From positions 18,427 through 82,426 of the forward strand of contig JBGPPK010000018.1 in assembly GCA_041488515.1 (NCBI GenBank): a DNA stretch of 64,000 bases. Direction: 5' to 3'. The notes beneath the pieces were generated by a model that saw only the letters and a program-made list of their open reading frames with translations, ran no database searches and was not told the origin of the DNA. Origin of the DNA: Terriglobia bacterium. GTDB lineage: Bacteria > Acidobacteriota > Terriglobia > Terriglobales > Acidobacteriaceae. The translations under genes were made by a program, and so were the position numbers. Each line of letters starts with the position of its first letter. Position 1 is the stretch's first letter. Of this stretch, positions 1 to 64,000 are shown in pieces.

Positions 1-81
1 ATCACCGAAGGCACCCAGGAGTGGGACATTCTGTATCGCAAGTATTACAACGAGGAAGTCAAGAAGTTTACCGGTCAGTAG
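1..81 (+). CDS. C-terminal 26 codons of an upstream gene, product unassignable
   Basis: Frame 1 is open from base 1 to TAG at 79-81 (...EGTQEWDILYRKYYNEEVKKFTGQ*). The gene is truncated by the window edge. Confidence 0.3.
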   Translation: MTEGTQEWDILYRKYYNEEVKKFTGQ

Positions 82-1280
82 CCGGCCAGTCGCCGTTCCT
101 GGGAAGTCATCTGCGCCCATAGCTGGTCCATATTCTTCTGGATCCACATGTTCGCCGGCTGAAGTTCGTGGGCTGAATTAAACCATCGATACGCCATCAC
201 ACGGTCCTGTTTCACACAGAGGCCGCTGGAATAAAGTGCCGCCATCTGGATGGCCGCGCCAGGGTCGTTCTTTTCCGTGGCTGCGCGCAGATAAAGCAGG
301 CCCTGTTCGCAATTCTGCTTCACGCCCTGGCCGCGAATATACTGTTGCGCGCGCAGCAAGGCTGAACTCGGCTTGTAGTCAGGGATGCGGGCATCTTCCG
401 CCGGCTTGCTGTCTGCAGCAGGCTGTGCTTCTTCGTCGTTCGCTGCGTTCTTGCCGGCGGGAATTTCCGCCGCAGCAGCTGCGGGCGTAACGGATGAACT
501 CGCGCTTGCGTTCGCTACGGCCGCAGGCTCTGTTTTCTGGTCCTTCGATTCACTGCCTGGAGCGCCTGCATCGGCCTTTGTTTCCGCATTTGCAGGCTTG
601 GCTGCATCCGCAGAAGGCTGGCCTGTCCCGGCTGCGCCCTGAGGTTGATTGTTTCCCTGGGGGGCTGCCGTGGGAGCCGCTGCCGGCTCTGTTTTCGACG
701 GTGCGGGCTTGGGGTTGGCCTTGAAACTGGAGCGCCACTGCACAAAGACCAACCCGAGGATCGCGGCAAGAATCACAAACAGGACCAGCTTGCGCAAGCC
801 GCCGCGCGAAGGCTCATCCTCCAGCAGATATTCGCCGTTGCCCTCCGGCTGCGAGTTCAACCCCAGAAATGAGGGCCCACTGATGTGAGCGCCATTTTTC
901 GGCTCATCGCGGAAGATCCCTGGTTCACCCTTGCGTGGAGATACGACAGGGACTTCCTCCGCCGGAGCTGGCGGAGCCGCCACTGTTGCTCTTGCTCTGC
1001 CGGCAACATCGGGCGATGGCAACTGCGCATTGGCGATGGCTGCGGCGCGCGGCTCGTCTGCGCCGCTGCGACGTTCCTGCACGCGGCGCTCAATCCTGGT
1101 CCCGCACATCCCGCAAAACTTCAGCCCCGGTTCGTTGAGGTAGCCGCAGCCCGTGCATTGCATGCTGACTCCGCCCGGGCGCGTCCTTCTCTCCGCCTGG
1201 CGCCGTTCCAGCCGCACGCCGCAGGTGCCGCAAAACTTGTATTCCGAGCGGTTCTCAGTACCGCAGAAGGTACAAAGCAT
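75..1280 (-). CDS. Double zinc-ribbon / single-TM / Sel1-repeat protein
   Basis: Two CxxC..CxxC zinc-ribbon units at the N-terminus (CTFCG..CGTCG and CTGCG..CGMCG). One hydrophobic helix (LVLFVILAAILGLVFV) and a Pro/Ala-rich linker follow. The C-terminus has Sel1-like repeats (GLLYLRAATEKNDPGAAIQMAALY..). Confidence 0.8.
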   Translation of the reverse strand: MLCTFCGTENRSEYKFCGTCGVRLERRQAERRTRPGGVSMQCTGCGYLNEPGLKFCGMCGTRIERRVQERRSGADEPRAAAIANAQLPSPDVAGRARATVAAPPAPAEEVPVVSPRKGEPGIFRDEPKNGAHISGPSFLGLNSQPEGNGEYLLEDEPSRGGLRKLVLFVILAAILGLVFVQWRSSFKANPKPAPSKTEPAAAPTAAPQGNNQPQGAAGTGQPSADAAKPANAETKADAGAPGSESKDQKTEPAAVANASASSSVTPAAAAAEIPAGKNAANDEEAQPAADSKPAEDARIPDYKPSSALLRAQQYIRGQGVKQNCEQGLLYLRAATEKNDPGAAIQMAALYSSGLCVKQDRVMAYRWFNSAHELQPANMWIQKNMDQLWAQMTSQERRLAGY

Positions 1281-1548
1281 GAAGCCTTTAACTCCTTTGA
1301 CCCGCCGTCCGGCACACTTCGACCAGAGCAGCAGCTCCGCTATTACTAGGATGACGCTGGCGCCTCATATGCTGCAAGCGCTGCAAGCTGATTTTCTCCT
1401 CAGAGAAGCTGCTTGCCGCGCAACGGGTTGCGGGCCTTAGTCCTGCGTGGACCCTGAATTGGTGCTATTTTTCTGGAGTTTCTTGGCCAAGCCGCCTTCT
1501 TTTCCGGCTCGATGCCTTTCCCGGCCCAATGCGGGATAATAAACAAAG

Positions 1549-2634
1549 ATGGTTTTCGCAGAGGAGTTTGCTCAGGCAGCAAAGCGGGCAGCAACCGGCG
1601 CCGGGTTTGATCTGGCCGGAATCGCGCCCGTCCGTACCAAAGATCTGCCGGAGCTCAATGCCTTCATCGAATGGGTGGATGCCGGGCGCGCGGGTGAAAT
1701 GAAATATCTGGAGTCGCGCACAGAGACCGGCGATCTCCGCCGCGTAGAGGCCACCAACGCAGCACCCTGGGTCCGATCCATGATTGTCTGCGCCTTGAAC
1801 TACAACGCGGACAAGCCCTATTCCATGCAAGCCAAGGATCCGGAACGCGGCTGGATCTCACGCTATGCCTGGGGTAGCAAGGATTATCATGACACGTTGC
1901 TGCCGCGTCTCCGTCAGGTGGAAGCCGCAATCCAACAACTTGCGGCCGAGCGCGGCGTAGCCATCGAAACGCGCAGCTATGTCGATACCGGCCCCATCCT
2001 CGAACGCGTTTACGCCAAACATGCAGGGATCGGTTGGATTGGCAAGAATACCTGCATCATCCATCAGAAGATGGGTTCGTGGCTTTTTCTCGGAGTCATC
2101 CTCACCTCGCTGGACCTTCCCGCAGACAATGCTGCTCCCGACCGCTGTGGAAGTTGCACCCGCTGCATCGACGCATGTCCGACACAGGCCATCGTCGCAC
2201 CGGGCAAGCTCGATGCGCGGCTCTGTATCGCCTACCTCACGATTGAAAAGCGCGGTACAGTCCCGGAAGACCTTCGCCCGGCCATAGGCCATCACATCTT
2301 CGGTTGCGATATCTGCCAGGACGTCTGCCCCTGGAACAACAAAGCCGGCAACGCACCTCCCACTTCCCTGCCTGAATTTCAGCCGCAGGAGCAGCTTTAC
2401 CATCCTGAGCTGCGCTGGCTCGCGCAGATGGATGAACCAACATACCGCCGCGTGTTTCGTGGTTCACCTGTCAAGCGCGCCAAGTATGCCGGACTCAGGC
2501 GGAATGTTGCCATCGCCATGGGCAATAGCGGAAACAAGGAGTTTCTGTCGGCGTTGCAAACGATTGCCGGGGACGCCGATCCGGTCGCCGCCGAGCATGC
2601 TGCCTGGGCCATCAAGAAACTTAACGGCAAGTAG
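1549..2634 (+). CDS. queG: tRNA epoxyqueuosine(34) reductase
   Basis: GWISRYAWGSKDYH and YVDTGPILERVYAKHAGIGWIGKNT blocks. Two 4Fe-4S motifs (CGSCTRCIDACP, CDICQDVCPWN). HEAT-like C-terminus. Confidence 0.9.
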   Translation: MVFAEEFAQAAKRAATGAGFDLAGIAPVRTKDLPELNAFIEWVDAGRAGEMKYLESRTETGDLRRVEATNAAPWVRSMIVCALNYNADKPYSMQAKDPERGWISRYAWGSKDYHDTLLPRLRQVEAAIQQLAAERGVAIETRSYVDTGPILERVYAKHAGIGWIGKNTCIIHQKMGSWLFLGVILTSLDLPADNAAPDRCGSCTRCIDACPTQAIVAPGKLDARLCIAYLTIEKRGTVPEDLRPAIGHHIFGCDICQDVCPWNNKAGNAPPTSLPEFQPQEQLYHPELRWLAQMDEPTYRRVFRGSPVKRAKYAGLRRNVAIAMGNSGNKEFLSALQTIAGDADPVAAEHAAWAIKKLNGK

Positions 2635-2684
2635 CTCTCCAGTAAATCTTTCAATGGCCACATTGTGGTAAGGTTTTCGCAGTC

Positions 2685-3020
2685 ATGCCGCCGCACAAAC
2701 AGCATCCCTGGACACTGCCCCGAGCCCACCCGCGGTATCTGCTGGATCTGCGCCTGGTCGTGAAGGCAAAAGCAACGCTGCTGGGCCGTACCAAGGACAT
2801 TGCCGAGGGCGGAATCGGCGCCACAATACCCGGCAACATCGACATCGGCGAAATTGTTGAGCTTGAATTCCAATTGCCTGAAACCCAGGAGCCCTTGAAG
2901 CTCAAGGCCGAAGTCAGGTATTGCAAAGGGTTTCAATACGGCTTCAAGTTCCTCCATGCAACCGAACAGCAGAGAGAGTTGATCCGCCGCACGACGCACA
3001 CCCTTCGCATGGCCCCATAG
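2685..3020 (+). CDS. PilZ domain protein
   Basis: RxxxR-type start (PRAHPRYLLDLR) followed by a D/NxSxxG-like block (DIAEGGIGATI). Size is right for a stand-alone PilZ. Confidence 0.7.
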   Translation: MPPHKQHPWTLPRAHPRYLLDLRLVVKAKATLLGRTKDIAEGGIGATIPGNIDIGEIVELEFQLPETQEPLKLKAEVRYCKGFQYGFKFLHATEQQRELIRRTTHTLRMAP

Positions 3021-3105
3021 TCACCTCGTGACTCATTGATCGTGTGATCAAGGTCACAGCGCGATGTGAGCTCTGCCCTGAAAATGTAAGTTCATAATCA
3101 CCATT

Positions 3106-3993
3106 ATGAACGCCCATGGCCGAATTGCCGCGACGGTCCCCGGACCAAAGCTCTTGGAGTTTCCCCGCCCATCTCAACCCACGAGCCGCCTGCTCGTTCC
3201 CCGGGAACACGGGTCCTGGGGGATTTGGCTGCTGCCTCTCATTGGCGGCGCTGTGGTGGGGTATGTGTCCAGTCCGCGAGCGGTAGCGGTGCCTGCCTTA
3301 TGGTTTTTGCTGGCCGCGGTCTCCGCGTTTCTCGTCTATCAGCCATTGGAAATCCTGCTGGGACTATCTCTTCTTAGGGCCCGTTCGCAGCGGCAAGAGC
3401 GCATAGCGATCCTTTGGATCATGGCGCTTTGCATCATGGCCGCGTGCAGCGTTCTGGAACTTATCCGCCTGCAGCGAGTTCTGGTGCTGCTTTTCGGACT
3501 GGTGGCTTTGTTATGTTTTGGCCTGCGTACTTTGTTCGGGCGCTCGCGCACCCTGCGCGTGCCCAAGCAGCTCATCGGCGCGCTGGGCCTCAGCTCCACC
3601 GCAGCCGGCGCTTATTATGCGACAACCGGCCGAATCGACCGTGCCGCCATTGTGCTGTGGCTGGCGTCGTGGCTCTTCGCTGTCAGTCAAATCGAATACG
3701 TGCAATTGCGGCTGCGCATGGCGCAAGTCAGGTCCCGCCGGCAAAAGGCTCGGGACAGCCTGGAAGTCTGCTTTCTTCACTTGCTGATGACCGGTGGTGC
3801 CGTCGCTGCCGGACTGGCCGGCGCTGCCCCGCTCTTGCTGGGGCTCGCGTTCATTCCCGCTATGGTGCGGCTTGCAGCCTGGATCGCCCGCCCGTGGCGG
3901 CCGCTCGGCGTTCACATTCTGGGCTTCACTGAACTGTTCCAGGGCATTCTCTTCAACGTCTTGCTTGCCGCTGCATTCCTGGTTCACTTCTAA
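3106..3993 (+). CDS. Polytopic membrane protein (YwiC-like)
   Basis: About 8 hydrophobic helices with an N-terminal REHGSWGIWLLP motif reminiscent of the YwiC family. Clean ORF with no competing frame. Confidence 0.6.
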   Translation: MNAHGRIAATVPGPKLLEFPRPSQPTSRLLVPREHGSWGIWLLPLIGGAVVGYVSSPRAVAVPALWFLLAAVSAFLVYQPLEILLGLSLLRARSQRQERIAILWIMALCIMAACSVLELIRLQRVLVLLFGLVALLCFGLRTLFGRSRTLRVPKQLIGALGLSSTAAGAYYATTGRIDRAAIVLWLASWLFAVSQIEYVQLRLRMAQVRSRRQKARDSLEVCFLHLLMTGGAVAAGLAGAAPLLLGLAFIPAMVRLAAWIARPWRPLGVHILGFTELFQGILFNVLLAAAFLVHF

Positions 3994-4029
3994 ACGGTTC
4001 GCTTCTAGTTGCCGGGCGTAGTCCGTCTA

Positions 4030-5193
4030 TCATGAAAACTGGCTGCGAAATACTGCCTTGATGTGGTCCAGCCTCTTGGACAGCGCATCGGCCTCTTCCT
4101 TCATCCCCAGTTCATTGGCGACGCCGATGGCATCGTAAAAGGCGTCTTTAGCACTGCTGTAAAGACCGGTGGCGCCGAAGCGGCTTTCATACATTTGATC
4201 GTAGTATTTCTCTCCCAGGGCTTTGATCTGGCGTAGACGGTCCAGCTTCAAGTCCCGCTCGCTGCGCCTGGCCGGCGGATCGCTTGGAGCGGCCTTGACC
4301 GGCAGCGCCGTCCACATGACGCGCTTTTCTGTGAGGCGAACCGCACGAAAGGGTTCGGGAACGATCTGCGGCGTCTCAGCCTCCGGGAGCAGAAAAAAAT
4401 CGGGATACAGCGGCGTGCGCAGCAGGGACTTCCAGTCTTCATCGAGAAGCCATGGATCGGCTACGGGAAAAGCGCAGTAGCGCGCGCCAGCTGCTTCATA
4501 AAGGTTCATCAGCACCCGGGCAAGGGCCATGGCAGCTTCGGTGACGCCGGCTTGCTCGGCATAGGCGGTCTCCCGTTCGTGCAGCAGAAGCGCGGCTTCG
4601 CCTCGGCCTTGCAGGCGGAATTCCAGATGAAAGCGCTGATGTCCGGAGAACGCTACGACGCAGCCGTCCCACGCCGGGGCCGTGGTCACCACCAGAGCGC
4701 CCGTGGGGTCCATCATCTTCTCGCCCCACTTCCACCATCGTTCTTCGCGATCGTAGTACAGGCGGGCAACATTCAGGCCGTCGCGCATGAGAAAGCCGCC
4801 ATCCAGCACGGAATTCATCGCTTCTTCGATCAACTTCTCCGCAGGTCCGTCCAGCGCCCAGAACACTGCCGTCCGGTCAAGCATGGAGCGCGAAACCACC
4901 AGTTCCATGCCATCGAACGGCACCTTCGCGGTGAATGCGCCGGAATCTCTGTAGAACTGCACCTCCGCCGTGCCCCCCTTGCCGCCGGTTTCCGGCAGAA
5001 TGCTGACCACGCTGCCCTCAGTGTATCGCGGCAGCGCGCACTCCGGCAGTTCGCGCAAAAGACGCACCATCTCGCCCGGGTAGAACACGTGTGGTTTCTC
5101 CGGCAGAAGGTTACATGGCGCCGATTCCCGCCGCAATCGATTTCTGTTAAAGTGCTCGCGCACAACACCACCATCTGCCCCAGGAGTGCCCAT
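4030..5193 (-). CDS. Hypothetical protein, N-terminal DUF4926-like module; start uncertain
   Basis: The C-terminal ~350 aa of the 531-aa ORF look protein-like. The VFYPGEMVRLLRELPECALPRYTEGSVV stretch resembles DUF4926. Candidate starts are M145 (5193) or M186 (5072). The upstream part of the ORF is the shadow of the divergent gene. Confidence 0.55.
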   Translation of the reverse strand: MGTPGADGGVVREHFNRNRLRRESAPCNLLPEKPHVFYPGEMVRLLRELPECALPRYTEGSVVSILPETGGKGGTAEVQFYRDSGAFTAKVPFDGMELVVSRSMLDRTAVFWALDGPAEKLIEEAMNSVLDGGFLMRDGLNVARLYYDREERWWKWGEKMMDPTGALVVTTAPAWDGCVVAFSGHQRFHLEFRLQGRGEAALLLHERETAYAEQAGVTEAAMALARVLMNLYEAAGARYCAFPVADPWLLDEDWKSLLRTPLYPDFFLLPEAETPQIVPEPFRAVRLTEKRVMWTALPVKAAPSDPPARRSERDLKLDRLRQIKALGEKYYDQMYESRFGATGLYSSAKDAFYDAIGVANELGMKEEADALSKRLDHIKAVFRSQFS

Positions 5194-5628
5194 ATGCCGA
5201 ACGGCGGCCCTGATAATTGCGGAACGTGCGGGTTCAATCGCCGCAACCGCGGCATTTGGCGCAATCCGGCGCCGAACGAAAGCCAAACCTCGTTTTGCGA
5301 GATCCGCGGTGTTTCCATGCTCTCCGACCATTGGACCTACTGCCAGAACTGGCACTCCCGCACCCGCGCCCCCATCGGCCCGATCTATGTTTCCGGCCTT
5401 TATGACCAGGGATACCGCCGCATTCCCTGGCACGGAGTGATTGCGCCGGAGTTTACCCAAGCTGGCGTGTGCAACGAGTGTGGAGCGCAAATCGAAGACG
5501 GAATCTCTATTGCGGCTATTGAAAGTGCGCCGCTCGCTTTCTGCAGCAATCTGCACTACCTGCAATGGTGGAAGCGGCAGCATCCGAATGAAGATGCGCC
5601 CATGAGCAGGGACATCTGGGAGCACTGA
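5194..5628 (+). CDS. Cys-rich hypothetical protein
   Basis: Only the last 144 codons of the 358-aa ORF look coding (MPNGGPDNCGTCGF...CNECG...). The ATG lies in a CATATG palindrome back to back with a possible start of the divergent gene. Confidence 0.55.
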   Translation: MPNGGPDNCGTCGFNRRNRGIWRNPAPNESQTSFCEIRGVSMLSDHWTYCQNWHSRTRAPIGPIYVSGLYDQGYRRIPWHGVIAPEFTQAGVCNECGAQIEDGISIAAIESAPLAFCSNLHYLQWWKRQHPNEDAPMSRDIWEH

Positions 5629-5700
5629 TGCGCACGCATTTCATCCCAATCGCGGGCAAGCGGTTTGCAGCTTCACTGAAAGAACGTTAGATTATTTGCC

Positions 5701-6300
5701 ATGAGAAAACTCATTGCCAGCGTTCTGATGCTCTGTCTTGGTCTTGCCTGCATGAGTGCGATCGCCCAGAACCCCGCGCCGCAACCGTCACCCAAGCCAT
5801 CCACACCGCCCGCCGCGGGTGCGCCTGCCGCCAGCGCAACAGCGCCTGCAGTCTCCGCGCGGCCGGGAGACGTAGATACGGTTGACCACATCATCGCCGC
5901 GGTGTATGACGTGATCTCCGGCCCCGCGGGCCCGCGCGATTGGGACCGTTTCCGCAGTCTTTATTATCCCGGCGCCCGCATGGTCCCCAGCCGCCGCGAT
6001 GACAAAGGAGCCATCACCGCACGTATCTTCAGCCCCGACGAATACGCCACCCGCAGCCAGGATTTCTTTTCCAAGGAAGGCTTTTTTGAAAACCCGGTGG
6101 CCAACCGCGTGGAAGAGTGGGACCACATCGCGCATGTCTGGAGCACGTACGAGTCGCGTCACGCCAAAGGAGAGAAGCCGTTTGCGCGCGGCGTCAACAG
6201 TTTTCAGCTGTTCCATGACGGCAATCGCTGGTGGATTGTGACTGTCTACTGGGAGTCGGAAGACGCTACCCACCCGCTGCCGGATAAATATTTGAAATAA
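5701..6300 (+). CDS. Secreted NTF2/SnoaL-like fold protein
   Basis: Signal peptide MRKLIASVLMLCLGLACMSAIA and a Pro/Ala linker. The C-terminal block ...NSFQLFHDGNRWWIVTVYWESE is typical of NTF2-like domains. Confidence 0.7.
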   Translation: MRKLIASVLMLCLGLACMSAIAQNPAPQPSPKPSTPPAAGAPAASATAPAVSARPGDVDTVDHIIAAVYDVISGPAGPRDWDRFRSLYYPGARMVPSRRDDKGAITARIFSPDEYATRSQDFFSKEGFFENPVANRVEEWDHIAHVWSTYESRHAKGEKPFARGVNSFQLFHDGNRWWIVTVYWESEDATHPLPDKYLK

Positions 6301-6318
6301 ACATCCTCGAAAAATAAA

Positions 6319-6355
6319 AGCCCCGAAGGCTGCGACCTCGGGGCTTATTCTTTTC
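6319..6355. terminator. Bidirectional stem-loop terminator between convergent genes
   Basis: AGCCCCGA..TCGGGGCT stem (6319-6326 / 6338-6345) flanked by an A-run upstream and a T-rich run downstream. Confidence 0.7.
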
Positions 6356-6388
6356 CAGCAAAAACCATGTGCCGGTGCGCAGTGAAAA

Positions 6389-7417
6389 TTACTTTTTTCC
6401 CACCACCAGTAGCGTAAATGTCCCCGGTTTCATTGTGCGGCGCGGGCGCTCGCCCTCTTTTGCCGGCGGCGCCTCCTCGAATTCCGCAGCTACCAGATAA
6501 ACGTCGTGGTCGGTTGTGTCCAGCGCCATGGTGCGCGCCGATCTCTGCGTCTCCGCGTTTTCCAGCACGCTGAATTTGTCCGGCGCATCTTCATGCACCA
6601 CGGTCAGCGTACCGTCGCCATTGGAGCTGAAAGCAAGCTGCCTGTCGGCATCAAAGGCGTTTGCGTCCACGCCCTGGCCGATGGCCGGTGTGGCAACCAC
6701 TTTGCCGGTATCCGCGTCCATCACAGCCATCATCTTGTTGTGGCAGCCGGAAAAGAGCCTGCGGCTCTTGAGGTCCATCGCCAGACCGCTGGGATCTTCG
6801 CACGGGGCAAGCGGCCAGATCTTCACCACCACGGCCTTCTTGGCGTCAATACTGGTCACTTCGCTTTTGTCTTCAATGTTGACAAAGACCATGCCCTTGC
6901 CGTCCGCCACGCCGAATTCAGGCTTCCCATCCAGCGGGATATTGCCCACAACCGTGCCTTTGACGGCATCAATCACCGTGGCGTTCTTGCTGCGTCCATT
7001 GAAGGTGAAGACGCGCTTGCTGGAATCGTCGTAGAGAATCGCATCCGGGTTCTCGGCATCGATCTTGATGCGGGCGGTCTCTTTGAGTGTCTTCAGATCA
7101 AACACCGTGACCGTGTTTTCGCGGCCGTTGCTGGTGAAGCCCTTGCCCAGGTCCTGGGCCAGCGCGATGCCGTGGACTCCCGGAGTATCGGGAATGTCGC
7201 CGAGCACAGATCCTTTATAAGGATCAACCACCATCACGTGTGTTCCACGGGAGATGAACAACCTTTTCCCTGCCGGGTCAAAGGTCAGATAGTCCCAGCC
7301 GCCCTCGCCACCAAGTACATATTTCTGTTTCACCTGATACTGCGCCGGAGAAAACGCCTTTACCGCACCCGCGCACATGCAAACTACCACCAGCAGGACA
7401 ATGGCTTGTTTCCGCAT
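6389..7417 (-). CDS. YncE-like beta-propeller (YVTN repeat) protein, secreted
   Basis: Repeated ...D..g.rlf..n...n.v.viD...-type blades. Signal peptide MRKQAIVLLVVVCMCAGAVKA. The second ATG (7417) has a GAGGTGG Shine-Dalgarno sequence; the ORF track extends to 7447. Confidence 0.8.
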   Translation of the reverse strand: MRKQAIVLLVVVCMCAGAVKAFSPAQYQVKQKYVLGGEGGWDYLTFDPAGKRLFISRGTHVMVVDPYKGSVLGDIPDTPGVHGIALAQDLGKGFTSNGRENTVTVFDLKTLKETARIKIDAENPDAILYDDSSKRVFTFNGRSKNATVIDAVKGTVVGNIPLDGKPEFGVADGKGMVFVNIEDKSEVTSIDAKKAVVVKIWPLAPCEDPSGLAMDLKSRRLFSGCHNKMMAVMDADTGKVVATPAIGQGVDANAFDADRQLAFSSNGDGTLTVVHEDAPDKFSVLENAETQRSARTMALDTTDHDVYLVAAEFEEAPPAKEGERPRRTMKPGTFTLLVVGKK

Positions 7418-7511
7418 CTCGTTCCACCTCTCTTTGTCGCCGATCATTCTAATTGGCCGCTCGCAACGTTGTCGCTTCTATTTTTTCTTTGCGACGGCGG
7501 ACCGCAAAATG

Positions 7512-7820
7512 TCAGTTTAAGGAGGTACGCCCCAGCCACCAACGCCGGAGAGCCACGATCGACCATATGGCTTCAACGGCGCCGAAAGGCCACGCACCCT
7601 GAAGAAAACCATAGACCGACGCCAGCGCGCAGGCCACAGCAAAGGCAAGGATGAACCACGGGCTGCGTTTTTCCAGGGCGTAGCAGATCAACATCGCCGT
7701 AACGGCAAATAACCCGAAAACGGTAAGACTGGTCATTAGAACCGCGATTGTAAAGTAAAAGGCAGGTGGTGCGATCACAGCGCCCATGCGGCCTGCCGAA
7801 CCCAACGCTTCACCGGCCAC
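7512..7820 (-). CDS. Small 3-TM membrane protein
   Basis: Three hydrophobic helices. Co-directional with and 14 bp downstream of the YciI gene. The start may be the internal M at 7787. Confidence 0.6.
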   Translation of the reverse strand: MAGEALGSAGRMGAVIAPPAFYFTIAVLMTSLTVFGLFAVTAMLICYALEKRSPWFILAFAVACALASVYGFLQGAWPFGAVEAIWSIVALRRWWLGRTSLN

Positions 7821-7834
7821 GGTGTATGCAACCT

Positions 7835-8185
7835 TTATGAATTCACCATCACCGGCCTGACTTCAATTGAACCTGCGGTCGCCGATGGTATCCGCGCGGC
7901 AATGGCCATCGCTTCATCCAGGTCCTTGGCCTCCACCAGGAAATAACCGCCCAGCTGCTCTTTGGTTTCGGCAAACGGCCCATCTGTCACCGCTTTCTTG
8001 CCATTGCGCACGCGGACCGTGGTCGCCGTGGAAGTAGGCTGTAGCTCATGCCCGCCCAGGTAATTGCCCGTCTTTTGCAGGTCGCCGATCAGCTCTCTAT
8101 ATTGCAGATAAATTTTCTGCTTCTCCGGTTCACCCAGCGTTTCCCACTGCGCTTCCGGCAAATAGATCAACAAGAGATATTGCAT
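7835..8185 (-). CDS. YciI family protein
   Basis: MQYLLLIY..., DGPFAETKEQLGGYFLVEA.DLDEA and GSIEVRPV motifs. Confidence 0.85.
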   Translation of the reverse strand: MQYLLLIYLPEAQWETLGEPEKQKIYLQYRELIGDLQKTGNYLGGHELQPTSTATTVRVRNGKKAVTDGPFAETKEQLGGYFLVEAKDLDEAMAIAARIPSATAGSIEVRPVMVNS

Positions 8186-8389
8186 TTGAAAGAATCTCCT
8201 TTTTGGTTTCTGCCTGTAAGTCGTGCCAGACAGGCAAAATCGACAAAATGAATCGAGAGAATGGCAATTTTTTTTGCAAGCTTTCCGCTCCCGCCCGTTC
8301 TTTCCACACAGAGTAGCCCCGTTTCCTCCAAGGGAGCGGCCCCACGCTCAAAGCGACGGTCCCACCCCGCGGGATGGTAGCTTGCTGGT

Positions 8390-8740
8390 AAATTTAGAGA
8401 CTGCTGCAAGTTACCATCCTGGGACCGCGCTAACAAACCCTTCAGATTACCTGCCCCTGGCCGACTTCCGCGCCGAGTTCCACGATCTGCGCGACCAGAC
8501 CGGGTACACGGCATGTCTCGACCCAAACAGCTATGCGGCATCTCAGAGCCTGGGCGCCGAACTTTTAAGCCATGGTTCTTCAGGAATCGTTTATCCCAGC
8601 GTCCGGCGGAGCGAAGGGACGTGCATCGCGTGTTTTCGTCCGGTACTCGTCATCAACGTCCGGCGGGATGACACTTATATATTCGTCTTCCCCGATGCAC
8701 AACTCTACGCCCACCATCCGGCGCGCCTGAAGCGTGAGCA
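8390..8740 (+). pseudogene. RES-domain toxin remnant
   Basis: ...DLRDQTGY...SQSLGAELLSHGSSGIVYPSVRRSEGTCIACFRP matches the C-terminal half of RES toxins. There is no convincing start, no upstream Xre/DUF2384 antitoxin gene, and the frame reads on into the convergent gene. Confidence 0.45.
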
Positions 8741-8777
8741 GGGGGAACGTTTTCGCAAAAGATGCTGTGAGATTTTC

Positions 8778-10025
8778 CTACCGGGCCGGGCATGCCTGGG
8801 AAGGCCCGGTCATCAGCGTCTGGTCGGGGAAGCTGAACGCTCCTTCAATCGCATCGGACGCGGAGCCGCGCTGGAACCATTGCAGCAGGACCTGGCTCTG
8901 CGGGTGATAAGTAAATCCATCGATCAACACCGGATATCCTGAGTTCGGCATTGTAGCCAGCGGATCGCCGGTTTCAAGGTTGCTCTGGCATGCACTGCTG
9001 TTCGGAACCTGCCAGGCCGGAACAGCGTTGCTGCCGAAAGGATTGTTCATCCACTCCGAGATTTCGTGGCTCATGGGCGTAACATCCGCCAGGCTGGGGC
9101 CCAGAATGCCCTGATCCACCCAGCTTGCCCAGATAAAGGTCTGCACAAACTTCACCTGCGCCAGTTCACCTACATCGAACGAGGTGTGGAAGCCGAGCAC
9201 GCAGCACTTCTTGATGTCGCTCTGCGGGGAGAGAAACACATTGGCCGTCAGAGCGATTGCCAGCGCGTCGGGCTGGAAGTTCTCCAGTTGAATGATGGTA
9301 TTCAACTGCGAGATGAAAAAGTTCGTGTCCACGATTGCATACATCACGCCGGTACTGTGGTTGCGGTAGACCTTGGCGGCGCCACGGGGCACGGCGATTC
9401 GCACCGGCTTCAAGATGGCCGGCTGGCCCAGCAGCGTGTGCCAATCCGAAGCCGCGGAGCGATAAAACTGCGCCAGCTGGACCGCGTCGGCAAACTGCGT
9501 TAACCCGGTCGCATACTGAGCCTTGTGGAAATTCGGCGAAGACTGCACCCGCGGCAGGACCGGAGCGGGATCCAGGACCAACGGCGAACCACTCTCATCC
9601 ACAAATTCTTCGAAGAACAAAGAGATAGGAACAATTTGCGTCGGCACTTCCGTGATTCCGCCCGATTGCGGTTTGCTTCCCACCATGGTGTAAGGGTAGG
9701 CTTGGCCTTGCCATGCAAATGATCCGGAGAAATGCGGCACGCTGAAAACGCGCCCCTCTTTCATCGCGGCACGGGCATCACTGGAAAGTTTGCTGGCTGC
9801 CTCGAACCTGGGCTGCGCGCCCTGGCTTTGTAAAAACCCGCCGGCAGCTTCGATCGCTTGACTTGTATCTGCCGGAGCGCGCTGGGCGAAGCTATAACCA
9901 TGGAGCAGGCATAGCACTGCCATCACGCCACAGAAAGAACGGACGCGCCGGCTCAACCGAGTTCGCGCGAGAGACACTGATCCAAGCTCCGGAAGCAGTA
10001 GTCTGTTATTGTCGTCCGGTTCCAT
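8778..10025 (-). CDS. Secreted hypothetical protein
   Basis: Long clean ORF. The M at 10025 gives a signal peptide (..RTRLSRRVRSFCGVMAVLCLLHGYSFAQ). No recognisable domain. Confidence 0.7.
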   Translation of the reverse strand: MEPDDNNRLLLPELGSVSLARTRLSRRVRSFCGVMAVLCLLHGYSFAQRAPADTSQAIEAAGGFLQSQGAQPRFEAASKLSSDARAAMKEGRVFSVPHFSGSFAWQGQAYPYTMVGSKPQSGGITEVPTQIVPISLFFEEFVDESGSPLVLDPAPVLPRVQSSPNFHKAQYATGLTQFADAVQLAQFYRSAASDWHTLLGQPAILKPVRIAVPRGAAKVYRNHSTGVMYAIVDTNFFISQLNTIIQLENFQPDALAIALTANVFLSPQSDIKKCCVLGFHTSFDVGELAQVKFVQTFIWASWVDQGILGPSLADVTPMSHEISEWMNNPFGSNAVPAWQVPNSSACQSNLETGDPLATMPNSGYPVLIDGFTYHPQSQVLLQWFQRGSASDAIEGAFSFPDQTLMTGPSQACPAR

Positions 10026-10202
10026 GGATTTGTCGAATAAAATTGTCGCAAACACCTGATAAAACAACACTTCTTAACCTTGGCTACGCCGCGACAATTA
10101 GACTTTCCAATAATAAATAAGGTAGCGGCGGCGGCCGAATTGTTGGCTTTGCACGCGCCGGCTGCGATAAACGATGGTTTGCTGTATAGTTCTGCGTTCG
10201 CC

Positions 10203-11195
10203 ATGAAGAAACGCACCGCGAAGCAAAACTCCGGTAGCAGCAAGGTTACAGTGGCCGTGGTCCAGGCCGCATCGGTCGCGTTTGACCAAAAGAAGACGCT
10301 GGCCAAGGCCGTTGATCTTACCCGCGACGCAGCCAGGCGGGGCGCTGAACTTGTCCTCTTCCCTGAGGCTTTCATCTCCGGTTATCCGCGCGGGCTCGAC
10401 TTTGGCGCGGTGGTTGGCTCCCGCTCTGAAGCCGGGCGCGAAGACTTCAAGCGCTACTTTCAGAGCGCCGTGGAAGTTCCGGGCCCGGTGGTGGAAGTCT
10501 TGAGCAAGGCCGCACGCGCCAACTCCGTTTACCTGGTGATGGGAGTAATAGAGCGCGAACGCGGCACGCTCTATTGTTGTGTGCTCTTCTTCGCGCCCGA
10601 TGGAACATTCCTGGGCAAGCACCGGAAGGTGATGCCCACCGCCTCGGAAAGGCTGATCTGGGGTTACGGAGACGGGTCCACGCTGCCGGTGTTTGATACC
10701 CCTCTGGGCAAGTTTGGCGCCGTGATCTGCTGGGAGAATTACATGCCGCTGTTGCGCACGTTCATGTATTCCCAGGGCATTGAAATTTATTGCGCGCCCA
10801 CGGCCGACCATCGCACCACCTGGTCGGCGACCATGCAGCATATCGCCACCGAAGGCCGTTGTTTCGTGCTCGGCTGCAACCAGTTCAACCGCCGCCGTGA
10901 TTTTCCCAAGCAGTACGCCACCGCGTTTGGTGAAGAACCGGAAACGGTGATCTCGCGCGGCGGAAGCTGCATTGTCGGTCCCTTTGGCGAATTCCTGGCT
11001 GGCCCAAACTTTGAAGATGAGGCAATCCTCGTAGCTGAGCTTGACCGAGGTCTGTTGCCCAAAGCCAAGTTCGATTTTGACGTTGTCGGCCATTACTCGC
11101 GTCCCGACATCTTTCGCCTTACGGTCAACGACCAGCCAAAACCGTCCGTCGCCACGGCGAGCATGAAAACGAAAGCCAGAACACAAGCTGAATGA
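10203..11195 (+). CDS. Nitrilase / carbon-nitrogen hydrolase
   Basis: E-K-C triad contexts are present: LVLFPEAF, HRKVMP and AVICWENYMP. The start is taken at MKKRTAKQ (10203). Confidence 0.85.
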   Translation: MKKRTAKQNSGSSKVTVAVVQAASVAFDQKKTLAKAVDLTRDAARRGAELVLFPEAFISGYPRGLDFGAVVGSRSEAGREDFKRYFQSAVEVPGPVVEVLSKAARANSVYLVMGVIERERGTLYCCVLFFAPDGTFLGKHRKVMPTASERLIWGYGDGSTLPVFDTPLGKFGAVICWENYMPLLRTFMYSQGIEIYCAPTADHRTTWSATMQHIATEGRCFVLGCNQFNRRRDFPKQYATAFGEEPETVISRGGSCIVGPFGEFLAGPNFEDEAILVAELDRGLLPKAKFDFDVVGHYSRPDIFRLTVNDQPKPSVATASMKTKARTQAE

Positions 11196-12121
11196 TTTCG
11201 CGCACTGAAATTCAGGATGCCGGCCGGCGCATCGCCATGCACGTGCGCCGCACCCCGGCGATAGCGCTGGAGGAAAAGGCCTTCGGCATCGATGCCAAGA
11301 TCTTTTTCAAGCTCGAATGCCTTCAGCATACCGGTTCGTTCAAACCTCGCGGCGCATTCAACTGCATTCTCACGTCCACGGTCCCGGAAGCGGGCGTCAT
11401 CGCGGCTTCCGGCGGCAATCACGGCGCGGCTGTTGCTTATGCCGCCCAGAAGCTTGGACACCACGCGGAAATTTTAGTTCCTGTGATCACGCCGCAAAAC
11501 AAGGTTGAACGACTGCGGCAATACGGTGCAGCCATCAATATTACCGGCAACAATTATGCTGAAGCGCTGGCCGCCAGCCGGGAGCGGGCCGCGCAAACCG
11601 GCGCGGTTTCCATTCACGCCTATGATGACCCCCGCGTGCTTGCCGGCCAGGGCACCCTGGGCATGGAGTTTGAAGAGCAGGTGCGCGGTTTAGATTCCGT
11701 GCTCATCGCCGTGGGCGGAGGCGGGTTGATTGGCGGCGTTGCGGCCTGGTACCAGGACCGCGTGCGCGTGATCAGCGTGGAACCGGAGCGCGCACCGACA
11801 TTGCATCACTCGCTGGCCGCCGGGCAGGTGGTGGAAGTCGAAACCGGCGGCGTTGCCGCCGACTCTCTTGGTGCCCGCCGCGCAGGGGAATTGATGTTCC
11901 CCATCGCTCAGAAGTTTGTGGCCCAGGCGCTGCTGGTCACCGATGAACAGATCGTTGAGGCGCAGAGACTCTTGTGGCAAAAAATGCGTCTCATCGCGGA
12001 GCCTGGAGGCGCTACAGCGCTGGCGGCCTTGCTTTCCGGAGTCTACAAGCCGCACGCGGGAGAGCGCGTGGGAGTGGTGCTCTGCGGTTCCAACGCCGAG
12101 CTGGCGGCCTTCCCTGTTTAG
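11192..12121 (+). CDS. PLP-dependent threonine/serine dehydratase family protein
   Basis: LQHTGSFKPRGA (PLP lysine), GGNHG and GGGGLIGG loops. ATGA overlap with the nitrilase stop. Confidence 0.85.
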   Translation: MISRTEIQDAGRRIAMHVRRTPAIALEEKAFGIDAKIFFKLECLQHTGSFKPRGAFNCILTSTVPEAGVIAASGGNHGAAVAYAAQKLGHHAEILVPVITPQNKVERLRQYGAAINITGNNYAEALAASRERAAQTGAVSIHAYDDPRVLAGQGTLGMEFEEQVRGLDSVLIAVGGGGLIGGVAAWYQDRVRVISVEPERAPTLHHSLAAGQVVEVETGGVAADSLGARRAGELMFPIAQKFVAQALLVTDEQIVEAQRLLWQKMRLIAEPGGATALAALLSGVYKPHAGERVGVVLCGSNAELAAFPV

Positions 12122-12344
12122 TCGAACCATGCCGCAAACTAGCCTTTCCAGCAGTGTTTGCCCATCATCCGGTTGCAATTCTTTGCACATACAACGCCCA
12201 GAAAGGTTTTACAGATTTTTGCTTATCTCTTTGAAGCGTTTTCTTAAGAGATCACACTATTTCCTTGGCAACACAGTATTTGCAGTTTTATAGTTCTGCC
12301 CCGGCCTTTACCTATTTCAAAAATCCAGCAGTGCGAGGAAACCT

Positions 12345-13547
12345 ATGAAACTTTGCAGTTTCGGGCCTAAGTTTTTGTTTGTCGGTTTATTAATGCTTCT
12401 CTCCTCCAGCCTGGCCTTTGGCGCAGGCGCCGTGGTCGATTGCTCCGGCGCAACGCCTGGGGCGTTCACCACCATTACCGCCGCGCTGGCCTCTCTTCCG
12501 GCAGCCGGACCAAACAGCATTACCGTTACCGGCAACTGCACGGAGAACTTAAACATCATTAGCCGGACGCAGCTCACCATCAGCGCGGTCCCGGGGTCAG
12601 CGAACGTAACGGCAGCCAACCCTAATGCCCGGGTTTTGAGCATCGTGAGTTCGCAGCAGGTTTTTGTCGATGGCATCAACTTCAGCGGCGGACGCGGCGT
12701 GGTCGTCATCAACAGCACGGACGCCCAGCTGGGCGACGGCACTTTCACCGGCAGCTCTCTACAGGGCATTAACATTGTCAATTCGACGTTCGATATCTTC
12801 AATGCAACGGTGCAGAACGCGCTGCGCAGCGGAATCGCTCAAAGCGGCGGGACGCTCGGCATTGACGGCGGCGTGACCGTCACGCACAACGGACGAGCCG
12901 GTGTAAGCATGATCACCGGCCATCTTGTGCTGAGTGGCGGCGATGGCACTCCGGGCACGGAAAACGTGATCAGTAATAACGGCTCGGTTGGCGTGAGCAT
13001 TGCCAACTCGGCTGAGGCTGATATCGCCGGGGACAACCGCATCCTGGCCAACGGCACCACCGGCTTGCAGGTAATTCACACCAGCACCGCCATCGTCAGC
13101 GACACCACGATCAACGGCAATCTTGGCGTGGGCGTGCATATTGGGGAAACCAGTCACGGCGAGTTTTCCAGCATGACCATCACCGGCAATGGCGCAACCG
13201 CGGGTGGCGGTGGTGGCGGCATTGAGAGCGGCAGCGGCGCGGCCGGCGGCATGGAAGTCGTGGAGAACTCTGACATGTTCATCGATGGCGCCGTAAACGT
13301 CTCCAACAATTTGGCCAACGGAATTTTCGTCAGTGAGAGCTCCGTGCTTTCCAGCCTGGGAGGCAATACCATCAACAACAATACCGGTGACGGCTTTCTG
13401 GTCGAGGGCCTGGCTATAGTGCACTTCTTCGCTGCGGACACCGCAACCGGTAACACTGTCGCTCCTCTGGAGTGCGATACCACTTCTCTGCTTTTGGGCG
13501 ATCCCACGGGGCTGGGCAAGACCAAGTGCAAGATCACTTTGAAATAA
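12345..13547 (+). CDS. Secreted right-handed parallel beta-helix repeat protein
   Basis: Signal peptide, then about 22-aa periodic G/N/I-rich turns (..NNGSVGVSIANS.., ..GNLGVGVHIGE..) and a Gly-rich tract. Confidence 0.75.
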   Translation: MKLCSFGPKFLFVGLLMLLSSSLAFGAGAVVDCSGATPGAFTTITAALASLPAAGPNSITVTGNCTENLNIISRTQLTISAVPGSANVTAANPNARVLSIVSSQQVFVDGINFSGGRGVVVINSTDAQLGDGTFTGSSLQGINIVNSTFDIFNATVQNALRSGIAQSGGTLGIDGGVTVTHNGRAGVSMITGHLVLSGGDGTPGTENVISNNGSVGVSIANSAEADIAGDNRILANGTTGLQVIHTSTAIVSDTTINGNLGVGVHIGETSHGEFSSMTITGNGATAGGGGGGIESGSGAAGGMEVVENSDMFIDGAVNVSNNLANGIFVSESSVLSSLGGNTINNNTGDGFLVEGLAIVHFFAADTATGNTVAPLECDTTSLLLGDPTGLGKTKCKITLK

Positions 13548-13564
13548 ACTGCCCAATTGGCAAA

Positions 13565-13594
13565 GGGCCGCACATTAAGTGCGGCCCTTTTTTT
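13565..13594. terminator. Rho-independent terminator shared by convergent genes
   Basis: GGGCCGCAC-attaa-GTGCGGCCC followed by T7. Confidence 0.85.
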
Positions 13595-13619
13595 CGCTGC
13601 GAATTTTTCCGCTGGGAAT

Positions 13620-15629
13620 TTACTGAGTCCCTCCGGCGTTCTGCTGGCCCAGCAGAAACTGCTGCACAAACAGGATCGTCGAATAGAACAGGAAATCCTG
13701 GTTCTTCTTCTTGGCGTAGCCATGGCCTTCATCATTGGCCATCAGGAACCAGGTCTGGATCCCATTATTCTTCAGCTTGTCCAGCATCTGCCGCGACTCC
13801 GTCCAGGGCACGCGCGGATCGTTCTTGCCCACCACGGCGTACACCGGCTTGCGAATCTTCTCTGAGTTGTTCAACGGCGCGGTTTTCTCCAGGTACTCGC
13901 GTATTTTGGGATCACGCTCATCGCCGTATTCCACGCGGCGCAGGTCGCGACGATAAGCTTCTGTGTGTTCCAGCAGCGTCACCAGGTTGGATGGCCCCAC
14001 AATCGGCAGCGAGCAGCAAATCCTGTCGTTGTAGTCGGTGGCTATGGCCCACGTCATATAGCCGCCGTAACTGCCGCCCGTAATCATGATCTTGCCGGCA
14101 TCGAGCGCCGGGTTCTTGCCGATCCAATCCAGCAGGGCGCCAATGTCTTTGTGCGTGTGGTCCCGGTTCACGCCGTTATCGAGCTTTAAAAACGTCTTCC
14201 CGTAGCCGGTCGAACCGCGAACGTTGGGAAAGATGAGCGCCACGCCCAGTTCGTCCAGGTAAAAGTTGTTTCTGCCCAGAAATCCGGGACGGTACTGCCC
14301 TTCCGGGCCGCCATGAATATTCACGATCACCGGCCGCTTGCCGGGAAACTTCTTTGCGTCCGGCATATAGAGGAAGCCGGAGATGGTCTTGCCGTCAAAC
14401 GTCTGCCACTTGATGAGCTGCGGTTCGGCAAAGGTGGCCGTGTTCAGCCCGCCTGTTTCGCTATAGGTCCAGCGATCAATCTTGCCCGTCGTCGCGTCCA
14501 GCGAGTAAACATCGGCCGTAGACCGCGCCGATGTAACCACGAACCCCAGATCATGATTGTTCTTGTGAAAGCTCAATCCGCCGATCAGCCCCGTGGGAAT
14601 GCCAGCCACCGGACGGTACTTGCGCGTGGCCGTATCCATCAGGTAGAGCTTGCTGATGCCATCTTCATTGGTCACGAGCGCCAGCGTCTTGCCGTCTTCG
14701 CTCAGATCAACTTCATCCACGTCCCACTTGATGTCTGTGGTGAGATATGTTGGTTTCATCGTGGCCAGGTCGAAATAAGCCAGGCGCTGGAATTCAGACT
14801 CGCGATCTGTAGTGCTGTAGAAGCCCTTGCCGTCTTTGCTGAATGGGCCGCCGCTGTAGGCGATTTCTTCGCCGCCTTTGGGCGTGAGCAATTTCTTTTC
14901 GCCCGTGGCCACGTCCGCCAGCCAGAGAAAAGTTTGATTGGCGGAAATGCCCTCGACCACCAGCAGTTTCTTGTTATCGGGCGACCAGCCAGCCACGCCC
15001 CATCCGCCACCCTCCAGTTGCAGCAGCATCTTGTCTGATTTTGGGTCTGTTGGGTCCATGATCCAGACATCGGTGTCCTTCCCTGTGCGGCGAGTAGAGG
15101 TGTAAGCGATGCGGTTGTCGTTGTGAGCGAAGCTGCGCCCTCCGTTGCGGGACTTTCCATCCGTCAACAGGGTCACGTTGCCATTGGCCACGTCATAGCG
15201 ATAAATCTGAAACCATTCGCCGCCGCCTATATCTTTGGTGAAAGTGAAGTAATCGCCTTTGGGGCTGAAATGCCCGCCACCCGTGCGGTCCGGGAAGAAC
15301 GTAAGCTGCGTGCGATCGCCACCCGGCATCTTTACCCGATGAATTTCCGGGACATCGGCAAAACGCGTGCCGATCAGCATCTCCCGTTTTACCGGGTCCC
15401 AGTCTTGCAGCGTGGCGCTGCGGAACTCACCGTACTGGTTGGCTTTTTCCGCAATGGCCGCGGGCACTGCGGGAATATTTTCCACCACCAGGTTGTCGCC
15501 GGGCTTCAACACGGCCGACTGGCTTGCCGGAGCGCCCTGCGCGACCAGAATTGAACCCGTCATCAAGATTGCCGTGACCAGAATTGCCGGTCGCAGGCTT
15601 GCAAAAATCGCACATGCTCGTTTCATCAT
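13620..15629 (-). CDS. S9 family serine peptidase with N-terminal beta-propeller
   Basis: Signal peptide and TolB/DPP-like propeller repeats. Nucleophile elbow GGSYGGYM and a C-terminal ..NDEGHG.. His context. Confidence 0.9.
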   Translation of the reverse strand: MMKRACAIFASLRPAILVTAILMTGSILVAQGAPASQSAVLKPGDNLVVENIPAVPAAIAEKANQYGEFRSATLQDWDPVKREMLIGTRFADVPEIHRVKMPGGDRTQLTFFPDRTGGGHFSPKGDYFTFTKDIGGGEWFQIYRYDVANGNVTLLTDGKSRNGGRSFAHNDNRIAYTSTRRTGKDTDVWIMDPTDPKSDKMLLQLEGGGWGVAGWSPDNKKLLVVEGISANQTFLWLADVATGEKKLLTPKGGEEIAYSGGPFSKDGKGFYSTTDRESEFQRLAYFDLATMKPTYLTTDIKWDVDEVDLSEDGKTLALVTNEDGISKLYLMDTATRKYRPVAGIPTGLIGGLSFHKNNHDLGFVVTSARSTADVYSLDATTGKIDRWTYSETGGLNTATFAEPQLIKWQTFDGKTISGFLYMPDAKKFPGKRPVIVNIHGGPEGQYRPGFLGRNNFYLDELGVALIFPNVRGSTGYGKTFLKLDNGVNRDHTHKDIGALLDWIGKNPALDAGKIMITGGSYGGYMTWAIATDYNDRICCSLPIVGPSNLVTLLEHTEAYRRDLRRVEYGDERDPKIREYLEKTAPLNNSEKIRKPVYAVVGKNDPRVPWTESRQMLDKLKNNGIQTWFLMANDEGHGYAKKKNQDFLFYSTILFVQQFLLGQQNAGGTQ

Positions 15630-15758
15630 CCCCTCCCTTTCTTGGCGCGAGAAGCGTAATCTTACGGTGCACCGCCGTCAAGAACCCCGCCGCTTCAATC
15701 GCGAAAGTCACGTCGTTCATTAGACGTTCTGGTCCTCGATGCGTCATGGTCTTCATCC

Positions 15759-16421
15759 TTATGCCGCCATCTTCATAATCTCCGGGTATTCATAGATCAA
15801 TGTCCCGCTCTTTCCCTGCTTTGCCGCTCCCACCATCGCCTTGCCTGCGATCTCCGCCCGCATCGAGTGATACTTGCGCAGGGGTCCCAACGTTAAAAGA
15901 TCCAGCGCGGGCGCGGTCTTCATCGCGATTGCTTCTCCCAGCCGGAATTCCGTTCGCCTGCCAACCAACAGGCTCGGACGCAGAATGTGAACCGCCTTGA
16001 ACGGCAGCCTTGCCAGTTCACTCTCCAACTCGCCCTTGGTGCGCAGATAAAAGTTCTTGCTCGCCGGATCCGAGCCCACGGAAGAGACCACAACAAACTG
16101 CTCCGCACCGGCCTTCAAGGCTTCCTCGGCCGATCGTAGCGGCAATTCCAGGTCAATTTTGCGGAACGCCTCCTGCGATCCCGCTTTGCGAATCGTAGTT
16201 CCCAAGGCGCAAAACACATCCTGGGCGCCCTGGAAATCATCCGCCGTCAAACTGCCCAGGTCGGCAACTCTTTGCGTAACCTTGGCCCTGGTGAGAGAAG
16301 GGAGCTCACGACGGCCAAACGTCAGCACGCGAGTGTAATCCGGATCGTCCACCAGCGCTCTCAGGCAGAAACCTCCAACCAGTCCTGATGCTCCCAATAC
16401 CACCGCCGTTCGCGAAGTCAC
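15759..16421 (-). CDS. NAD(P)H-binding atypical SDR (NmrA/HTATIP2-like)
   Basis: N-terminal Rossmann motif VVLGASGLVGG; about 220 aa. Confidence 0.75.
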   Translation of the reverse strand: MTSRTAVVLGASGLVGGFCLRALVDDPDYTRVLTFGRRELPSLTRAKVTQRVADLGSLTADDFQGAQDVFCALGTTIRKAGSQEAFRKIDLELPLRSAEEALKAGAEQFVVVSSVGSDPASKNFYLRTKGELESELARLPFKAVHILRPSLLVGRRTEFRLGEAIAMKTAPALDLLTLGPLRKYHSMRAEIAGKAMVGAAKQGKSGTLIYEYPEIMKMAA

Positions 16422-16607
16422 GCCAGATTCCCCTTCCCCGACTCAACTATGATTTTAAAGGGCTGCGCGTCCTGTTTTGGGCAAATGAGTGTCATCCCGC
16501 AACTGGGCGGCTTTTGGTAGTGGGCCTCATTGAACATCCACAGGCCATCGCGCTATATATAAGATGAACGGGCGCACCCTGTGTCAAAAAGGCTCTTTAC
16601 CCGACTT

Positions 16608-16637
16608 TTGACACTTTCTTTTCCTCGCTGCTACTAT
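16608..16637 (+). promoter_or_regulatory. Candidate sigma70-type promoter for tRNA-Glu
   Basis: TTGACA (16608-16613), 18-nt spacer, TACTAT (16632-16637), about 80 nt upstream of the tRNA. Confidence 0.3.
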
Positions 16638-16717
16638 CAAGAAGCTGTTCGCTCGGGTTTGGTCGGCGCTGGAATGCTGAAATTTTTGAGTGCTGACTTT
16701 TGCTCCCGCCTGCACGC

Positions 16718-16795
16718 GTCCCCGTCGTCTAGCCCGGCCTAGGACATCGCCCTTTCACGGCGGTAACACGGGTTCAAATCCCGTCGGGGACGCCA
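16718..16795 (+). tRNA. tRNA-Glu(UUC): tRNA-Glu (anticodon UUC), CCA encoded
   Basis: GTCCCCG/CGGGGAC acceptor stem. Anticodon loop CTTTCAC. T-arm CGGGTTCAAATCCCG. Near-identical in layout to E. coli tRNA-Glu. Confidence 0.95.
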
Positions 16796-16802
16796 AATCT
16801 TT

Positions 16803-18059
16803 TCAGCCACTTACGCCGATTCGGTCAAAAAGTCGCGGTACATCGACGGTACACGTTGATTTCGGGCGAATCATGCTCACCACTTTGCTCTGTGCGGCCC
16901 GCTTGGCCGGGGTAAGCGCCTGAGAGTAGGTATCGAGAGTCATCTTTGCGGAAGCGTGCCGCAACAGTTCTTGAACCACCTTCACGTCCTCACCATTGGC
17001 CTTCAGCAGAGTTGAGAATGTGTGACGGAATGTGTGCCAGGAGACCTTTTTGTTGATTCCCAGGTCCCGAGCCTTGGGTTGGATGTAGTAACGCATAATG
17101 GTGCTCAGCCAGAGAGGCTGTTTGCCCCGCTTTGCCCCGGCCCGTAGGTTGTCTGTGGCAAACACCCAGTCGGACAGGTTCCTGTACGGTGTTTGCTCAT
17201 ACCAAGCGAGCAGGTCTTTGGCGAGGTAGTCGTCTATCGGGACAGGTTTCCTTGAAACCTCTGTTTTCGTGTTGCCAATCTGCTGATCTACAACAGAGCG
17301 GGTTACGTTGACGAAAAGTTTCTCAAAGTTGATGTCCTCCCACTTGAGGCCAGCCAACTCGCCACGACGGAGACCGAGAGCCATGTCCAGGAATACCATC
17401 GCCCTCTCTCGAATTCCCAGTGCTTCCAGAAGCCGCTGCATCTCTTCGACTTCCAGAACATCAGGAATACGTTCACGCTTGGCCGAGACACGGACACCGG
17501 AACCCTTGATGGGCCCAGTGATGGGGTTCCTGTCTGTGAACTCCCAGCGTATAGCGTGATTGAATACACAGCTCATCGCGTCGCGGATCTTCACTTTGCT
17601 GCCCCCAGCCAGTGGTTTGGCCTCAGAACATCTTGTGTTCAGCAGCGTTTTTAGCCACTGTTCAACCGCAACCGTCTTGATCGATCGCAGTTCCAGTTTT
17701 CCCCAATGCGGAAGAACCCAGTGGTCCAGCAACAGTGTTTTCTGCCGGCGTGTTGAATAAGCTTTACGGTTATCACCGTGATCGGCGAGTTCGTGTAGTT
17801 TGTAGTGTTCAACCGCTGCCGCCATGGTCACTGAGGTCAGCTCAGTGGGGCCGTCGGTGTTAATGTTGAGCCGCAGTTTCGCCAATAGATCCTGCAGCTT
17901 CTTACTGCCTTCGGGATAATCCCTAACGGGACCGAGGGTCCTTTTGCGCTCGCGCCTCACACCGTCTGGACACTGTGTTTGCCAGCGAAATTGCCACCTC
18001 TCGACCCCATCCTTGCGTTTGACTTTCTGCAAACAGCCATTCTTGTAGCGTGCCAGCAT
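16803..18059 (-). CDS. Tyrosine recombinase / integrase
   Basis: R..HxxR..H..Y signature: LGLRRGEL, WHTFRHTF, LLRHASAKMTLDTYSQ. The stop lies 8 bp from the tRNA 3' end. Confidence 0.95.
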   Translation of the reverse strand: MLARYKNGCLQKVKRKDGVERWQFRWQTQCPDGVRRERKRTLGPVRDYPEGSKKLQDLLAKLRLNINTDGPTELTSVTMAAAVEHYKLHELADHGDNRKAYSTRRQKTLLLDHWVLPHWGKLELRSIKTVAVEQWLKTLLNTRCSEAKPLAGGSKVKIRDAMSCVFNHAIRWEFTDRNPITGPIKGSGVRVSAKRERIPDVLEVEEMQRLLEALGIRERAMVFLDMALGLRRGELAGLKWEDINFEKLFVNVTRSVVDQQIGNTKTEVSRKPVPIDDYLAKDLLAWYEQTPYRNLSDWVFATDNLRAGAKRGKQPLWLSTIMRYYIQPKARDLGINKKVSWHTFRHTFSTLLKANGEDVKVVQELLRHASAKMTLDTYSQALTPAKRAAQSKVVSMIRPKSTCTVDVPRLFDRIGVSG

Positions 18060-18394
18060 TCATTTGCTCCTAGAATTCTGGCACCGGTCGCAACCCGAAT
18101 TTACCTTACTGCGTGCCCAAGCGTCTAGCTCGGATCTAAGGAAGCGCCAGATGCGGCGCCGGTTCCCTGTCAACGGATGAGCGGGAATGGAGCCTTCTCG
18201 CGCCAGGCGAAGAAGTGTCTTGCGATGTAGCTTGATGAATGCGGCCGCTTCAGAAGCGTCTATGAATGGTTCGACGGGTTCCACCGAAATCACAGTCGGC
18301 TCGCGAGTGACCGGTGGGGGTCCAAACCGACTTGCGGCCCCTGGAACTGCGCGCGTCTCAGGGCTGGATGAGACTCCAATGACAGCTTTCATTG
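18060..18394 (-). CDS. Excisionase-type helix-turn-helix DNA-binding protein
   Basis: FIDASEAAAFIKLHRKTLLRLAREGSIPAHPL..RRIWRFLRSELDAW is a typical HTH_17/excisionase pattern. The start is taken at MKAVIG (18394); the ORF track extends to 18560. The stop abuts the integrase start. Confidence 0.75.
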
Positions 18395-18478
18395 CTGCCT
18401 CCGTTCGATAGCGTTGACAAGGTTTGTAGTTGAGAATCCAGACTCGGTCAAAAAAATACTCACCAACAGGAAATTTGA

Positions 18479-19952
<1,474 letters not shown>

Positions 19953-19956
<4 letters not shown>

Positions 19957-20876
19957 GAGTGCACTTGATTCTGATTGTCTGTCTGATGGCCGGCATTGGT
20001 GTGGCCCAAGCACAGGACACCAAGATCATGCCGAGCGTGACAACCGTGCCTATTGAGGAAGGTGCCGTTACGCTGCTGCACCTGAGCCCTGGCTATACGA
20101 CTTCGGTGAAACTGTCAGAGGAGATCAGTTCTGTAGTCATCGGCAATCCGGCAAGCTTCAAGGCCGAGCACTCAGATGCCGAGCCACGGCTGGTTTTCTT
20201 GAAGCCCATCACGACAGAGCCGAGCGAAAGCAATGCCTTGATAACGACCAAATCGGGCCAGGAAATTCCGCTGCATCTGGTGAGTGCGGGCAAGACATCG
20301 GCGAGTGCGCAAGTGGATTTCTTCGTGGAATATCGCCGCCCCCAGGGCCTGCTCATCCATTCCGACCGCCAGAGCTTTCTGATTGCGGAGACGCGCCCGA
20401 TTGCGCAGGCCGCACCAATCAGAGCTCCAACCCTTCCAGAGAAGCCAGATTTGGTCGCCCAGGAACTTGCGAGACAGAAGAGCCTGCCTTCGCCGGCCTG
20501 GGAAGGCAAGGAACTACTGGCAGCCGTGGGAGCATCCATCAAACAAGATCACCAGACAATCCTTGGCTTTTCAATTCTGAACAGTTCAAACCACACAATT
20601 GAACTGTTACCGCCGCAGATTGAGCTGAGTGGTTCTGGACACGGGAACAAAAGCAAGCGAATCAAAGCTGAGCCGGTACTAATCTCCGAATACCGCATGA
20701 CCACCCGACGCCTGACGCCCGGAGAACGGGCTGATGGAGTGGTGGTCTTCGAGCGACCGGCATTCAAGGAATCAAGCGAAAAACTGCAATTGCAACTGAC
20801 GCAGGCGGAGCAGGTAGATCGCCCTATTCTCTTGCCGGTGCCGTTTACCGCCAGCAGTCAAGGAGAAGCACAATGA
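19953..20876 (+). CDS. VirB9/TrbG-like (TraN-like) outer-membrane channel component, paralogue 1
   Basis: Signal peptide. N-terminal sandwich pattern (..VTLLHLSPGYTTSVKLSEEISSVVIGNPASFKAEH....LVFLKP..). The C-terminal domain resembles the second paralogue at 36091. Overlapping start and stop codons on both sides. Confidence 0.55.
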
Positions 20877-22195
20877 ATCGAAACGAAGAGAACGGATTCC
20901 GTGGAACCCAGGTTGTAGAAGAGCCATCCGTACAGGTCATCGGCGGTCCTCCGCCGAGCGAAAGCGGTAACTCGCCCTATGTACCTCAAAAAGACAAGGC
21001 AAAGCCGTCATTGAAAAACAACAGCCGGTTGCTGGTTATTGGCGCGGGCATTGTGCTGGTGCTCCTACTACTGGCATTCAATGGCATTTCCCGGCGGTCC
21101 TCGCCGGCAACCAAACCCTCAACGGCAAGCGGGAAGCTGTCACAATCGGAATCCCCGAATCCTGTTCATGCGCCCGCAAGTATGACGCCGATCCTCGATA
21201 CAGGCCGATCGCCCGTCCAGGATACAGATGGCAACCTAGTCAATCCAGACCAGATCGCACGCACAGCCACCAAACAAGCAAAGCCGAGTCCCGGGACAAA
21301 CCTTGGCAGTGTGCGACCATTTGATAACACGCAACCTTGGCAGCCTGCGCCGTTCCAACCTGGATCTCAACCTGCGGACGCTGGTGGAAGCCCAGCTGTG
21401 CCTGCCGAGGCTGCTGAAACCAGGAGCGAGCACGATGCGATGGACAAGGCATCGCTGGTATTTGTGAGGAACAGTCCCTCTTCCGCATCGAACGCCAAAC
21501 CACTGGATCCTGCCGCGGCCGTTGACTGGGGCCTTGGAGTGACGCCAGGCACGAGATTGCGGGCCAGGCTCGAATCTGCCGTCAGCACTGCCGTTCGGAC
21601 TCCGGTCGTCGCAGTCATCGAATACAACTACGAACAGAACGGCGAGATCGTAGTGCCCGCAGGAGCCAAAGCCTTCGGACATCTCGAAAGCGCGGACCAT
21701 TCCGGTTATGTTGGAATCCGCTTTGACTCTCTGCTGATGCCGGATGGGTCTTCAATAGGTCTCGAAGCTGCGGCCACGGATCTTCAGCTTCGTCCCCTGC
21801 GAGGCAAGGTCGAAGGTAAGCACACTGGAAAGAACATCATCGTGCGCTCGTTCGCCGGAGTCGGTGAGATTGCTGCCACCCTGGTGGGGCGAGGCAGCCT
21901 CAATCAGCCGTTAAGCGAAGGGGATCTGCTGCGCGAGCGAGTGAGTAACAATATCGGGCAGGCATCCGACCAAACTGTGGCAAATCTGGCGCTTACGGAA
22001 CATGTTGTGGTTTCGGTGCCCGCTGACACAGAAATCTACGTGATCTTGCAAAAGCCGGTAAAGGAGAGCGTTCAGACTCCGCATGCCCAGGTGCCCCCGC
22101 AAACAGCAAGCCAGCCCAGCATCGAAGAATTGCGCCAACTGATGCAGTTACAACGCGAATTGAACCAGGGAATGCTAAAACCGACGCCTGAATGA
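20873..22195 (+). CDS. virB10: VirB10/TrbI-like protein
   Basis: Cytoplasmic N-terminus, one TM helix (LLVIGAGIVLVLLLLAF) and a Pro-rich linker. C-terminal TrbI pattern ..TRLRARLESAVST....IVVPAGAKAFGH....IRFDSLLMPDGSSI... Confidence 0.75.
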   Translation: MNRNEENGFRGTQVVEEPSVQVIGGPPPSESGNSPYVPQKDKAKPSLKNNSRLLVIGAGIVLVLLLLAFNGISRRSSPATKPSTASGKLSQSESPNPVHAPASMTPILDTGRSPVQDTDGNLVNPDQIARTATKQAKPSPGTNLGSVRPFDNTQPWQPAPFQPGSQPADAGGSPAVPAEAAETRSEHDAMDKASLVFVRNSPSSASNAKPLDPAAAVDWGLGVTPGTRLRARLESAVSTAVRTPVVAVIEYNYEQNGEIVVPAGAKAFGHLESADHSGYVGIRFDSLLMPDGSSIGLEAAATDLQLRPLRGKVEGKHTGKNIIVRSFAGVGEIAATLVGRGSLNQPLSEGDLLRERVSNNIGQASDQTVANLALTEHVVVSVPADTEIYVILQKPVKESVQTPHAQVPPQTASQPSIEELRQLMQLQRELNQGMLKPTPE

Positions 22196-22201
22196 GGCCT
22201 G

Positions 22202-22245
22202 AGTCATTGGGCAAAAACCCAAACATTGTGCCAATGACTTGTTGT
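22202..22245. repeat. Hairpin repeat copy A
   Basis: AGTCATTGGGCAaaaacccaaacattgTGCCAATGACTtgttgt, starting 7 nt after the virB10 stop. Arms of 9-11 bp. Confidence 0.8.
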
Positions 22246-22350
22246 AATTAGAGACTACATCCGGTTTTCCGACGATCCACAAACTGGCTTGTTTTGTGAA
22301 AACAGGGGCGTTTCTCGTGCCGCTCCGGCGTTGGGTGTATCGCAGCTTAA

Positions 22351-22953
22351 TCACTGTGTCTGAAACGCGGGAATCACTTTGTCGAAGATGCCTTTAGCAA
22401 AGCCTTTATCAAGCGGAGCGTGTCCTTGCAACCATCGAAAGAACAGGGGTCCGTTAAGCGCGTCGATCAGCAGCTCCGGATCCGTGCCGCGCTTCAATTC
22501 GCCGGACGCGATTGCGTCTTCAATGATGCTGCGTTGAATGTCACGTCTTGGGTTGACGTACCTCTCTAGAAACATTTGTCGGAGTCGCTTGTCTTCATGG
22601 ATGCCGGTCAGGAGACGTGCCATGACGGAGCCTTCTTGAGAGACCAGGAACTCACTGGCACCCAGGACATAGCGGCGCAGGCGCGTCAAGGCGGAGCCAG
22701 TCTCTGAGATTGCGAGAACAGGTTTCATGTGTTCAAAGCACGCGTCGAACAGGATCTCTTCCTTCGAGTCCCACCAGCGGTATAGCGTCGCACTGCTCAC
22801 GCCGGCAGCTTGGGCTATCTCGTGCGAACCCACAGCATTGAAACCTTTGTTCTTCAGCAGCTTGTAAGCCGCCTCCAAGATATCGTGCCTAGCGTGCTCG
22901 CTTCTTGGCCGACCGCGGACCCTCCGTGAGACTCCGGTGTTGACACTCTTCAT
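22351..22953 (-). CDS. TetR/AcrR family transcriptional regulator
   Basis: N-terminal HTH ..ILEAAYKLLKNKGFNAVGSHEIAQAAGVSSATLYRWW. Confidence 0.9.
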   Translation of the reverse strand: MKSVNTGVSRRVRGRPRSEHARHDILEAAYKLLKNKGFNAVGSHEIAQAAGVSSATLYRWWDSKEEILFDACFEHMKPVLAISETGSALTRLRRYVLGASEFLVSQEGSVMARLLTGIHEDKRLRQMFLERYVNPRRDIQRSIIEDAIASGELKRGTDPELLIDALNGPLFFRWLQGHAPLDKGFAKGIFDKVIPAFQTQ

Positions 22954-22973
22954 AGATCCACCAACCGTGAGAT

Positions 22974-23045
22974 ACGAAAATAATTGTTTCGTTTTACTTT
23001 GACAAGCATCTATTACGAGTGTATAAACGAAACCGCTGGTTTCGT
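22974..23045. promoter_or_regulatory. Divergent TetR/SDR control region: promoter plus two palindromic operators
   Basis: ACGAAAataattgTTTCGT (22974-22992). TTGACA (22999-23004), 17-nt spacer, TATAAA (23022-23027). ACGAAACCgctGGTTTCGT (23027-23045) overlaps the -10/TSS. Confidence 0.6.
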
Positions 23046-23096
23046 ATTAGCCGGGCGTAAAGGTTTTGCCGGCGTTTCGTCAGTGATGGGGGGGAA

Positions 23097-23894
23097 ATGG
23101 CTAGATTGTCCACGATTGCAGAGAACGATGAGTTCAGCGGTAAGAGAATCCTGGTCACCGGGGGCACCAAGGGAGCTGGCAAGGCCATTGCCGATCGCTT
23201 TGTGCGGGGTAGCGGAACCGTCATCATAACGGCACGTTCCTCACCTGAGGAAGAGGCTTCAAGCCACTTTATTCAGGCCGACGTCTCGACCCAGCAAGGT
23301 GTTGCCAGGGTGATCCGCGAAGTCCTTGAGCGATACAAAGGCATCGACATCATTGTCCACAATGTAGGCGGATCGTCAGCGCCCGGGGGAGGATTCCTCA
23401 CCGTCACTGACGACCTGTGGCAACAAGCAATCGACGAGAACCTGTTTCCCGCTGTTCGACTTGATCGCGGTTTTCTGCCTTCCATGATCGCACGCGGGTC
23501 GGGCGTCATTATTCACATCTCGTCGATTCAAAGAAGGTTGCCGCTCTATGATTCGACGCTCGCGTACGCCGCAGCGAAAGCTGCCCTGACCAATTACAGC
23601 AAGGCACTGTCGAACGAAGTTAGCCCAAAAGGGGTTCGGGTGGTCACGGTTTCCCCTGGCTTCATCGAGACCGACGCCGCAACGAGAATGATCAACCGCA
23701 TGGCTGAAAAGGATAGGAGTGACTACACGACTGCACGACAGAAGTTGATGGACATGCTGGGCGGGATCCCACTGGGGCGACCGAACAGGCCATCAGAAAT
23801 CGGAGAACTAGTCGCGTTTCTCGCCTCCGATAGGGCTTCGGCAATCACTGGAAGCGAATTTGTCATTGATGGCGGAACGATTCCAACGATTTAA
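23097..23894 (+). CDS. SDR family oxidoreductase
   Basis: VTGGTKGAGKAI (TGxxxGxG), NVGG and the YAAAKAAL catalytic YxxxK. Confidence 0.9.
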   Translation: MARLSTIAENDEFSGKRILVTGGTKGAGKAIADRFVRGSGTVIITARSSPEEEASSHFIQADVSTQQGVARVIREVLERYKGIDIIVHNVGGSSAPGGGFLTVTDDLWQQAIDENLFPAVRLDRGFLPSMIARGSGVIIHISSIQRRLPLYDSTLAYAAAKAALTNYSKALSNEVSPKGVRVVTVSPGFIETDAATRMINRMAEKDRSDYTTARQKLMDMLGGIPLGRPNRPSEIGELVAFLASDRASAITGSEFVIDGGTIPTI

Positions 23895-24024
23895 GTGCGA
23901 AGTAGGATTGCTAAATTCATTTCTTGGGCGTGGCAGAACTGTCTCAGGAGTGATGATTTCGGAGAGCGAAAGTCACACGCGCCATTGCGAAGGGTGCGGC
24001 GCACAAAACGATCAGGAGGACTCG

Positions 24025-24318
24025 ATGGCGAAGCATGGATATTGGGTAGTGTGTTACAAGTCAGTGTCGAATCCGGCCGCTATTTCCGAATATGCGAAGC
24101 TTGCGGCGAGCGCGCTGGAAGCATTGGGAGGTCGCGTGATCGTTGCAGGCAAACCTGCTAAGGCCCACGAGGCTGGAGTAGATCAGTCGGTTGTCGTGGT
24201 CGAGTTCGAGAACCTAGAAAAGGCGATTGCCGCATATGAAAGTGACCTGTACAGGCCAGCGCTCAACGTATTCGACAACGCCGCGCAAAGGGATTTTCGT
24301 ATTGTCGAAGGGCGATGA
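24025..24318 (+). CDS. DUF1330 domain protein
   Basis: MAKHGYWVVCYKSVSNP...VVVVEFENLEKAIAAYESDLYRPAL...DFRIVEG. AGGAGGA Shine-Dalgarno sequence 5 nt upstream. Confidence 0.8.
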   Translation: MAKHGYWVVCYKSVSNPAAISEYAKLAASALEALGGRVIVAGKPAKAHEAGVDQSVVVVEFENLEKAIAAYESDLYRPALNVFDNAAQRDFRIVEGR

Positions 24319-24418
24319 CCTAGTTGAAAGCCGCGGAAGCTTCGCGGCTGTGAAGCCCTCTCTTGGCGAGTAACGGGCAAGCCGGAAGTAATGGGCCTTT
24401 CACGGCACCGCTTTCTCA

Positions 24419-24464
24419 AGTCCCTGGGTAAAAACCCGAACATCGTGCCAATGACTTGCTGTTG
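24419..24464. repeat. Hairpin repeat copy B (degenerate left arm)
   Basis: AGTCCCTGGGTAaaaacccgaacatcgTGCCAATGACTtgctgttg. Two substitutions in the left arm break the stem. Confidence 0.7.
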
Positions 24465-24533
24465 GGTTTTGGAGCGCTCCACAGGTCTCAGTACGCCGTC
24501 GAGGAAGCACATTCTGCGGAAACGGCCCGTCAG

Positions 24534-24578
24534 AGTCATTGGATAAAAACCCAACATTGTGCCAATGACTTGCCGTTG
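24534..24578. repeat. Hairpin repeat copy C
   Basis: AGTCATTGGataaaaacccaacattgtgCCAATGACTtgccgttg. 9-bp perfect arms. Confidence 0.8.
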
Positions 24579-24786
24579 AGTCAAAGTGCGAAAGGCGGAG
24601 GCCAACACTCCTAAACGTAGCTCTTTTCAGTCCGTCATCCTAGTCTTTCGACCTGGCCCATTCACAAAGCGACGTCGATGCCCGCCAGGGTCGCAGTTTC
24701 ATCCTACTTAAATTTGCGCGAGTTTTGAGTCAGCCCTATGTTCTCCCTGCGAGCGACAGGAACCGATGCTCGCTGGAGAGGGCGGT

Positions 24787-25158
24787 ATGCAGTTTTTGCG
24801 ATCCAAGAAATCCTCAACGCGAATTGCGGCGTTATTTCTGTTTTTCATAGTTCTCCTTCAATTATCCCCAGTGCTCCTGCAGGCCCAGAACCTTGGCGGC
24901 GCACCCGCAACCAACAAGGCAGTGCAGGGACAGACAGCGGCCCAGCCCGAGGGCGCATTTCTCAACCTGGTGAACTGGATCGGCAACGTCATTGCGCCAG
25001 TGGGAGCGGCGCTGTGCGTCGTCATGGCAATCATTAACTACACACATGGCCGCGGCGTGGCACGTTGGGCAATCGCAGCTGGTGGTCTGTTGATGATCTC
25101 GGGCCTTACGCGCCTGATTGAATTCTGGATCAGCCAGGGCTCGGCAGGGGTTCAGTAG
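24787..25158 (+). CDS. VirB2/TrbC-like pilin candidate (one 2-TM hairpin module)
   Basis: Long signal-like leader (..IAALFLFFIVLLQLSPVLLQAQ), then LNLVNWIGNVIAPVGAALCVVMAI...GGLLMISGLTRLIEFWISQG. The start is taken at MQFLRSKK. Confidence 0.6.
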   Translation: MQFLRSKKSSTRIAALFLFFIVLLQLSPVLLQAQNLGGAPATNKAVQGQTAAQPEGAFLNLVNWIGNVIAPVGAALCVVMAIINYTHGRGVARWAIAAGGLLMISGLTRLIEFWISQGSAGVQ

Positions 25159-25191
25159 CGGTTGAGACAGCCGGTTCATGAGGAACAGGAC

Positions 25192-25854
25192 ATGACGATC
25201 CCCCAGCTACTGAACGATCTGCTGCAACTGCTGTTTGACATGGCGGTGCCCGCAGCGATGTGCACGATGGTGCTGGCCGGGCTTGCCTTGCGGCAGGAGA
25301 GCGGCGTCAATTTTGAGATCGGAGGCCGGTTTCAAAGATGGATGCTTTGGTCGGTCATTCTGCTGACGCTTCCACAGTTTCTGTCGTGGTTTGCTGCGCA
25401 GGGCATTACGTTGCCACCGCAGGGCGCCGGAATCAGCGGCCCTTGGTTGCGCAGCATGGAGACTAGCTTTACCAGTTTCATCTCCGATGTGGTCTTGGCC
25501 AAGCTGGTTCCGGTTCTGGCGGCTTTCTTTGTTTTGAAAGCGGCGCTTGATGCCGCCCAGGGCTGGAGTCCCTTGGGCTCGATCGTTGCAGCGATCTTCC
25601 TGTTGTCCATTTCCGGCAGCGTGAGGCTCATGCAGGGCTTCAACAGCGGCGGGGAGTTTGCGACCACCGACATGCTGGTTTCGCTCTGGAACTACCTCGC
25701 GGGAACGATTCTGCCAGAAGCCGCGGGTCTGGCAGTGGTGGGTGCGGTCATTAATTATTCGCGCAAAAAGCCGTTCATGCCGCTGGTGTTTTCAGCATTA
25801 GCGTTCTTGAGCGTCACGGCGTTGTGGAAGCTTGTCCAGGCAATGGTCGGGTGA
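25192..25854 (+). CDS. Membrane protein made of three tandem pilin-like hairpin modules
   Basis: Six predicted TM helices in three ~70-aa units. The third unit (LVSLWNYLAGTILPEAAGLAVVGAVINYS...WKLVQAMVG) aligns with the 24787 product. The ATG at 25192 is preceded by AGGAACAGGA. Confidence 0.65.
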   Translation: MTIPQLLNDLLQLLFDMAVPAAMCTMVLAGLALRQESGVNFEIGGRFQRWMLWSVILLTLPQFLSWFAAQGITLPPQGAGISGPWLRSMETSFTSFISDVVLAKLVPVLAAFFVLKAALDAAQGWSPLGSIVAAIFLLSISGSVRLMQGFNSGGEFATTDMLVSLWNYLAGTILPEAAGLAVVGAVINYSRKKPFMPLVFSALAFLSVTALWKLVQAMVG

Positions 25855-25873
25855 GCGGAATGGGAGGTGATCC

Positions 25874-26326
25874 ATGTTTGAAAACGGACTGCTGAACCTG
25901 ACCAACTGGGCAGGCAATGTGATCATGCCGACGCTGGCAGGGCTGTTTTTCGCAGCGGCAATCTACCAGTTCAGCAAAGCCCATCCTTATTCCCATTTGT
26001 CGTGGGCGGGCTTCGCCGCGCTGATGTGCTCGGGGCTGTTGAGGGCTCTCGAAGCGTTTGCCCAACAAGCGGGTCCGAACGATCCCGATCGGTACTGGAT
26101 ATCGATTCTCACGCTGGTGAATTGGGTTGGGAACGTGATGCTGCCGCTGTACGGGGTCATTCAGGTCGTGATGATGGTCTTGCATTCGGCCGGAGTGCTC
26201 GAACGCATGACCATCGGCGATGCCTGGGTGAGGAACCTGGTGGCGGCCATGATGTGCTTCGGCCTTTCAGGGCTGTTGCGGCTGGCCGAGTTTTGGATTC
26301 AGAACGGGACGACGGGAGTGAGGTAG
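25874..26326 (+). CDS. Membrane protein made of two tandem pilin-like hairpin modules
   Basis: LLNLTNWAGNVIMPTLAG...GLLRALEAFAQQAG followed by ILTLVNWVGNVMLPLYG...GLLRLAEFWIQNG. Confidence 0.7.
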   Translation: MFENGLLNLTNWAGNVIMPTLAGLFFAAAIYQFSKAHPYSHLSWAGFAALMCSGLLRALEAFAQQAGPNDPDRYWISILTLVNWVGNVMLPLYGVIQVVMMVLHSAGVLERMTIGDAWVRNLVAAMMCFGLSGLLRLAEFWIQNGTTGVR

Positions 26327-26328
26327 CT

Positions 26329-26652
26329 ATGGCTTTGGATGTGACACCGGTCAATCGCAACCTGCATCAGCGGGTGACGTTCATGTCGCTTGAGTTTGAG
26401 GACCTATTCGTTGTCCTGGGCCTGGCAGCCGTGATGAATGTCGTCAGCCGCTTCGTAAGCGGGCAGATGGGCGCCTACCTGCAGTACGGAGTGCCGCTCT
26501 CCGTCATACCGTTGCTGATGGTCTTCAAATACGGGAAACCGCGCGGCTACCTGCGTGACCTGTTTCATTGGTACACGAAACCGCGCACCTATTGCGCCGT
26601 ATCAGGCGACCGCCAGATTCGAACGCGCTATATCGCCAAGGAGGAGCAGTAA
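26329..26652 (+). CDS. VirB3/TrbD-like small membrane protein
   Basis: 107 aa with one or two TM helices. Sits directly upstream of and abutting virB4, with the start 3 nt after the preceding stop. Assignment rests on position and size. Confidence 0.5.
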   Translation: MALDVTPVNRNLHQRVTFMSLEFEDLFVVLGLAAVMNVVSRFVSGQMGAYLQYGVPLSVIPLLMVFKYGKPRGYLRDLFHWYTKPRTYCAVSGDRQIRTRYIAKEEQ

Positions 26653-29286
26653 ATGCCAGTGACTTGGGAACAACACGAAAAGTCGCTCGACGATCCGGCG
26701 CTCTGCGAGCAGCTTCCGATACGCGATTACTTGGACAACGTGATGGTGCGCACCAACGGGGCTCTCGTGGCCGCCTATGAGGTCCGGGGGATCATTTCTT
26801 ATTTCGCCAGCGACGAGGAGCGCGACCGGAGCAAGGTCATGCTGGGCGCGCTGCTCAAGTCGATTCCCGAGCAGAGCATGAGGGTGCAGGTGCGTTATGA
26901 GGTGGTCGAAGACCTTGGCAACCTGCTTGAGTTTTACACAGCGCAGGACCGTTCTGGTAGCGATGTTGGCCGCGCTCTTGATGCTGCGAGGCTTGAGGCT
27001 TGGCGAGTGAAGTCCGACGCCGGACACTACTTGCGACCCCTGCTGCACGTCTACCTCATCTGGGATCCACAGATTCATCATCGAGTTACCGGCAAAGCCA
27101 CCCGGCGTGCCCTGAATTTCAGCCTCTCGGCCAAAGCTTCGATAGGGCGCAGCCGGAGGGAACACGAAGAGCTGTTGGCAGAGTTTGAAAGCCTGCTGGT
27201 CGGCATTGAGGCCACGATGCAGGCCGCGGAACTGGGACCACGCCGGCTTACCGACCAGGAGATGTTTCTTGAGGCCAAGAGGGCTCTGAATCCCCTGGAG
27301 CCGGACACCCGAGGCTACACACCGGGCGAAGACCATCTCGAATATCGCAGCGCGCGCCAGCAACTGGCGAACGTCAGCATTGTGGATGAGACGGATTCGT
27401 ACCTGAATCTGGGCGGTCTGCTCTATTCCTTTGTCAGCCTCAAAGAACTGCCCGATGCTACCTTCCCGGGGATTCTGCGCGAGTTGGTAGCGCTTGATTT
27501 CCCGATCGTTGTGAGCGCCCAGCTAACCATTCCCGACCAAACCAAAGTTCTAAAGGGCTACAAGAGCCGCCTCCGGAAGATGCAGGCGGCGCAGCGGGAC
27601 ACCCATGGCGGATTTCGCGTGAACGTCGAGGCACAGGTTGCAGAATCACAGTTGTTCAAGGTGCAACAGGAGATCATCGCCAGCTCGATCAAGACGGCGA
27701 AGCTCAGCCTGGTCATCGCCACACGGACGTCAAAGGCAGCCATCACGCGCCAGGAATTTGAAGAAGCCGAGCGGCTCATCAACAACCGCCGCCAGCAGCT
27801 TCTCTATGCCGTGGCCCGAATGAACGGCGCCAAAGCAATCACAGAGACCCTGGCCAAGAGACGACTCTTCTTCAGCTCGCTGCCTGGCATGGCCGACGTC
27901 GACAAGCGCGAGCAAGACATGCTGACGACCAACGCGGCCGATCTTCTACCGGTCGAGGCTCCATGGCAAGGAACGCCGCGGTCGCCCTTGTTCCTGTTTG
28001 AAACCCCGTACCGGCAGCTCATTCCGTTCTCGCCGTTTGATGCGTCGTTCAGCGACGCCAACGTACTCATCATGGCCAAGAGCGGCGGCGGCAAGACCTT
28101 CATGGTGCAGCAATTGTTGTCGATGGCCTCGCGCGCCAATCCTTTGGTTTCGATCATTGAGCGCGGAGATTCCTACAAGCCCCTGGTCGAGCTGATGGGC
28201 GGCCGGATGATCGCCATGTCCCTAGACGCGGACCAGACGATTAATCCCTGGGATTTGCCTCAAGCGGAGAAGCAGCCTGCCAAGGATCAAGTGGCCTTCT
28301 TGAAGAACTTGACCCGGCACATGCTGGGCGAGAACCCAGCGGAAGACACCGAGTTGCTGGACAACCTGATTACTGAGGCAATCCTGCGGACATACAAGCG
28401 GGCTGCGATACGACCGTCGAACCCCATCCCAACTTTTTCTGACCTTCGCGACGAGCTGTCGCAATGGCGAGACGAGGAGAAAAACCAGAGGGTGATGGAC
28501 GAGGCCCACTTGGCCGCGATCAAATTGCGCAGCTGGACCGGAGAGAAAGGGATTTACTCCAGGCTCTTTGACCACGCGACGACGATTTCACTCGACAACC
28601 CTTGGCTGTTCTTCAACGTTGAGCAGTTAGCGGACGATCCGCGGCTTGAAACAGCAATGAGCCTGCTGATCGCCCATGCCACCTCGCAGCGGGCTTCCGG
28701 CAAGACAGGCCAGCCGAGCATCACCGTGCTCGATGAGTGCTGGTTCCTGCTCGATTCGCCTGTTCTAGCGCCTGAGGTCGTGCAGTTATTCCGGACGGCG
28801 CGCAAACGCAACGCCAGTGTGTGGGGAATCAGCCAGACGGCAGAGGACTTTGTCGGATCAGAGTCCAAACCGAAAGTCCATGGCGCCGGGATCGTCAAAA
28901 ATTCCAGTACCAAGATCGTGGGCCAGCAGCCCGGGGACATGACGGCCCTGCGCGAGCACCTTCACCTCAATGCGACTGCGCTCCACCAGGTCAAGCACTT
29001 CAGCGCCCCACGCAAGGGACGCAGGGCCGATGCGCTGATCGTGATCGGGGAGAAGGCGGACACCACGCACACCATTCGCATGGTTCCAACGCCAGTCGAT
29101 TACTGGATTACCACGACCTATGCCCGCGAAAGGCTATACCGAGCATGGTGGATTGCGCAGCACAAAGATATTCCGCACATGGAGGCTTACCGGGAACTTG
29201 CCAGAAGATTCCCATTTGGCCTTGCGGATGTTGAGTCGCTTCCCGAGGAGCAGTCCATGGAAGTGGCAAAGGGAGCACACAAATGA
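26653..29286 (+). CDS. virB4: VirB4/TrbE-type conjugal transfer ATPase
   Basis: 877 aa. Walker A IMAKSGGGKTF, Walker B ITVLDECWFLLD, and the C-terminal ..VWGISQ.. motif. Confidence 0.92.
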   Translation: MPVTWEQHEKSLDDPALCEQLPIRDYLDNVMVRTNGALVAAYEVRGIISYFASDEERDRSKVMLGALLKSIPEQSMRVQVRYEVVEDLGNLLEFYTAQDRSGSDVGRALDAARLEAWRVKSDAGHYLRPLLHVYLIWDPQIHHRVTGKATRRALNFSLSAKASIGRSRREHEELLAEFESLLVGIEATMQAAELGPRRLTDQEMFLEAKRALNPLEPDTRGYTPGEDHLEYRSARQQLANVSIVDETDSYLNLGGLLYSFVSLKELPDATFPGILRELVALDFPIVVSAQLTIPDQTKVLKGYKSRLRKMQAAQRDTHGGFRVNVEAQVAESQLFKVQQEIIASSIKTAKLSLVIATRTSKAAITRQEFEEAERLINNRRQQLLYAVARMNGAKAITETLAKRRLFFSSLPGMADVDKREQDMLTTNAADLLPVEAPWQGTPRSPLFLFETPYRQLIPFSPFDASFSDANVLIMAKSGGGKTFMVQQLLSMASRANPLVSIIERGDSYKPLVELMGGRMIAMSLDADQTINPWDLPQAEKQPAKDQVAFLKNLTRHMLGENPAEDTELLDNLITEAILRTYKRAAIRPSNPIPTFSDLRDELSQWRDEEKNQRVMDEAHLAAIKLRSWTGEKGIYSRLFDHATTISLDNPWLFFNVEQLADDPRLETAMSLLIAHATSQRASGKTGQPSITVLDECWFLLDSPVLAPEVVQLFRTARKRNASVWGISQTAEDFVGSESKPKVHGAGIVKNSSTKIVGQQPGDMTALREHLHLNATALHQVKHFSAPRKGRRADALIVIGEKADTTHTIRMVPTPVDYWITTTYARERLYRAWWIAQHKDIPHMEAYRELARRFPFGLADVESLPEEQSMEVAKGAHK

Positions 29287-30053
29287 CGAATCGATTCTTC
29301 AAAAAGACGACACTGGCGCTCGGCGCAATTTTCCTGCTGACCTTGATGCCCGTGGCCGCCAACGCCGGCGTCGCCGATATCATCTCGCTGTTGACCACGA
29401 TCACCAGCACCTTGCAGAACGGCGTTGGTCAGGTTCTGAGCGAGATTCAGTCGATCAATACCACCGTCAGAAACTTCGAGCAGCAAGTGGTGTGGCCGGT
29501 CACGCTTATCAACCAGACCCGGGCTGAGGTATCGCAGATGCGCGCGCTATTCTCGAGCTTGGCCAGTCAGATCCAGAGCATTCCTACCAACAGCGCGACT
29601 CTGGTCAATCCTTCCCAGCTTGAACAACTTCTCAGAAGCCAGCGGGCCGGGAGCCTCAATCAGATCAACGCATCGTATACGCAGGTCTATCAAGCGCTGC
29701 CCCCGGCGAATCAGGCTACGGTAATGCAGAGAAATCTGATCGACGTGGACGATGCGTTTGCTCTCGGGGCGCTCAAGACAGCAACGGTGTCCGATCAGGC
29801 CAGCCAACAGATGTTGACGGTGGCCGATGGGCTTGAGCAGCAGGCAGCACAGTCTGCGCCTGGCAGCGCGTCCATTCTGACGGCTCAAGCCCAGGCCGCC
29901 AATCTTCAGAACCAGGCAATGCTCCAAAAGCTGCTGGCCGCGGAGCTACGCCAGGAAGCCGCCCGTCTCGCACACGCCAATGCCTTGCGGAAACAAAGCG
30001 CGGATGCCAACAGAGATCTCCGCAACAACATGCAGCAAATCTTGAGCAGGTGA
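29283..30053 (+). CDS. TrbJ/VirB5-like secreted coiled-coil protein, paralogue 1
   Basis: Signal peptide and Gln-rich helical repeats. Position between virB4 and virB6. ATGA overlap with virB4. Confidence 0.55.
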   Translation: MTNRFFKKTTLALGAIFLLTLMPVAANAGVADIISLLTTITSTLQNGVGQVLSEIQSINTTVRNFEQQVVWPVTLINQTRAEVSQMRALFSSLASQIQSIPTNSATLVNPSQLEQLLRSQRAGSLNQINASYTQVYQALPPANQATVMQRNLIDVDDAFALGALKTATVSDQASQQMLTVADGLEQQAAQSAPGSASILTAQAQAANLQNQAMLQKLLAAELRQEAARLAHANALRKQSADANRDLRNNMQQILSR

Positions 30054-30063
30054 GGTAACGCAA

Positions 30064-30894
30064 ATGAACTGGACATCTTTCAATCAATCCGCAAAACGGG
30101 CCTGGACAGTTATGACGTGGAAGCTCATCTTGGTTGCTGCTCTCGTGTTTGTGCTTGTGCTGGGGCAGATGGGTGCGAGGGCGCAACTTGGCCTTGATCC
30201 CTGCTGCGCCATCATCTCGGCAGGCCTGAATACCATTTCTGGTTTGCTCAAGAACGTTGTCGCCAAACCGCTGGGCCAGATCCAGCAAATCCAGCAGCAG
30301 GCGGCAAACTTTCAGCAGCAGGTGATCTACCCCACCAGCGCGATAAACAGCGCGCGTGGACTCGCAGGACAGATGCAAGGCCAGTTGCGGCAGATGACTC
30401 AAGTGTTCCGGCTGCCGACCGCAAGCGCAACTTTGCCTACGCCGCAGCAGCTGGAACAGGCGCTACTATCACGCAATCCGCAGGCTGTAGGCCAAGTCAG
30501 CCAGGGTTATGCGAAAGTTTATGGCACAGTAGTGGCTCCCGCGGATGCACCGCAGCCGATCCGCGACCTCGTAGACATGACCGACGCCGAAGCCCAGGCG
30601 GCACTGAAGAAAGCTCTGGAACTCGATGCCCTGGCGGATGTCGAACTGGCTGCGGCCGATCAGATCAACCAACAAATCCAGACTGCGGCGCCTGGGAGCG
30701 CCCCAATTCTCGAAGCGCAAGCATCGGCATGGCTCGTGCGAGCCAACGCTTATACGCAGTCAGCTATGGCCGAATTGATTAGGGTCCGTTCGATCGACCT
30801 TGCCAATTCAGGAGCACAACTGAAGTTCAGCGCCACGGACGTCAACAACCTGCGCAATAACACCGGTCAAGTCTTGGGACGGGGAGCGCAGTAG
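30064..30894 (+). CDS. TrbJ/VirB5-like secreted coiled-coil protein, paralogue 2
   Basis: Shares blocks with the upstream gene: NFQQQVIYPT/NFEQQVVWPV, PQQLEQALL/PSQLEQLL, AAPGSAPILEAQASA/SAPGSASILTAQAQA, LRNNTGQVL/LRNNMQQIL. Confidence 0.55.
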   Translation: MNWTSFNQSAKRAWTVMTWKLILVAALVFVLVLGQMGARAQLGLDPCCAIISAGLNTISGLLKNVVAKPLGQIQQIQQQAANFQQQVIYPTSAINSARGLAGQMQGQLRQMTQVFRLPTASATLPTPQQLEQALLSRNPQAVGQVSQGYAKVYGTVVAPADAPQPIRDLVDMTDAEAQAALKKALELDALADVELAAADQINQQIQTAAPGSAPILEAQASAWLVRANAYTQSAMAELIRVRSIDLANSGAQLKFSATDVNNLRNNTGQVLGRGAQ

Positions 30895-30896
30895 TC

Positions 30897-32135
30897 ATGT
30901 TTTATTTCCAACAACTTCTTCAGCAAGGGCTGAACGGGATCGATCGGACCGCGATGATACCGACTGTGGTCGGTATCGCTTACGCTATTCTGCTGGTCGG
31001 GTTTCTTATCGGACTCTATCAAGCCGCCATGAGAGGCGGCGATGTGCAGTCGCTTGCCATCACCGGGATCAAGTATCTGGTGATCGCCATCATCCTCGCC
31101 AACTGGTCCACCACCTTCCGCGAGGTCAATGACTCATTCAACCAAGTGGCGCAATTCATCGATAACAGTTCTGGGGCTGGGGACATGTTCCTCAGCTGGT
31201 TCGACCAATTGAAGCAGCAGTTCAGCACCAATGGGATCACCGCTATCCTTCCGGCGATAAACGCGACCTTCGCAGCGACCACCACGGCCTTGATGCTCCT
31301 CCTTGCGTACACCGTCTATGCCATGATGGTCGTCGTCTTTGCCTTCTTCTACACCCTCTACGGCTGCGTACTATACGTGCTGGGGCCGCTGGTCTTGGCA
31401 CTGTTACCCATGGCCGGCGTCGGACAACTTGCAAAGAGCTATGCCACGAACCTGATGATCTGGAATGCCTGGGGCATTCTCTACGCCATTTTCGGGTCGC
31501 TCATTACCGCGATCCAGTTCAACCGCGTCGATACCGTGATGAGCCAGGGATTTTTGCGAGGCTTTTTCCTGGGAAGCTCAGAATCGACGATTCTTGGATT
31601 GGTCAGTGTCTTTTACGCACTGGCTCTAGGTTTAATTCCGTTCATCGCGAAGAAACTGATTTCCGGCGATGTTGGATCGACAGCGTATTCGATGGTGCGC
31701 GCCGGGGCAGTCGCGGCCGGTGCGCTCGTGTCCGGCGTAAGCGGCTTTGCCGCGGGTGCTGGCGCATCATCTGCGGTCAGCCCTTCTGTGGCGACCGGAG
31801 CGGGCGCTGCGGCAACCGGCACGGCAAGCCCAGCGGCTACCGCCTCATCTTCGGCGCCTCCACCGCAGCCCAGTCTGGCGCAAACGATTCGCAACGGGAT
31901 TATGAGCGCGGTAACCGGAGGCGCTCCACCCGCTCCCGCCTCAAACGGGGGAGGAAGCACCAGTCCGCAAGCTGCCGCGGCCAGTTCCAGCGCCTCGGCT
32001 GGTTCAGCTTCACCCAAGCGTTCGTCTTCGACATTCCGGCCAATTGGCGTTACGCAAACGGTTGCGTTTCATGCCGGAAAATTCGCCGGGAGCATCGTCG
32101 GCGGAAACGGGAGCAGGGACAACGAGAATGCTTAA
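30897..32135 (+). CDS. VirB6/TrbL-like polytopic membrane protein with Ala/Ser/Gly-rich tail
   Basis: About 6 TM helices and a low-complexity C-terminus (..AGAGASSAVSPSVATGAGAAATG..). Position after the TrbJ-like genes. Confidence 0.65.
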   Translation: MFYFQQLLQQGLNGIDRTAMIPTVVGIAYAILLVGFLIGLYQAAMRGGDVQSLAITGIKYLVIAIILANWSTTFREVNDSFNQVAQFIDNSSGAGDMFLSWFDQLKQQFSTNGITAILPAINATFAATTTALMLLLAYTVYAMMVVVFAFFYTLYGCVLYVLGPLVLALLPMAGVGQLAKSYATNLMIWNAWGILYAIFGSLITAIQFNRVDTVMSQGFLRGFFLGSSESTILGLVSVFYALALGLIPFIAKKLISGDVGSTAYSMVRAGAVAAGALVSGVSGFAAGAGASSAVSPSVATGAGAAATGTASPAATASSSAPPPQPSLAQTIRNGIMSAVTGGAPPAPASNGGGSTSPQAAAASSSASAGSASPKRSSSTFRPIGVTQTVAFHAGKFAGSIVGGNGSRDNENA

Positions 32136-32156
32136 GCGCGAAGGAGGCCAAAAACA

Positions 32157-32315
32157 ATGCTGCCATGGTATCGAGGGCCAATTTATGAGCCGAAGGACAG
32201 CCGTTTCCGTCCCTGGAGCCTTACGACGCTGATCGCATTTTATGTCGGCAGATTTTTCGGCCGTCTGTTTCGAAGCAGGAGAAAAGGTCATGTGGTTAAA
32301 GAAGACAGATCCTAA
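32157..32315 (+). CDS. Unlisted 52-codon ORF with strong Shine-Dalgarno sequence (small membrane protein?)
   Basis: AAGGAGG lies 9 nt upstream of the ATG at 32157. Product MLPWYRGPIYEPKDSRFRPWSLTTLIAFYVGRFFGRLFRSRRKGHVVKEDRS*. Overlaps the virB8-like start by 26 nt. Confidence 0.35.
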   Translation: MLPWYRGPIYEPKDSRFRPWSLTTLIAFYVGRFFGRLFRSRRKGHVVKEDRS

Positions 32316-33033
32316 AGAGAAGGCACAAGCACCCGAGAAGCTCCGCTACAGCCGTTATTACGAGCATGACGGTGCCCTGCGCGCTTATGCAAACCGAGCA
32401 ATGCTCCTAGCGTTTATCTGCGTGCCGACCGCGCTCCTGGCGGTTGCAATGGCGGCCTATGTCCGCTTGCAGCCGCCAACGGTGATTCGTGTGGATGCAT
32501 CTGGCACAGCAGTTGCAGTGGACAGCAAGCCGGCAGCAAAGTCGCCGCTGGTCGTCTCCCAAGGCACCAGCGCCGAGCCGAGCGACTTTGAGAAAACCGC
32601 CTTCGTCCGGCTCTTCCTGCAGCGTTATCTGAACTTCTCGCCGGATAGTGTTAACCGCAATTGGGCCGACGGTCTGAACATGATGACTTCCAACCTTCGG
32701 CGAGCCACTCTCAGCGCGATCGAAAAGGACAACGTAGTTGGAAAGATTCAGGACGATCAGATCACTTCTGTCTTTCACGTGCGCTCGTTGGATCCGGCAA
32801 AGGATGATCCTCTCAGTTTTACAGTCTTCGGAGTGAAGGAGGTCCACCACGTCCGCGACCATCAGGAGACGAGCGACAAACTGGTAGGCGAATTTCATGT
32901 TCGGCTGATTACGGAGCGGCGCTCGGAAGCCAATCCAAGCGGTCTGCTGATTGCGGAGTACGGAGAGCGGTTGATCGAAGGAGAACGCCGGGATGCGATT
33001 GCCCAAGATACTTCCTTCGACAAAACAAATTGA
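32290..33033 (+). CDS. VirB8/TrbF-like protein
   Basis: Short cytoplasmic N-terminus and one TM helix (LLAFICVPTALLAVAMAAYV). NTF2-like periplasmic domain ending ..ANPSGLLIAEY (cf. NPlGxxV.xY). Confidence 0.65.
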   Translation: MWLKKTDPKEKAQAPEKLRYSRYYEHDGALRAYANRAMLLAFICVPTALLAVAMAAYVRLQPPTVIRVDASGTAVAVDSKPAAKSPLVVSQGTSAEPSDFEKTAFVRLFLQRYLNFSPDSVNRNWADGLNMMTSNLRRATLSAIEKDNVVGKIQDDQITSVFHVRSLDPAKDDPLSFTVFGVKEVHHVRDHQETSDKLVGEFHVRLITERRSEANPSGLLIAEYGERLIEGERRDAIAQDTSFDKTN

Positions 33034-33049
33034 TATTTGAGGAACAAAC

Positions 33050-33337
33050 ATGGACGGAGCGAAAACAACAAATGACGTTGCGCCGGGAACGTCCGAAAGG
33101 AACGGCCGTCGCCGGCGCTGGGAGATGACCAGCGACAACGTGCGCTATTTCCTGCCCAAATCCGGCAGCTCCAGCGAGAAACCGGAATTGGACCAGGAGA
33201 TGGCGAGTGAAGGAGAAGCATTGGTGCAGGCATTCAAATCCGGCCAGGTGTTCTACACCCTGGTCGCATGGAAGGCGGTGCCGGAGATCAACGGAAACGA
33301 ACCGAAAATTGTGAAGCAGGCTTTGTCCCGAAGCTGA
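33050..33337 (+). CDS. Small hypothetical protein
   Basis: 95-aa ORF following the virB8-like gene. No recognisable domain. The start may be the internal MTSDN. Confidence 0.45.
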   Translation: MDGAKTTNDVAPGTSERNGRRRRWEMTSDNVRYFLPKSGSSSEKPELDQEMASEGEALVQAFKSGQVFYTLVAWKAVPEINGNEPKIVKQALSRS

Positions 33338-33575
33338 ACGCGGGACGCGAGTTGGCACGAGTTTTCAAAAGAGACCAACAGGCTCGTCGAGCTTACGGTC
33401 CTTTGAAGACCCTACACGTTTCATGTAGGGAGATGTGCTGACCCGGCTCTAGTCGGTGCCTGGCCAGAAACCCAAAACCAGGGAGGCCAGGCAGACAGAG
33501 TGTCCGGGGAAAGCAAAAAAGCCCCTTAGTCATTGCCGGGTTTCCCGCAGCAAAAACTAAGGAGCTTTATCAATC

Positions 33576-36023
33576 ATGGAAAAGTATAGCAACAAGACGA
33601 GCAAGTTTTCAATCGAGCAGGTTGTTACGCTTGACATCGATTCAACAGGAAGTGTGACCCAACGGCTCACGAACCTGGAGACGACGCTCGAGAACACCCT
33701 TCTCAACGCGCTGTATCCCGGAATCAAAGTCGCTGTTGTGAACGTACCCAACGAGCCTCTGGATGCTTATGAGGAATCGCAGGTCGAAAACGCAATGGCG
33801 AACCTCAAGTTCAAAAACATTCCTTACAAATTAGTGGGGGCAAGTGGTTCGTCCAAAGACGGCAAGTTTTACTTCGTGGACAAGGACCACAGCCAATCGA
33901 TTGCGGAACGCTTCCAGCATTGGCCGCAGGCAGCCATCGTCTACTTCGGCATCCTGGTCTCCTCCTGCAAGGTGGTGATCGAGGAGCCGGACGTGTCGGT
34001 GCTGGTGGTTGAAGATCACGTATTGGGAACCAATGATTGCCGTGGCTGGATTCGGCGGTCGCTGTTTTCAAAACTTCAACTGCCGGAAAACTGCTTCTAC
34101 CAGTTCCGGCTGGCGTTTGAAAAAACGCAGGCCAAGGGCTCCTTCAAGGTCATGGAGGACGAGGCGGCGCAGCTGCTCGACGCCGATATTGTTCTCCCGG
34201 AAAGCGCGGTGAAACCGGGCTTGAAGGTGCCTGTTGCAATGTACTCGGTCTTTGGCAAGGGCCGCAGGTTCCGTGGGCCGGTGGTGCTGGGAATTCGCGA
34301 ATTTTCGCGGAAGCTTGAATTCGAGTCCAGCTACACCCTCATCGAACATGCGCCCGAGGACTCGATCCAGCTTGAGATCCTGCCCGAGGCACTCGGTCAG
34401 GTGCGCAGGCTGAACGACTCGATCAGCGAAGGCCGGTACACGGAACTGCTTGAGCTCCTGGGTCTTGACGATGCCGAGAAAAGCCAGGACGAGGAGGTCA
34501 GGACTGTGGAAGCGGCGCTGCTGGCCGATACCAGTGGCCATATCGTCCGCTACCCCTACATCAACAATCAACTCAACCGTCTGCTCGCCCGCTGGGCCTT
34601 TAAAGCGGCGACCGGAGGAGGATTCCGTCTGCCAGCCTATGCGCTTGCCGACGACGGATACCTGATCGTTCACGATGGAAGGCTGTATGCGGGGTCTGAC
34701 TGGATCTCAAAACAACAGGCTATTGTGGCGCTTGAGTCGAAGCGTGGTTTGTGTGTCCGTTATCCCATCCGTATGTGCGAGGACTTGTTGCCGATAGAAC
34801 ATATCGGCTCCTCAGAACTCGTCATGCAGCTCAATCGCAGTCTGGGTGAGCAGGGATGCCGGATTTCCTATGACTTGGCCGGGCAGATCGCCACACAGCA
34901 GCTGCTTCTGGAAGGCACATATGTTCTGCATTCAGAGGCGGCCAAGAAGAACGGCGGCGATTTCGATTTTGACTGGATCTGCATCCTGGAAGAAAACCGG
35001 TTCCCGCGCTTTGTGCGGAAACGATTTTCGCTCACCAACGAATTCCATCAGCAGAAGATGAAGCTCCGCAAGGCGAAATCTCCCTGGTGGAACCTCGAAC
35101 ATGTGGCGATCAAGGCCCGTGGAAACCAGATCGGCATGATTACCGACCTGAAGACCTCATGTCTGGCTGCCGGCAGGAGCGATCTTGCTTACCAGCTCGT
35201 CACTGAATTGCAGAAGGCGCTCGACAGTCTCAAGCATGAAGTCGAGCCCGACGCCAAAATCATCGCCGATATACGTCAACAGGTAAATCCCGCGCCGTGG
35301 CTCAAGTACAAGAACGAATCACGGATTTCGGGTTTGCCTATTCACCTCGATGTGGATGAGAACGATCGCATCGGGAAACTTTATAACCACGTTCGCAAGG
35401 AGATTGAAGACCTGCTTACGGCGAAGCTGCCCATAGAGGAATTCAAAGGGCTTGTCTCGGGAGAGAGTGTTACCCGGGTGATGTTCGATGAATGCCGCTA
35501 TGTAAACAGCGTTTACGCCGCGGTGGTGGGCCGTATCTCCGAACGGCAGGACAAACTCAAAGCCGATCTCGACAAGGCACAGACCGAATGGGAGGCTGTG
35601 CGCAAGGGCTCCGACAAGGAACTGCGGAAGCAAAAGCTGCAGGCACGCCGCAAGGCCTATTCCGCTCACTACCAAGGTGAAGAACGGGCCAAGCAGGAGA
35701 TGAAAGCGATCATCTCTTACGTACGTGTCTGGGCAGCGAGCAAGACCGACAACCGGATGGGATGGTGCCAGGCCTTGAACCGGGTGGTATGCAACGGCCA
35801 GGGCAGTGGCTCGATCCTCTTCCATGCCTTTCCGCAGGAACTCGTCGCGAAACTTGCAGAGCAGACGGGCGGCAAGACCGTCCGCGTTGTTGTGCCGGAG
35901 GTGTCCGGGATGTCGATTTTCCGCGACTCCGAAGGGCGCAGCTTCCTGGTCGAGAAAATTGAAGGCGGGGAAAAACAGACCTTCCTGTTTCAGTACAAGG
36001 ACGGCCAGTTCTTCTTCGGATGA
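33576..36023 (+). CDS. Eukaryotic-type RdRP / YonO-like two-barrel (DPBB) polymerase homologue
   Basis: Ordered motifs: TNDCRGWIRRSL; YQFRL..AKGSFKV; LADDGYL; VRYPIRMCEDLLPIE; NGGDFDFDWICIL (Asp triad at nt 34959-34973). AAGGAG Shine-Dalgarno sequence upstream of the ATG. Confidence 0.65.
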   Translation: MEKYSNKTSKFSIEQVVTLDIDSTGSVTQRLTNLETTLENTLLNALYPGIKVAVVNVPNEPLDAYEESQVENAMANLKFKNIPYKLVGASGSSKDGKFYFVDKDHSQSIAERFQHWPQAAIVYFGILVSSCKVVIEEPDVSVLVVEDHVLGTNDCRGWIRRSLFSKLQLPENCFYQFRLAFEKTQAKGSFKVMEDEAAQLLDADIVLPESAVKPGLKVPVAMYSVFGKGRRFRGPVVLGIREFSRKLEFESSYTLIEHAPEDSIQLEILPEALGQVRRLNDSISEGRYTELLELLGLDDAEKSQDEEVRTVEAALLADTSGHIVRYPYINNQLNRLLARWAFKAATGGGFRLPAYALADDGYLIVHDGRLYAGSDWISKQQAIVALESKRGLCVRYPIRMCEDLLPIEHIGSSELVMQLNRSLGEQGCRISYDLAGQIATQQLLLEGTYVLHSEAAKKNGGDFDFDWICILEENRFPRFVRKRFSLTNEFHQQKMKLRKAKSPWWNLEHVAIKARGNQIGMITDLKTSCLAAGRSDLAYQLVTELQKALDSLKHEVEPDAKIIADIRQQVNPAPWLKYKNESRISGLPIHLDVDENDRIGKLYNHVRKEIEDLLTAKLPIEEFKGLVSGESVTRVMFDECRYVNSVYAAVVGRISERQDKLKADLDKAQTEWEAVRKGSDKELRKQKLQARRKAYSAHYQGEERAKQEMKAIISYVRVWAASKTDNRMGWCQALNRVVCNGQGSGSILFHAFPQELVAKLAEQTGGKTVRVVVPEVSGMSIFRDSEGRSFLVEKIEGGEKQTFLFQYKDGQFFFG

Positions 36024-36090
36024 GTCAACCATCAACCCAGAACGGAGCCGGAGCAATCCGGTTCCGTTCGCTAAGAATTCGAAGGTCATC

Positions 36091-36927
36091 ATGAAGCGCG
36101 CACTGATATTTCTGTTGACGATGTATGCAGTTGTCACAGCTGCTGACGAGCTGAAGGTGAGTCAACCGCCTCCAGGTGAGGTGATCCATGTTGCGACGGC
36201 GCTTGACCATCTAACGGTGCTTGAGTTCGGAGAACCAGTCACCATGGCCGCCGCCGGCAGCCCGGCATTCCAGATTGAGCGGCACGAAGACAAGGTCTTC
36301 ATCAAGCCCTTGAAGGCTGGCGTCTCGACTGACCTCTTTGTCTGGACCGCTTCACGGCGCTTCGCCTATGAGCTAGAGCCCCCAGGGGAGGTAAAGAACA
36401 TGAATTTCGCAGTCGACAGCCGCATTCCAACACCTAAACCGGTCCCAGACAGCAGCGCACATCTGGAAGAAATCGCCGACATGATGTTCACGCGTGTATT
36501 TCTTGGAGCCGAGCGGGTGGACTCGACCAGCATCAAGGATGCCAAAGACCGCATCACCGTCCGCATCGAGCATGTATTTCAGTCCCGGAACACTCTCTAT
36601 ATTCACTATTCAATCCAGAATCAATCGGCCCGGCCATACCGAGTAACCACGCCGGCAATTGCCGAGGCACTTGCTCCGCAGGCGACCATCTCGGTCATGT
36701 CGTTTCATCACGTCCAACTCGACGATCAAATACTTCGCAGATTTGGAGAACTTAGAGAACGTCCTTTGTCTCCGGCGCGGGCGGAGGTCGAAAAGGAGGA
36801 CCTGCAACCGGGCGAGGAAACACATGGAGTCGTCGCCATCCGGGAACAAGTTGTCGCGCCAACCATCTTTCAACTGACTTTTGGTTCACTTGGTGCTCGA
36901 AAGGTGCAGGCCACGATGGTGTTTTAG
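36091..36927 (+). CDS. VirB9/TrbG-like (TraN-like) component, paralogue 2
   Basis: Signal peptide MKRALIFLLTMYAVVTA. ..LTVLEFGEPVTMAAAGSPAFQIERHEDKVFIKPLK.. plus the C-terminal LYIHYSIQNQSARPY.. domain, parallel to the 19953 product. Confidence 0.55.
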   Translation: MKRALIFLLTMYAVVTAADELKVSQPPPGEVIHVATALDHLTVLEFGEPVTMAAAGSPAFQIERHEDKVFIKPLKAGVSTDLFVWTASRRFAYELEPPGEVKNMNFAVDSRIPTPKPVPDSSAHLEEIADMMFTRVFLGAERVDSTSIKDAKDRITVRIEHVFQSRNTLYIHYSIQNQSARPYRVTTPAIAEALAPQATISVMSFHHVQLDDQILRRFGELRERPLSPARAEVEKEDLQPGEETHGVVAIREQVVAPTIFQLTFGSLGARKVQATMVF

Positions 36928-37155
36928 ATGTCAGAACGGTACATCACGGAAACCGAGACGCGGAGGCTTCTACGCGACGCATATGCGCAGGATCCTGAAA
37001 AGAGCGTCCTCGGACAAATAGGCCGAAATGCATCTGATCCGGTCATGCCGCGAGATGCGAATAACCGCCCACGTATTCATCCTCTATGGCTGACGCTTGG
37101 TTTGGTCATCCTGTTTGCAATGGTGGTCTTCTTCTATTTCAGTTTTGTTAAATGA
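36928..37155 (+). CDS. Small single-TM protein
   Basis: 75 aa with a C-terminal helix LWLTLGLVILFAMVVFFYFSFV. The start directly abuts the preceding stop, and its own stop overlaps the T4CP start. Confidence 0.55.
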   Translation: MSERYITETETRRLLRDAYAQDPEKSVLGQIGRNASDPVMPRDANNRPRIHPLWLTLGLVILFAMVVFFYFSFVK

Positions 37156-38948
37156 TCAATCACAACAGCTACGAGTATGGACGCCGCGAGTATCAACGTA
37201 CACGCGAAGACAACGGCGCGCTTGCTCTTGTGGTCCTGGCGGTAGCCTTGCTTGGGATTGGCTTTTACGTTCTGGTTTCCCGCTTTCATATTCGCACCCG
37301 TCAAATCGTGGAATTGAGCTTTTATCTGATCGCTCTGGTTGGATCCGGAATCAGCATTGCCTGGTATCTAAGGACCCGGAAGAAGCGCATCGAGAACGCC
37401 TGGCCCCATCTTGCGGTGTTTGTTCCGATGCTCAAAGATCGCCGCTATGTTGAGCGGGCTTTTGAGCAGAACGCCATCATTCCCGGCTACGACATTTACG
37501 CGCGTCCCTGGTACTGGTCTGACGACGCACGGCGGATGCAAACGGTGGTGGTTGGTCAGTCAGGGTCCGGCAAGACGACATTGCTTCACAACATTGCCAG
37601 TCAGGACATTCGCCGGACCTTTAACAGCCGGCACTTGCCAGTGATCATCTTTGACGGGAAGGGTGACCAGGAATTCCTGAATGACCTGCTGCCGGAGATT
37701 GCCGCTGCCGGCCGGCTCCATCAATTGCGGGTCCTTGATCCATTCCGCCCCGAAATCTCCGTGCGCTTTAATCCGCTCTATAACAAAGGAGGCTCGAGCC
37801 AGGAACTGGTAAATGCCTTCTTCGATTCCTTTCTGCAGCGGCAGGACTTCTTCCGAGGACACCAGGCGGCGTATTTGAGTGACGTTTGCCGTGTGCTCGA
37901 CTACACCGGAAAGATCTACAACATCCCCGATGTCTTGGTCATGGCCAGGGATGAACTGGTGCTGAGAGAGCAAATTGCCAGGGCCTCGCGCAGCATAAGC
38001 GATCAGTCCAACGTATCTCAGCACCGGCGTCAGAACTTCGAGATGTCTGCAAAGAACCTGCTTCAGTCACTTGAAGACCGCGAGCGTTTGCAGAAGATAC
38101 AGGGTTTGCTGAACGAGCTTGGGACGTTCACCGAGGACGACCTTTCGGTCATTACCAATGCCTACGACGATCTGCTGACCCTCGACGAGATCGTGGATCA
38201 GGAACTCATCCTTTTCGTCTCGTTGAACACCAACAAGAACGCGAGAGCGGTCACGGCTCTTGGTCGAATGCTGCTCCAGAATCTCCAACTTATGGTCGGT
38301 AAACGCTACCTGAACGAGCAGGAGAGACGCCGTGAAAACCGCCCGATGGTCAGCGTGATCATGGACGAATTTGCTCCGTTTGCCTATCCCAATTTTGCCC
38401 AAATCCTGCAAACCGCACGCGGCAGCAACATCGCCCTGCTGTTTTCGTTGCAATCGATTCCACAGCTGCGGAGCGTCAGCCGCAGCTTTGGTGATGATGT
38501 TTCGTCGGCGCCCAATACGATCATGCTGCTGCGCACCCGGGATGAGGAAACCGCCCGATATTTCCTCAACGCTTCGGCCAGAGTGACTGGAGAAAGACGG
38601 ACGATGACCGTCGAAAAGAAAGGTGTTCTGGACGAACATTACGAGGAGATTGGATTCGGAAGCATTACCGAAATCGAAAAGACTAGAGCGGTGGATTTTC
38701 ACATCAAGAACCTGCCTGTCGGCCAGATGCAGGTTTTGACGACCGATAACCGGTTGGGTACGCTGCACATGCACGTGCATGTGCGTCGGCCACAGAGGTG
38801 GTTCCTTTCCAGCTTTGAGGCCGTGCTATATCGACGGTTGCAGCAGGTTAACGCGGACACCAACGGCGCAAATCTGAGGTTCAAAAACCCGGATCTGACC
38901 CGTCGCATGAACCGCATATTTGGCAAGAATAGAGTCGCCTCAGCATGA
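37152..38948 (+). CDS. Type IV coupling protein (TraD/TraG/VirD4 family)
   Basis: Two N-terminal TM helices. Walker A VVVGQSGSGKTT, Walker B VSVIMDEFAPF, and ..ALLFSLQS... Confidence 0.88.
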   Translation: MINHNSYEYGRREYQRTREDNGALALVVLAVALLGIGFYVLVSRFHIRTRQIVELSFYLIALVGSGISIAWYLRTRKKRIENAWPHLAVFVPMLKDRRYVERAFEQNAIIPGYDIYARPWYWSDDARRMQTVVVGQSGSGKTTLLHNIASQDIRRTFNSRHLPVIIFDGKGDQEFLNDLLPEIAAAGRLHQLRVLDPFRPEISVRFNPLYNKGGSSQELVNAFFDSFLQRQDFFRGHQAAYLSDVCRVLDYTGKIYNIPDVLVMARDELVLREQIARASRSISDQSNVSQHRRQNFEMSAKNLLQSLEDRERLQKIQGLLNELGTFTEDDLSVITNAYDDLLTLDEIVDQELILFVSLNTNKNARAVTALGRMLLQNLQLMVGKRYLNEQERRRENRPMVSVIMDEFAPFAYPNFAQILQTARGSNIALLFSLQSIPQLRSVSRSFGDDVSSAPNTIMLLRTRDEETARYFLNASARVTGERRTMTVEKKGVLDEHYEEIGFGSITEIEKTRAVDFHIKNLPVGQMQVLTTDNRLGTLHMHVHVRRPQRWFLSSFEAVLYRRLQQVNADTNGANLRFKNPDLTRRMNRIFGKNRVASA

Positions 38949-39694
38949 AGTTCTTCATCATTTGTCTGCTGATTTTGTTGTCATGGCTGCCGGCGTGGAG
39001 TCAGCGATCTGCTTATGATCCCGCAGCCAGGCAGCCTGCCAAAAAGGGCGATGGTTTTGTCGATTTTGCGCTCAAGCAGGTCAATTCCCAGAACAAGGAT
39101 TATGGTTGTCAGATCGATGATGCGCGTAAACTCATGGTCGATGAGACGATCAAGAGCATTACTTCCTGGGCGGTGTTAGTTGCGCTCTCGTTTCTCATCC
39201 TGTCTTTCTTCTTGTTGCTTCACCAGCACAGGGAGCGTAACCGTCGCGAGATCATAGCCGCGGGGCTTTTGGCCCAGTATCACAACGCTTTGGCAGACGC
39301 CCGTAGCCAAGCCGATAAAGCAATACGCCGGTACAACGCACTCGTAAACAGGACCAACACGGCCGCCGAAGCCGCTTTTCGAACTGCATCACAACCGCCC
39401 GATCCTGCACAAACAACGGCCGCCAGACCAAGTCAACACCGAGGGGTGAAACCGCAGTCGGCTTCGGTTCCACCGACGAAAGATAAAATCAAAGCTGGCG
39501 AGAATGGTGCTAGCCGAACTGAAGCTGCACCACAAAACCGTGAGGCTGAAGGCGACATGATTGCCCAGATCAGCACCTTGCAGCAACAATTGCATGACTC
39601 TCACGAGCGAGAGAAAAACCTCCAGAAGGAACTCATGAAAATGCAGCGTCGCATGGAAGCGGCGCAGCCAAAAGATGCAAATATTGCGGGCTGA
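38945..39694 (+). CDS. Membrane-anchored coiled-coil protein
   Basis: Signal peptide MKFFIICLLILLSWLPAWSQ, an internal TM helix and a coiled-coil tail. ATGA overlap with the T4CP stop. Confidence 0.6.
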   Translation: MKFFIICLLILLSWLPAWSQRSAYDPAARQPAKKGDGFVDFALKQVNSQNKDYGCQIDDARKLMVDETIKSITSWAVLVALSFLILSFFLLLHQHRERNRREIIAAGLLAQYHNALADARSQADKAIRRYNALVNRTNTAAEAAFRTASQPPDPAQTTAARPSQHRGVKPQSASVPPTKDKIKAGENGASRTEAAPQNREAEGDMIAQISTLQQQLHDSHEREKNLQKELMKMQRRMEAAQPKDANIAG

Positions 39695-39728
39695 CCGGCA
39701 GCCCATTTTCGGAAAGGAGCCGGACAAA

Positions 39729-40079
39729 ATGGCAGACGATACCCCGCAGAAAGAACTGCTCCAGGAGATGGCACGGCTATTCAAACGCTTCGAGAAAGGC
39801 GGTGATCTTGCGCCAATCGAAGACCGAAATGAGTGGGACAAATTGGTCGAATCGAAACCACCCGAAGAGCGTGAACTTGTCAAAGAGCTTACACGGTTTG
39901 CCGACCTCTGGCGGTACTTTCAGGAACGTAACGAGAAGCTAGGCCTCGAGGTTGTTAACGCCATCAGTGAGGTGCACAAACTGCCGGTCCCGGAGCGCAC
40001 CGCACGGCTGAAGGAAATCAATCAGAGACTCATGGAGCGGGTCGGAGATGCTGGTCCAGGTGCTCAGTTTCGGCACTAA
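39729..40079 (+). CDS. Small acidic helical hypothetical protein
   Basis: 116-aa ORF from MADDTPQKELLQEM...; GGAG lies upstream. Confidence 0.5.
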   Translation: MADDTPQKELLQEMARLFKRFEKGGDLAPIEDRNEWDKLVESKPPEERELVKELTRFADLWRYFQERNEKLGLEVVNAISEVHKLPVPERTARLKEINQRLMERVGDAGPGAQFRH

Positions 40080-40596
40080 TTGGTGGGCTCGGTTTGGACG
40101 TAACGTTGACGATCCCCACCGTTTTACGCGCCACGCTGCCTACTACAACTCGACCGGAGTGCGTTGCGGCAGCAAAGTCAGGCGTCACTGGATTATCTCA
40201 GGGTTGATCCGCTTTAACGGCGTCGGCGACTTCAATCCTAACCTGCCAGATCGCGCCATCGGACGTACTTTTGTCTGCTCTGATCTTACGCAGGCGTTTG
40301 GCGGTACCCGCCTCCTCTTTCAAAGCAGCGCGCCCAAATCTGCCGCTCCCGATTGTTATCTGGTTGTTATTTCCAGTGATGTACATGGCCAGGTCGACTT
40401 CACATCCGGTGTCTGGAAATCGGTCTTCAGCCAGGTCATCGCGGCGAGCCACTTGCGCGATAAACAAGAGGCCATGTTGCTGATGAAACCCGACGACTGG
40501 CTTCAGACCAACACCGGCTTTTGGCAGTTAAGCGCCGCCAGAGGTTCTGGTGAACGAGCGATGTTGACGCGTCTTGGAGGAAGGATTTCAAGCTGA
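40048..40596 (+). CDS. Hypothetical protein
   Basis: 182-aa ORF whose TGA overlaps the ATG of the next gene (TGATG at 40594-40598), which suggests coupling. The start is uncertain. Confidence 0.4.
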   Translation: MLVQVLSFGTNWWARFGRNVDDPHRFTRHAAYYNSTGVRCGSKVRRHWIISGLIRFNGVGDFNPNLPDRAIGRTFVCSDLTQAFGGTRLLFQSSAPKSAAPDCYLVVISSDVHGQVDFTSGVWKSVFSQVIAASHLRDKQEAMLLMKPDDWLQTNTGFWQLSAARGSGERAMLTRLGGRISS

Positions 40597-41399
40597 TGCG
40601 GTACCCCAAAGGCAGTGTCGTTGTTACTCGAGCGGGAGACATTCCCCTGCTCAGATTGGTGCGGAATTGTCGCTTCATCAGCCACCAGCAGTTGTTCGAG
40701 CTGTTACAGCACGACGCAGTCGAATCATCGCGCGGTAGTTTCAATTGGCGCGTGCGGCGCCTGCTTAAGGCCGGCCGAATTGAGCGCGTGAACGATGTGC
40801 TCTGTGAGGGGTATTCCGTTTATACGATTAATCAAAATGGGCTCATTGAACTCGAAAGCCAACAGGAATTTGCGATAGCACTACATTCGGGAACGCGCCA
40901 GATGCCGGATCGGGCACAGGTATTTCATGCTCTGGAGCTGAACGCAATTCGGTTATCACTCGTGCGCAGCGCGTTGCTGGTTAGCTGGCAATCTGAAATC
41001 GAAGTCAGCTCGTGGAATATGGTTTCGTCGGCGCCTTATCAGAAGGATTATGACGCTGTTGTGAAGGTCTGGGTGGGCGATGAGGTGCGCGAATTTGCCC
41101 TGGAATACGAGCATTCCCTGAAGAACACAAAACAGTACGAAAGGGTTCGAGCGGCTCTGGAAGCTGAACGCAGAGTGGGTTCAGTTTTATATCTGACGGT
41201 GGATCCAGACCTTTTGATGGCACTCTTGTATCAGCTGACTCCAGTCTCCAAGCGTCTGGGGTTCCTGACCTCGAGATCGTTCCGCCAACAACTGTTGCAA
41301 GCGTTGGTCGCAACAGAGAACAATCGAGCTATGGTCACGCTTGAAGAATTTCTGCAGTACTCGCATCCTTTATATACAGGTGCTTCGATGAACTTGTGA
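40596..41399 (+). CDS. Replication-relaxation family protein (putative relaxase/initiator)
   Basis: N-terminal winged-helix block (LLRLVRNCRFISHQQLFELL....RVRRLLKAGRIERV..YSVYTINQNGL). Then ..VFHALELNAIRLSL.. and ..YDAVVKVW....EFALEYEHSLKN.., matching the Replic_Relax layout. Confidence 0.6.
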   Translation: MRYPKGSVVVTRAGDIPLLRLVRNCRFISHQQLFELLQHDAVESSRGSFNWRVRRLLKAGRIERVNDVLCEGYSVYTINQNGLIELESQQEFAIALHSGTRQMPDRAQVFHALELNAIRLSLVRSALLVSWQSEIEVSSWNMVSSAPYQKDYDAVVKVWVGDEVREFALEYEHSLKNTKQYERVRAALEAERRVGSVLYLTVDPDLLMALLYQLTPVSKRLGFLTSRSFRQQLLQALVATENNRAMVTLEEFLQYSHPLYTGASMNL

Positions 41400-41592
41400 G
41401 CTTTGCCCACTGATGCCTTAGTTTTCACCTGCATATGAGCTGTTCTTGCCCTCGCTTTGCCCTCTCGGTACGCCTCGAACTCTCTCTGGGTCAGCGAGTT
41501 GCGGCTGACTATCCCCTTAAGTATGTTCTTTTGAGTGTGAAAACGGCACCCTCAACCGTGGGGTGACTTGTCGTTGCCAGAATCCCCGACAA

Positions 41593-41883
41593 TTACGTGC
41601 GAGTCTGTTCCCCTGTTTTCTTGATGCCCATTTCCGCAACGCGCCCCGCCAACTGCTGCGGCACATCTGCAGGGACTTCCAACCATGAATCTGCATCTAC
41701 AAGTGTTCTTCCATGATGCGCTTGGTGCAGCTCGAGAATCTTGGCGGAAGGACAGTTCCTTCGAACAGTGGACGCAATCACTTTCTTGCTCTCTGGTGAA
41801 ACGGACTGACCCATGACTGCAACATCGAAAACATGTTGTTTGCACGCAAGAATCACCTGCTCAATGTTTACGGCAGAAACCAC
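41593..41883 (-). CDS. Receiver-domain-like fragment (lacks N-terminal acidic pocket)
   Basis: ..FDVAVMGQSVSPESKKVIASTVRRNCPSAKILEL.. resembles the central and C-terminal part of a response-regulator REC domain. Only 96 aa and opposite to the surrounding genes. Confidence 0.3.
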   Translation of the reverse strand: MVSAVNIEQVILACKQHVFDVAVMGQSVSPESKKVIASTVRRNCPSAKILELHQAHHGRTLVDADSWLEVPADVPQQLAGRVAEMGIKKTGEQTRT

Positions 41884-42138
41884 AATGTGACCAGCTTGCT
41901 AAAGGATCAGCCGGCGAGTTTCGAGCAATACGGGAGCTGGACCAGTGCAAAGAACCAGGGCCATCGCCTTGTTCCTGTGGTTGTACAGTCAAAAGAAAAC
42001 AACAATTGTACAGGCGTGAACAGGTCAACTAAAGTGCTGTTTTGCGTCAGCGGCCCTTCCGGAAACATGCTTGATTGCAAGCCTGTGGCGCTTATCCGAT
42101 CTTCAATTTCTCGATGAACTTAGCAGGAAAGGAGACCC

Positions 42139-42513
42139 ATGTCGTTTAGCAGAGGAACCATAACCCCCCACCGTCTATTCAGCGTGAAAGACATGGCAGT
42201 AGGCAATCCTGAGCCTCATGTCGAACGCGTAATCAACGAATTTCTCCACATTGGTGATGCAGTAGCTGCCCGTTGGATTCAGATGCCAAAGGCAATCCTG
42301 TTGCTGCAAATGGCCCCCGAGAATCCCGCTTCCGGGGCAATTTACTTATATGATCGCCTGCGCCAGGAGTTCTATTTGCTCTCGTTTGAAGGCGCAGAAG
42401 ACGACCTCACGGTGGACGAGTTCTCTCAACTCCTTCCCGAATACAACCTGCTTCGATACGCGGAACAACCAGCACTACTGCAAGTCCCATTCCAAACTGC
42501 CGGAACCGCGTAG
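42139..42513 (+). CDS. Hypothetical protein
   Basis: 124-aa ORF with GGAAAGGAG upstream. No recognisable domain. Confidence 0.55.
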   Translation: MSFSRGTITPHRLFSVKDMAVGNPEPHVERVINEFLHIGDAVAARWIQMPKAILLLQMAPENPASGAIYLYDRLRQEFYLLSFEGAEDDLTVDEFSQLLPEYNLLRYAEQPALLQVPFQTAGTA

Positions 42514-42590
42514 TCTCTCCGGTACTGGCAAATCAGAGGAAATTTGACTGAGTCTCGGAACCGGGGTACGAAGATCCTGGAAGGTGAAGT

Positions 42591-43589
42591 ATGCAATCCC
42601 GACTCTTGGCTTCAGAAGAGACCGTAGCTCGGTATTTTGAGCTGTTCGTTAACCGCGGAGCCTACACCGTCCAGTCTTCCACTCCGGATTCCGAGACTCG
42701 CCGCTGTCACTATTACCGGCCGAAAGGCCGGATTTCTTTGTCCCGAGATACCGTCCGGCGACATCTCGAAGGACAAGTCACCATTGGCCTTTATGCTATC
42801 AACCCTGCCACACAGCGTTGCAAGTGGGTCGCGATTGATGCCGATTATCCAGACGCTTTGGAAGACCTGCTGAAGCTGCAATGGGAGTTACGGCAGGATG
42901 GAGTTGAAGCAGCTTTGGAGAAGTCCCGCCGCGGCGGACATCTTTGGGTCTTTGCAGCCCAACCGCTGCTCGCCCGCGATTGCAGGTTATATATTCACAG
43001 CCTGGCTCGACGCCTTAAAGTGCCGGTCAAAGGCGCCCGCCGAGACCAGACTTCTGCAGTTGCACGGAGCACGTTGGCTGACGGAATCGAGGTTTTCCCC
43101 AAACAAGATGAAGTTCATGCCGATGAATTCGGCAATGCCATTCGTGGGCCTCTCGGGATTCACCGGGGCGTAGGCAAGCGGTTCTGGTTTTACGGCGCCG
43201 ATTACGCGCTGAGCGCGCAGCTGTGTTACCTCAGTCGTGTAAGGCGCATCACCGAGGACGAGATGCACCAGTTCGTGGCCGGCATTGAAATACCGCCCGA
43301 GCCTGAACCGGTGCAAAGGCAATTCGCGCGGTCACAGACATTGACCCCGAACAATCGGAAAGAGTTTTCGATCCTGGAACACGTAACGGGAAAGAAGCGC
43401 AGGATTGGCAGGAATTACTTCACGCGCTGCCCATCCTGTGCTCGACAGGGACGAGATAAGACAGGCGACAACCTGGCCATCTGCATCGCTGATCCGCGAA
43501 AGTACAAATGTTGGGCAGGCTGTGACAAAGAGGAGATTCGTTCAGCACTCGGCTATCCAATTCGCTATGGCATCAGGGTAAGCCGATGA
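42591..43589 (+). CDS. Archaeo-eukaryotic-type primase-polymerase (Prim-Pol) with C-terminal zinc finger
   Basis: AEP motifs: KWVAIDADY (DxD), SRRGGHLWVF (sxH) and GIEVFPKQ. C-terminal CPSC....CWAGC zinc-binding module. Confidence 0.7.
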   Translation: MQSRLLASEETVARYFELFVNRGAYTVQSSTPDSETRRCHYYRPKGRISLSRDTVRRHLEGQVTIGLYAINPATQRCKWVAIDADYPDALEDLLKLQWELRQDGVEAALEKSRRGGHLWVFAAQPLLARDCRLYIHSLARRLKVPVKGARRDQTSAVARSTLADGIEVFPKQDEVHADEFGNAIRGPLGIHRGVGKRFWFYGADYALSAQLCYLSRVRRITEDEMHQFVAGIEIPPEPEPVQRQFARSQTLTPNNRKEFSILEHVTGKKRRIGRNYFTRCPSCARQGRDKTGDNLAICIADPRKYKCWAGCDKEEIRSALGYPIRYGIRVSR

Positions 43590-44218
43590 CGGGGCTGAGC
43601 AAAGTTGAGGTGCTTGCTCTTCGCGGATTGCGTCTGCCCCCGATGGCTCTCAAAGGACTGCAACGAGTTGGAATTCACTGTCAGCCCTCGATCTCAATTG
43701 AATTCCAGCAGCGGGCACGATCCTATGTCCTCCGAGGCCTTGAATCTGGAGGCGCTATTCCACGATTGGGCGCGTACTGTGCCTTCGTAGATGTTCGCGG
43801 CGGTCCGCTGACCACAGTTCAATCAGTCGCGACCGTAGCAGTCAATGGATTTCATGCAGCCATCCTTTCCCCGGAGTTCATCAGGATCCAGATCTTCCGT
43901 TCCGAGCAGCACTGCGAGCTGCTGTTGACCCAGCACACCTTGGTTCTAAAGGAAGGCAAAACACGGCCGGCGCTCTCGAATTCGGTGATGTTCCACAGCG
44001 CACATGGCCGGCTCGAATGGGAGTTATGGGGCAAAGACAGTCACCTGAGAGGAATGGTCGCCCCCACCTTTTACAACAGAAGTGGTGAGCAAGTGCTACC
44101 GCCTGACTGCCTCCATGATGCAGTTCTGCGCGTCACCGCCGGCGCCTGTTGTGTCGGCTGTCGTCACGCCCACGTCGTTGGTTCGGTCAGCCATATCGAC
44201 AGAGAGCAGCTGCTATGA
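43586..44218 (+). CDS. Hypothetical protein
   Basis: 210-aa ORF with ATGA overlaps at both ends. Confidence 0.55.
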   Translation: MTGLSKVEVLALRGLRLPPMALKGLQRVGIHCQPSISIEFQQRARSYVLRGLESGGAIPRLGAYCAFVDVRGGPLTTVQSVATVAVNGFHAAILSPEFIRIQIFRSEQHCELLLTQHTLVLKEGKTRPALSNSVMFHSAHGRLEWELWGKDSHLRGMVAPTFYNRSGEQVLPPDCLHDAVLRVTAGACCVGCRHAHVVGSVSHIDREQLL

Positions 44219-44406
44219 CAAGCGACGGGCGAGAACATGAACTGCCAACTATCGAAGAGGTTCTGCGCGATCCGTCAGCCTCATTCTGGTTGAGAGCTGC
44301 GCTCCATTCTGCATTGGGCCGCGATCCTGTTGATGCTGCCAATGATGCGGAAGTATTGGCACGCTTGCTCGACCGCAGATGCCGGTCGATGCTTCCTGAA
44401 ATGTGA
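44215..44406 (+). CDS. Small hypothetical protein
   Basis: 63 codons starting at the ATG in the ATGA overlap (44215-44218). Confidence 0.45.
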   Translation: MTSDGREHELPTIEEVLRDPSASFWLRAALHSALGRDPVDAANDAEVLARLLDRRCRSMLPEM

Positions 44407-44434
44407 CAACTTGGTCAAAGCTTAGGAGACAGCA

Positions 44435-44866
44435 ATGCCGAAGAGTGTGAACAAAGTAACCCTGGTCGGGAACGTCGGAAAGGATCCCGAGGTGAAATAT
44501 GCCCCGAGTGGGGTCGCGATAGCGAAGTTCAGCCTGGCAACCAACGAGCGATTCAAAGACAAATCGGGAGAGTGGCAGGACAGGACTGAATGGCACAATG
44601 TGCTCGCCTGGCAGCGCCTCGCTGAAATCGTCGGCGAATATGTCCACAAGGGAGACAAGCTTTACATCGAGGGCAAACTGCAGACCTCAAGCTGGGAGGA
44701 CCGGCAGAGCGGAGACAAGAAGTTCCGGACAGAGATTGTCGCTCGCGATATCGTACTCCTCGGAACATCTGATGCCCCAGAGCGTGAGACGCACTGTGTT
44801 GATGAGGAGCGGGAACCCGTAGTCGCGGGAGCGGGCGAAATCACGGATGAAGACATCCCTTTTTGA
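44435..44866 (+). CDS. ssb: Single-stranded DNA-binding protein
   Basis: VNKVTLVGNVGKDPEVKY...TEWHNVLAWQRLAEI...KLYIEGKLQTSSWED OB fold and an acidic tail ending ..DEDIPF. Confidence 0.95.
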   Translation: MPKSVNKVTLVGNVGKDPEVKYAPSGVAIAKFSLATNERFKDKSGEWQDRTEWHNVLAWQRLAEIVGEYVHKGDKLYIEGKLQTSSWEDRQSGDKKFRTEIVARDIVLLGTSDAPERETHCVDEEREPVVAGAGEITDEDIPF

Positions 44867-44915
44867 GCGCTCAGCCGCGTGTTTGCGAGATCTTCACAAA
44901 TGTTCTGCATAATTC

Positions 44916-44935
44916 TACCCCGTACGGGGTATAAT
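44916..44935 (+). promoter_or_regulatory. 16-bp perfect palindrome overlapping a TATAAT box, 7 nt before the ATG (leaderless promoter/operator)
   Basis: TACCCCGTACGGGGTA (44916-44931), TATAAT (44930-44935), ATG at 44943. Confidence 0.55.
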
Positions 44936-44942
44936 TAATCTT

Positions 44943-45563
44943 ATGGAAACCCGAGAATACACCCCGGCGCAAGCCTCAGTACTGGCAAATCTCCCCCTTC
45001 CAGCGGTTCACAAACTCATAGAGCGTCGCCTCATTCGGCCGAGGCGCCTTCGGACAGGGCGCTCTATTCAGAGAATGCTTAACTGGGAGCAAGTGCTCTA
45101 TCTGCGTCTCGAGGCTGAGGGTGTGCGCCTCCTACCCGTAGCCGCGCGTAGAGCTATCGCAAAGCAAATCGAGGCTTCTCCCGGAAAAGACATTGTCGTT
45201 CCTGGCGGTGGTTCCGCGCTTGTAATTCAAGTGAAATCGGTGCGACAAGAGCTCGATGTAGACCTGAAGAAACTTGAACGGGCCGCAGAGATGGCGGTTT
45301 CCGACCCCGAGATCATGCATGGAACACCCGTCTATCGAGGAACCCGCATCCCTATCGAGCTCATTGCTAAGATGGTCCGGCAGGGCGCCAAAATTGACGA
45401 AATTCTGGAAGGGTATCCGGCGTTAGATCGAGAGAAGGTCGAACTCGCCCCTCTCTACGTGCAAGCCTTCCCGCGCCGTGGCCGTCCAGCAAGCCGCCCC
45501 TGGGCCAAAAGAAGACCCGTACGTGTGACACGTGAGCGCCGCGGCCTTGCGGTTCGACAATGA
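44943..45563 (+). CDS. DUF433-domain antitoxin-like protein with N-terminal HTH
   Basis: C-terminal ..MHGTPVYRGTRIPIELIAKMVRQGAKIDEILEGYPALDREKVELA.. is classic DUF433. Confidence 0.8.
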   Translation: METREYTPAQASVLANLPLPAVHKLIERRLIRPRRLRTGRSIQRMLNWEQVLYLRLEAEGVRLLPVAARRAIAKQIEASPGKDIVVPGGGSALVIQVKSVRQELDVDLKKLERAAEMAVSDPEIMHGTPVYRGTRIPIELIAKMVRQGAKIDEILEGYPALDREKVELAPLYVQAFPRRGRPASRPWAKRRPVRVTRERRGLAVRQ

Positions 45564-45940
45564 AGCTCCTCATCGATGAATGCCTGCACACTTCCTTGGT
45601 TGAACTGGCGTACGCAGCAGGGCACGCGGCGGATCATGTCAATTATCTGGCGCTGGGTGGGTACAAAGACTGGCAGATCATGGCCATAATTCGTGAACAG
45701 GAATACACGTTTGTCACCAACAATCGCGTGGATTTTCTGCGACTTCACGCCAACGAACCACTTCATGCAGGAGTGATCGTCATTGTCCCGAATGTGCCAC
45801 CGGCTGAGCAGAGAGCGCTGTTTCGTGCTGCGCTAAAGCATATCGGTACCCGAGACCTTACCAACACTATCGTTGAGGTTCGATATGCGGGCAACCGGAT
45901 TACCTGTTCTCAGTACTTTCTGCCAGAAAGTAGCCAGTGA
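45560..45940 (+). CDS. DUF5615 / Mut7-C-like PIN-fold toxin candidate
   Basis: MKLLIDECLH....GHAADHV.......DWQIMAIIREQEYTFVTNNRVDF. ATGA overlap with the DUF433 gene. Confidence 0.75.
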   Translation: MKLLIDECLHTSLVELAYAAGHAADHVNYLALGGYKDWQIMAIIREQEYTFVTNNRVDFLRLHANEPLHAGVIVIVPNVPPAEQRALFRAALKHIGTRDLTNTIVEVRYAGNRITCSQYFLPESSQ

Positions 45941-46089
45941 AGCATGAATGCTCGCCATGTTTATCCTGGAACGAGGATCGGCAAGAACTCGCCAAGAATT
46001 GAAGACCATGAGCGGCTTCGTACGGCTAAGCTGGCTGGAATACATTGGCGGGTCGTTGGCCCAAAAGCCCCATCTGCCAAGGTAACTTC

Positions 46090-46151
46090 TTATTAAAGCT
46101 TAACCCCATATCTTTAAATAACGTTTTTGGTTATTAAAGGAAGCTTTAATA
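46090..46151. repeat. AT-rich inverted/direct repeat cluster (candidate oriT or origin/operator)
   Basis: TATTAAAGCTT (46091-46101) and its exact reverse complement AAGCTTTAATA (46141-46151). TTATTAAAG is directly repeated at 46090 and 46131. This is the most AT-rich stretch I noticed. Confidence 0.6.
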
Positions 46152-46219
46152 GCAGCGCCGCGTAAGCCACTGCGTCCCTAAGTGCCCAGCCAGGAACTCT
46201 GACCCCATTACTTCTTCTT

Positions 46220-47254
46220 TTGGAGATGCCCATGAGTCCACCAAATGGACACGCAAACGGCTCGCCTGGGAGCCAGGACCAGCATTCCATAGCGCCAGTT
46301 CTGTCCCCCGGTTGGAATAGTGCGACTCATTACACAGCAGAGCAGATCAAAGAATTCGTCGCTCTCCTGGAAGTGCCTTTCGATCCAAGGGTTATTGAAT
46401 GGAGGGTCACCAACACCACCAAAGGGAACAGGCAGTCACGAGGGCAGGTCATTCCTTACGCTGATCAAAGGGCTTACACAGACCGTCTCAACGCCCTCTT
46501 CAGTCCGGCTGGCTGGACGCGAAAGTACTCTGTCCATACCAGCGCCAATTTTCAGCGCGCCAAAGACGAAAAGATCACCGCCAAAGTGTTTGTCACCTGC
46601 GATCTGACGATCTTTGGTATTGGTTCCCATTCGGCGACGGGCGAGGAATGGGCCGATGATGAAAATGCTGGGACCGCAGCGGAAGCCCAGGCCTTCAAGC
46701 GAAGCTGCGCCTGTTTTGGTCTTGGCCGGTACCTCTACCACTTCACCGGGACTTGGGTTGATTTAGATGACCGCAAACGGCCGAAAATCATTCCGAAGTT
46801 GGCCGGCTGGGCCACTCCTGAAGGCTGGCGCCAAGGCTTGCGACCGGGTCAAACATCAAACTCACAGCCCTCGGGACCGACAAAGAGCAACGGCAACCAG
46901 ACCCATCAGTGCGGCGCGCGGGGCAAGCAGAGCGAACTCGTTCAACGGATTGAGGGAATGGCAGGCCTGCTGGGTAAAGGGCTTTATAGGGGCCTGCTGA
47001 AGACGATAGCAACGGCGTGGAAACCCAGCGATATCACGGATATTGGGGTACTCGAAAAGGTATTCACCCACATGCAGGCAGCGGAGCGTGGACTGAAGAG
47101 ACTCGAAGCCGCTTTGGACAGAACAGGCCCTGAGCCTTTGGCCACTATTCTGCGGTCGTTCAACCTAAACTCCCTTGATAGGGTTAAGAGCCTCGACACC
47201 CTACACAAGATCGTGCTGACGCTCGAAGCGAGAGCCGTCTCGCCTACCCAGTAG
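46220..47254 (+). CDS. Rad52/Sak-type single-strand annealing protein with long C-terminal extension
   Basis: ..EVPFDPRVIEWRV....VIPYADQRAYTDRLNALFSPAGWT...AEAQAFKRSCACFGLGRYLY. The start may be the ATG at 46226 or 46232. Confidence 0.75.
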   Translation: MEMPMSPPNGHANGSPGSQDQHSIAPVLSPGWNSATHYTAEQIKEFVALLEVPFDPRVIEWRVTNTTKGNRQSRGQVIPYADQRAYTDRLNALFSPAGWTRKYSVHTSANFQRAKDEKITAKVFVTCDLTIFGIGSHSATGEEWADDENAGTAAEAQAFKRSCACFGLGRYLYHFTGTWVDLDDRKRPKIIPKLAGWATPEGWRQGLRPGQTSNSQPSGPTKSNGNQTHQCGARGKQSELVQRIEGMAGLLGKGLYRGLLKTIATAWKPSDITDIGVLEKVFTHMQAAERGLKRLEAALDRTGPEPLATILRSFNLNSLDRVKSLDTLHKIVLTLEARAVSPTQ

Positions 47255-47415
47255 CAACCTTCCTCAACTCTCCCGTCTCAACTGTCTGTCTTCCCTGACC
47301 GCATAGCCGTGCATATGCCGCTTTGCGGTCGTTTTCCAACAAACAACCTGCATTCTCTCTCCACCGGTCTTTTTGGTTCACAGGACGGGGGGGAGACGTG
47401 TGCCCGAAAGACGAA

Positions 47416-47811
47416 ATGAAAAGAAGGAAAGACCCTCCTGGTTACCCTGGTGATGAAGCCGTCCTGAAAGCCTTAGGAGACGCCTTGCGCGACATTCGCA
47501 TTGAGAAGGGCATGTCTCTTGAACAGGCTGATGCAGCTTTTAGAGAAACCTTGAAACAAGATTTATACCCGCGGCTGCCGCGAGCGTTGGGAATCGTCGT
47601 GCGGCGGCTGCGCGAAAAACAGAACATGTCACGGGCGCAATTGAGCGGTGCTTCTGGCTTGTCTGCACGCTTCCTCAGCAGCCTTGAACGTGGCAAGGCC
47701 AGCAATGCAACCGTCACACAAATCGTGCGGCTCTCCTTCGGATTGAACTGTCCGGTTACGGATTTGGTCAATGAAGTCGTGGCGATGGAGGAGCAATTGA
47801 GATCAGAGTAG
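47416..47811 (+). CDS. XRE-family helix-turn-helix regulator
   Basis: ..VRRLREKQNMSRAQLSGASGLSARFLSSLERGKASNATVTQIVRLS.., preceded by a partial second HTH-like unit. Confidence 0.75.
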   Translation: MKRRKDPPGYPGDEAVLKALGDALRDIRIEKGMSLEQADAAFRETLKQDLYPRLPRALGIVVRRLREKQNMSRAQLSGASGLSARFLSSLERGKASNATVTQIVRLSFGLNCPVTDLVNEVVAMEEQLRSE

Positions 47812-47913
47812 CTGGGAAGCAGCCGCCGTGAAGGTTCCCTGATCGGCCCGATGCGATGCCGCCACCCGCACCTCTCAAATGATCTCCCATGCAGTCAAGG
47901 ACCCGAAACTGAC

Positions 47914-48276
47914 ATGAATGAAAATGACCAGATTATTTCCCGCTATACGCGCGCTCAGGCCATTGAGGACGGTGTCCTGGTCGATGTAACTGAACAGGCC
48001 AAAGAGACCGGGTTACTCTTACCCACCGTCATTACCGATCACGTGCACCACGTACTGGAAGACATTCCAAAAGAGAGCTTAGGCCAGGATTATCGTGGCC
48101 GGCTCCACGACGTTCTCTGGATGGCGTATCTCAAGCTGCGGGGCCTCAAGAGCAAAGGAATCAAAGAGAACGATTTTCCTACCGAATTCCAGGTCATCAT
48201 CGACGCCCAGACGCATTCGCTGTGGATTGACGCAGACGGTGACGGTTTCACCGTCATGTACCCAGAGGACTACTGA
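47914..48276 (+). CDS. Small conserved plasmid/ICE-type hypothetical protein
   Basis: MNENDQIISRYTRAQAIEDGVLVDVTEQA... I recall this N-terminal pattern from mobile-element proteins but cannot name the family with confidence. Confidence 0.55.
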   Translation: MNENDQIISRYTRAQAIEDGVLVDVTEQAKETGLLLPTVITDHVHHVLEDIPKESLGQDYRGRLHDVLWMAYLKLRGLKSKGIKENDFPTEFQVIIDAQTHSLWIDADGDGFTVMYPEDY

Positions 48277-48284
48277 CGCGCACC

Positions 48285-48653
48285 ATGATGCGCTCATTAA
48301 GTGCACCTTACGGTGCCACCATCAGCCTTGATTTTCGGGAGCAATTCGGGGATCGCATCGAATTGGATTGCTTCCAGTTCGTAATCCCTCCGGTCGAGTT
48401 TCGCTTGGTTAGGAACGGCAGGCCACTACAGGAATGGCAAGCGGCCAACACCGACATGTACGACCTACAGCACGGGCCAGGAGTGCGGCGATGGGCACGT
48501 GACGATCACTGGTTCATCAATGACCTCGTGCATCGGCACGACGTCATGACCTGCGGGTTGTTATCCCAGAACGTGATGATGGAGACACGAGGCCTTGGAT
48601 TTGACTTTCGTCTGCTGATTTGGCTGCGCGAGAGTACACGACGCGGCCAATAG
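48285..48653 (+). CDS. Hypothetical protein
   Basis: 122-aa ORF, 8 nt after the preceding stop. Confidence 0.5.
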   Translation: MMRSLSAPYGATISLDFREQFGDRIELDCFQFVIPPVEFRLVRNGRPLQEWQAANTDMYDLQHGPGVRRWARDDHWFINDLVHRHDVMTCGLLSQNVMMETRGLGFDFRLLIWLRESTRRGQ

Positions 48654-48671
48654 ATTTGCTCGTAAACAAGG

Positions 48672-48977
48672 ATGTGTACAAAGATGCCTTCTATTCCCAT
48701 GCGTCGCTCCGATGACAATGTTCGGCTGGTAGTTGAAGCCACGTGCGGTTGTTGTGGGCCGATTCACAATTCACTTGCAGGTTGGGAAACGATAGAGGCC
48801 GCGTCCGCGCACACGGCGGAAACAGGCCACGTCGTAATTCTCAATGGAACGGTCGATCGCCCTGATCTCGAAGGTCTAGAAATTCTCCAGTTGTACTGCA
48901 ATTTCCCTTTCATTTCATCACCACAAATCCAGCGCACCCGAGTGCGCTGCGGCTCTTTCTATGTCATTTCACCTTGA
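48672..48977 (+). CDS. Small Cys-containing hypothetical protein
   Basis: 101-aa ORF (..VVEATCGCCGPIH..AHTAETGH..). Overlaps the kinase start by 17 nt. Confidence 0.45.
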   Translation: MCTKMPSIPMRRSDDNVRLVVEATCGCCGPIHNSLAGWETIEAASAHTAETGHVVILNGTVDRPDLEGLEILQLYCNFPFISSPQIQRTRVRCGSFYVISP

Positions 48978-49791
48978 TGCCGTACAGCACGTTAAGAGAA
49001 TGCGAGGAGGATCGCAATCGCACCTTCTCCGTGCCTCCGATGGAGGCCTCTATGTCACCAAATTCTCCAACAACCCCCAGCACGTCCGCGTACTCGCCAA
49101 CGAGATGCTGGCATCGCGGCTAGGCCGTTGGCTTGGCCTGCCGATGCCTGAAGTGGCTGTCATCGAAGTGTCCGATTGGCTGGTCCAGCACACGCCTGAG
49201 CTGTGTTTCGACACTGCCGGTCTGAGAGCCAAATGCAACAGTGGCCGCCAGCTTGGTTCACGGTATCCATGCGATCCCCTGGAAGACGTGCTCTTTGACT
49301 ATCTTCCCGAAAGCATGTTCACCAGAGTCAAAAACGCCGCTGACTTTGCGCGTGTACTCGTGCTGGATAAATGGACGGCCAATTGCGATGGGCGACAGGT
49401 GGTGTTCAGCAAGAGAGCGAAGCAACGCCTCTATACCGCGACATTCATTGATCAGGGTTATTGCTTCAATGCCGGAGAGTGGACGTTCCCAGATTCTCCG
49501 CTGCGGGGAGTCTATGCCCGTAACTGTGTCTACCAGCACGTAACCAGCTGGGAATCGTTTGAGCCCGCCCTGACCAGGGCCGAACAGGCTGACCCCGTTG
49601 ATATCTGGCGCTGCGCCGATGCCATCCCGCCCGAGTGGTACGGGCACGACCATGACGCCTTACAGGCACTTGTCGAAACACTTTACCAGCGACGACTCAA
49701 GATCCGCGACGTGATCACCGCTTTCCGGGAATCGAGCCGACAGCCGTTTCCCAGTTGGAAGTGTTCCACCACCCAAGTCTTCATGCCCTAG
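48961..49791 (+). CDS. HipA-like (PI3/4-kinase fold) Ser/Thr kinase
   Basis: VKRMRGGSQSHLLRASDGGLYVTKFSNNPQ..RVLANEMLASRLGRWLGLPMPE plus a catalytic-loop-like LVLDKWTANCDGRQ and ..TFIDQGYCF (DxG). Confidence 0.65.
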   Translation: MSFHLDAVQHVKRMRGGSQSHLLRASDGGLYVTKFSNNPQHVRVLANEMLASRLGRWLGLPMPEVAVIEVSDWLVQHTPELCFDTAGLRAKCNSGRQLGSRYPCDPLEDVLFDYLPESMFTRVKNAADFARVLVLDKWTANCDGRQVVFSKRAKQRLYTATFIDQGYCFNAGEWTFPDSPLRGVYARNCVYQHVTSWESFEPALTRAEQADPVDIWRCADAIPPEWYGHDHDALQALVETLYQRRLKIRDVITAFRESSRQPFPSWKCSTTQVFMP

Positions 49792-49858
49792 TGTGAAAGA
49801 CCAGAACCAGTTCGCGTAAAGCTCCCAACCTCCTGCCAAAACCAGAATCAGGTGAACC

Positions 49859-50086
49859 TTGAAACGTGACGATCTCTATCTTGCTCTTAACGCCATAACG
49901 CACGCACTAAGGTTTGCACAATCCGCCGCCAAGCCTTTTGCAATGGACGTGGACAAACTCGAGGCCGGGTCAAGGATTGCAGTCTCGGTCGCGTTTATCA
50001 AAAACCGTCTTTCGGATGCCCAGGAGTCGCTTTCTGCTGCAGAAGGAGAGGTTGCGCGTCTCTTGCATGAGGGCTTGATCGAGTAG
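49859..50086 (+). CDS. Small helical hypothetical protein
   Basis: 75-aa ORF with a TTG start preceded by AGGTGA. Confidence 0.4.
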   Translation: MKRDDLYLALNAITHALRFAQSAAKPFAMDVDKLEAGSRIAVSVAFIKNRLSDAQESLSAAEGEVARLLHEGLIE

Positions 50087-50132
50087 CGGAGCGTGAGCTG
50101 CTGACCAGACCGCTCAAACCAGGACAGCTCTT

Positions 50133-51170
50133 ATGAGAAACCAGGGAAAAATCAAACTTGGCTTTTACCCGTTGCCCGCAGCCGAAGCCAGCCGCCTGAA
50201 GAATTGTCTTCTCTTCAGGGAGCAGTTCTCAGCAGTTGATCCGTGCATCGGCGATGGTGTTGCCTTTTGCACGCTCTTGGAAGACGCCTCGGCCCATCGG
50301 TATGGAATTGAGATTGACGCCCATCGCGCAGAACAGGCCAAAGGCATGGGAATCAGCACCGTTCAGGCAAACGCGCTCGATGTGCGCTGTCCGGCGGAGA
50401 GCATTTCACTGCTCTACCTGAACCCGCCTTACGACTTTGAGGCCGGCACAAGCGGCAATCAACGACTGGAACGGGTGTTTCTGGAACACTCTTACCGGTG
50501 GCTCAAGCCGGCGGGGGTGCTGGTCTTTGTGATTCCACAACCGCAGTTGCAGCCCTGCGCCCGGCTGTTGGCGGAGCACTTTACGAATCTCCGCGTCTAT
50601 CGGCTTACTGACCCGGCCTGTCTCCAATACAGGCAAATTGCGGTACTGGGAGTGCGACGTAAACGCAATGAGCGCACAAGCGACGCGGCGCTGCTTGACA
50701 CGGCCCGATACCTCGAAGGTCTGTCGGCCAAGAACGATCTCGGAGCACTGGCCGGTGAACCCGATGGCCGATATGAGGTGCCCGGTTCTCAACCCATCGT
50801 TCTGACCAACACCGGTATTCCGCTCGATGAGGTCGAAGACCTTTTGCTTGGATCTGCCGCTTACCGCCAGGCCAGCCGGGTGCTGCTTCGCGAGCAAAGC
50901 AGTGTGCGCGGCAGACCTCTGACGCCTCTTCATGGCGGCCACGTTGGCCTGCTCTGTACGGCCGGAATGCTCAACGGAGTATTTGGGGAAGGCGAAGAGC
51001 GCCACATCGCCCACTGGCGTTCCGTCAAATTTACCGACCACTGGCAGGAAGAGGAGCCGGACGGGACCATTCTCATTCATGACCGCGAGCGCTTCTCGCA
51101 CGAACTGACGCTCATATTCGCCTGCGGCAAGACGCAAATTCTTACACATGAAAAGCAGAATCCATCATGA
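50133..51170 (+). CDS. SAM-dependent amino (N6-A/N4-C) DNA methyltransferase
   Basis: Motif I-like VDPCIGDGVAF and motif IV LLYLNPPYD. It resembles the orphan MTases common on ICEs (often labelled DUF6094). Confidence 0.75.
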   Translation: MRNQGKIKLGFYPLPAAEASRLKNCLLFREQFSAVDPCIGDGVAFCTLLEDASAHRYGIEIDAHRAEQAKGMGISTVQANALDVRCPAESISLLYLNPPYDFEAGTSGNQRLERVFLEHSYRWLKPAGVLVFVIPQPQLQPCARLLAEHFTNLRVYRLTDPACLQYRQIAVLGVRRKRNERTSDAALLDTARYLEGLSAKNDLGALAGEPDGRYEVPGSQPIVLTNTGIPLDEVEDLLLGSAAYRQASRVLLREQSSVRGRPLTPLHGGHVGLLCTAGMLNGVFGEGEERHIAHWRSVKFTDHWQEEEPDGTILIHDRERFSHELTLIFACGKTQILTHEKQNPS

Positions 51171-51841
51171 AGAACGCGCACCTTCGCTTTGGCTGGTTGA
51201 CTTACATGAAGATGACGGAGAAGAGCACCACGCATTTCAAGGTGCGTGTCGATCGATTTATTGGTGAAGTGCTGCCCGATCCACCGAGGCAGGCCAAAGC
51301 GCATTTTCTCTCCGTTTTCGGCACTGACACCCAGATTGCCGCTATCGGCGCGGCAATCTCGCTGGGCGACAAATTCATGTTTGAGGGGCCAAACGTCGCT
51401 TCCATTCGCATCGGCTTCGAGAAGAAAGCAGAGTGCTACAAAGGCGCACTGCAGCTCCCGGACAGAAAGAAACCGGTGAGGCATCTGGTCGGGATTTCGG
51501 AGGAGTTTGCTACCAATTCCAGCACCAATGCGGGACGAACATTGCTCGCAGGTTACGACTCAGCTTTTATCTGGACCTCGTTGGCACAGTTGCACGGTCT
51601 TCCCGGCACTCCAGAATGGGGCGACTGGTTCGTGGAACAGCTTGAGAATCAACAGGCGATTATTCCGCTGCTGGGCCTGGGATGCAGTCCGGTCCTCGTA
51701 AACGGCAGCAAGCAGAAGTTCCTGTCCTGGCTTGCAAAGGGAGTCAAATCCGGGCAGTTGAGAGTTCCGGAACATCCAGGGCCTACGCGCTGGCCAAGCC
51801 TAAGTTTGGAGCACATCTTCCTGGCCCCGCCCGCCTTCTAG
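51167..51841 (+). CDS. Hypothetical protein
   Basis: 224-aa ORF with an ATGA overlap onto the MTase stop. Confidence 0.55.
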   Translation: MKNAHLRFGWLTYMKMTEKSTTHFKVRVDRFIGEVLPDPPRQAKAHFLSVFGTDTQIAAIGAAISLGDKFMFEGPNVASIRIGFEKKAECYKGALQLPDRKKPVRHLVGISEEFATNSSTNAGRTLLAGYDSAFIWTSLAQLHGLPGTPEWGDWFVEQLENQQAIIPLLGLGCSPVLVNGSKQKFLSWLAKGVKSGQLRVPEHPGPTRWPSLSLEHIFLAPPAF

Positions 51842-51856
51842 ACTCTTCACCCGAAC

Positions 51857-52240
51857 CTAATCAGGTTTGCCGACAAAATGAACGTTGAGTGTCTGTTGGT
51901 CGCCTGAGCTATCAAAACCGGCAATGCGTACTTCATACGTATCTCCGGGCAAAAACCTGCGCAAGGTCATCCCAGAGTCCGTTTGCTGTGCGACCTGATA
52001 TTCTGATCCGAAAGTCTTCTTGAACGCATTGAGGTAGTCCTGCCTGTTCAGCCTGGTTGCGATCTGCCAGTCCACCTCAACTCGTGACGCTGTCCTTGAT
52101 ACCTGTGGTTCACGGACCAGGGTGCCACCCGCTGAACCCGTCTGATTGACAAGTCTCCTGACTTCAGCATCGACATCCTGATCAGATGCTTCCCGATGGC
52201 AAGCCACCAACTGCAGCGTGCAGCAGGCTAATAACACCAA
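51857..52240 (-). CDS. Putative small lipoprotein
   Basis: GTG start and a short leader with lipobox-like LVAC. 127 aa, no recognisable domain. Confidence 0.45.
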   Translation of the reverse strand: MVLLACCTLQLVACHREASDQDVDAEVRRLVNQTGSAGGTLVREPQVSRTASRVEVDWQIATRLNRQDYLNAFKKTFGSEYQVAQQTDSGMTLRRFLPGDTYEVRIAGFDSSGDQQTLNVHFVGKPD

Positions 52241-52306
52241 GTAAGCATTTAAAGGTCACGGTTGATGCTTCATCAGCCAACCCTCAATGTCTCGGCTACG
52301 ATTAAC

Positions 52307-52705
52307 TCAGTCAATGTGTTGAATGATTTCGTCCCGAACGCGGCGAAAGACTGCAAGCTTCTGCTCATGAGTTCCCTCCACCGCCGCAGGATCCTCAAAG
52401 CTCCAGTGCAGGAACTTGTAGGTCCGCGGAAATATCGGGCACCGCTCCCGGGCATTGTCACAAACTGTTACGACGTAAGGAATGTGCTGCCCCAACAGCG
52501 ACACAACGTCCTTCGATTGTTGGCGTGAAATATCGATGCCGATCTCCCGCATTGCTTCCACTGCAAGGGGATTGAGACCTTTCGGCTCGATCCCCGCACT
52601 CATGGCATCAAATCGGTTCCCGGCAGCTCGCCGGAGATATCCCTCTGCCATCTGGCTCCTGGCTGAATTGCCGGCACACAAAAACAGCACCTTAGGATTG
52701 CCCAC
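52307..52705 (-). CDS. arsC: Arsenate reductase, LMW-PTPase/thioredoxin-coupled type
   Basis: VLFLCAGNSARSQMAEG (CX5R-S) and VTVCDNARERCP (Cys82/Cys89 pair). Confidence 0.9.
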   Translation of the reverse strand: MGNPKVLFLCAGNSARSQMAEGYLRRAAGNRFDAMSAGIEPKGLNPLAVEAMREIGIDISRQQSKDVVSLLGQHIPYVVTVCDNARERCPIFPRTYKFLHWSFEDPAAVEGTHEQKLAVFRRVRDEIIQHID

Positions 52706-52904
52706 CTTTTCCTTCCTTCTTGAATATCAGTACGCTAGGCATCGTGAGAACTGAGGCAACGGTGGCCGCCACGAGCGACACCCGATTCACGCCTGACCAG
52801 AGAAGCACGACGATGGTAAATGCGGCGGTAAACATCTGGGAGATTCCCAGTACGAACCGGCCGAAGTCGCGACGTGAAGCGTGAACGCGCATTTGATTAT
52901 ACAA
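52692..52904 (-). CDS. Small 2-TM membrane protein
   Basis: 70-aa ORF overlapping the arsC start by 14 nt. Two hydrophobic helices. Confidence 0.4.
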   Translation of the reverse strand: MYNQMRVHASRRDFGRFVLGISQMFTAAFTIVVLLWSGVNRVSLVAATVASVLTMPSVLIFKKEGKGGQS

Positions 52905-52909
52905 TCGTA

Positions 52910-52927
52910 TATGCGTCTAAACGCATA
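52910..52927. promoter_or_regulatory. Candidate ArsR operator in divergent ars promoter region
   Basis: TATGCGTctaaACGCATA, 7-bp perfect arms, about 90 nt upstream of arsR. Confidence 0.4.
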
Positions 52928-53017
52928 CCCTGCCATCCGTGTGGCATAATACAGGAGAGCCACCCCGGATTGTCAAATCCGGCAAGAACGCTGATAGTGG
53001 CGGGAGGCACTGCGACG

Positions 53018-53416
53018 ATGAATATGATTGAGGAATACTTTAAGGGTCTTGCGGATGTCAACCGCCTGCGGATCATCAATTTGCTGCTCAACGGCGAATT
53101 GTGTGGCTGCGACATCCAGTACGTGGTCGGGGCATCTCAATCAAACGTATCACGGCATCTCGCCTATTTGAAGAAGTCGGGGCTCGTTTCTGATCGCCGA
53201 GTGGGTTACAGAGTCTATTACCGTCTGATCGAAAGTGACAGAGCGGAATATAAGGGATTGATTGCATATCTTCAAATAGCTTTCAAAGAGAAGCCCTTCT
53301 TGGCCGACACAAAAAAACTCAAGCGGGCAATCAAGGATGGTGCTTGCAGCGTGAGCGAATTGAATCCTGGCCTGGTTTCTGCCCGTTCAGGATTACAAGC
53401 CCACGGGAGGAGATAG
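53018..53416 (+). CDS. arsR: ArsR/SmtB family metalloregulator
   Basis: ..[47 protein letters not shown].. with the ELCxCD metal site. Confidence 0.9.
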
Positions 53417-53424
53417 AGAGCCAG

Positions 53425-54555
53425 ATGAGCACAGAGGTAAGTCGCACCAGCAATTCTGATCTGTGTACACCGGGAAGACGGCAGCGTCTCGGATTTCTTG
53501 ACCGTTATCTCACGTTATGGATTTTCCTGGCAATGATTCTGGGGGTTGCGATTGGGCACTTTCTCCCAGGCACGACATCTCTTATTGGGCGTTTCCAGAG
53601 TGGCACGACCAACATTCCGATTGCGTTGGGTTTGATTCTGATGATGTATCCGCCGCTCGCCAAAGTGCAGTATGAGCGGCTGGGCAAAGTCTTTCGCAAT
53701 CGAAAGGTCCTCGGGTTGTCCCTGTTGCAGAACTGGGTTATCGGGCCAATCCTGATGTTCCTGCTGGCGGTCACGTTTCTCCGAGGCTATCCCGAGTACA
53801 TGACGGGCCTCATACTCATCGGGGTGGCCCGCTGCATTGCCATGGTCATCGTTTGGAACGAACTGGCCAAAGGCGATTCTGATTACGCCGCCGGCCTCGT
53901 CGCCTTCAACAGCGTTTTCCAGGTCCTTTTTTACAGCGTCTATTCCTGGCTCTTCATCACAGTTCTTCCACCACTCCTCGGATTGAAGGGCAGCGTCGTT
54001 CAGGTCAGCATCAGACAAATTGCTGATAGCGTTTTCATATATCTCGGGATTCCTTTTCTTGCCGGTATGTTAACCCGCGTTGTCCTGTTGAGGGCAAAAG
54101 GCCGAGACTGGTATACCACTCGTTTCATTCCCCTGATAAGTCCGCTCACTCTGGCTGCGCTCCTGTTCACCATTGTGGTGATGTTCAGCCTGAAGGGTAA
54201 TCTGATCGTCCAGCTGCCGTTTGACGTGGCGCGAATTGCAATTCCTCTCTTGATTTACTTTGTCGTCATGTTCCTGGTGAGCTTTTGGATGGGCCGGAAG
54301 GTTGGAGCTGATTACAGCAAAACCACGACCCTGGCATTCACGGCGGCCAGCAACAACTTTGAACTTGCAATCGCCGTTGCCGTTGCCGTATTTGGAGTGA
54401 ACTCGGGCGTTGCCTTTGCCGCTGTCATCGGACCGTTGGTCGAGGTGCCGGTAATGATCGGACTTGTCAGCGTGGCGTTTTGGTTCCAGCGTCGTTACTT
54501 TGCAGCGGGATTGGGCAAGGTCGCGACTGCGTTTTCAGAATTGGGAGTCAAATGA
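53425..54555 (+). CDS. acr3: ACR3 family arsenite efflux transporter
   Basis: ..[23 protein letters not shown].., ..[13 protein letters not shown].., about 10 TM helices. The start is taken at MSTEV. Confidence 0.9.
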
Positions 54556-54764
54556 ATTGCTATGATTGCGCGCTGGAATTGGCAGACAATCCAGCGGTCG
54601 CAGTTTGTAACATGTGCTCGGCACGAATCTGCCGCAAACATCTGGTAGAAACCGACCGGGCTGTCACCGTGACACGGATTTTGAACCGGGAAGAAGAGCT
54701 GCCGTTGAAGGTCAGGAAGCTCCTTTGTCACAAATGCAGCCTGGCGCTACGACAGCCTTCGTAG
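54552..54764 (+). CDS. DUF2180-like Cys-rich small protein
   Basis: MNCYDCALE...[16 protein letters not shown]...LLCHKCS. ATGA overlap with the acr3 stop. Confidence 0.6.
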
Positions 54765-54808
54765 TGCAGGAGTTTGGATTTGCCAAGGTCTCGACGAGCC
54801 AAAACAAG

Positions 54809-55219
54809 GTGAAGACAATAATCTTCGCATGTGTCCACAACGCCGGCAGATCACAGATGGCGGCGGCATTTTTTAACAAGTACGCTGATCCAACGAAAGC
54901 AAGGGCCTTTTCAGCGGGGACTCATCCAGCCGAACGTGTTCATCCAGAAGTGATTGAAGCGATGCGTGAAATTGGAATAGATCTCAGTACTGCGCAACCG
55001 CAAAAACTGACCCCAGAATTAGCCCAAGAGGCCAATCTGCTCATCACGATGGGATGCGGCGACGAATGTCCCTTTATTCCCGGTTTGAGACGGGACGACT
55101 GGCCTCTCGCCGACCCTAAGGGCAAAGGAATTGAGCAAGCGCGGCAAATCCGAGACGAAATCGAAAAGCACGTGATGCTTCAGATCACCTCTGAGCAGGT
55201 AGGCCACCCCGGCCAGTAA
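54809..55219 (+). CDS. arsC: Second LMW-PTPase-type arsenate reductase
   Basis: GTG start, VKTIIFACVHNAGRSQMAAAFF, and ..ITMGCGDECP... Confidence 0.85.
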   Translation: MKTIIFACVHNAGRSQMAAAFFNKYADPTKARAFSAGTHPAERVHPEVIEAMREIGIDLSTAQPQKLTPELAQEANLLITMGCGDECPFIPGLRRDDWPLADPKGKGIEQARQIRDEIEKHVMLQITSEQVGHPGQ

Positions 55220-55396
55220 CAGGCGCCCCAACAGCACGACCGACATAGCGCAAGATTTTGGATAGACGCCCGACTCTTGCCCGGCAGGCGCTCATCCTCC
55301 TCTGATAAGGGTTCAGTGGAATCTCGCGCTGTTGAGTCGCCGCCGCAGAGTTATGTGGCCATCTCCTAACCTGACTATTGAAGAAAGGCACGTCCC

Positions 55397-57736
55397 TTGA
55401 GCCACGACAACATCACTGATATCTACACATATATGCGTTCCTACGCTCCACTACTCGGGGAACGCATACTTCAGGAATATCCAGCCCTGCAGCAATTCGA
55501 TGATCCGGTCTCGCCCCGCCTGGAGCGACTGCTGCGCAGGCCGAAGCCGGCGCAGAACGTTGCCATCATGGGCGTTGTCAAGCGATGGCAACGCGCCAGG
55601 ACAGCGATGTTCGTGGCTGAGTGCGGAACCGGCAAGACTCTGATGTCACTTGCTGCCGTTCATGTCCACAGCGCCGGAAGGCCGTATACCGCCTTGGCCA
55701 TGGTGCCGCCGCACCTGGTCGAAAAGTGGGCACGTGAAGCGTTCCTCACCATTCCCGGAATCCGGGTATTTCTCATCGACGATCTTCGCAATGGAGGCGA
55801 CGAAAAGACGCCGCACGGAATTAATGAGGTCCGTCTAAAGAGCGGGCGCATTGTCCGCGAGGGGCTGCAGACCACGCTGTGCGACATGCGGCTAAAAAAG
55901 CAGCACGCAAGCTCGCGCAAACGATGGGACTCGATCTGTTCCAGACCAGCATTGTTCATTGTCGGGCGCGAACGAGCCAAGCTCGGCTATTTCTGGCGGC
56001 ACGCCTACAGGGTCCCCCGTTCAGGGCCAAGCCTCGGCTGTGTGGTCAATTCCGATACAGGCAGCCCAGTAATTGTTGATGGAGGCCGTCTCACGGTTGC
56101 CGATTTTCGCAAGGCCAAGCTCGCCGAAGTCATCGAAGCTCGCGAGGAAAAGCCATGCAGGCAGGCTTACAGCCCAATGTGGCAGGCCGACCCGGAGAAG
56201 ATCCATCGCATGGCGCCCATTGAATTCATCGGGCGATACATGCCCGGCTGGTTCGATTACGCGATTTGCGATGAGATCCACCAGCTCGCCGGCGACACAG
56301 CCCAGGGCAACGCGCTGGGAACACTCGCCGCGTGCACGGACAAGATCGTAGGACTCACCGGCACGCTGCTCGGCGGCTACGCCGACGATCTGTTCAACAC
56401 GCTGTTTCGTCTGGAAGCCGCCAAGATGAAGCAACGCGGCTACGAGTTCGGCAGCGCGGGCCGCAGCGCTTTTGCCCAGGACTACGGGGTCCTTGAAACT
56501 ATCACGAAGATTGAGCCGGCTGAGAACGCCTGCTCGAAGGCCAAGGCCACCACCATGGTACGGCGCAAGCCGGGAGCTTCACCGCTCCTCTTCGGCGAAT
56601 TCCTGATGGACCTCTGTGCCTTCGTCTTTCTTGAAGACATCTCGGGTGAACTCCCGCCCTACGAGGAAACTTGTGTCAGCGTGCCTATGGAACCGCTGAT
56701 GCGAGCGGCCTACGGCGAACTGGAGGACGCGATTCGGACAGCATTGAAGGAGCACCGGGGCAATCGTTCCGTTCTGAGCATCATGCTCCACACGCTGCTC
56801 CTGTACCCGGACCATCCATACGGGCTGGGCTCTCTCTACGGGACAGAATTCGATCCCAAGCTTCAGCGCAAGATCAAGTTTCTGATTGCGCACACGCGCG
56901 ATCTTCCCCAGGACCGGCTTCACGCAAAGGAACGCCGGCTGGTGGAAGAGATCAAACGGGAGCTGGCCGAGGGACGCCGATGCCAAATCTTTGCCGTTTA
57001 CACCCTGAAGCACGATGTCACCGCGCGGCTGAGGGGGATTCTGGCGAACGAGGGTATCCGTACCGTCGTTCTAAAGGCCAATGTCGATACCTCAAAGCGC
57101 GAAGCCTGGTATGCCAAGCAGGTTAAGGACGGTGTGCAAGTCGTGATCGGCCATCCCAAGCTGGTCGAAACCGGGCTGGACCTGCTCGACTTTCCCACCA
57201 TCATCTTCTATGAGTCCGGATATTCGCTTCACACGCTTCGGCAGGCGAGCCGCAGATCATGGCGCATCGGGCAAGGACAGCCGGTACGGGTGAAATTCCT
57301 CTGCTACGAGGGCACGATGCAGGGATCTTGCCTGCGCTTAATGGGCAGAAAGCTGCTGGTCGCACTCACCATGGAAGGCAAGTTTGCTGGCGAGGGCCTG
57401 CAGAGCATGGATGAAGACGACGACATGCTCTCCGCGATGGCGCGGGAACTGGTCGAGAAGAACGGGATTGGAGACACTGCCGACGCTGTCTGGCGCTCGC
57501 TCAATGAAGAACATCAGAAGCTGTTTCCGGTGGTGCACAGCGCAACAGAAACCGAGGATGCTTCCGTGCTGATCCCTACCAGCGAAGACTCGCAAGCGAC
57601 AGAGCTGATCGAGTCCGCAATCAACAGCGGCCCGGTGCTGGTGTTCGGGCAAAGCTCGGATGCCCTGCGCTCCTCCCGGCGCCGGCCGCGCGCCACCTCG
57701 ATTCCAGAGCAACCCTCACTGTTCAACTGGAATTAA
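55397..57736 (+). CDS. SNF2/DEAD-like superfamily 2 helicase
   Basis: Motif I FVAECGTGKTLMSL, motif II ICDEIHQLAG, the C-terminal helicase domain ..GHPKLVETGLDL.. and ..QASRRSWRIGQ... TTG start in the track. Confidence 0.88.
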   Translation: MSHDNITDIYTYMRSYAPLLGERILQEYPALQQFDDPVSPRLERLLRRPKPAQNVAIMGVVKRWQRARTAMFVAECGTGKTLMSLAAVHVHSAGRPYTALAMVPPHLVEKWAREAFLTIPGIRVFLIDDLRNGGDEKTPHGINEVRLKSGRIVREGLQTTLCDMRLKKQHASSRKRWDSICSRPALFIVGRERAKLGYFWRHAYRVPRSGPSLGCVVNSDTGSPVIVDGGRLTVADFRKAKLAEVIEAREEKPCRQAYSPMWQADPEKIHRMAPIEFIGRYMPGWFDYAICDEIHQLAGDTAQGNALGTLAACTDKIVGLTGTLLGGYADDLFNTLFRLEAAKMKQRGYEFGSAGRSAFAQDYGVLETITKIEPAENACSKAKATTMVRRKPGASPLLFGEFLMDLCAFVFLEDISGELPPYEETCVSVPMEPLMRAAYGELEDAIRTALKEHRGNRSVLSIMLHTLLLYPDHPYGLGSLYGTEFDPKLQRKIKFLIAHTRDLPQDRLHAKERRLVEEIKRELAEGRRCQIFAVYTLKHDVTARLRGILANEGIRTVVLKANVDTSKREAWYAKQVKDGVQVVIGHPKLVETGLDLLDFPTIIFYESGYSLHTLRQASRRSWRIGQGQPVRVKFLCYEGTMQGSCLRLMGRKLLVALTMEGKFAGEGLQSMDEDDDMLSAMARELVEKNGIGDTADAVWRSLNEEHQKLFPVVHSATETEDASVLIPTSEDSQATELIESAINSGPVLVFGQSSDALRSSRRRPRATSIPEQPSLFNWN

Positions 57737-57785
57737 CAGGCGTCTGTTCGACAACACCTCTTTAAGAAAGGAGAACAACACCAAC

Positions 57786-58504
57786 ATGAGTGGAACCCTT
57801 GTTGCCAGCGGGCTGTTCAAAATTAGCCGGCCCGAGTTGGCGCAGATTGCAGTTCCTGAAGCAACCTCAACCCACAAACCCGTGCCTCATCACACCATCG
57901 TCGAGGCGCTGGTTGAAACCTTGGGCTTTCGCCACATCGGAGTTGTCCAGGAGGAATACGCTGTCTCTCCCGATGGCATGAAGATGTTTGGCGTGCTTGA
58001 CCTCGAAACACAAATGGAAGGATGCCGTTTCTCCATCGGCATTCGTAACTCCCACGACAAATCGATTCGTCTGGGACTGACCGCGGGGCTGCGGGTCTTC
58101 GTCTGCTCCAATATGGCATTCAGCGGCGATTTCACGCCCGTGCTGGCCAAGCATACCAAAAGCTTCAACTTGATTGACACGCTCTCGGTCGGCGTGGACC
58201 GGATTCAGCGGAACTCGAACCGTTGCAGCGCCAGGTGGAGACCTGGAGGCAGACCCAGATCACCGACGACACCGCGAGGCTGATCTTCTACTCGGCGTTC
58301 ATCGACGGCAGGCTGGAGGCGCCCAGAAGTTTGCTGCCTGAAGTCCACCGGCTGTATTTCGAGCCGCAGTACCCTGAATTCTCGGCCAGAACCATGTGGA
58401 GCCTCTCGAATGCCTTCACCAGCGCCTTCAAGAAGCTCGATCCATTGCCGCAGTTCAAGGCTACGGCGAAACTGGGAGGCTTTCTGGCTCAACTGACGGC
58501 ATAA
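57786..58504 (+). pseudogene. DUF932 domain gene interrupted by a frameshift near 58190-58220
   Basis: The N-terminal part (..GIRNSHDKSIRLGLTAGLRVFVCSNMAFSGDFTPVLAKHTK..SVGVDR) is in one frame. The C-terminal part (SAELEPLQRQVETWRQTQITDD...KLGGFLAQLTA) is in the +1 frame. Confidence 0.65.
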
Positions 58505-58514
58505 CCACGTTGGC

Positions 58515-58545
58515 TCCGTTCAGGGTGGGCATCATCCTGAACGGA
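58515..58545 (+). terminator. 10-bp stem-loop after the DUF932 gene (no T-tract)
   Basis: TCCGTTCAGG-gtgggcatcat-CCTGAACGGA. Confidence 0.35.
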
Positions 58546-58661
58546 TCCGCCTTGTTCCAGTACGAAGTGCGGTTGCGTGGATCATCCTCCACGCCTGGGA
58601 CATGGCACAAACCTTGTCGCCTCAAGTGGGTCGGGTTCAATCCTCCAACCCAACCGGAGAA

Positions 58662-61426
58662 CTATGGTGCTTGGTCGTGCGGCACAGTGCAGGTGCTCGT
58701 TATGTTGACCACATTGCCAGCCGCATCGGTCGCGGCAGTGGTTAGCGTGTAAACACGCCCACTGCCTGTGCCAAGTCTGTCGGCTCGCAGCTGGACTGTG
58801 CGTGGTTCCAGCCCAGTCCCAGTGATGATGATGTCTGGATCATTCGGGTTCTGCGGTTCGTTGCTTGTGCCAGTTACGCTGAACGATGCCAGCCCGGACA
58901 AAAGATCCGCAGCGGAGATTGTGGCCACAGTAATGAATTTCTTGTCGGGCGGCCACAGTGTGCAGTCGCTTGCCGGCAGCCCGGAGAGCGCCGGTGGAGT
59001 CTTGTCGATATTGATTCCGGCCGCTGCGGCTGACGCTGCATTGCCCGCCAGGTCAAAACACGTTCCGCTCACCTGCTGATTGGTTCCTTCAGTCGAAAGA
59101 ACAGTAGGAGCCGGCGGACTGGCTGGCGCGAGTCCGGAAAGGCCATCCACGCAGGCAAAGCTGGCTGTGACGTTCGTGTTGTTCCACCCTTTCGCGTTCG
59201 CGGCGGGCTGCCCGGAGCCAGCCCGGAAAGAGCATCGGAACAGGCAAAGCTAACCGTCACATCCGTGTTGCTCCATCCGTTTGCGTTGGCAGCTGGCGAC
59301 CTGGAGCCGGTGATTGAAGGCGGCGTTTTGTCCAATTTGACCACGAGCGGATGCGCTGTTTCGACGTTGCCCGCTAGGTCGGTCGCAAAGAAGCTGAAGT
59401 TGGTAATGCCTTCCGTGCCTATGAGCGCGGAAGCTGAGGTACCAGGAACATTCGTTGCCGCGGTGGGCTGTGCTCCCGTGGCGCTGAATGTGATCTGCTG
59501 TACGCCGGAGCCGCCGGGGTTGTCGGTCGAGCTGAGACTTATCGAAACATCGCTGTTGTTCCATCCGTTGGCGTTTGCAAGCGGCGCGAGCACCGCAACT
59601 GTAGTTGGCGAAATGGCATCAGTCACGACTGTCGTTGTAGTTTCCGCCGTGGTTTTCAAATCTTCAACATTGCCGACGAAATCCCGGGCCGTGCTGAAAA
59701 ATCCGTATGTGTGTCCCGGCTGGCCCGCAAAGGCCGCCGAAATTGCGGTTGATTGAGTCACGAACGGAGTGAATGGTCCGCCATTGTCGGACACGTAGAC
59801 CGTAAAGTCCTGGACTCCCGCGCCTACATCGATGCCTGCCCAATGCAGCGGGATGTTGGTGGGCGATTGCGGGGGCAGAGCGAACATATGGCTCAGCGGA
59901 GCGTCCTTGTCTATGGTATTGAGCCAAGTCGGCGTGCTTATGGACGGGTTCGTATCGAAAACCACGCTCGCGTTGTTTTGAACCTCTGTATCAGTCGGAA
60001 CCGTTGTCTTCGCCATCACGGTGAAAAATGTGCTTCCTCCGATGCCGGGCCGTAGAAAGCCCGCCAGGGAATCAGCCGGCGGTTGGTTCGTTGCAGGATC
60101 AAGAGACTGGAAAGTCCAGGTGAGTAGGCCTGTTGACGTGTCGAGATGCGCGTTTAGAGCAACCAGAATATTGTTGCCGGGACGCAGATCGGCGATCGTG
60201 GAGTAATCGCTCAGTCCGGATGGCGGGATTACCAACTGGTTTGTCAACGCAATCGGGCCGAGGCTGAAAGTGCTGAGATCATCAGTTGAAAGATTCAGCT
60301 GATCGCTAACAACCACCTTCTGCGCTGGGGCGCTTGCGGTAGGCTCGTTACCAAAGAATAAGGCATACCGCAGCGGTGTCTGGCCTGCGATGTATTGCGC
60401 AGTTCCCACACCCTGTGAGCCGGCTTTGTCGTTAGGATCCTGAGGGCCAACGACAGTGCCGGTGAAGGTGGACAATGTACTGCTTGCTGCACCATTGCTG
60501 CCCACAGTGCCTCCAGTAGTGCCAGTGCCCCCATTCCCCCCGCTCGTACGCGTCCCGCCACTGCTTCCCGAACCACAGTTGGTTGAGCAGACGACGGTTA
60601 CATTCGTGGAACCAATAGGTGAGTTGGTAACGCCTGTGACGGTAGCTACAACAGCACTCGAACCAGCAGCTACTCCTGAGACCAAGCCCCTTGAGTCCAC
60701 AGTCGCGATAGTCGGATCGACGGACAGCCAATCAAAACGCACTATCGGAAGAGGATTGTTGCCCCTGTCGAATGCCGTCGCGACAAGCTGTGTGGTAGTG
60801 CCAACTTGTATTGAGACAGGATTATTTGGAGCCGGGTGCACCGCAACGTGATCGATGCAACCCTGCAGCGCGTTGGGAGGATAAATCGCACCAATACCTC
60901 TCTCATCCAGCGCGCTTAGGTGCGTGCCCCGACCCATCAGATTCAGAAATTGGCTGAATTGCGGCTGAGGTTGTATCGTCAACAAGGGTTGTCGCGTATT
61001 AGGATCAATCTGTCCCCCTGCATTATTGGCGTAGTGCATGACTGACAAAAAATCATAGTCAGTCTCATGGATTTCAGGTCCGGGCCAAAGGGAGAAATTA
61101 CCGACCGCAACAGCCAAATCGATATTTTGAAAATTGATGATTACAAATCTGTCTCGATCATCTCTTTGATGCTCATGTTCGGCCAGCAAACGCTCGAACC
61201 ACAGCGTGTTGCCGCAGGCTTCCATTCCCACGCGCACAGGGCCTGCCAAGCTGCGATAAAACGATGGTGCTTCCGCCAGCGTTATCCTTCGTTCCGTCTG
61301 CTCCCCTGTTTCTGTCTCGACCATGGCGATTTGTTGGAAACTCGGATGGAAATCACAGCCTATAATCTTCATTGCGGCTCCTTTCGCTCCGAGTCTTGGT
61401 CTTCGCAAATCAAGTTTACTCGGCAC
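58662..61426 (-). pseudogene. Chimeric/decayed surface protein: IS110 transposase stub fused to an astacin fragment, Big_2 and Ig-like repeats, with an internal frameshift
   Basis: The N-terminus matches an IS110 DEDD transposase (see next feature). It is joined in frame to an astacin lacking HExxH (..HEHQRDDRDRFV...DYDFLSVMHY..). A Big_2-like domain follows, then repeated ..ANANGW.NTDVT.SFAC.D.LSGLAP.. units. The frame breaks at about 59205-59225 and continues in ORF 58662-59150. Confidence 0.65.
61178..61426 (-). mobile_element. IS110-family transposase 5' fragment (about 65 codons only)
   Basis: MKIIGCDFHPSFQQIAMVETETGE......VRVGMEACGNTLWFERLLAE matches the N-terminal DEDD domain. The rest of the transposase is absent. 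Confidence 0.6.
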
Positions 61427-61727
61427 TGTTCGGAGCCGTCGTTGTTATCCAATCAAACCAGATTTCGAACTATATTGCGATTTATGAAAATCTTCGACTT
61501 GTAAGTGATTGCTGTTGAAACTGTTGCGGACTGCTTGTGGAAAATTATTGAGAGCTATTGAGCGTGGCGGCTTCCACCACCACAATTTTGCCTACACTCG
61601 CTTGGGGCAAACCCCCTTCGTTGAAACAAAATTTGCGGCGGTCCCCTCGGGTTCCGGCGCGAGCCTGGGGTGCAATGCCCCCGAGTCTACTCACCTGGGA
61701 TGACAGCTTAGAAACAAGGTTGCGAGA

Positions 61728-64000
61728 CTACTCGTGACGGAGTGCGAGCAGGGGATCCATGTTAATGGCGCGACGCGCGGGAATATAGGTTGCCAGAGTT
61801 CCGATTGTCGCCATAAAAATCACCGCACTCGTAAATGTAAGCGGGTCAGTTGCGGTTACACCAAAGAGCAAGCTGGCAACAAATCGGGTGACAAAAAATG
61901 TCCCGAGCAGCCCCAGAGCCAACCCGGCCAGCGTAACTATCACTCCTTGCTTCAGGATGAGCTTGAGTACATCACTGCGCTGAGCGCCAAATGCCATACG
62001 AATACCAATCTCTCGCGTCCGCTGGGCCACGGAATGGCTAACCACGCCATAGATGCCGACCATGGCAAGCAGCAAAGCCAGGCCGGCAAACATCCCCACT
62101 ACAGATAAATTGAAGCGTCGACCAAGAACAGACTTTGCAATTAGGTCGTTAACGGTCAGCATTTCACCCGGAACCCCCTGGGGAGAGAGACTTCTGATTC
62201 GATCCATAATGGATCTCTCCACAGCAAGAGAGTCCGCAGTCGTTCGGACGATCAGTGCCGGCAGCATGCCGTGGTCTTGAGCACTAGGACGATAAAGCTC
62301 CGGCTCCAAGGCCGTTTCCAGCTGGGAATCCCGGGCATCCCCGACAACACCAATGATTATGCAGATGCATTGTCCTTCATTCAGATTGATTTGCTTCCCC
62401 ACAGGGCTTTCTTGAGGCCAGAAGCGCTGCGCCATAGTGCGGTTAATAATCACGACTCCCGGAGAACTCTCGGTGTCCTGTTCGGTGAAGTCCGATCCAG
62501 CCAGAATCGGGATTTTCATGGTTCTAAAATAGCCCTGACTTACATCTTGCATGGCGACGGTTCGGCCTGCACGCATGTCCTCCTGGTAAGCCTGCATCAA
62601 TTTATCGGTCGGGGGAGAAATCAAATTCATATTGAAAACACTTCCGGGGAGGGACTCACTTAATGGAACGCTGCTGCCCAATGCAGCTGATTCGACGCCA
62701 GGAAGGCTACGAACCTCCGTGAGCACTTGTTGGTAGAACAAATCTCTCCTCTTGTCGTCAAGCCTGGAAATCCTGCGCAAATCCAGTTTCGCCGTAAGCA
62801 GGCGCTCGCGGTCAAACCCGAGTTCGACGTTCAGCAGAATAGAGAGGCTTCTTGTCAGCAGGCCCGCTCCCACCAGCAGAACCAGTGCCAGGGCCACCTG
62901 CACCACCGAAAACAGGTTCTGCCATTTGCCAATACGAAATGGGCCCACATCCATCGGATCACTGGTTGCGCTTTGCTTGAGTGAAGTAACCAGAGCAGTC
63001 CGTGAGGTAACCAGTGCGGGGATCAATCCGAACAGCGCGCCTGTAAACAGGGAAACAAAGAAAGTAAAAGCAAGGACCCACCCGTCCAGGCTGATCTGTT
63101 CGAAGTGCGGTATTTTTGCGGGCGCCGTGGCACGCACCGCATGAATTCCCGCCACAGCGACGATCAGAGCCATACCCCCTCCGGCAAAGGACAGCACCAG
63201 GCTCTTTGTCAGCGATTCCACAATGATTCGCCCGCGGCCTGCTCCAAGGGCTGCCCGCACGGCGGCCTCACGGTGCCGGGGCGCTTCCCGGGCGAGCAGA
63301 AGGCTGGCCATGTTCGCACAGGTAATCATCAGAACCAGGCCAACCGCACTGAACAAGGCTAGAAGAGAGGTCTTGTAGGGCCCTACCACATGCTGCTGCA
63401 GCGAGAGCACCTGAAAACCCATATCCTTAGCTTCGGGATAAGCGTATCCCAGGCGTTGCGCAATTGTGTCTAGCGCTGCTTGGGCTGTTTGGAGATTGGT
63501 ACCACGGCGGAGACGGCCCAAGGCGAAGCAATTCATCGTGTGACGCGATTTTTCTGAGACAAGCTGGCTGGATAAAGGTATCCAGACGTCCCCGAGCCCA
63601 TTCGGCAAGATCAGGCTGGCGGGTAATACGCCGATGATTACATACGGGCGATCGCTCAGGCTAACAGTTTTTCCAATCACAGCGGGGTCTGACCCAAAAT
63701 GCTTTTGCCAAAAGGAATAGCTTAAGAGCATCCACGGATCTTTGCCGGGTTGGATTTCGTCTGCTACGTAAACTTGACCGAGAGCGGGAACCACACGCAA
63801 TGCACGGAACAGCCCGGGAGATCCGCGCACGCTATCTACCATCGTTGCTGTACCCGCGCTGCTCAACGCCCTTCCTCCCTCTGTGTAATAGACTCCCAGG
63901 GACTCAAATGCATTGCTTTGGGACTGAACACCCGCAAAGTCGGCTTGTGACATCGCCGCGCACGAGTTGCCGGCGCCTTTCAAAGTCCTGCACACTCTGA
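61728..64000 (-). CDS. ADOP/MacB-like duplicated FtsX permease (N-terminus probably beyond window)
   Basis: Two FtsX-type 4-TM modules, each preceded by a MacB-like periplasmic domain. C-terminal ..MDPLLALRHE. An architecture typical of Acidobacteria. Confidence 0.85.
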   Translation of the reverse strand, partial: RVCRTLKGAGNSCAAMSQADFAGVQSQSNAFESLGVYYTEGGRALSSAGTATMVDSVRGSPGLFRALRVVPALGQVYVADEIQPGKDPWMLLSYSFWQKHFGSDPAVIGKTVSLSDRPYVIIGVLPASLILPNGLGDVWIPLSSQLVSEKSRHTMNCFALGRLRRGTNLQTAQAALDTIAQRLGYAYPEAKDMGFQVLSLQQHVVGPYKTSLLALFSAVGLVLMITCANMASLLLAREAPRHREAAVRAALGAGRGRIIVESLTKSLVLSFAGGGMALIVAVAGIHAVRATAPAKIPHFEQISLDGWVLAFTFFVSLFTGALFGLIPALVTSRTALVTSLKQSATSDPMDVGPFRIGKWQNLFSVVQVALALVLLVGAGLLTRSLSILLNVELGFDRERLLTAKLDLRRISRLDDKRRDLFYQQVLTEVRSLPGVESAALGSSVPLSESLPGSVFNMNLISPPTDKLMQAYQEDMRAGRTVAMQDVSQGYFRTMKIPILAGSDFTEQDTESSPGVVIINRTMAQRFWPQESPVGKQINLNEGQCICIIIGVVGDARDSQLETALEPELYRPSAQDHGMLPALIVRTTADSLAVERSIMDRIRSLSPQGVPGEMLTVNDLIAKSVLGRRFNLSVVGMFAGLALLLAMVGIYGVVSHSVAQRTREIGIRMAFGAQRSDVLKLILKQGVIVTLAGLALGLLGTFFVTRFVASLLFGVTATDPLTFTSAVIFMATIGTLATYIPARRAINMDPLLALRHE

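What the first reader, a model, noticed from the sequence alone, without database searches (positions are those of the whole stretch)
24787..26326. Six pilin-like 2-TM hairpin modules spread over three adjacent genes (1+3+2)
Seen in sequence: the gene at 24787 has the classic VirB2/TrbC layout of a long leader followed by two TM helices. Its mature part (FLNLVNWIGNVIAPVGAALCVVMAIINYT...GLTRLIEFWISQG) recurs twice in the 25874 product: LLNLTNWAGNVIMPTLAG...LLRALEAFAQQAG and ILTLVNWVGNVMLPLYG...LLRLAEFWIQNG. It recurs three times, more diverged, in the 25192 product; the clearest copy is LVSLWNYLAGTILPEAAGLAVVGAVINYS...WKLVQAMVG. Every module ends in a hydrophobic-xx-(Q/N/M)-x-G tail. Established knowledge: T4SS pilins are single hairpins, and some are cyclised or processed. 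Inference: concatenated polypilins could be cleaved into monomers, could form a membrane platform, or could provide antigenic or receptor variants.
Basis: partly seen in the sequence, partly recalled or inferred. Interest (0 to 1): 0.6.

Follow-up and report, generated by a model that had tools for sequence, protein, structure and literature searches.

The report
Concatenated pilin-like hairpins in acidobacterial T4SS
In a DNA-transfer (type IV secretion) gene cluster of a soil acidobacterium, the small two-helix pilus subunit gene is followed by two conserved genes that join three and two copies of the same unit into single membrane proteins. This arrangement is kept in hundreds of related elements and I found no paper describing it.

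Summary
Gene A (24787-25158) encodes a leader plus one two-helix membrane hairpin. Gene B (25192-25854) has three hairpins and gene C (25874-26326) has two, and neither has a leader.

Five modules (A, C1, C2, B3, B2) are clearly homologous: profile-profile probability is 95-99.7%, against reversed-profile and unrelated-membrane-protein controls at background. The sixth module, B1, is a hairpin of the same size and topology. Its homology is only moderately supported (A-B1 E 2e-6).

The order A(1)-B(3)-C(2)-VirB3-like-VirB4 recurs in about 75 of 78 usable related loci, out of 401 found and nearly all in Terriglobia. B and C are at least as conserved as A.

Best reading: A is the pilin. B and C are pilin-derived, uncleaved inner-membrane subunits that co-assemble with A. 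They may form a five-hairpin (3+2) base layer matching the five-fold pilus. That mechanism is inferred, not shown.

Membership of A in Pfam TrbC/VirB2 is not met (15 bits against a cut-off of 27.9). The pilin call rests on layout, gene context and a weak in-register profile match.

Arrays of separate VirB2 genes are known; I found no paper on fused hairpins. This scan has noted fused pilins before, on other DNA (candidate-phyla bacteria and Clostridia).

The parts
24787..24885 (+). Signal peptide of gene A (residues 1-33), ending ...LLQA | QNLG
   Evidence: Hydrophobic leader. In 19 diverse homologues the leader is variable and ends at a conserved A-x-A|Q-N-L-G junction. Canonical TrbC pilins of the same phylum end their leaders the same way, A-x-A|Q.
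24886..25158 (+). Mature part of A: conserved 27-aa N-terminal tail (QNLGxAPxxNxAVQGQxxxQPEG) followed by one two-helix hairpin (module A, residues 55-123); stop included
   Evidence: The loop has K+R 2.0 and the tails about 0.3 and 0.05, giving N-out/C-out. Weak TrbC match: 15.1 bits, E 0.027-0.028. hhalign against TrbC E 5e-4, in register.
25192..25437 (+). Gene B, module B1 (residues 1-82): most diverged hairpin, longer basic loop, no leader
   Evidence: Two helices, H5-35 and H46-69. Loop K+R 2.8. hhalign A-B1 probability 89%, E 2e-6, score 34, against a control maximum of 20.9. Other modules against B1 are at background.
25438..25653 (+). Gene B, module B2 (residues 83-154)
   Evidence: Helices H84-122 and H128-150. 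hhalign to A, C1, C2 and B3: probability 95.6-97%, E 1e-8 to 9e-11.
25654..25854 (+). Gene B, module B3 (residues 155-220) and stop
   Evidence: Helices H159-192 and H196-219. hhalign to A, C1 and C2: probability 98-98.8%. Shuffle z 9.9-11.5.
25874..26092 (+). Gene C, module C1 (residues 1-73), no leader
   Evidence: Helices H2-34 and H40-64, pLDDT about 80-88. hhalign A-C1 probability 99.5%, E 2e-22.
26093..26326 (+). Gene C, module C2 (residues 74-150) and stop. It keeps the pilin's C-terminal tail G-T-x-G-V-x.
   Evidence: Helices H72-105 and H114-144. hhalign A-C2 probability 99.7%, E 4e-25. Consensus comparison.
26329..26652 (+). VirB3-like small membrane protein (D), starting 2 nt after C and abutting VirB4
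   Evidence: The position is always kept directly after C. Only a faint TraL hit. Relatives found at 401 loci.
26653..29286 (+). VirB4/TraC-type ATPase (877 aa)
   Evidence: NCBIfam TraC-F-type E 8e-51 and VirB4_CagE E 1.5e-48. Pfam TraG P-loop E 3e-18.
19953..22195 (+). VirB9-like and VirB10/TrbI-like genes of the same element. A TetR/SDR cargo block (22351-24318) separates them from the pilin block.
   Evidence: Pfam CagX E 4e-6 and TrbI E 1.4e-10. ORF map.
29283..33033 (+). Downstream T4SS genes: two secreted coiled-coil (VirB5/TrbJ-like by position) paralogues, a polytopic VirB6-like protein (30897-32135) and a VirB8-like protein (32242-33033)
   Evidence: ORF map. VirB8 Pfam E 2e-4. The others are assigned by position and topology only, with no family hit. 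The VirB6-like family is not similar to the modules.

Best explanation
Shown:
- The window holds an integrative conjugative element of a Terriglobia acidobacterium with a divergent type IV secretion system.
- Gene A encodes a leader-bearing, two-helix, pilin-type subunit.
- Genes B and C arose from that same hairpin by duplication and fusion. They are leaderless inner-membrane proteins with three and two hairpins.
- Every hairpin is oriented as a membrane-stored pilin is: termini and linkers in the periplasm, basic loop in the cytoplasm.
- The set A(1)-B(3)-C(2) sits directly before VirB3-like and VirB4. It is a fixed, strongly conserved core of this T4SS family.

Inferred:
- A is the polymerising pilin.
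- B and C stay uncleaved and act as specialised structural subunits that present pilin-like surfaces at the pilus assembly site. They may nucleate or anchor the A polymer, or dock A subunits before extraction.
- The five leaderless hairpins (3+2) equal one five-subunit layer of a five-start conjugative pilus. A B+C pseudo-pentamer at the pilus base is therefore the most specific version of this reading.
For: Homology of the modules:
- Shuffle z-scores 6-17.
- hhalign probability 95-99.7% among five modules and 89% for A-B1.
- Negative controls with reversed profiles and with other membrane proteins of the operon.

Hairpin structure.

Topology: K+R is about 2 in hairpin loops against 0-0.7 in tails and linkers.

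Coding and purifying selection: third-position differences far exceed second-position differences (113 vs 23 in B, 67 vs 7 in C).

Conservation of the arrangement:
- Found in four further genera at 38-49% identity.
- Found in essentially all of 80 loci fetched from 401. The exceptions look like frameshifts.
- The one-, two- and three-module architectures recur among 505 representatives of 1.84 billion proteins.
- B and C are as conserved as A or more so.
- Each module position has its own conserved signature.

T4SS context: VirB9, VirB10, VirB4, VirB8, coupling protein, SLT, integrase.

Pilin-like features of A:
- Leader ending A-x-A|Q, as in bona fide TrbC pilins of the same phylum.
- In-register weak profile match: E 5e-4, score 26 against 14.7 for the reversed control.

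Against: - No experiment and no expression data.
- A fails the Pfam TrbC threshold: 15.1 against 27.9 bits, and only 4 of 19 relatives give even weak hits. The TrbC model does not find A in its own genome at E <= 0.001, while it does find a canonical TrbC elsewhere.
- PDB sequence and profile searches and Foldseek found no pilin.
- The B model has low confidence (pLDDT 56), so nothing is known about how the hairpins pack.
- Homology of B1 rests on one profile pair.
- The 3+2=5 argument is numerology until a complex is modelled or solved. Fused pilins noted elsewhere by this scan come as 3+3, 2, 4 and more.
- A pilus has never been shown for this T4SS family.
Confidence: 0.55

Rival explanations
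1. Polyprotein precursors: B and C are cleaved at the inter-module linkers into five extra pilin monomers, which enter the pilus as minor or alternative subunits.
For: Modules are pilin-sized. Each ends in a small polar residue plus Gly near the end of helix 2. C2 keeps the pilin's C-terminal tail. Pilins of the TrbC/VirB2 type are known to be proteolytically processed (established knowledge).
Against: The three junctions (AAQG-ITLPPQ.., NSGG-EFATTD.., QQAG-PNDPDRYW) share no motif and no A-x-A site. The modules have diverged to 25-40% identity from each other, while each position is 75-80% conserved between loci, so they are not interchangeable copies. No processing protease of the TraF type was seen among the genes scanned. 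Only part of the window was scanned.
Confidence: 0.12
2. Pilin chaperones or decoys: B and C stay in the inner membrane and bind monomeric A through pilin-like interfaces. They keep A from polymerising in the membrane, or hand it to VirB3/VirB4, and are never part of the filament or its base.
For: Same facts as for the best explanation: no leader, membrane topology, and position between the pilin and VirB3-VirB4. B and C lack the conserved 27-aa N-terminal tail of mature A. That is expected if they are never exposed on a filament.
Against: Nothing specific. This reading differs from the best explanation only in where the complex sits and in its stoichiometry. A chaperone does not obviously need five distinct, individually conserved hairpins.
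Confidence: 0.2
3. Variant pilins for host-range or surface variation, as proposed for the multi-copy VirB2 genes of Bartonella Trw, Anaplasma and Patescibacteria.
For: Multiple divergent pilin-like units in one T4SS locus resemble those arrays (PMC12102498, PMC12857230).
Against: B and C are among the most conserved genes of the block, at 77-80% mean identity. Their copy number and order are fixed. They lack leaders and are fused. None of this fits diversifying selection.
Confidence: 0.04
4. The resemblance is compositional: unrelated hydrophobic hairpins that only look alike.
For: Membrane helices inflate similarity scores. B1 matches four of the five other modules only at background level.
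Against: z 6-17 against shuffles. hhalign scores of 43-119 against a maximum of 20.9 for reversed profiles and 10-15 for real membrane proteins of the same operon. Shared motifs NW.GNV..P and SG..RL.E lie in register.
Confidence: 0.02

Closest known systems
TrbC/VirB2 conjugative pilins (Pfam PF04956), for example the canonical TrbC genes found in the same phylum and on another contig of this genome
   Same: Long leader ending A-x-A|Q. About 70-90 aa mature protein with two hydrophobic helices and a short basic cytoplasmic loop. The gene block lies directly upstream of VirB3-VirB4. There is an in-register weak profile match.
   Different: Below the family threshold: 15 against 27.9 bits. Mature A carries a conserved 27-aa N-terminal tail. 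Two extra genes made of the same hairpin lie between the pilin and VirB3.
Arrays of separate VirB2 paralogue genes: Bartonella Trw trwL copies, Anaplasma/Ehrlichia virB2 paralogues, Patescibacteria arrays of 2-11 pilin genes including the six essential pilins of Ca. Southlakia epibionticum
   Same: Several sequence-divergent pilin-type hairpins encoded side by side in one T4SS locus. As it happens, there are six units here too (PMC12102498, PMC12857230).
   Different: Those are separate genes. Here five of the six units are covalently joined (3 and 2) and lack leaders, and their number and order are invariant. I did not check leaders or sequence variability of those arrays; the cited paper reports about 25% identity between paralogues within an array.
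Fused multi-hairpin VirB2-like pilins noted earlier by this scan in candidate-phyla bacteria and Clostridia (AI notes, unpublished)
   Same: Pilin hairpins concatenated in one polypeptide next to T4SS genes.
   Different: Different sequence family: those are filed under PF18895, while A-family proteins hit it only at E 0.45. Different host type (diderm Acidobacteriota). This one sits in a complete conjugative element with VirB9/VirB10, and has a 1+3+2 layout with a separate leader-bearing pilin. I did not test those notes here.
VirB6/TrbL polytopic inner-membrane platform (a pentamer in R388)
   Same: A polytopic inner-membrane component proposed to recruit pilin subunits and serve as the five-fold base of the pilus (PMC9259494). 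This is the role I infer for B+C.
   Different: No sequence relationship. The element has its own separate VirB6-like gene at 30897-32135.

Membership tests
TrbC/VirB2 pilin family (Pfam PF04956) | Score at or above the curated family threshold (27.9 bits) | tested here: not met
   A scores 15.1 bits, E 0.027-0.028. Only 4 of 19 diverse A-family members give even weak hits, best E 0.028. A genome-wide search of the own genome with PF04956 finds a different gene (C7:238760-238966, 52 bits) and not A. B and C give no hit.
TrbC/VirB2 pilin family (Pfam PF04956) | Profile-profile similarity to bona fide family members | tested here: inconclusive
   hhalign of 95 A-family sequences against 29 TrbC pilins of the same phylum: probability 31.6%, E 5e-4, score 26.2. 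The match is in register (leader end AQ, Pro of helix 1, loop Gly). The reversed control scores 14.7. Single modules against TrbC are at background.
TrbC/VirB2 pilin family (Pfam PF04956) | Cleavable leader, then a small mature protein of two hydrophobic helices with a cytoplasmic basic loop | tested here: met
   Met for A only. B and C have hairpins but no leader.
TrbC/VirB2 pilin family (Pfam PF04956) | Gene adjacent to and upstream of virB3-virB4 in a T4SS operon | tested here: met
   The order A-B-C-VirB3-like-VirB4 holds in the window and in about 75 related loci. A itself is separated from VirB3 by B and C.
TrbC/VirB2 pilin family (Pfam PF04956) | Polymerises with phospholipid into an extracellular pilus; terminal processing or cyclisation | not testable with these tools
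   No structural match was obtained: PDB sequence and profile searches were empty, and Foldseek with the C model gave nothing below E = 1.
T4SS_pilin (Pfam PF18895; pilins of monoderm and candidate-phyla T4SS) | Significant match to the family model | tested here: not met
   2 of 19 A-family members hit, best E 0.45. There is no hit for the window's A, B or C.
VirB2 paralogue gene arrays (Trw, Anaplasma, Patescibacteria) | Several separate pilin genes arranged side by side, sequence-variable between paralogues | tested here: not met
   Five of the six units are fused into two leaderless proteins. B and C are 77-80% conserved between loci.
VirB6/TrbL | Sequence similarity to the VirB6/TrbL family or to the element's own VirB6-like protein | tested here: not met
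   No Pfam or NCBIfam hit for B or C. Module profiles against the VirB6-like family of the same operon score 12-15, which is background.

The most novel reading that the evidence does not exclude
B (three hairpins) and C (two hairpins) form one covalently constrained pseudo-pentameric pilin layer. This layer would be the permanent first layer or base of a five-start pilus built from A, sitting between the VirB6-like platform and the growing filament. If so, this family would be natural evidence that the unit of conjugative-pilus assembly is a five-subunit layer. It would also show that a pilin can evolve into a non-polymerising machine part.
Probability: 0.2. Interest if true: 0.8.

Novelty: new variant of a known kind. 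Interest (0 to 1): 0.6.

Why it matters
T4SS pilins are described as single hairpins, and how a pilus is nucleated on the inner-membrane platform is still a model. Here a large, uncharacterised T4SS family has frozen five extra pilin hairpins into two polypeptides. The family comprises hundreds of elements in soil Acidobacteriota, and all its proteins are annotated 'hypothetical'.

Covalent linkage fixes which hairpins are neighbours. That gives a natural constraint on pilin-pilin packing and on the stoichiometry of whatever B and C build. The question can therefore be tested by modelling, cross-linking or cryo-EM.

The finding also gives conjugation in Acidobacteria a first recognisable pilin candidate; in 2012 nothing was known about conjugation in these phyla (PMC3548315).

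Tried and rejected
- Pfam and NCBIfam scans of A, B and C gave only sub-threshold hits: TrbC 15 bits, otherwise noise such as 7TMR-DISM, E1-E2 ATPase and holin.
- PDB sequence and profile searches with A and the A family found nothing relevant.
- Foldseek of the confident C model against the PDB returned only generic helical bundles with E > 1, so it is uninformative for a helical hairpin. I did not search with the B model because its pLDDT is 56.
The VirB3-like neighbour worked instead.
- I looked for a terminator or attenuator between A and B that might set a high A:B ratio. No convincing site lies in the 33-nt gap.
- I tested whether the VirB6-like or VirB3-like proteins also contain the module. 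They do not.
- The resemblance of the FL..V.W.GN...P motif to the N-terminus of AbgT transporters (E 0.47) is treated as chance. It probably explains one 'AbgT' annotation of a C homologue.
- The opposite-strand ORFs over B and C (25332-25673 and 25814-26185, minus strand) are rejected as genes. Substitutions between loci follow the codon phase of the plus-strand frames.
Full report
**What is there.** Between 24787 and 26326 the plus strand carries three closely spaced genes.
- A = 24787-25158 (123 aa).
- B = 25192-25854 (220 aa).
- C = 25874-26326 (150 aa).
- They are followed after 2 nt by a small VirB3-like membrane protein (26329-26652) and, abutting it, an 877-aa VirB4/TraC-type ATPase.
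- Upstream lie a tyrosine integrase, an AAA+ ATPase, an SLT transglycosylase, VirB9-like and VirB10/TrbI-like genes, and a TetR/SDR cargo block.
- Downstream lie two secreted coiled-coil paralogues, a polytopic VirB6-like protein, a VirB8-like protein, a second VirB9-like protein, a coupling protein and a Replic_Relax protein.

This is a divergent T4SS of an integrative conjugative element. Homologues are named only as Terriglobia, Terriglobales or Candidatus Angelobacter hypothetical proteins.

Hydropathy gives a leader plus two helices in A, six helices in B and four in C. AlphaFold2 with family alignments gives four long helices in two hairpins for C (pLDDT 81.6). It gives six helices in three hairpins for B, at low confidence (pLDDT 56).

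Pairwise Smith-Waterman scores against 1000 shuffles give z = 17 for A-C1 and A-C2, 11.5 for C1-B3, 9.9 for A-B3, 8.1 for C1-C2 and 6.4 for A-B2. B1 is not significant against anything.

I then built deep family alignments (66-94 distinct sequences per module) from three sources: genomes of the same family, 80 related loci and distant representatives. With these:
- hhalign links all pairs among A, C1, C2, B3 and B2 at 95-99.7% probability (scores 43-119).
- A-B1 reaches 89% probability (E 2e-6, score 34). The Pro of helix 1, the loop Gly-Arg and the following Trp are in register.
- The other four modules match B1 only at about score 16.

Two kinds of control set the background. All 36 comparisons with reversed profiles stay at or below 20.9. 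The module profiles against the VirB6-like and VirB3-like membrane proteins of the same operon score 10-15.

So the repeat is real. Five modules are firmly homologous, and the sixth is a hairpin of the same size and topology whose common origin is probable but not proven. The suggested common C-terminal tail motif is only loosely true.

**Are these genes real and constrained?** Between the window and 20-63 same-length homologues, differences fall mainly on third codon positions of the plus-strand frames: B 113 against 23 at second positions, C 67 against 7. The frames are therefore coding and under purifying selection, and the overlapping minus-strand ORFs are not genes. Mean pairwise identity over 66 loci is 72% for A, 77% for B and 80% for C.

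**Conservation of the architecture.**
- A search of 401 genomes of the phylum found C in 8, all in one family. A and B lie upstream and VirB3-VirB4 downstream, at 38-49% identity.
- A scan of one genome per species with the VirB3-like neighbour found 401 loci, nearly all Acidobacteriota.
- In the 80 loci fetched, the module profile finds 1, 3 and 2 modules in three successive genes in 58 directly, and in about 17 more once gene order is read from the coordinates. The remainder are truncated contigs or frameshifted long-read assemblies.
- A profile of the six window modules searched against 1.84 billion representatives found 505 proteins (227 at E <= 1e-10). They fall into the same three architectures: leader plus one module (~120-130 aa), two modules (~150 aa) and three modules (~220 aa).
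- Each module position has its own conserved signature. The units have therefore specialised; they are not a reservoir of equivalent copies.

**Topology.** Across the families, hairpin loops carry about two Lys/Arg (A 2.0; B1 2.8; B3 2.2; C1 1.4; C2 1.9). B2 is the exception: its basic residues lie at the end of helix 3. N-tails, inter-module linkers and C-tails carry 0-0.7 Lys/Arg and are acidic or neutral. By the positive-inside rule every hairpin is N-out/C-out. This is the orientation of a pilin stored in the inner membrane, and the linkers lie in the periplasm.

**Is A a pilin?**
- Layout and context say yes. A has a variable leader ending A-x-A|Q, like the bona fide TrbC pilins I collected from the same phylum. 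It has a small two-helix mature protein, and the block lies directly before VirB3-VirB4.
- Family membership is not met. PF04956 gives 15.1 bits against a cut-off of 27.9. Only 4 of 19 relatives give weak hits. The model finds a different, canonical TrbC in this genome but not A.
- Profile-profile comparison of the A family with 29 acidobacterial TrbC pilins gives E 5e-4 (probability 32%, score 26 against 14.7 for the reversed control), in register. This is suggestive but inconclusive.
- PDB sequence and profile searches and Foldseek gave nothing.
- None of the 120 best-scoring A, B or C homologues listed for each family carries a functional name or a Pfam domain, apart from one C homologue labelled AbgT and one VirB9-B fusion carrying CagX.

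**How it most likely works.** What is shown: B and C are pilin-derived, leaderless, polytopic inner-membrane proteins that are obligatory companions of the pilin gene in this T4SS family.

What is inferred: they remain uncleaved and co-assemble with A at the site of pilus assembly.
- The junctions share no motif or peptidase site, and the modules are individually specialised. This argues against a polyprotein.
- High conservation and fixed copy number argue against antigenic variation.
- C1 and C2 retain the helix-2 motif SG..RL.E and C2 retains the pilin's C-terminal tail. B3, B2 and B1 lose these progressively. This is what one would expect of a graded adaptor between a pilin lattice and something else.
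- Conjugative pili are five-start assemblies whose base is a ring of five pilin-lipid units sitting on a VirB6 pentamer (PMC9259494). B plus C supply exactly five leaderless hairpins, and termini that lie on the same (periplasmic or outer) side can be joined by the 12-24-residue linkers. A B+C pseudo-pentamer acting as base layer or nucleus is therefore my most specific hypothesis.
- It is numerology until a complex is modelled. Fused pilins noted elsewhere in this scan have other counts.
- A chaperone or docking role in the membrane is the main rival.

**Comparison with what is known.**
- Multiple VirB2 paralogues as separate genes are described for Bartonella Trw, Anaplasma/Ehrlichia and Patescibacteria (arrays of 2-11 genes, six essential pilins in Ca. 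Southlakia; PMC12102498, PMC12857230).
- I found no paper describing pilin hairpins fused in one polypeptide.
- Earlier AI notes of this scan report fused hairpins in candidate-phyla bacteria and Clostridia, on unrelated DNA and in another pilin family. I did not test those notes.
- The present case differs in several ways. It lies in a diderm, in a complete conjugative T4SS with VirB9/VirB10. It combines one leader-bearing pilin with 3+2 leaderless units in invariant order.
- I rate it a new variant of a known kind.

**Limits.** The B model is poor. Homology of B1 and the TrbC relationship of A are each supported by a single moderate profile match. No multimer modelling was possible with the tools.

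Noticed in passing
own genome, other contig: G000:C9, about 324431-324802 (L002:1333-1704): An orphan second copy of the pilin gene A (123 aa, about 90% identical, same leader junction and tail). No B, C, VirB3 or VirB4 lies beside it. A LysR-type regulator follows on the opposite strand. It may be a remnant of another element or a spare pilin gene.
   Followed up: partly
own genome, other contig: G000:C7:238760-238966 (L125): A canonical TrbC/VirB2 pilin (PF04956, 52 bits) directly followed by a TrbD/VirB3-like ORF. The genome therefore also carries an ordinary Trb-type T4SS in which pilin and VirB3 are adjacent, with nothing like B or C between them.
   Followed up: partly
window 24928-25026 (A residues 48-80); also C homologue P0110: The motif FL..V.W.GN...P before helix 1 resembles the N-terminus of AbgT-family transporters (PDB 4r1i, E 0.47). 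One C homologue is labelled 'p-aminobenzoyl-glutamate transporter AbgT' by a source. This is probably a chance match that caused a mis-annotation.
   Followed up: no
protein P0124 (metagenome contig of 146 kb): A 372-aa protein joins the N-terminal ~110 residues of the VirB9-like protein in frame to a complete B. This is a deletion variant of the element that has lost the VirB9 C-terminus, VirB10, any cargo and the pilin gene A.
   Followed up: partly
L011 (G344:C22), downstream of the VirB3-like gene: In this second copy of the element in one genome, the ORF after the VirB3-like gene matches only about the C-terminal third of VirB4. That copy looks decayed, although A, B and C are intact.
   Followed up: no
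window 22351-24318: A TetR regulator (minus strand), a short-chain dehydrogenase and a small DUF1330-like ORF sit between VirB10 and the pilin gene. This cargo interrupts the transfer genes. The spacing between VirB10 and A in related loci was not compared.
   Followed up: no
loci L022, L092, L052: Near-identical copies of the block occur in bins labelled Actinomycetota, Candidatus Dormiibacterota and Blastocatellia. This is either real transfer of the element beyond Terriglobia or binning contamination.
   Followed up: no

Follow-up and report, generated by a model that had tools for sequence, protein, structure and literature searches.

A homologue of QDE-1-type two-barrel polymerases is a core gene of the conjugation operon in a family of integrated conjugative elements of Acidobacteriota

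[quoted passage not shown] The gene (33576..36023, + strand) is an 815-aa ORF with an ATG start, preceded by the ribosome-binding site AAGGAG at 33559-33564. That its product belongs to the RdRP/QDE-1 class with a complete catalytic set, and that the gene is a member of the operon, we regard as nearly certain. By analogy with enzymes of this class, the findings suggest that some conjugative elements may carry their own enzyme for RNA synthesis on transferred single-stranded DNA (ssDNA); the composite statement, which joins polymerase identity, core-gene status, a structured leader and an ssDNA-templated role, stands in our judgment at an even balance.

A preliminary description of the locus had listed the signature blocks of the RdRP family in this ORF, and all of its motifs and coordinates proved exact when the ORF was re-examined: TNDCRGWIRRSL at aa 152-163, YQFRLAFEKTQAKGSFKV at aa 175-192 (nt 34098-34151), RLPAYALADDGYL at aa 351-363, GLCVRYPIRMCEDLLPIE at aa 391-408 and NGGDFDFDWICIL at aa 459-471, with the codons of the Asp triad D462/D464/D466 (DFDFD) at 34959..34973 (+ strand). 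Since a bare DxDxD arises in ~11% of shuffles of the polymerase sequence, this motif alone is weak evidence. The motifs as a whole exceed chance, because D154, Q176, R178, K187, R395, P397, G461 and D462/D464/D466 are invariant both in a 27-sequence alignment, which reaches down to 24% identity, and in a 56-sequence alignment covering two clades. The metal-binding loop G461-D462-F-D464-F-D466 is invariant across three alignments of the family (A1, A2 and A6), this clade having Phe where canonical DxDGD has its central Gly.

The first, beta-subunit-like barrel region lies at 33972..34304 (+ strand, ~aa 133-243) according to the beta-strand pattern of the structural model and residue invariance, with boundaries taken from the secondary structure of the model. 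It contains the invariant residues D154 (34035-34037), Q176, R178 (34107-34109), K187 (34134-34136) and K213 (34212-34214), as well as K191, which is conserved in at least 90% of the sequences. The second, beta-prime-like barrel region, delimited by model strands and invariance (34626..34991, + strand, ~aa 351-472), carries the invariant R395-Y-P397 (34758-34766) and the metal-binding loop. Two-barrel RNA polymerases (RNAPs) have in common a first-barrel Asp with two basic residues, and an R..P in the second barrel (PMC2919709); this set is present here as the invariant D154, R178, K187, K213 and R395-Y-P397, where we infer the one-to-one matching of the two Lys (K187 and K213) to the published basic residues.

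As a direct query, the 815-aa protein gave no significant match in Pfam, NCBIfam, PDB sequences or PHROGs. It was unmatched by Pfam PF05183 (gathering cutoff 23.8 bits) even at E ≤ 10, and the family profiles A1 and A2 retrieved only coiled-coil noise from PDB sequences. Distant family members score below the PF05183 cutoff (P0257, 17.1 bits; P0140, 13.6 bits), and a bacterial sister clade passes it at 25-40 bits (P0283, 40.0 bits, E 2.7e-10). Profile A1 matches P0257 at E ~1e-41, and hhalign joins A1 to the PF05183-positive clade (A4) with a probability of 100% (E 1.9e-52, 613 columns), which bears out by the profile route the RdRP/DPBB relationship proposed earlier. The motif blocks are in register both with this clade (TGDGxGY, QxQVRL...GKG, TRYPIR, DGDYDGD) and with PDB chains 7w82/7w84 (SDGIGKIS, FQIRYGGYKG), which we take to be plant RDRs. 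The PF05183-positive distant relatives sit without any T4SS in islands with integrase, Rad52, DUF932 and PDDEXK genes, alongside which CRISPR, RM, AbiE and Thoeris genes are also found, and further copies are carried by cyanobacterial plasmids. Because distant relatives occur without a T4SS, the basic activity of the enzyme appears not to be tied to conjugation.

The relationship was also followed through structural modeling. An AlphaFold (AF2) model built from a deeper alignment reached a pLDDT of 88.3 and a pTM of 0.82 and replaced an earlier one from a shallow alignment of 28 close homologues (pLDDT 70, catalytic loops <50), for which Foldseek had already placed QDE-1 first (E 2.8e-7, TM 0.3). 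With the better model, all seven significant Foldseek matches in the PDB (E ≤ 1e-3) are two-barrel single-subunit RNAPs, headed by QDE-1 with a DNA template (7y7t_A, E 1e-12, TMq 0.54) and including the phage enzymes P32 gp64 RNAP and P74 gp62 (E 6e-9 to 2.5e-8) and the crAss-like virion RNAP (E 8e-7); isolated DPBB domains come next at probabilities of 0.75-0.9 and non-significant E-values of 0.1-0.4. The structural route leads to the same RdRP/DPBB relationship, the predicted chain containing two DPBB domains, beta-like and then beta-prime-like.

The label "YonO-like", also used in the preliminary description, holds for the fold class and fails for the sequence family. A YonO family profile (A8, 22 sequences) aligned to the polymerase profile A6 with an hhalign probability of 0.5% (E 0.11, non-significant), and a single YonO sequence aligned to A1 and A2 with probabilities of 0.1-0.2%, although the motif register agrees between the two families once they are aligned. 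YonO's phrog_8308 was unmatched in the PHROG search. In a tblastn search of 50,697 phage records a single chance match was obtained, and IMG/VR contigs gave none. Since hhalign was non-significant against both the YonO sequence and its family profile, the protein was left out of the YonO family; neither the missing PHROG match nor the context, an ICE rather than a phage, speaks for membership.

The neighbors of the polymerase gene previously named are confirmed by Pfam. Upstream lie a VirB8-like gene (32242..33033, + strand; PF04335, E 2e-4; syntenic in 75/80 genome loci) and, between it and the polymerase, a conserved 95-aa ORF (33050..33337, + strand) that has no match in Pfam and occupies the same position in 77/80 genome and 67/80 metagenome loci. 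Directly downstream lies a CagX/VirB9-like gene (36106..36927, + strand; PF03524, E 3.7e-10), syntenic in 70/80 genome and 74/80 metagenome loci, followed by a type IV coupling protein gene of the VirD4/TraG-like type (T4CP; 37152..38948, + strand; PF02534, PF12696, PF10412). The same operon includes a VirB4-like ATPase gene (26653..29286, + strand; PF19044, E 3e-18). Public data contain at least 760 matched stretches that encode a relative of the polymerase (378 genomic and 382 metagenomic). In 160/160 related loci, nearly all of which come from Acidobacteriota (Terriglobales), the order VirB8 and 95-aa ORF, polymerase, VirB9 and T4CP is unbroken wherever flanks exist, a linkage stronger than originally proposed. 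The divergence of the polymerase tracks that of its neighbors, with identities of 51-92% compared to 52-88% for T4CP and 51-77% for VirB8. The polymerase has no Pfam or NCBIfam match indicating homology to VirB1-11, VirD4 or a relaxase, and its fold is that of a polymerase.

The operon belongs to an ICE that has integrated at tRNA-Glu and whose left end (16718..18059) consists of a tRNA-Glu gene (16718-16795, + strand; ARAGORN and Rfam) and a tyrosine integrase gene (16803-18059, - strand; PF00589, E 1e-23). Further along are genes for a putative Replic_Relax-like relaxase (40596..41399, + strand; PF13814, a weak match at E 8e-4 that is syntenic among related loci), an AEP-type primase domain protein (42591..43589, + strand; PF22548, E 9e-25), an SSB (44435..44866, + strand; PF00436, E 1e-38) and a Rad52-type single-strand annealing protein (46220..47254, + strand; PF04098, E 6e-12). 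The ICE gene set comprises tRNA-Glu, integrase, VirB1/4/8/9/10-like genes, T4CP, relaxase, SSB and Rad52. A Rad52 gene also travels with the distant polymerase relatives that are not associated with a T4SS.

The polymerase gene is preceded by a structured 5' leader of ~185 nt (33393..33575, + strand). Its predicted elements are a hairpin P1, a long stem P2 (GCUGACC/GGUCAGC) enclosing hairpin P3 (CCUGGCC/GGCCAGG), and P4, in which an anti-SD segment (~33522-33532) pairs with the Shine-Dalgarno (SD) region (~33554-33564); the leader is accordingly predicted to sequester the ribosome-binding site. Using nhmmer, the leader was detected in the window and at 102 related loci, on the + strand every time and in one copy per source, with the exception of L052, which has two tandem copies; the gap at this site is maintained at ~240-290 nt. 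In an RNAalifold consensus, 86% of the cells were paired as opposed to 31-50% for slid partners, and 81 compensatory cells were counted vs 27.5 ± 6.8 in shuffles (0/500), these values referring to sequences related by descent and to a structure derived from those very sequences. Two other pair-counting measures were non-significant, namely pairs changed on both sides (51/500) and further pair types (443/500). Many G-U pairs occur on the + strand, and independent MFE folds concur. No Rfam family reached its gathering score, the sole weak match being an irrelevant lncRNA at 10 bits. Conserved structure, covariation, specificity for the sense strand and a predicted occlusion of the SD together mark the region, at the level of sequence, as a structured leader, which would probably keep the polymerase from being translated until a signal melts the anti-SD helix.

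A sigma-54-like box (TTGGCACGAGTTTTCA) upstream of the leader was rejected as a candidate: it does not fit the consensus even with one mismatch allowed and is not conserved across all clades, and the window contains 11 matches at this stringency vs ~7 expected. A scan for sigma-70 promoters and terminators around the polymerase gene remained at background level. The leader itself is absent from the preliminary description of the locus.

What might such an enzyme do in a conjugation operon? Conjugation delivers ssDNA. We propose that the polymerase would be made in the donor along with the transfer machinery and would synthesize RNA on the single-stranded transfer intermediate of the element, working alongside the element's own SSB. 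The resulting RNA could prime complementary-strand synthesis or give transcripts before the DNA is double-stranded, and the site of action may be the donor, the recipient or both. This ssDNA-templated role, drawn by analogy, is tentative, and we place it somewhat short of an even chance. QDE-1 makes RNA robustly on ssDNA but not on dsDNA, initiates internally on circular M13/phiX174 ssDNA to give DNA/RNA hybrids, and accepts ssDNA covered by RPA, an ssDNA-binding complex (PMC2950127). According to a later summary (PMC3417536), Iyer and Aravind proposed that the RdRP-like enzymes of bacterial selfish elements act as primases. RNA synthesis on incoming strands has precedents in the SogL primase, which passes through a T4SS in hundreds of copies (PMC8406263), and in the ssDNA promoter Frpo, where host RNAP is recruited to folded ssDNA (PMC9849209). 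On the other side, the element has an AEP-type primase of its own, which leaves no obvious need for another priming enzyme, and YonO, the only bacterial member of this fold class with a characterized function that we found in the literature, transcribes double-stranded phage DNA processively (the SPbeta late operon) and is no primase (PMC5467207).

A more specific version of this proposal, which we consider unlikely, would make the polymerase an "establishment" enzyme that is loaded on the strand or exported with it by the T4SS and, once in the recipient, makes the first RNA on the incoming ssDNA, be it primers, early transcripts or both, the synthesis of the enzyme being gated by the leader. 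The C-terminus of the polymerase (...EKQTFLFQYKDGQFFFG) is without the positively charged tail that many VirB/D4 substrates typically have. If true, the enzyme would be the conjugative counterpart of the RNA polymerases injected by some phages, it would be controlled by a new, possibly enzyme-bound class of structured leader, and bacterial relatives of RNAi polymerases would act in the ssDNA-to-RNA role that QDE-1 still has.

Among the other explanations, a donor transcriptase is doubtful and still the one to be taken most seriously. Following the logic of YonO, the enzyme would use promoters on the double-stranded ICE, bypassing host sigma factors, to serve transfer or establishment genes, and, since its own gene is part of the operon, it might even form a self-reinforcing switch. 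Such a function has its model in YonO, a processive DNA-dependent RNAP (PMC5467207), whose relationship to the polymerase is, however, undetectable by sequence; P32 gp64 and the crAss-like virion RNAP, two of the other structural matches, are phage transcriptases as well, whereas QDE-1, the nearest by fold, makes no use of dsDNA. A gene-specific, tightly controlled leader would suit a master-switch gene, but the leader element is single-copy in the window, and no convincing family of repeated, element-specific promoter motifs for a private RNAP came out of a search of 16.8-52 kb.

Quite improbable is an RNA-templated or conflict role, in which a true RdRP, or an enzyme making small or dsRNA or other nucleotide products, would serve anti-defense or regulation. 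The sister clade does pass the Pfam RdRP model, and QDE-1 is active as an RdRP and also as a DdRP, but no bacterial RNAi-like partner was found in the literature or beside the polymerase gene. CRISPR, RM, AbiE and Thoeris genes adjoin the islands of distant relatives, and secreted type III effectors are known to contain RdRP-like modules (bioRxiv 10.64898/2026.07.12.738046); the conserved partners in those islands, however, are integrase, Rad52, DUF932 and PDDEXK, that is, replication/recombination rather than defense genes, and the strict embedding in the T4SS operon indicates DNA-transfer biology. Less probable by far is that the enzyme makes the complementary DNA strand itself, as the archaeal DNA polymerase PolD would, which shares the two-barrel fold (PMC7824862, PMC6355029): no PolD chain is among the 50 Foldseek matches listed, the significant ones are all RNA polymerases, and the sequence link runs to the RdRP family. 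Finally, the location among structural T4SS genes and the lack of a direct Pfam, NCBIfam or PDB sequence match for the protein itself would fit a catalytically dead structural or scaffold subunit of the T4SS, or an unrelated protein whose motifs match by chance. This explanation has a next to negligible probability, given that all catalytic residues are invariant across deep divergence, that profiles and fold very strongly support the polymerase family and that homology to any VirB/VirD protein is lacking; a chance match is effectively refuted.

The priming and expression of transferred ssDNA in a new host are understood for few proteobacterial plasmids, which use ssDNA promoters or exported DnaG-type primases, while here a whole family of conjugative elements, abundant in soil Acidobacteriota, retains an RdRP/QDE-1-type polymerase in its transfer operon. 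To judge from the model, an ancient fold shared with the polymerases of eukaryotic RNAi is found amid the DNA-transfer genes of a soil bacterium. Should the enzyme work on the transfer intermediate as proposed, it would represent a third, mechanistically different solution and a new accessory component for T4SS biology. It would also allow the ancestral function of the polymerases recruited for eukaryotic RNAi to be studied in bacteria, in a system that is experimentally tractable because cultured hosts exist, among them Telmatobacter bradus DSM 23630 and Tunturiibacter psychrotolerans X4BP1. To our knowledge, no conjugative element, as opposed to a phage, has so far been found to carry an element-specific transcriptase, so that even in this capacity the polymerase would be the first of its kind. 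The leader, in turn, is a candidate for a new cis-regulatory RNA.

The best structural match to the polymerase is QDE-1 (Neurospora/Thielavia), a member of the cellular RdRPs (PF05183), with which it has the motif order in common (barrel-1 D, Q-x-R...K-G, R-x-P, GGDxDxD) and which prefers ssDNA templates (PMC2950127). The two differ in the metal loop, DxDGD in QDE-1 and the cellular RdRPs and DFDFD here, and share ~12% identity in the structural alignment; unlike the cellular RdRPs, the present enzyme is bacterial, has no RNAi partners and is encoded inside a conjugation operon. The RdRP-like enzymes of bacterial selfish elements (Iyer and Aravind 2011/2012, summarized in PMC3417536 and PMC7824862) are likewise single-chain two-barrel proteins of the RdRP type, a description that the PF05183-positive sister clade and the cyanobacterial plasmid copies fit; they are reported there with REase/URI nucleases or RNase H fusions, unlike the polymerase described here. 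Bacterial RdRP-like enzymes in selfish elements are already known, and their placement in the core of a conjugation operon is undescribed as far as we found: the searchable literature, in which the Iyer-Aravind work was judged by later summaries, contains no description of an RdRP-like polymerase as a conserved T4SS or conjugation-operon gene.

YonO of the Bacillus prophage SPbeta (839 aa) is also single-chain and encoded by a mobile element and resembles the polymerase in fold class and size, but it transcribes late genes from dsDNA (PMC5467207), and the context here is an ICE rather than a phage. Further two-barrel RNAPs of elements that deliver DNA into a new cell are phi14:2 gp66 of a crAss-like phage, P32 gp64 RNAP and P74 gp62; these phage enzymes belong to another type of mobile element and have very low sequence identity to the polymerase. 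The crAss virion RNAP enters the cell together with the phage DNA. SogL (ColIb-P9), TraC (RP4) and Frpo address the same problem, the synthesis of RNA on incoming ssDNA, and any likeness to them would be functional only: SogL and TraC are primases of the DnaG or AEP type and Frpo uses host RNAP, whereas the polymerase does not have a DnaG/AEP primase fold, the AEP-type primase of the element being the product of a separate gene (42591-43589), and adopts in the model the unrelated two-barrel fold.

A family of integrative conjugative elements (ICEs) carries, as a fixed part of its transfer operon and under separate regulation, the gene for an RdRP/QDE-1-type polymerase that appears to be catalytically complete. 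In the window, the gene (33576-36023, + strand, ATG start) encodes 815 amino acids and is preceded by the ribosome-binding site AAGGAG at 33559-33564. When the window protein was re-read, the five motif blocks and their nucleotide coordinates given in the preliminary description were all found to be exact. Since a bare DxDxD arises in ~11% of shuffles of the window protein, the Asp triad alone is no evidence. In an alignment of 27 sequences reaching down to 24% identity, 23 residues are invariant, including T152, D154, Q176, R178, K187, K213, R395, P397, G461, D462, D464, and D466, and those same residues are still invariant in a 56-sequence alignment of two clades.

With the window protein alone, no significant match was obtained in Pfam, NCBIfam, PHROG, or PDB sequences, and all of its database homologues are labelled "hypothetical", so that routine annotation misses the RdRP relationship. 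This relationship is established by three independent lines, namely transitive profiles, conservation, and fold. A search with the window-family profile returned 754 cluster representatives at E ≤ 1e-3, among them P0257 (E about 1e-41) and cyanobacterial plasmid proteins. Using the most distant family members as queries, a further clade (P0271-P0306) was recovered, members of which, scanned directly, reach the gathering cutoff of the Pfam RdRP model PF05183 (23.8 bits), with scores of 40.0 bits for P0283 (E 2.7e-10), 34.6 bits for P0294, and 31.1 bits for P0292. The hhalign comparison of the window clade (A1) with the PF05183-positive sister clade (A4) gave a probability of 100% (E 1.9e-52) over 613 columns spanning aa 37-767, in which TNDCRGW is aligned with TGDGxGY, YQFR…QAKG with QIQVRL…GKG, VRYPIR with TRYPIR, and GGDFDFD with DGDYDGD. 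The best matches of the A4 profile among PDB sequences were the RNA-dependent RNA polymerase chains 7w82 and 7w84, which we take to be plant RDRs; these matches are weak (E 0.14 and 0.17) and keep the motif register (SDGIGKIS, FQIRYGGYKG, GDLDGD).

A first AlphaFold run on a shallow alignment gave a mediocre model (pLDDT 70), for which QDE-1 was the sole significant Foldseek PDB match (E 2.8e-7). The model built from the 56-sequence alignment reached a pLDDT of 88.3 and a pTM of 0.82, with values below 50 only at residues 1-12, and its seven Foldseek PDB matches at E ≤ 1e-3 were all single-subunit two-barrel RNA polymerases. These include QDE-1 with DNA template (7y7t_A, E 1e-12, TMq 0.54; 7y7r_A, E 2.8e-12), the RNA polymerase of phage P32 (gp64, 8f72) and P74 gp62 (8f5m), the two at E 6e-9 to 2.5e-8, and the virion RNAP of crAss-like phage phi14:2 (6vr4_A, E 8.4e-7); Pol IV, bacterial beta-prime chains, and isolated DPBB domains follow at lower ranks with non-significant E values. 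From the global fold match, the DFDFD loop is predicted to lie at the barrel interface. The preliminary description had made the RdRP-type two-barrel identity depend on an RdRP/DPBB link in profile or structure searches. Since this link was found, in the PF05183-linked profile match and in the Foldseek matches to two-barrel RNAPs, together with the invariant catalytic residues, the identification stands.

The polymerase had also been called YonO-like, which holds for the fold class alone and not for sequence profile or phage context. Comparison of the window superfamily with YonO of SPbeta, or with a YonO family profile of 22 sequences, gave no significant match (hhalign probability 0.5%, E 0.11), and neither did A4 against YonO (probability 1.2%); the motifs in the 463-column YonO alignment are correctly registered (HTDGCGM, MVRLPW-IKG, LRSPHLYREH, FDNDGD, NIGEISNNIT). 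The window protein did not match YonO's phrog_8308, and no relatives of it were found in phage records or IMG/VR. For these reasons, membership of the YonO family was dropped. Judged by sequence, the window protein is nearer to the periphery of PF05183 than to YonO, and we file it among the RdRP-type two-barrel polymerases as a bacterial clade of its own.

Relatives of about 23% identity are encoded on cyanobacterial plasmids, namely Pseudanabaena galeata plasmid pPg_05 (L001 11920-14283) and hits H3-H7. The cyanobacterial relative matches phrog_34895 strongly and YonO's phrog_8308 weakly (E 0.024), and the plasmid copies adjoin genes for a Rho-N-domain protein, two SAM methyltransferases, a large DEAD/DEAH-box helicase, and a PLD nuclease. 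The PF05183-positive clade (L083 10001-12376; L084 10001-12427) resides in small islands without a T4SS, which carry a conserved set of Rad52, DUF932, PDDEXK_1 nuclease, and tyrosine integrase genes plus AbiEi/AbiEii, border type I-E CRISPR-Cas, type I RM, and ThsB-TIR/SLATT (Thoeris) genes, and look like a distinct integrative element family. Since neither these islands nor the cyanobacterial plasmids link the enzyme to a T4SS, the enzyme class is a general mobile-element module, one lineage of which has been fixed in a conjugation operon.

The ICE of the window starts with a tRNA-Glu (16718-16795) and a tyrosine integrase gene (16803-18059, − strand) accompanied by an HTH_17 excisionase-like gene. 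SLT/VirB1-like, CagX/VirB9-like, and TrbI/VirB10 genes follow, then a small cargo block (TetR, SDR, DUF1330), VirB4 (26653) with several unannotated ORFs, VirB8 (32242), a 95-aa ORF (33050), and the polymerase gene. Downstream are a second CagX/VirB9-like gene (36106), the coupling protein gene (37152), a Replic_Relax-type putative relaxase gene (40596), an AEP-type primase gene (42591-43589) with a domain that falls under the AEP model of the 'TOTE conflict system' (PF22548), SSB (44435-44866), a toxin-antitoxin pair, and a Rad52-type annealase gene (46220-47254). With the polymerase and the AEP-type primase, the element contains two potential priming enzymes, along with a full ssDNA-handling set (SSB, Rad52). 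Of the two CagX/VirB9-like paralogues, the one at 19953-20876 adjoins VirB10 and the one at 36106-36927 follows right after the polymerase gene. The cargo block, which breaks the run of T4SS genes between VirB10 and the VirB4 operon, is flanked by a repeat of 44 nt (AGTCATTGG...CCAATGACT) that is palindromic in part and present in three copies (22202-22245, 24419-24462, 24533-24576); this repeat may be a site of recombination or insertion, or else an operator/terminator. An accessory region (44943-45940, 48961-49791, 50133-51170, 55397-57736) encodes a DUF433/DUF5615 toxin-antitoxin, a HipA-like kinase, a DUF6094 methyltransferase, and an SNF2/ResIII helicase. Genes of these kinds commonly make up modules for stabilisation and anti-restriction. 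The locus closest to the window stems from a Terriglobia metagenome-assembled genome (98% protein identity; L003).

A survey of T4SS linkage, as proposed in the preliminary description, showed it to be systematic in genome and metagenome loci. The GTDB species representatives yielded 378 matched stretches with a gene for a polymerase relative. The best 80 of these 378 are almost all from Terriglobales or other Acidobacteriota, apart from two MAGs labelled Chthoniobacterales and Dormiibacterota, and include the cultured carriers Telmatobacter bradus DSM 23630 and Tunturiibacter psychrotolerans X4BP1. Wherever the contig is long enough, the polymerase gene lies between VirB8/95-aa ORF and VirB9/T4CP (80/80 genome loci), and the neighbours VirB8 (75/80), VirB9 (70/80), T4CP (63/80), VirB4 (62/80), relaxase (56/80), and AEP primase (47/80) recur. 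From metagenomes, scanned with intermediate members as seeds, 382 further stretches were obtained, and the 80 retained, which include clearly more divergent clades, show the same arrangement wherever flanks exist. Across identity bins, the polymerase (92/79/59/51%) diverges in step with T4CP (88/64/57/52%), VirB8 (77/71/62/51%), and VirB9 (75/56/49/39%), and thus behaves as a core gene of the transfer machinery and not as a passenger. The 95-aa ORF (33050-33337, + strand), found between VirB8 and the leader/polymerase in 77/80 genome loci, contains no known domain; its product may act together with the polymerase or regulate it.

The polymerase gene is immediately preceded by a conserved, structured leader (about 185 nt; 33393-33575, + strand), which was absent from the preliminary description and is a candidate new cis-regulatory RNA. 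The gap preceding the polymerase gene measures 238 nt in the window and about 240-290 nt throughout the family. A leader profile search found one + strand copy and no other site in the window, and one copy in each of 102 related loci except L052, which has a tandem pair. In this locus, the copies (9819-9994 and 11034-11212) are separated by a ~1.2-kb insertion between the 95-aa ORF and the polymerase gene. The leader alignment contains the invariant blocks UUUGA and GCUGACC between co-varying hairpins; RNAalifold found P1 and P3, in which double substitutions are numerous, and independent MFE folds of divergent leaders concur on four helices. P1 is a hairpin, P2 a long stem (GCUGACC paired with GGUCAGC), P3 a hairpin (CCUGGCC paired with GGCCAGG), and P4 pairs an anti-SD with the SD, changing from CUCCUUAG/CUAAGGAG to CUCCUUAA/UUAAGGAG and to CUCCUUGU/ACAAGGAG.

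Covariation was assessed for a 36-pair consensus on 38 non-redundant sequences, which are mutually related and from which the structure itself was derived: 86% of cells were paired compared with 31-50% with slid partners, compensatory cells numbered 81 compared with 27.5 ± 6.8 in shuffles (0/500 reaching 81), and the covariation score was 0.259 compared with 0.194 ± 0.007 (0/500). Pairs changed on both sides (13; reached in 51/500 shuffles) and further standard pair types (42; reached in 443/500) were not significant. Frequent G·U pairs on the + strand and the SD pairing point to an mRNA-level element, and an Rfam search with the leader returned no matching family. Until P4 is opened, translation of the polymerase would be held off; the trigger could be a ligand, an sRNA, temperature, or a protein, possibly the polymerase itself or the one encoded by the 95-aa ORF.

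Bacterial RdRP-like two-barrel enzymes have been described in phages and "novel selfish elements" (PMC2919709, PMC3417536, PMC7824862), and RdRP-like modules were recently noted in type III effectors. In the literature, we found no description of such an enzyme conserved in a T4SS/ICE operon; a listing in the primary Iyer and Aravind paper is possible. What is new is a known enzyme class in a new, fixed functional context, together with a candidate new regulatory RNA. Specialists in conjugation and those studying RNA polymerase evolution have clear reason to take an interest. As cultured hosts exist, direct testing is possible.

As to its role, the polymerase may make RNA on the ssDNA of the element, a reading that we favour tentatively and rate somewhat below an even chance. 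The ICE encodes its own AEP primase, which speaks against it, as do the fact that YonO is a dsDNA transcriptase (PMC5467207) and the lack of an evident export signal in the window protein. That the polymerase is instead a donor-side, element-specific transcriptase seems rather unlikely; a repeated private promoter was looked for in 16.8-52 kb of the window and not found, which weighs against the ssDNA reading and also weakens this rival. RNA-templated or conflict roles are improbable, DNA synthesis is very improbable, and it is scarcely credible that this apparently complete enzyme is a dead scaffold.

The ssDNA-templated role is suggested by the ssDNA arising in conjugation and rolling-circle ICE replication, by the template preference of QDE-1, and by the primase role that Iyer and Aravind proposed for bacterial RdRP-like enzymes of selfish elements, as summarised in PMC3417536. 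Such ssDNA must be primed and, ideally, undergo early expression, for which plasmids have found solutions in the exported primase SogL (PMC8406263) and in Frpo, an ssDNA promoter that recruits host RNAP (PMC9849209). In both the ICE and the distant islands, the polymerase is accompanied by ssDNA-handling proteins (SSB, Rad52). QDE-1, its closest structural relative, is far more active with ssDNA as template than with RNA and shows no activity on dsDNA; it initiates internally on circular ssDNA, produces DNA/RNA hybrids, and accepts ssDNA covered by RPA, the ssDNA-binding complex (PMC2950127).
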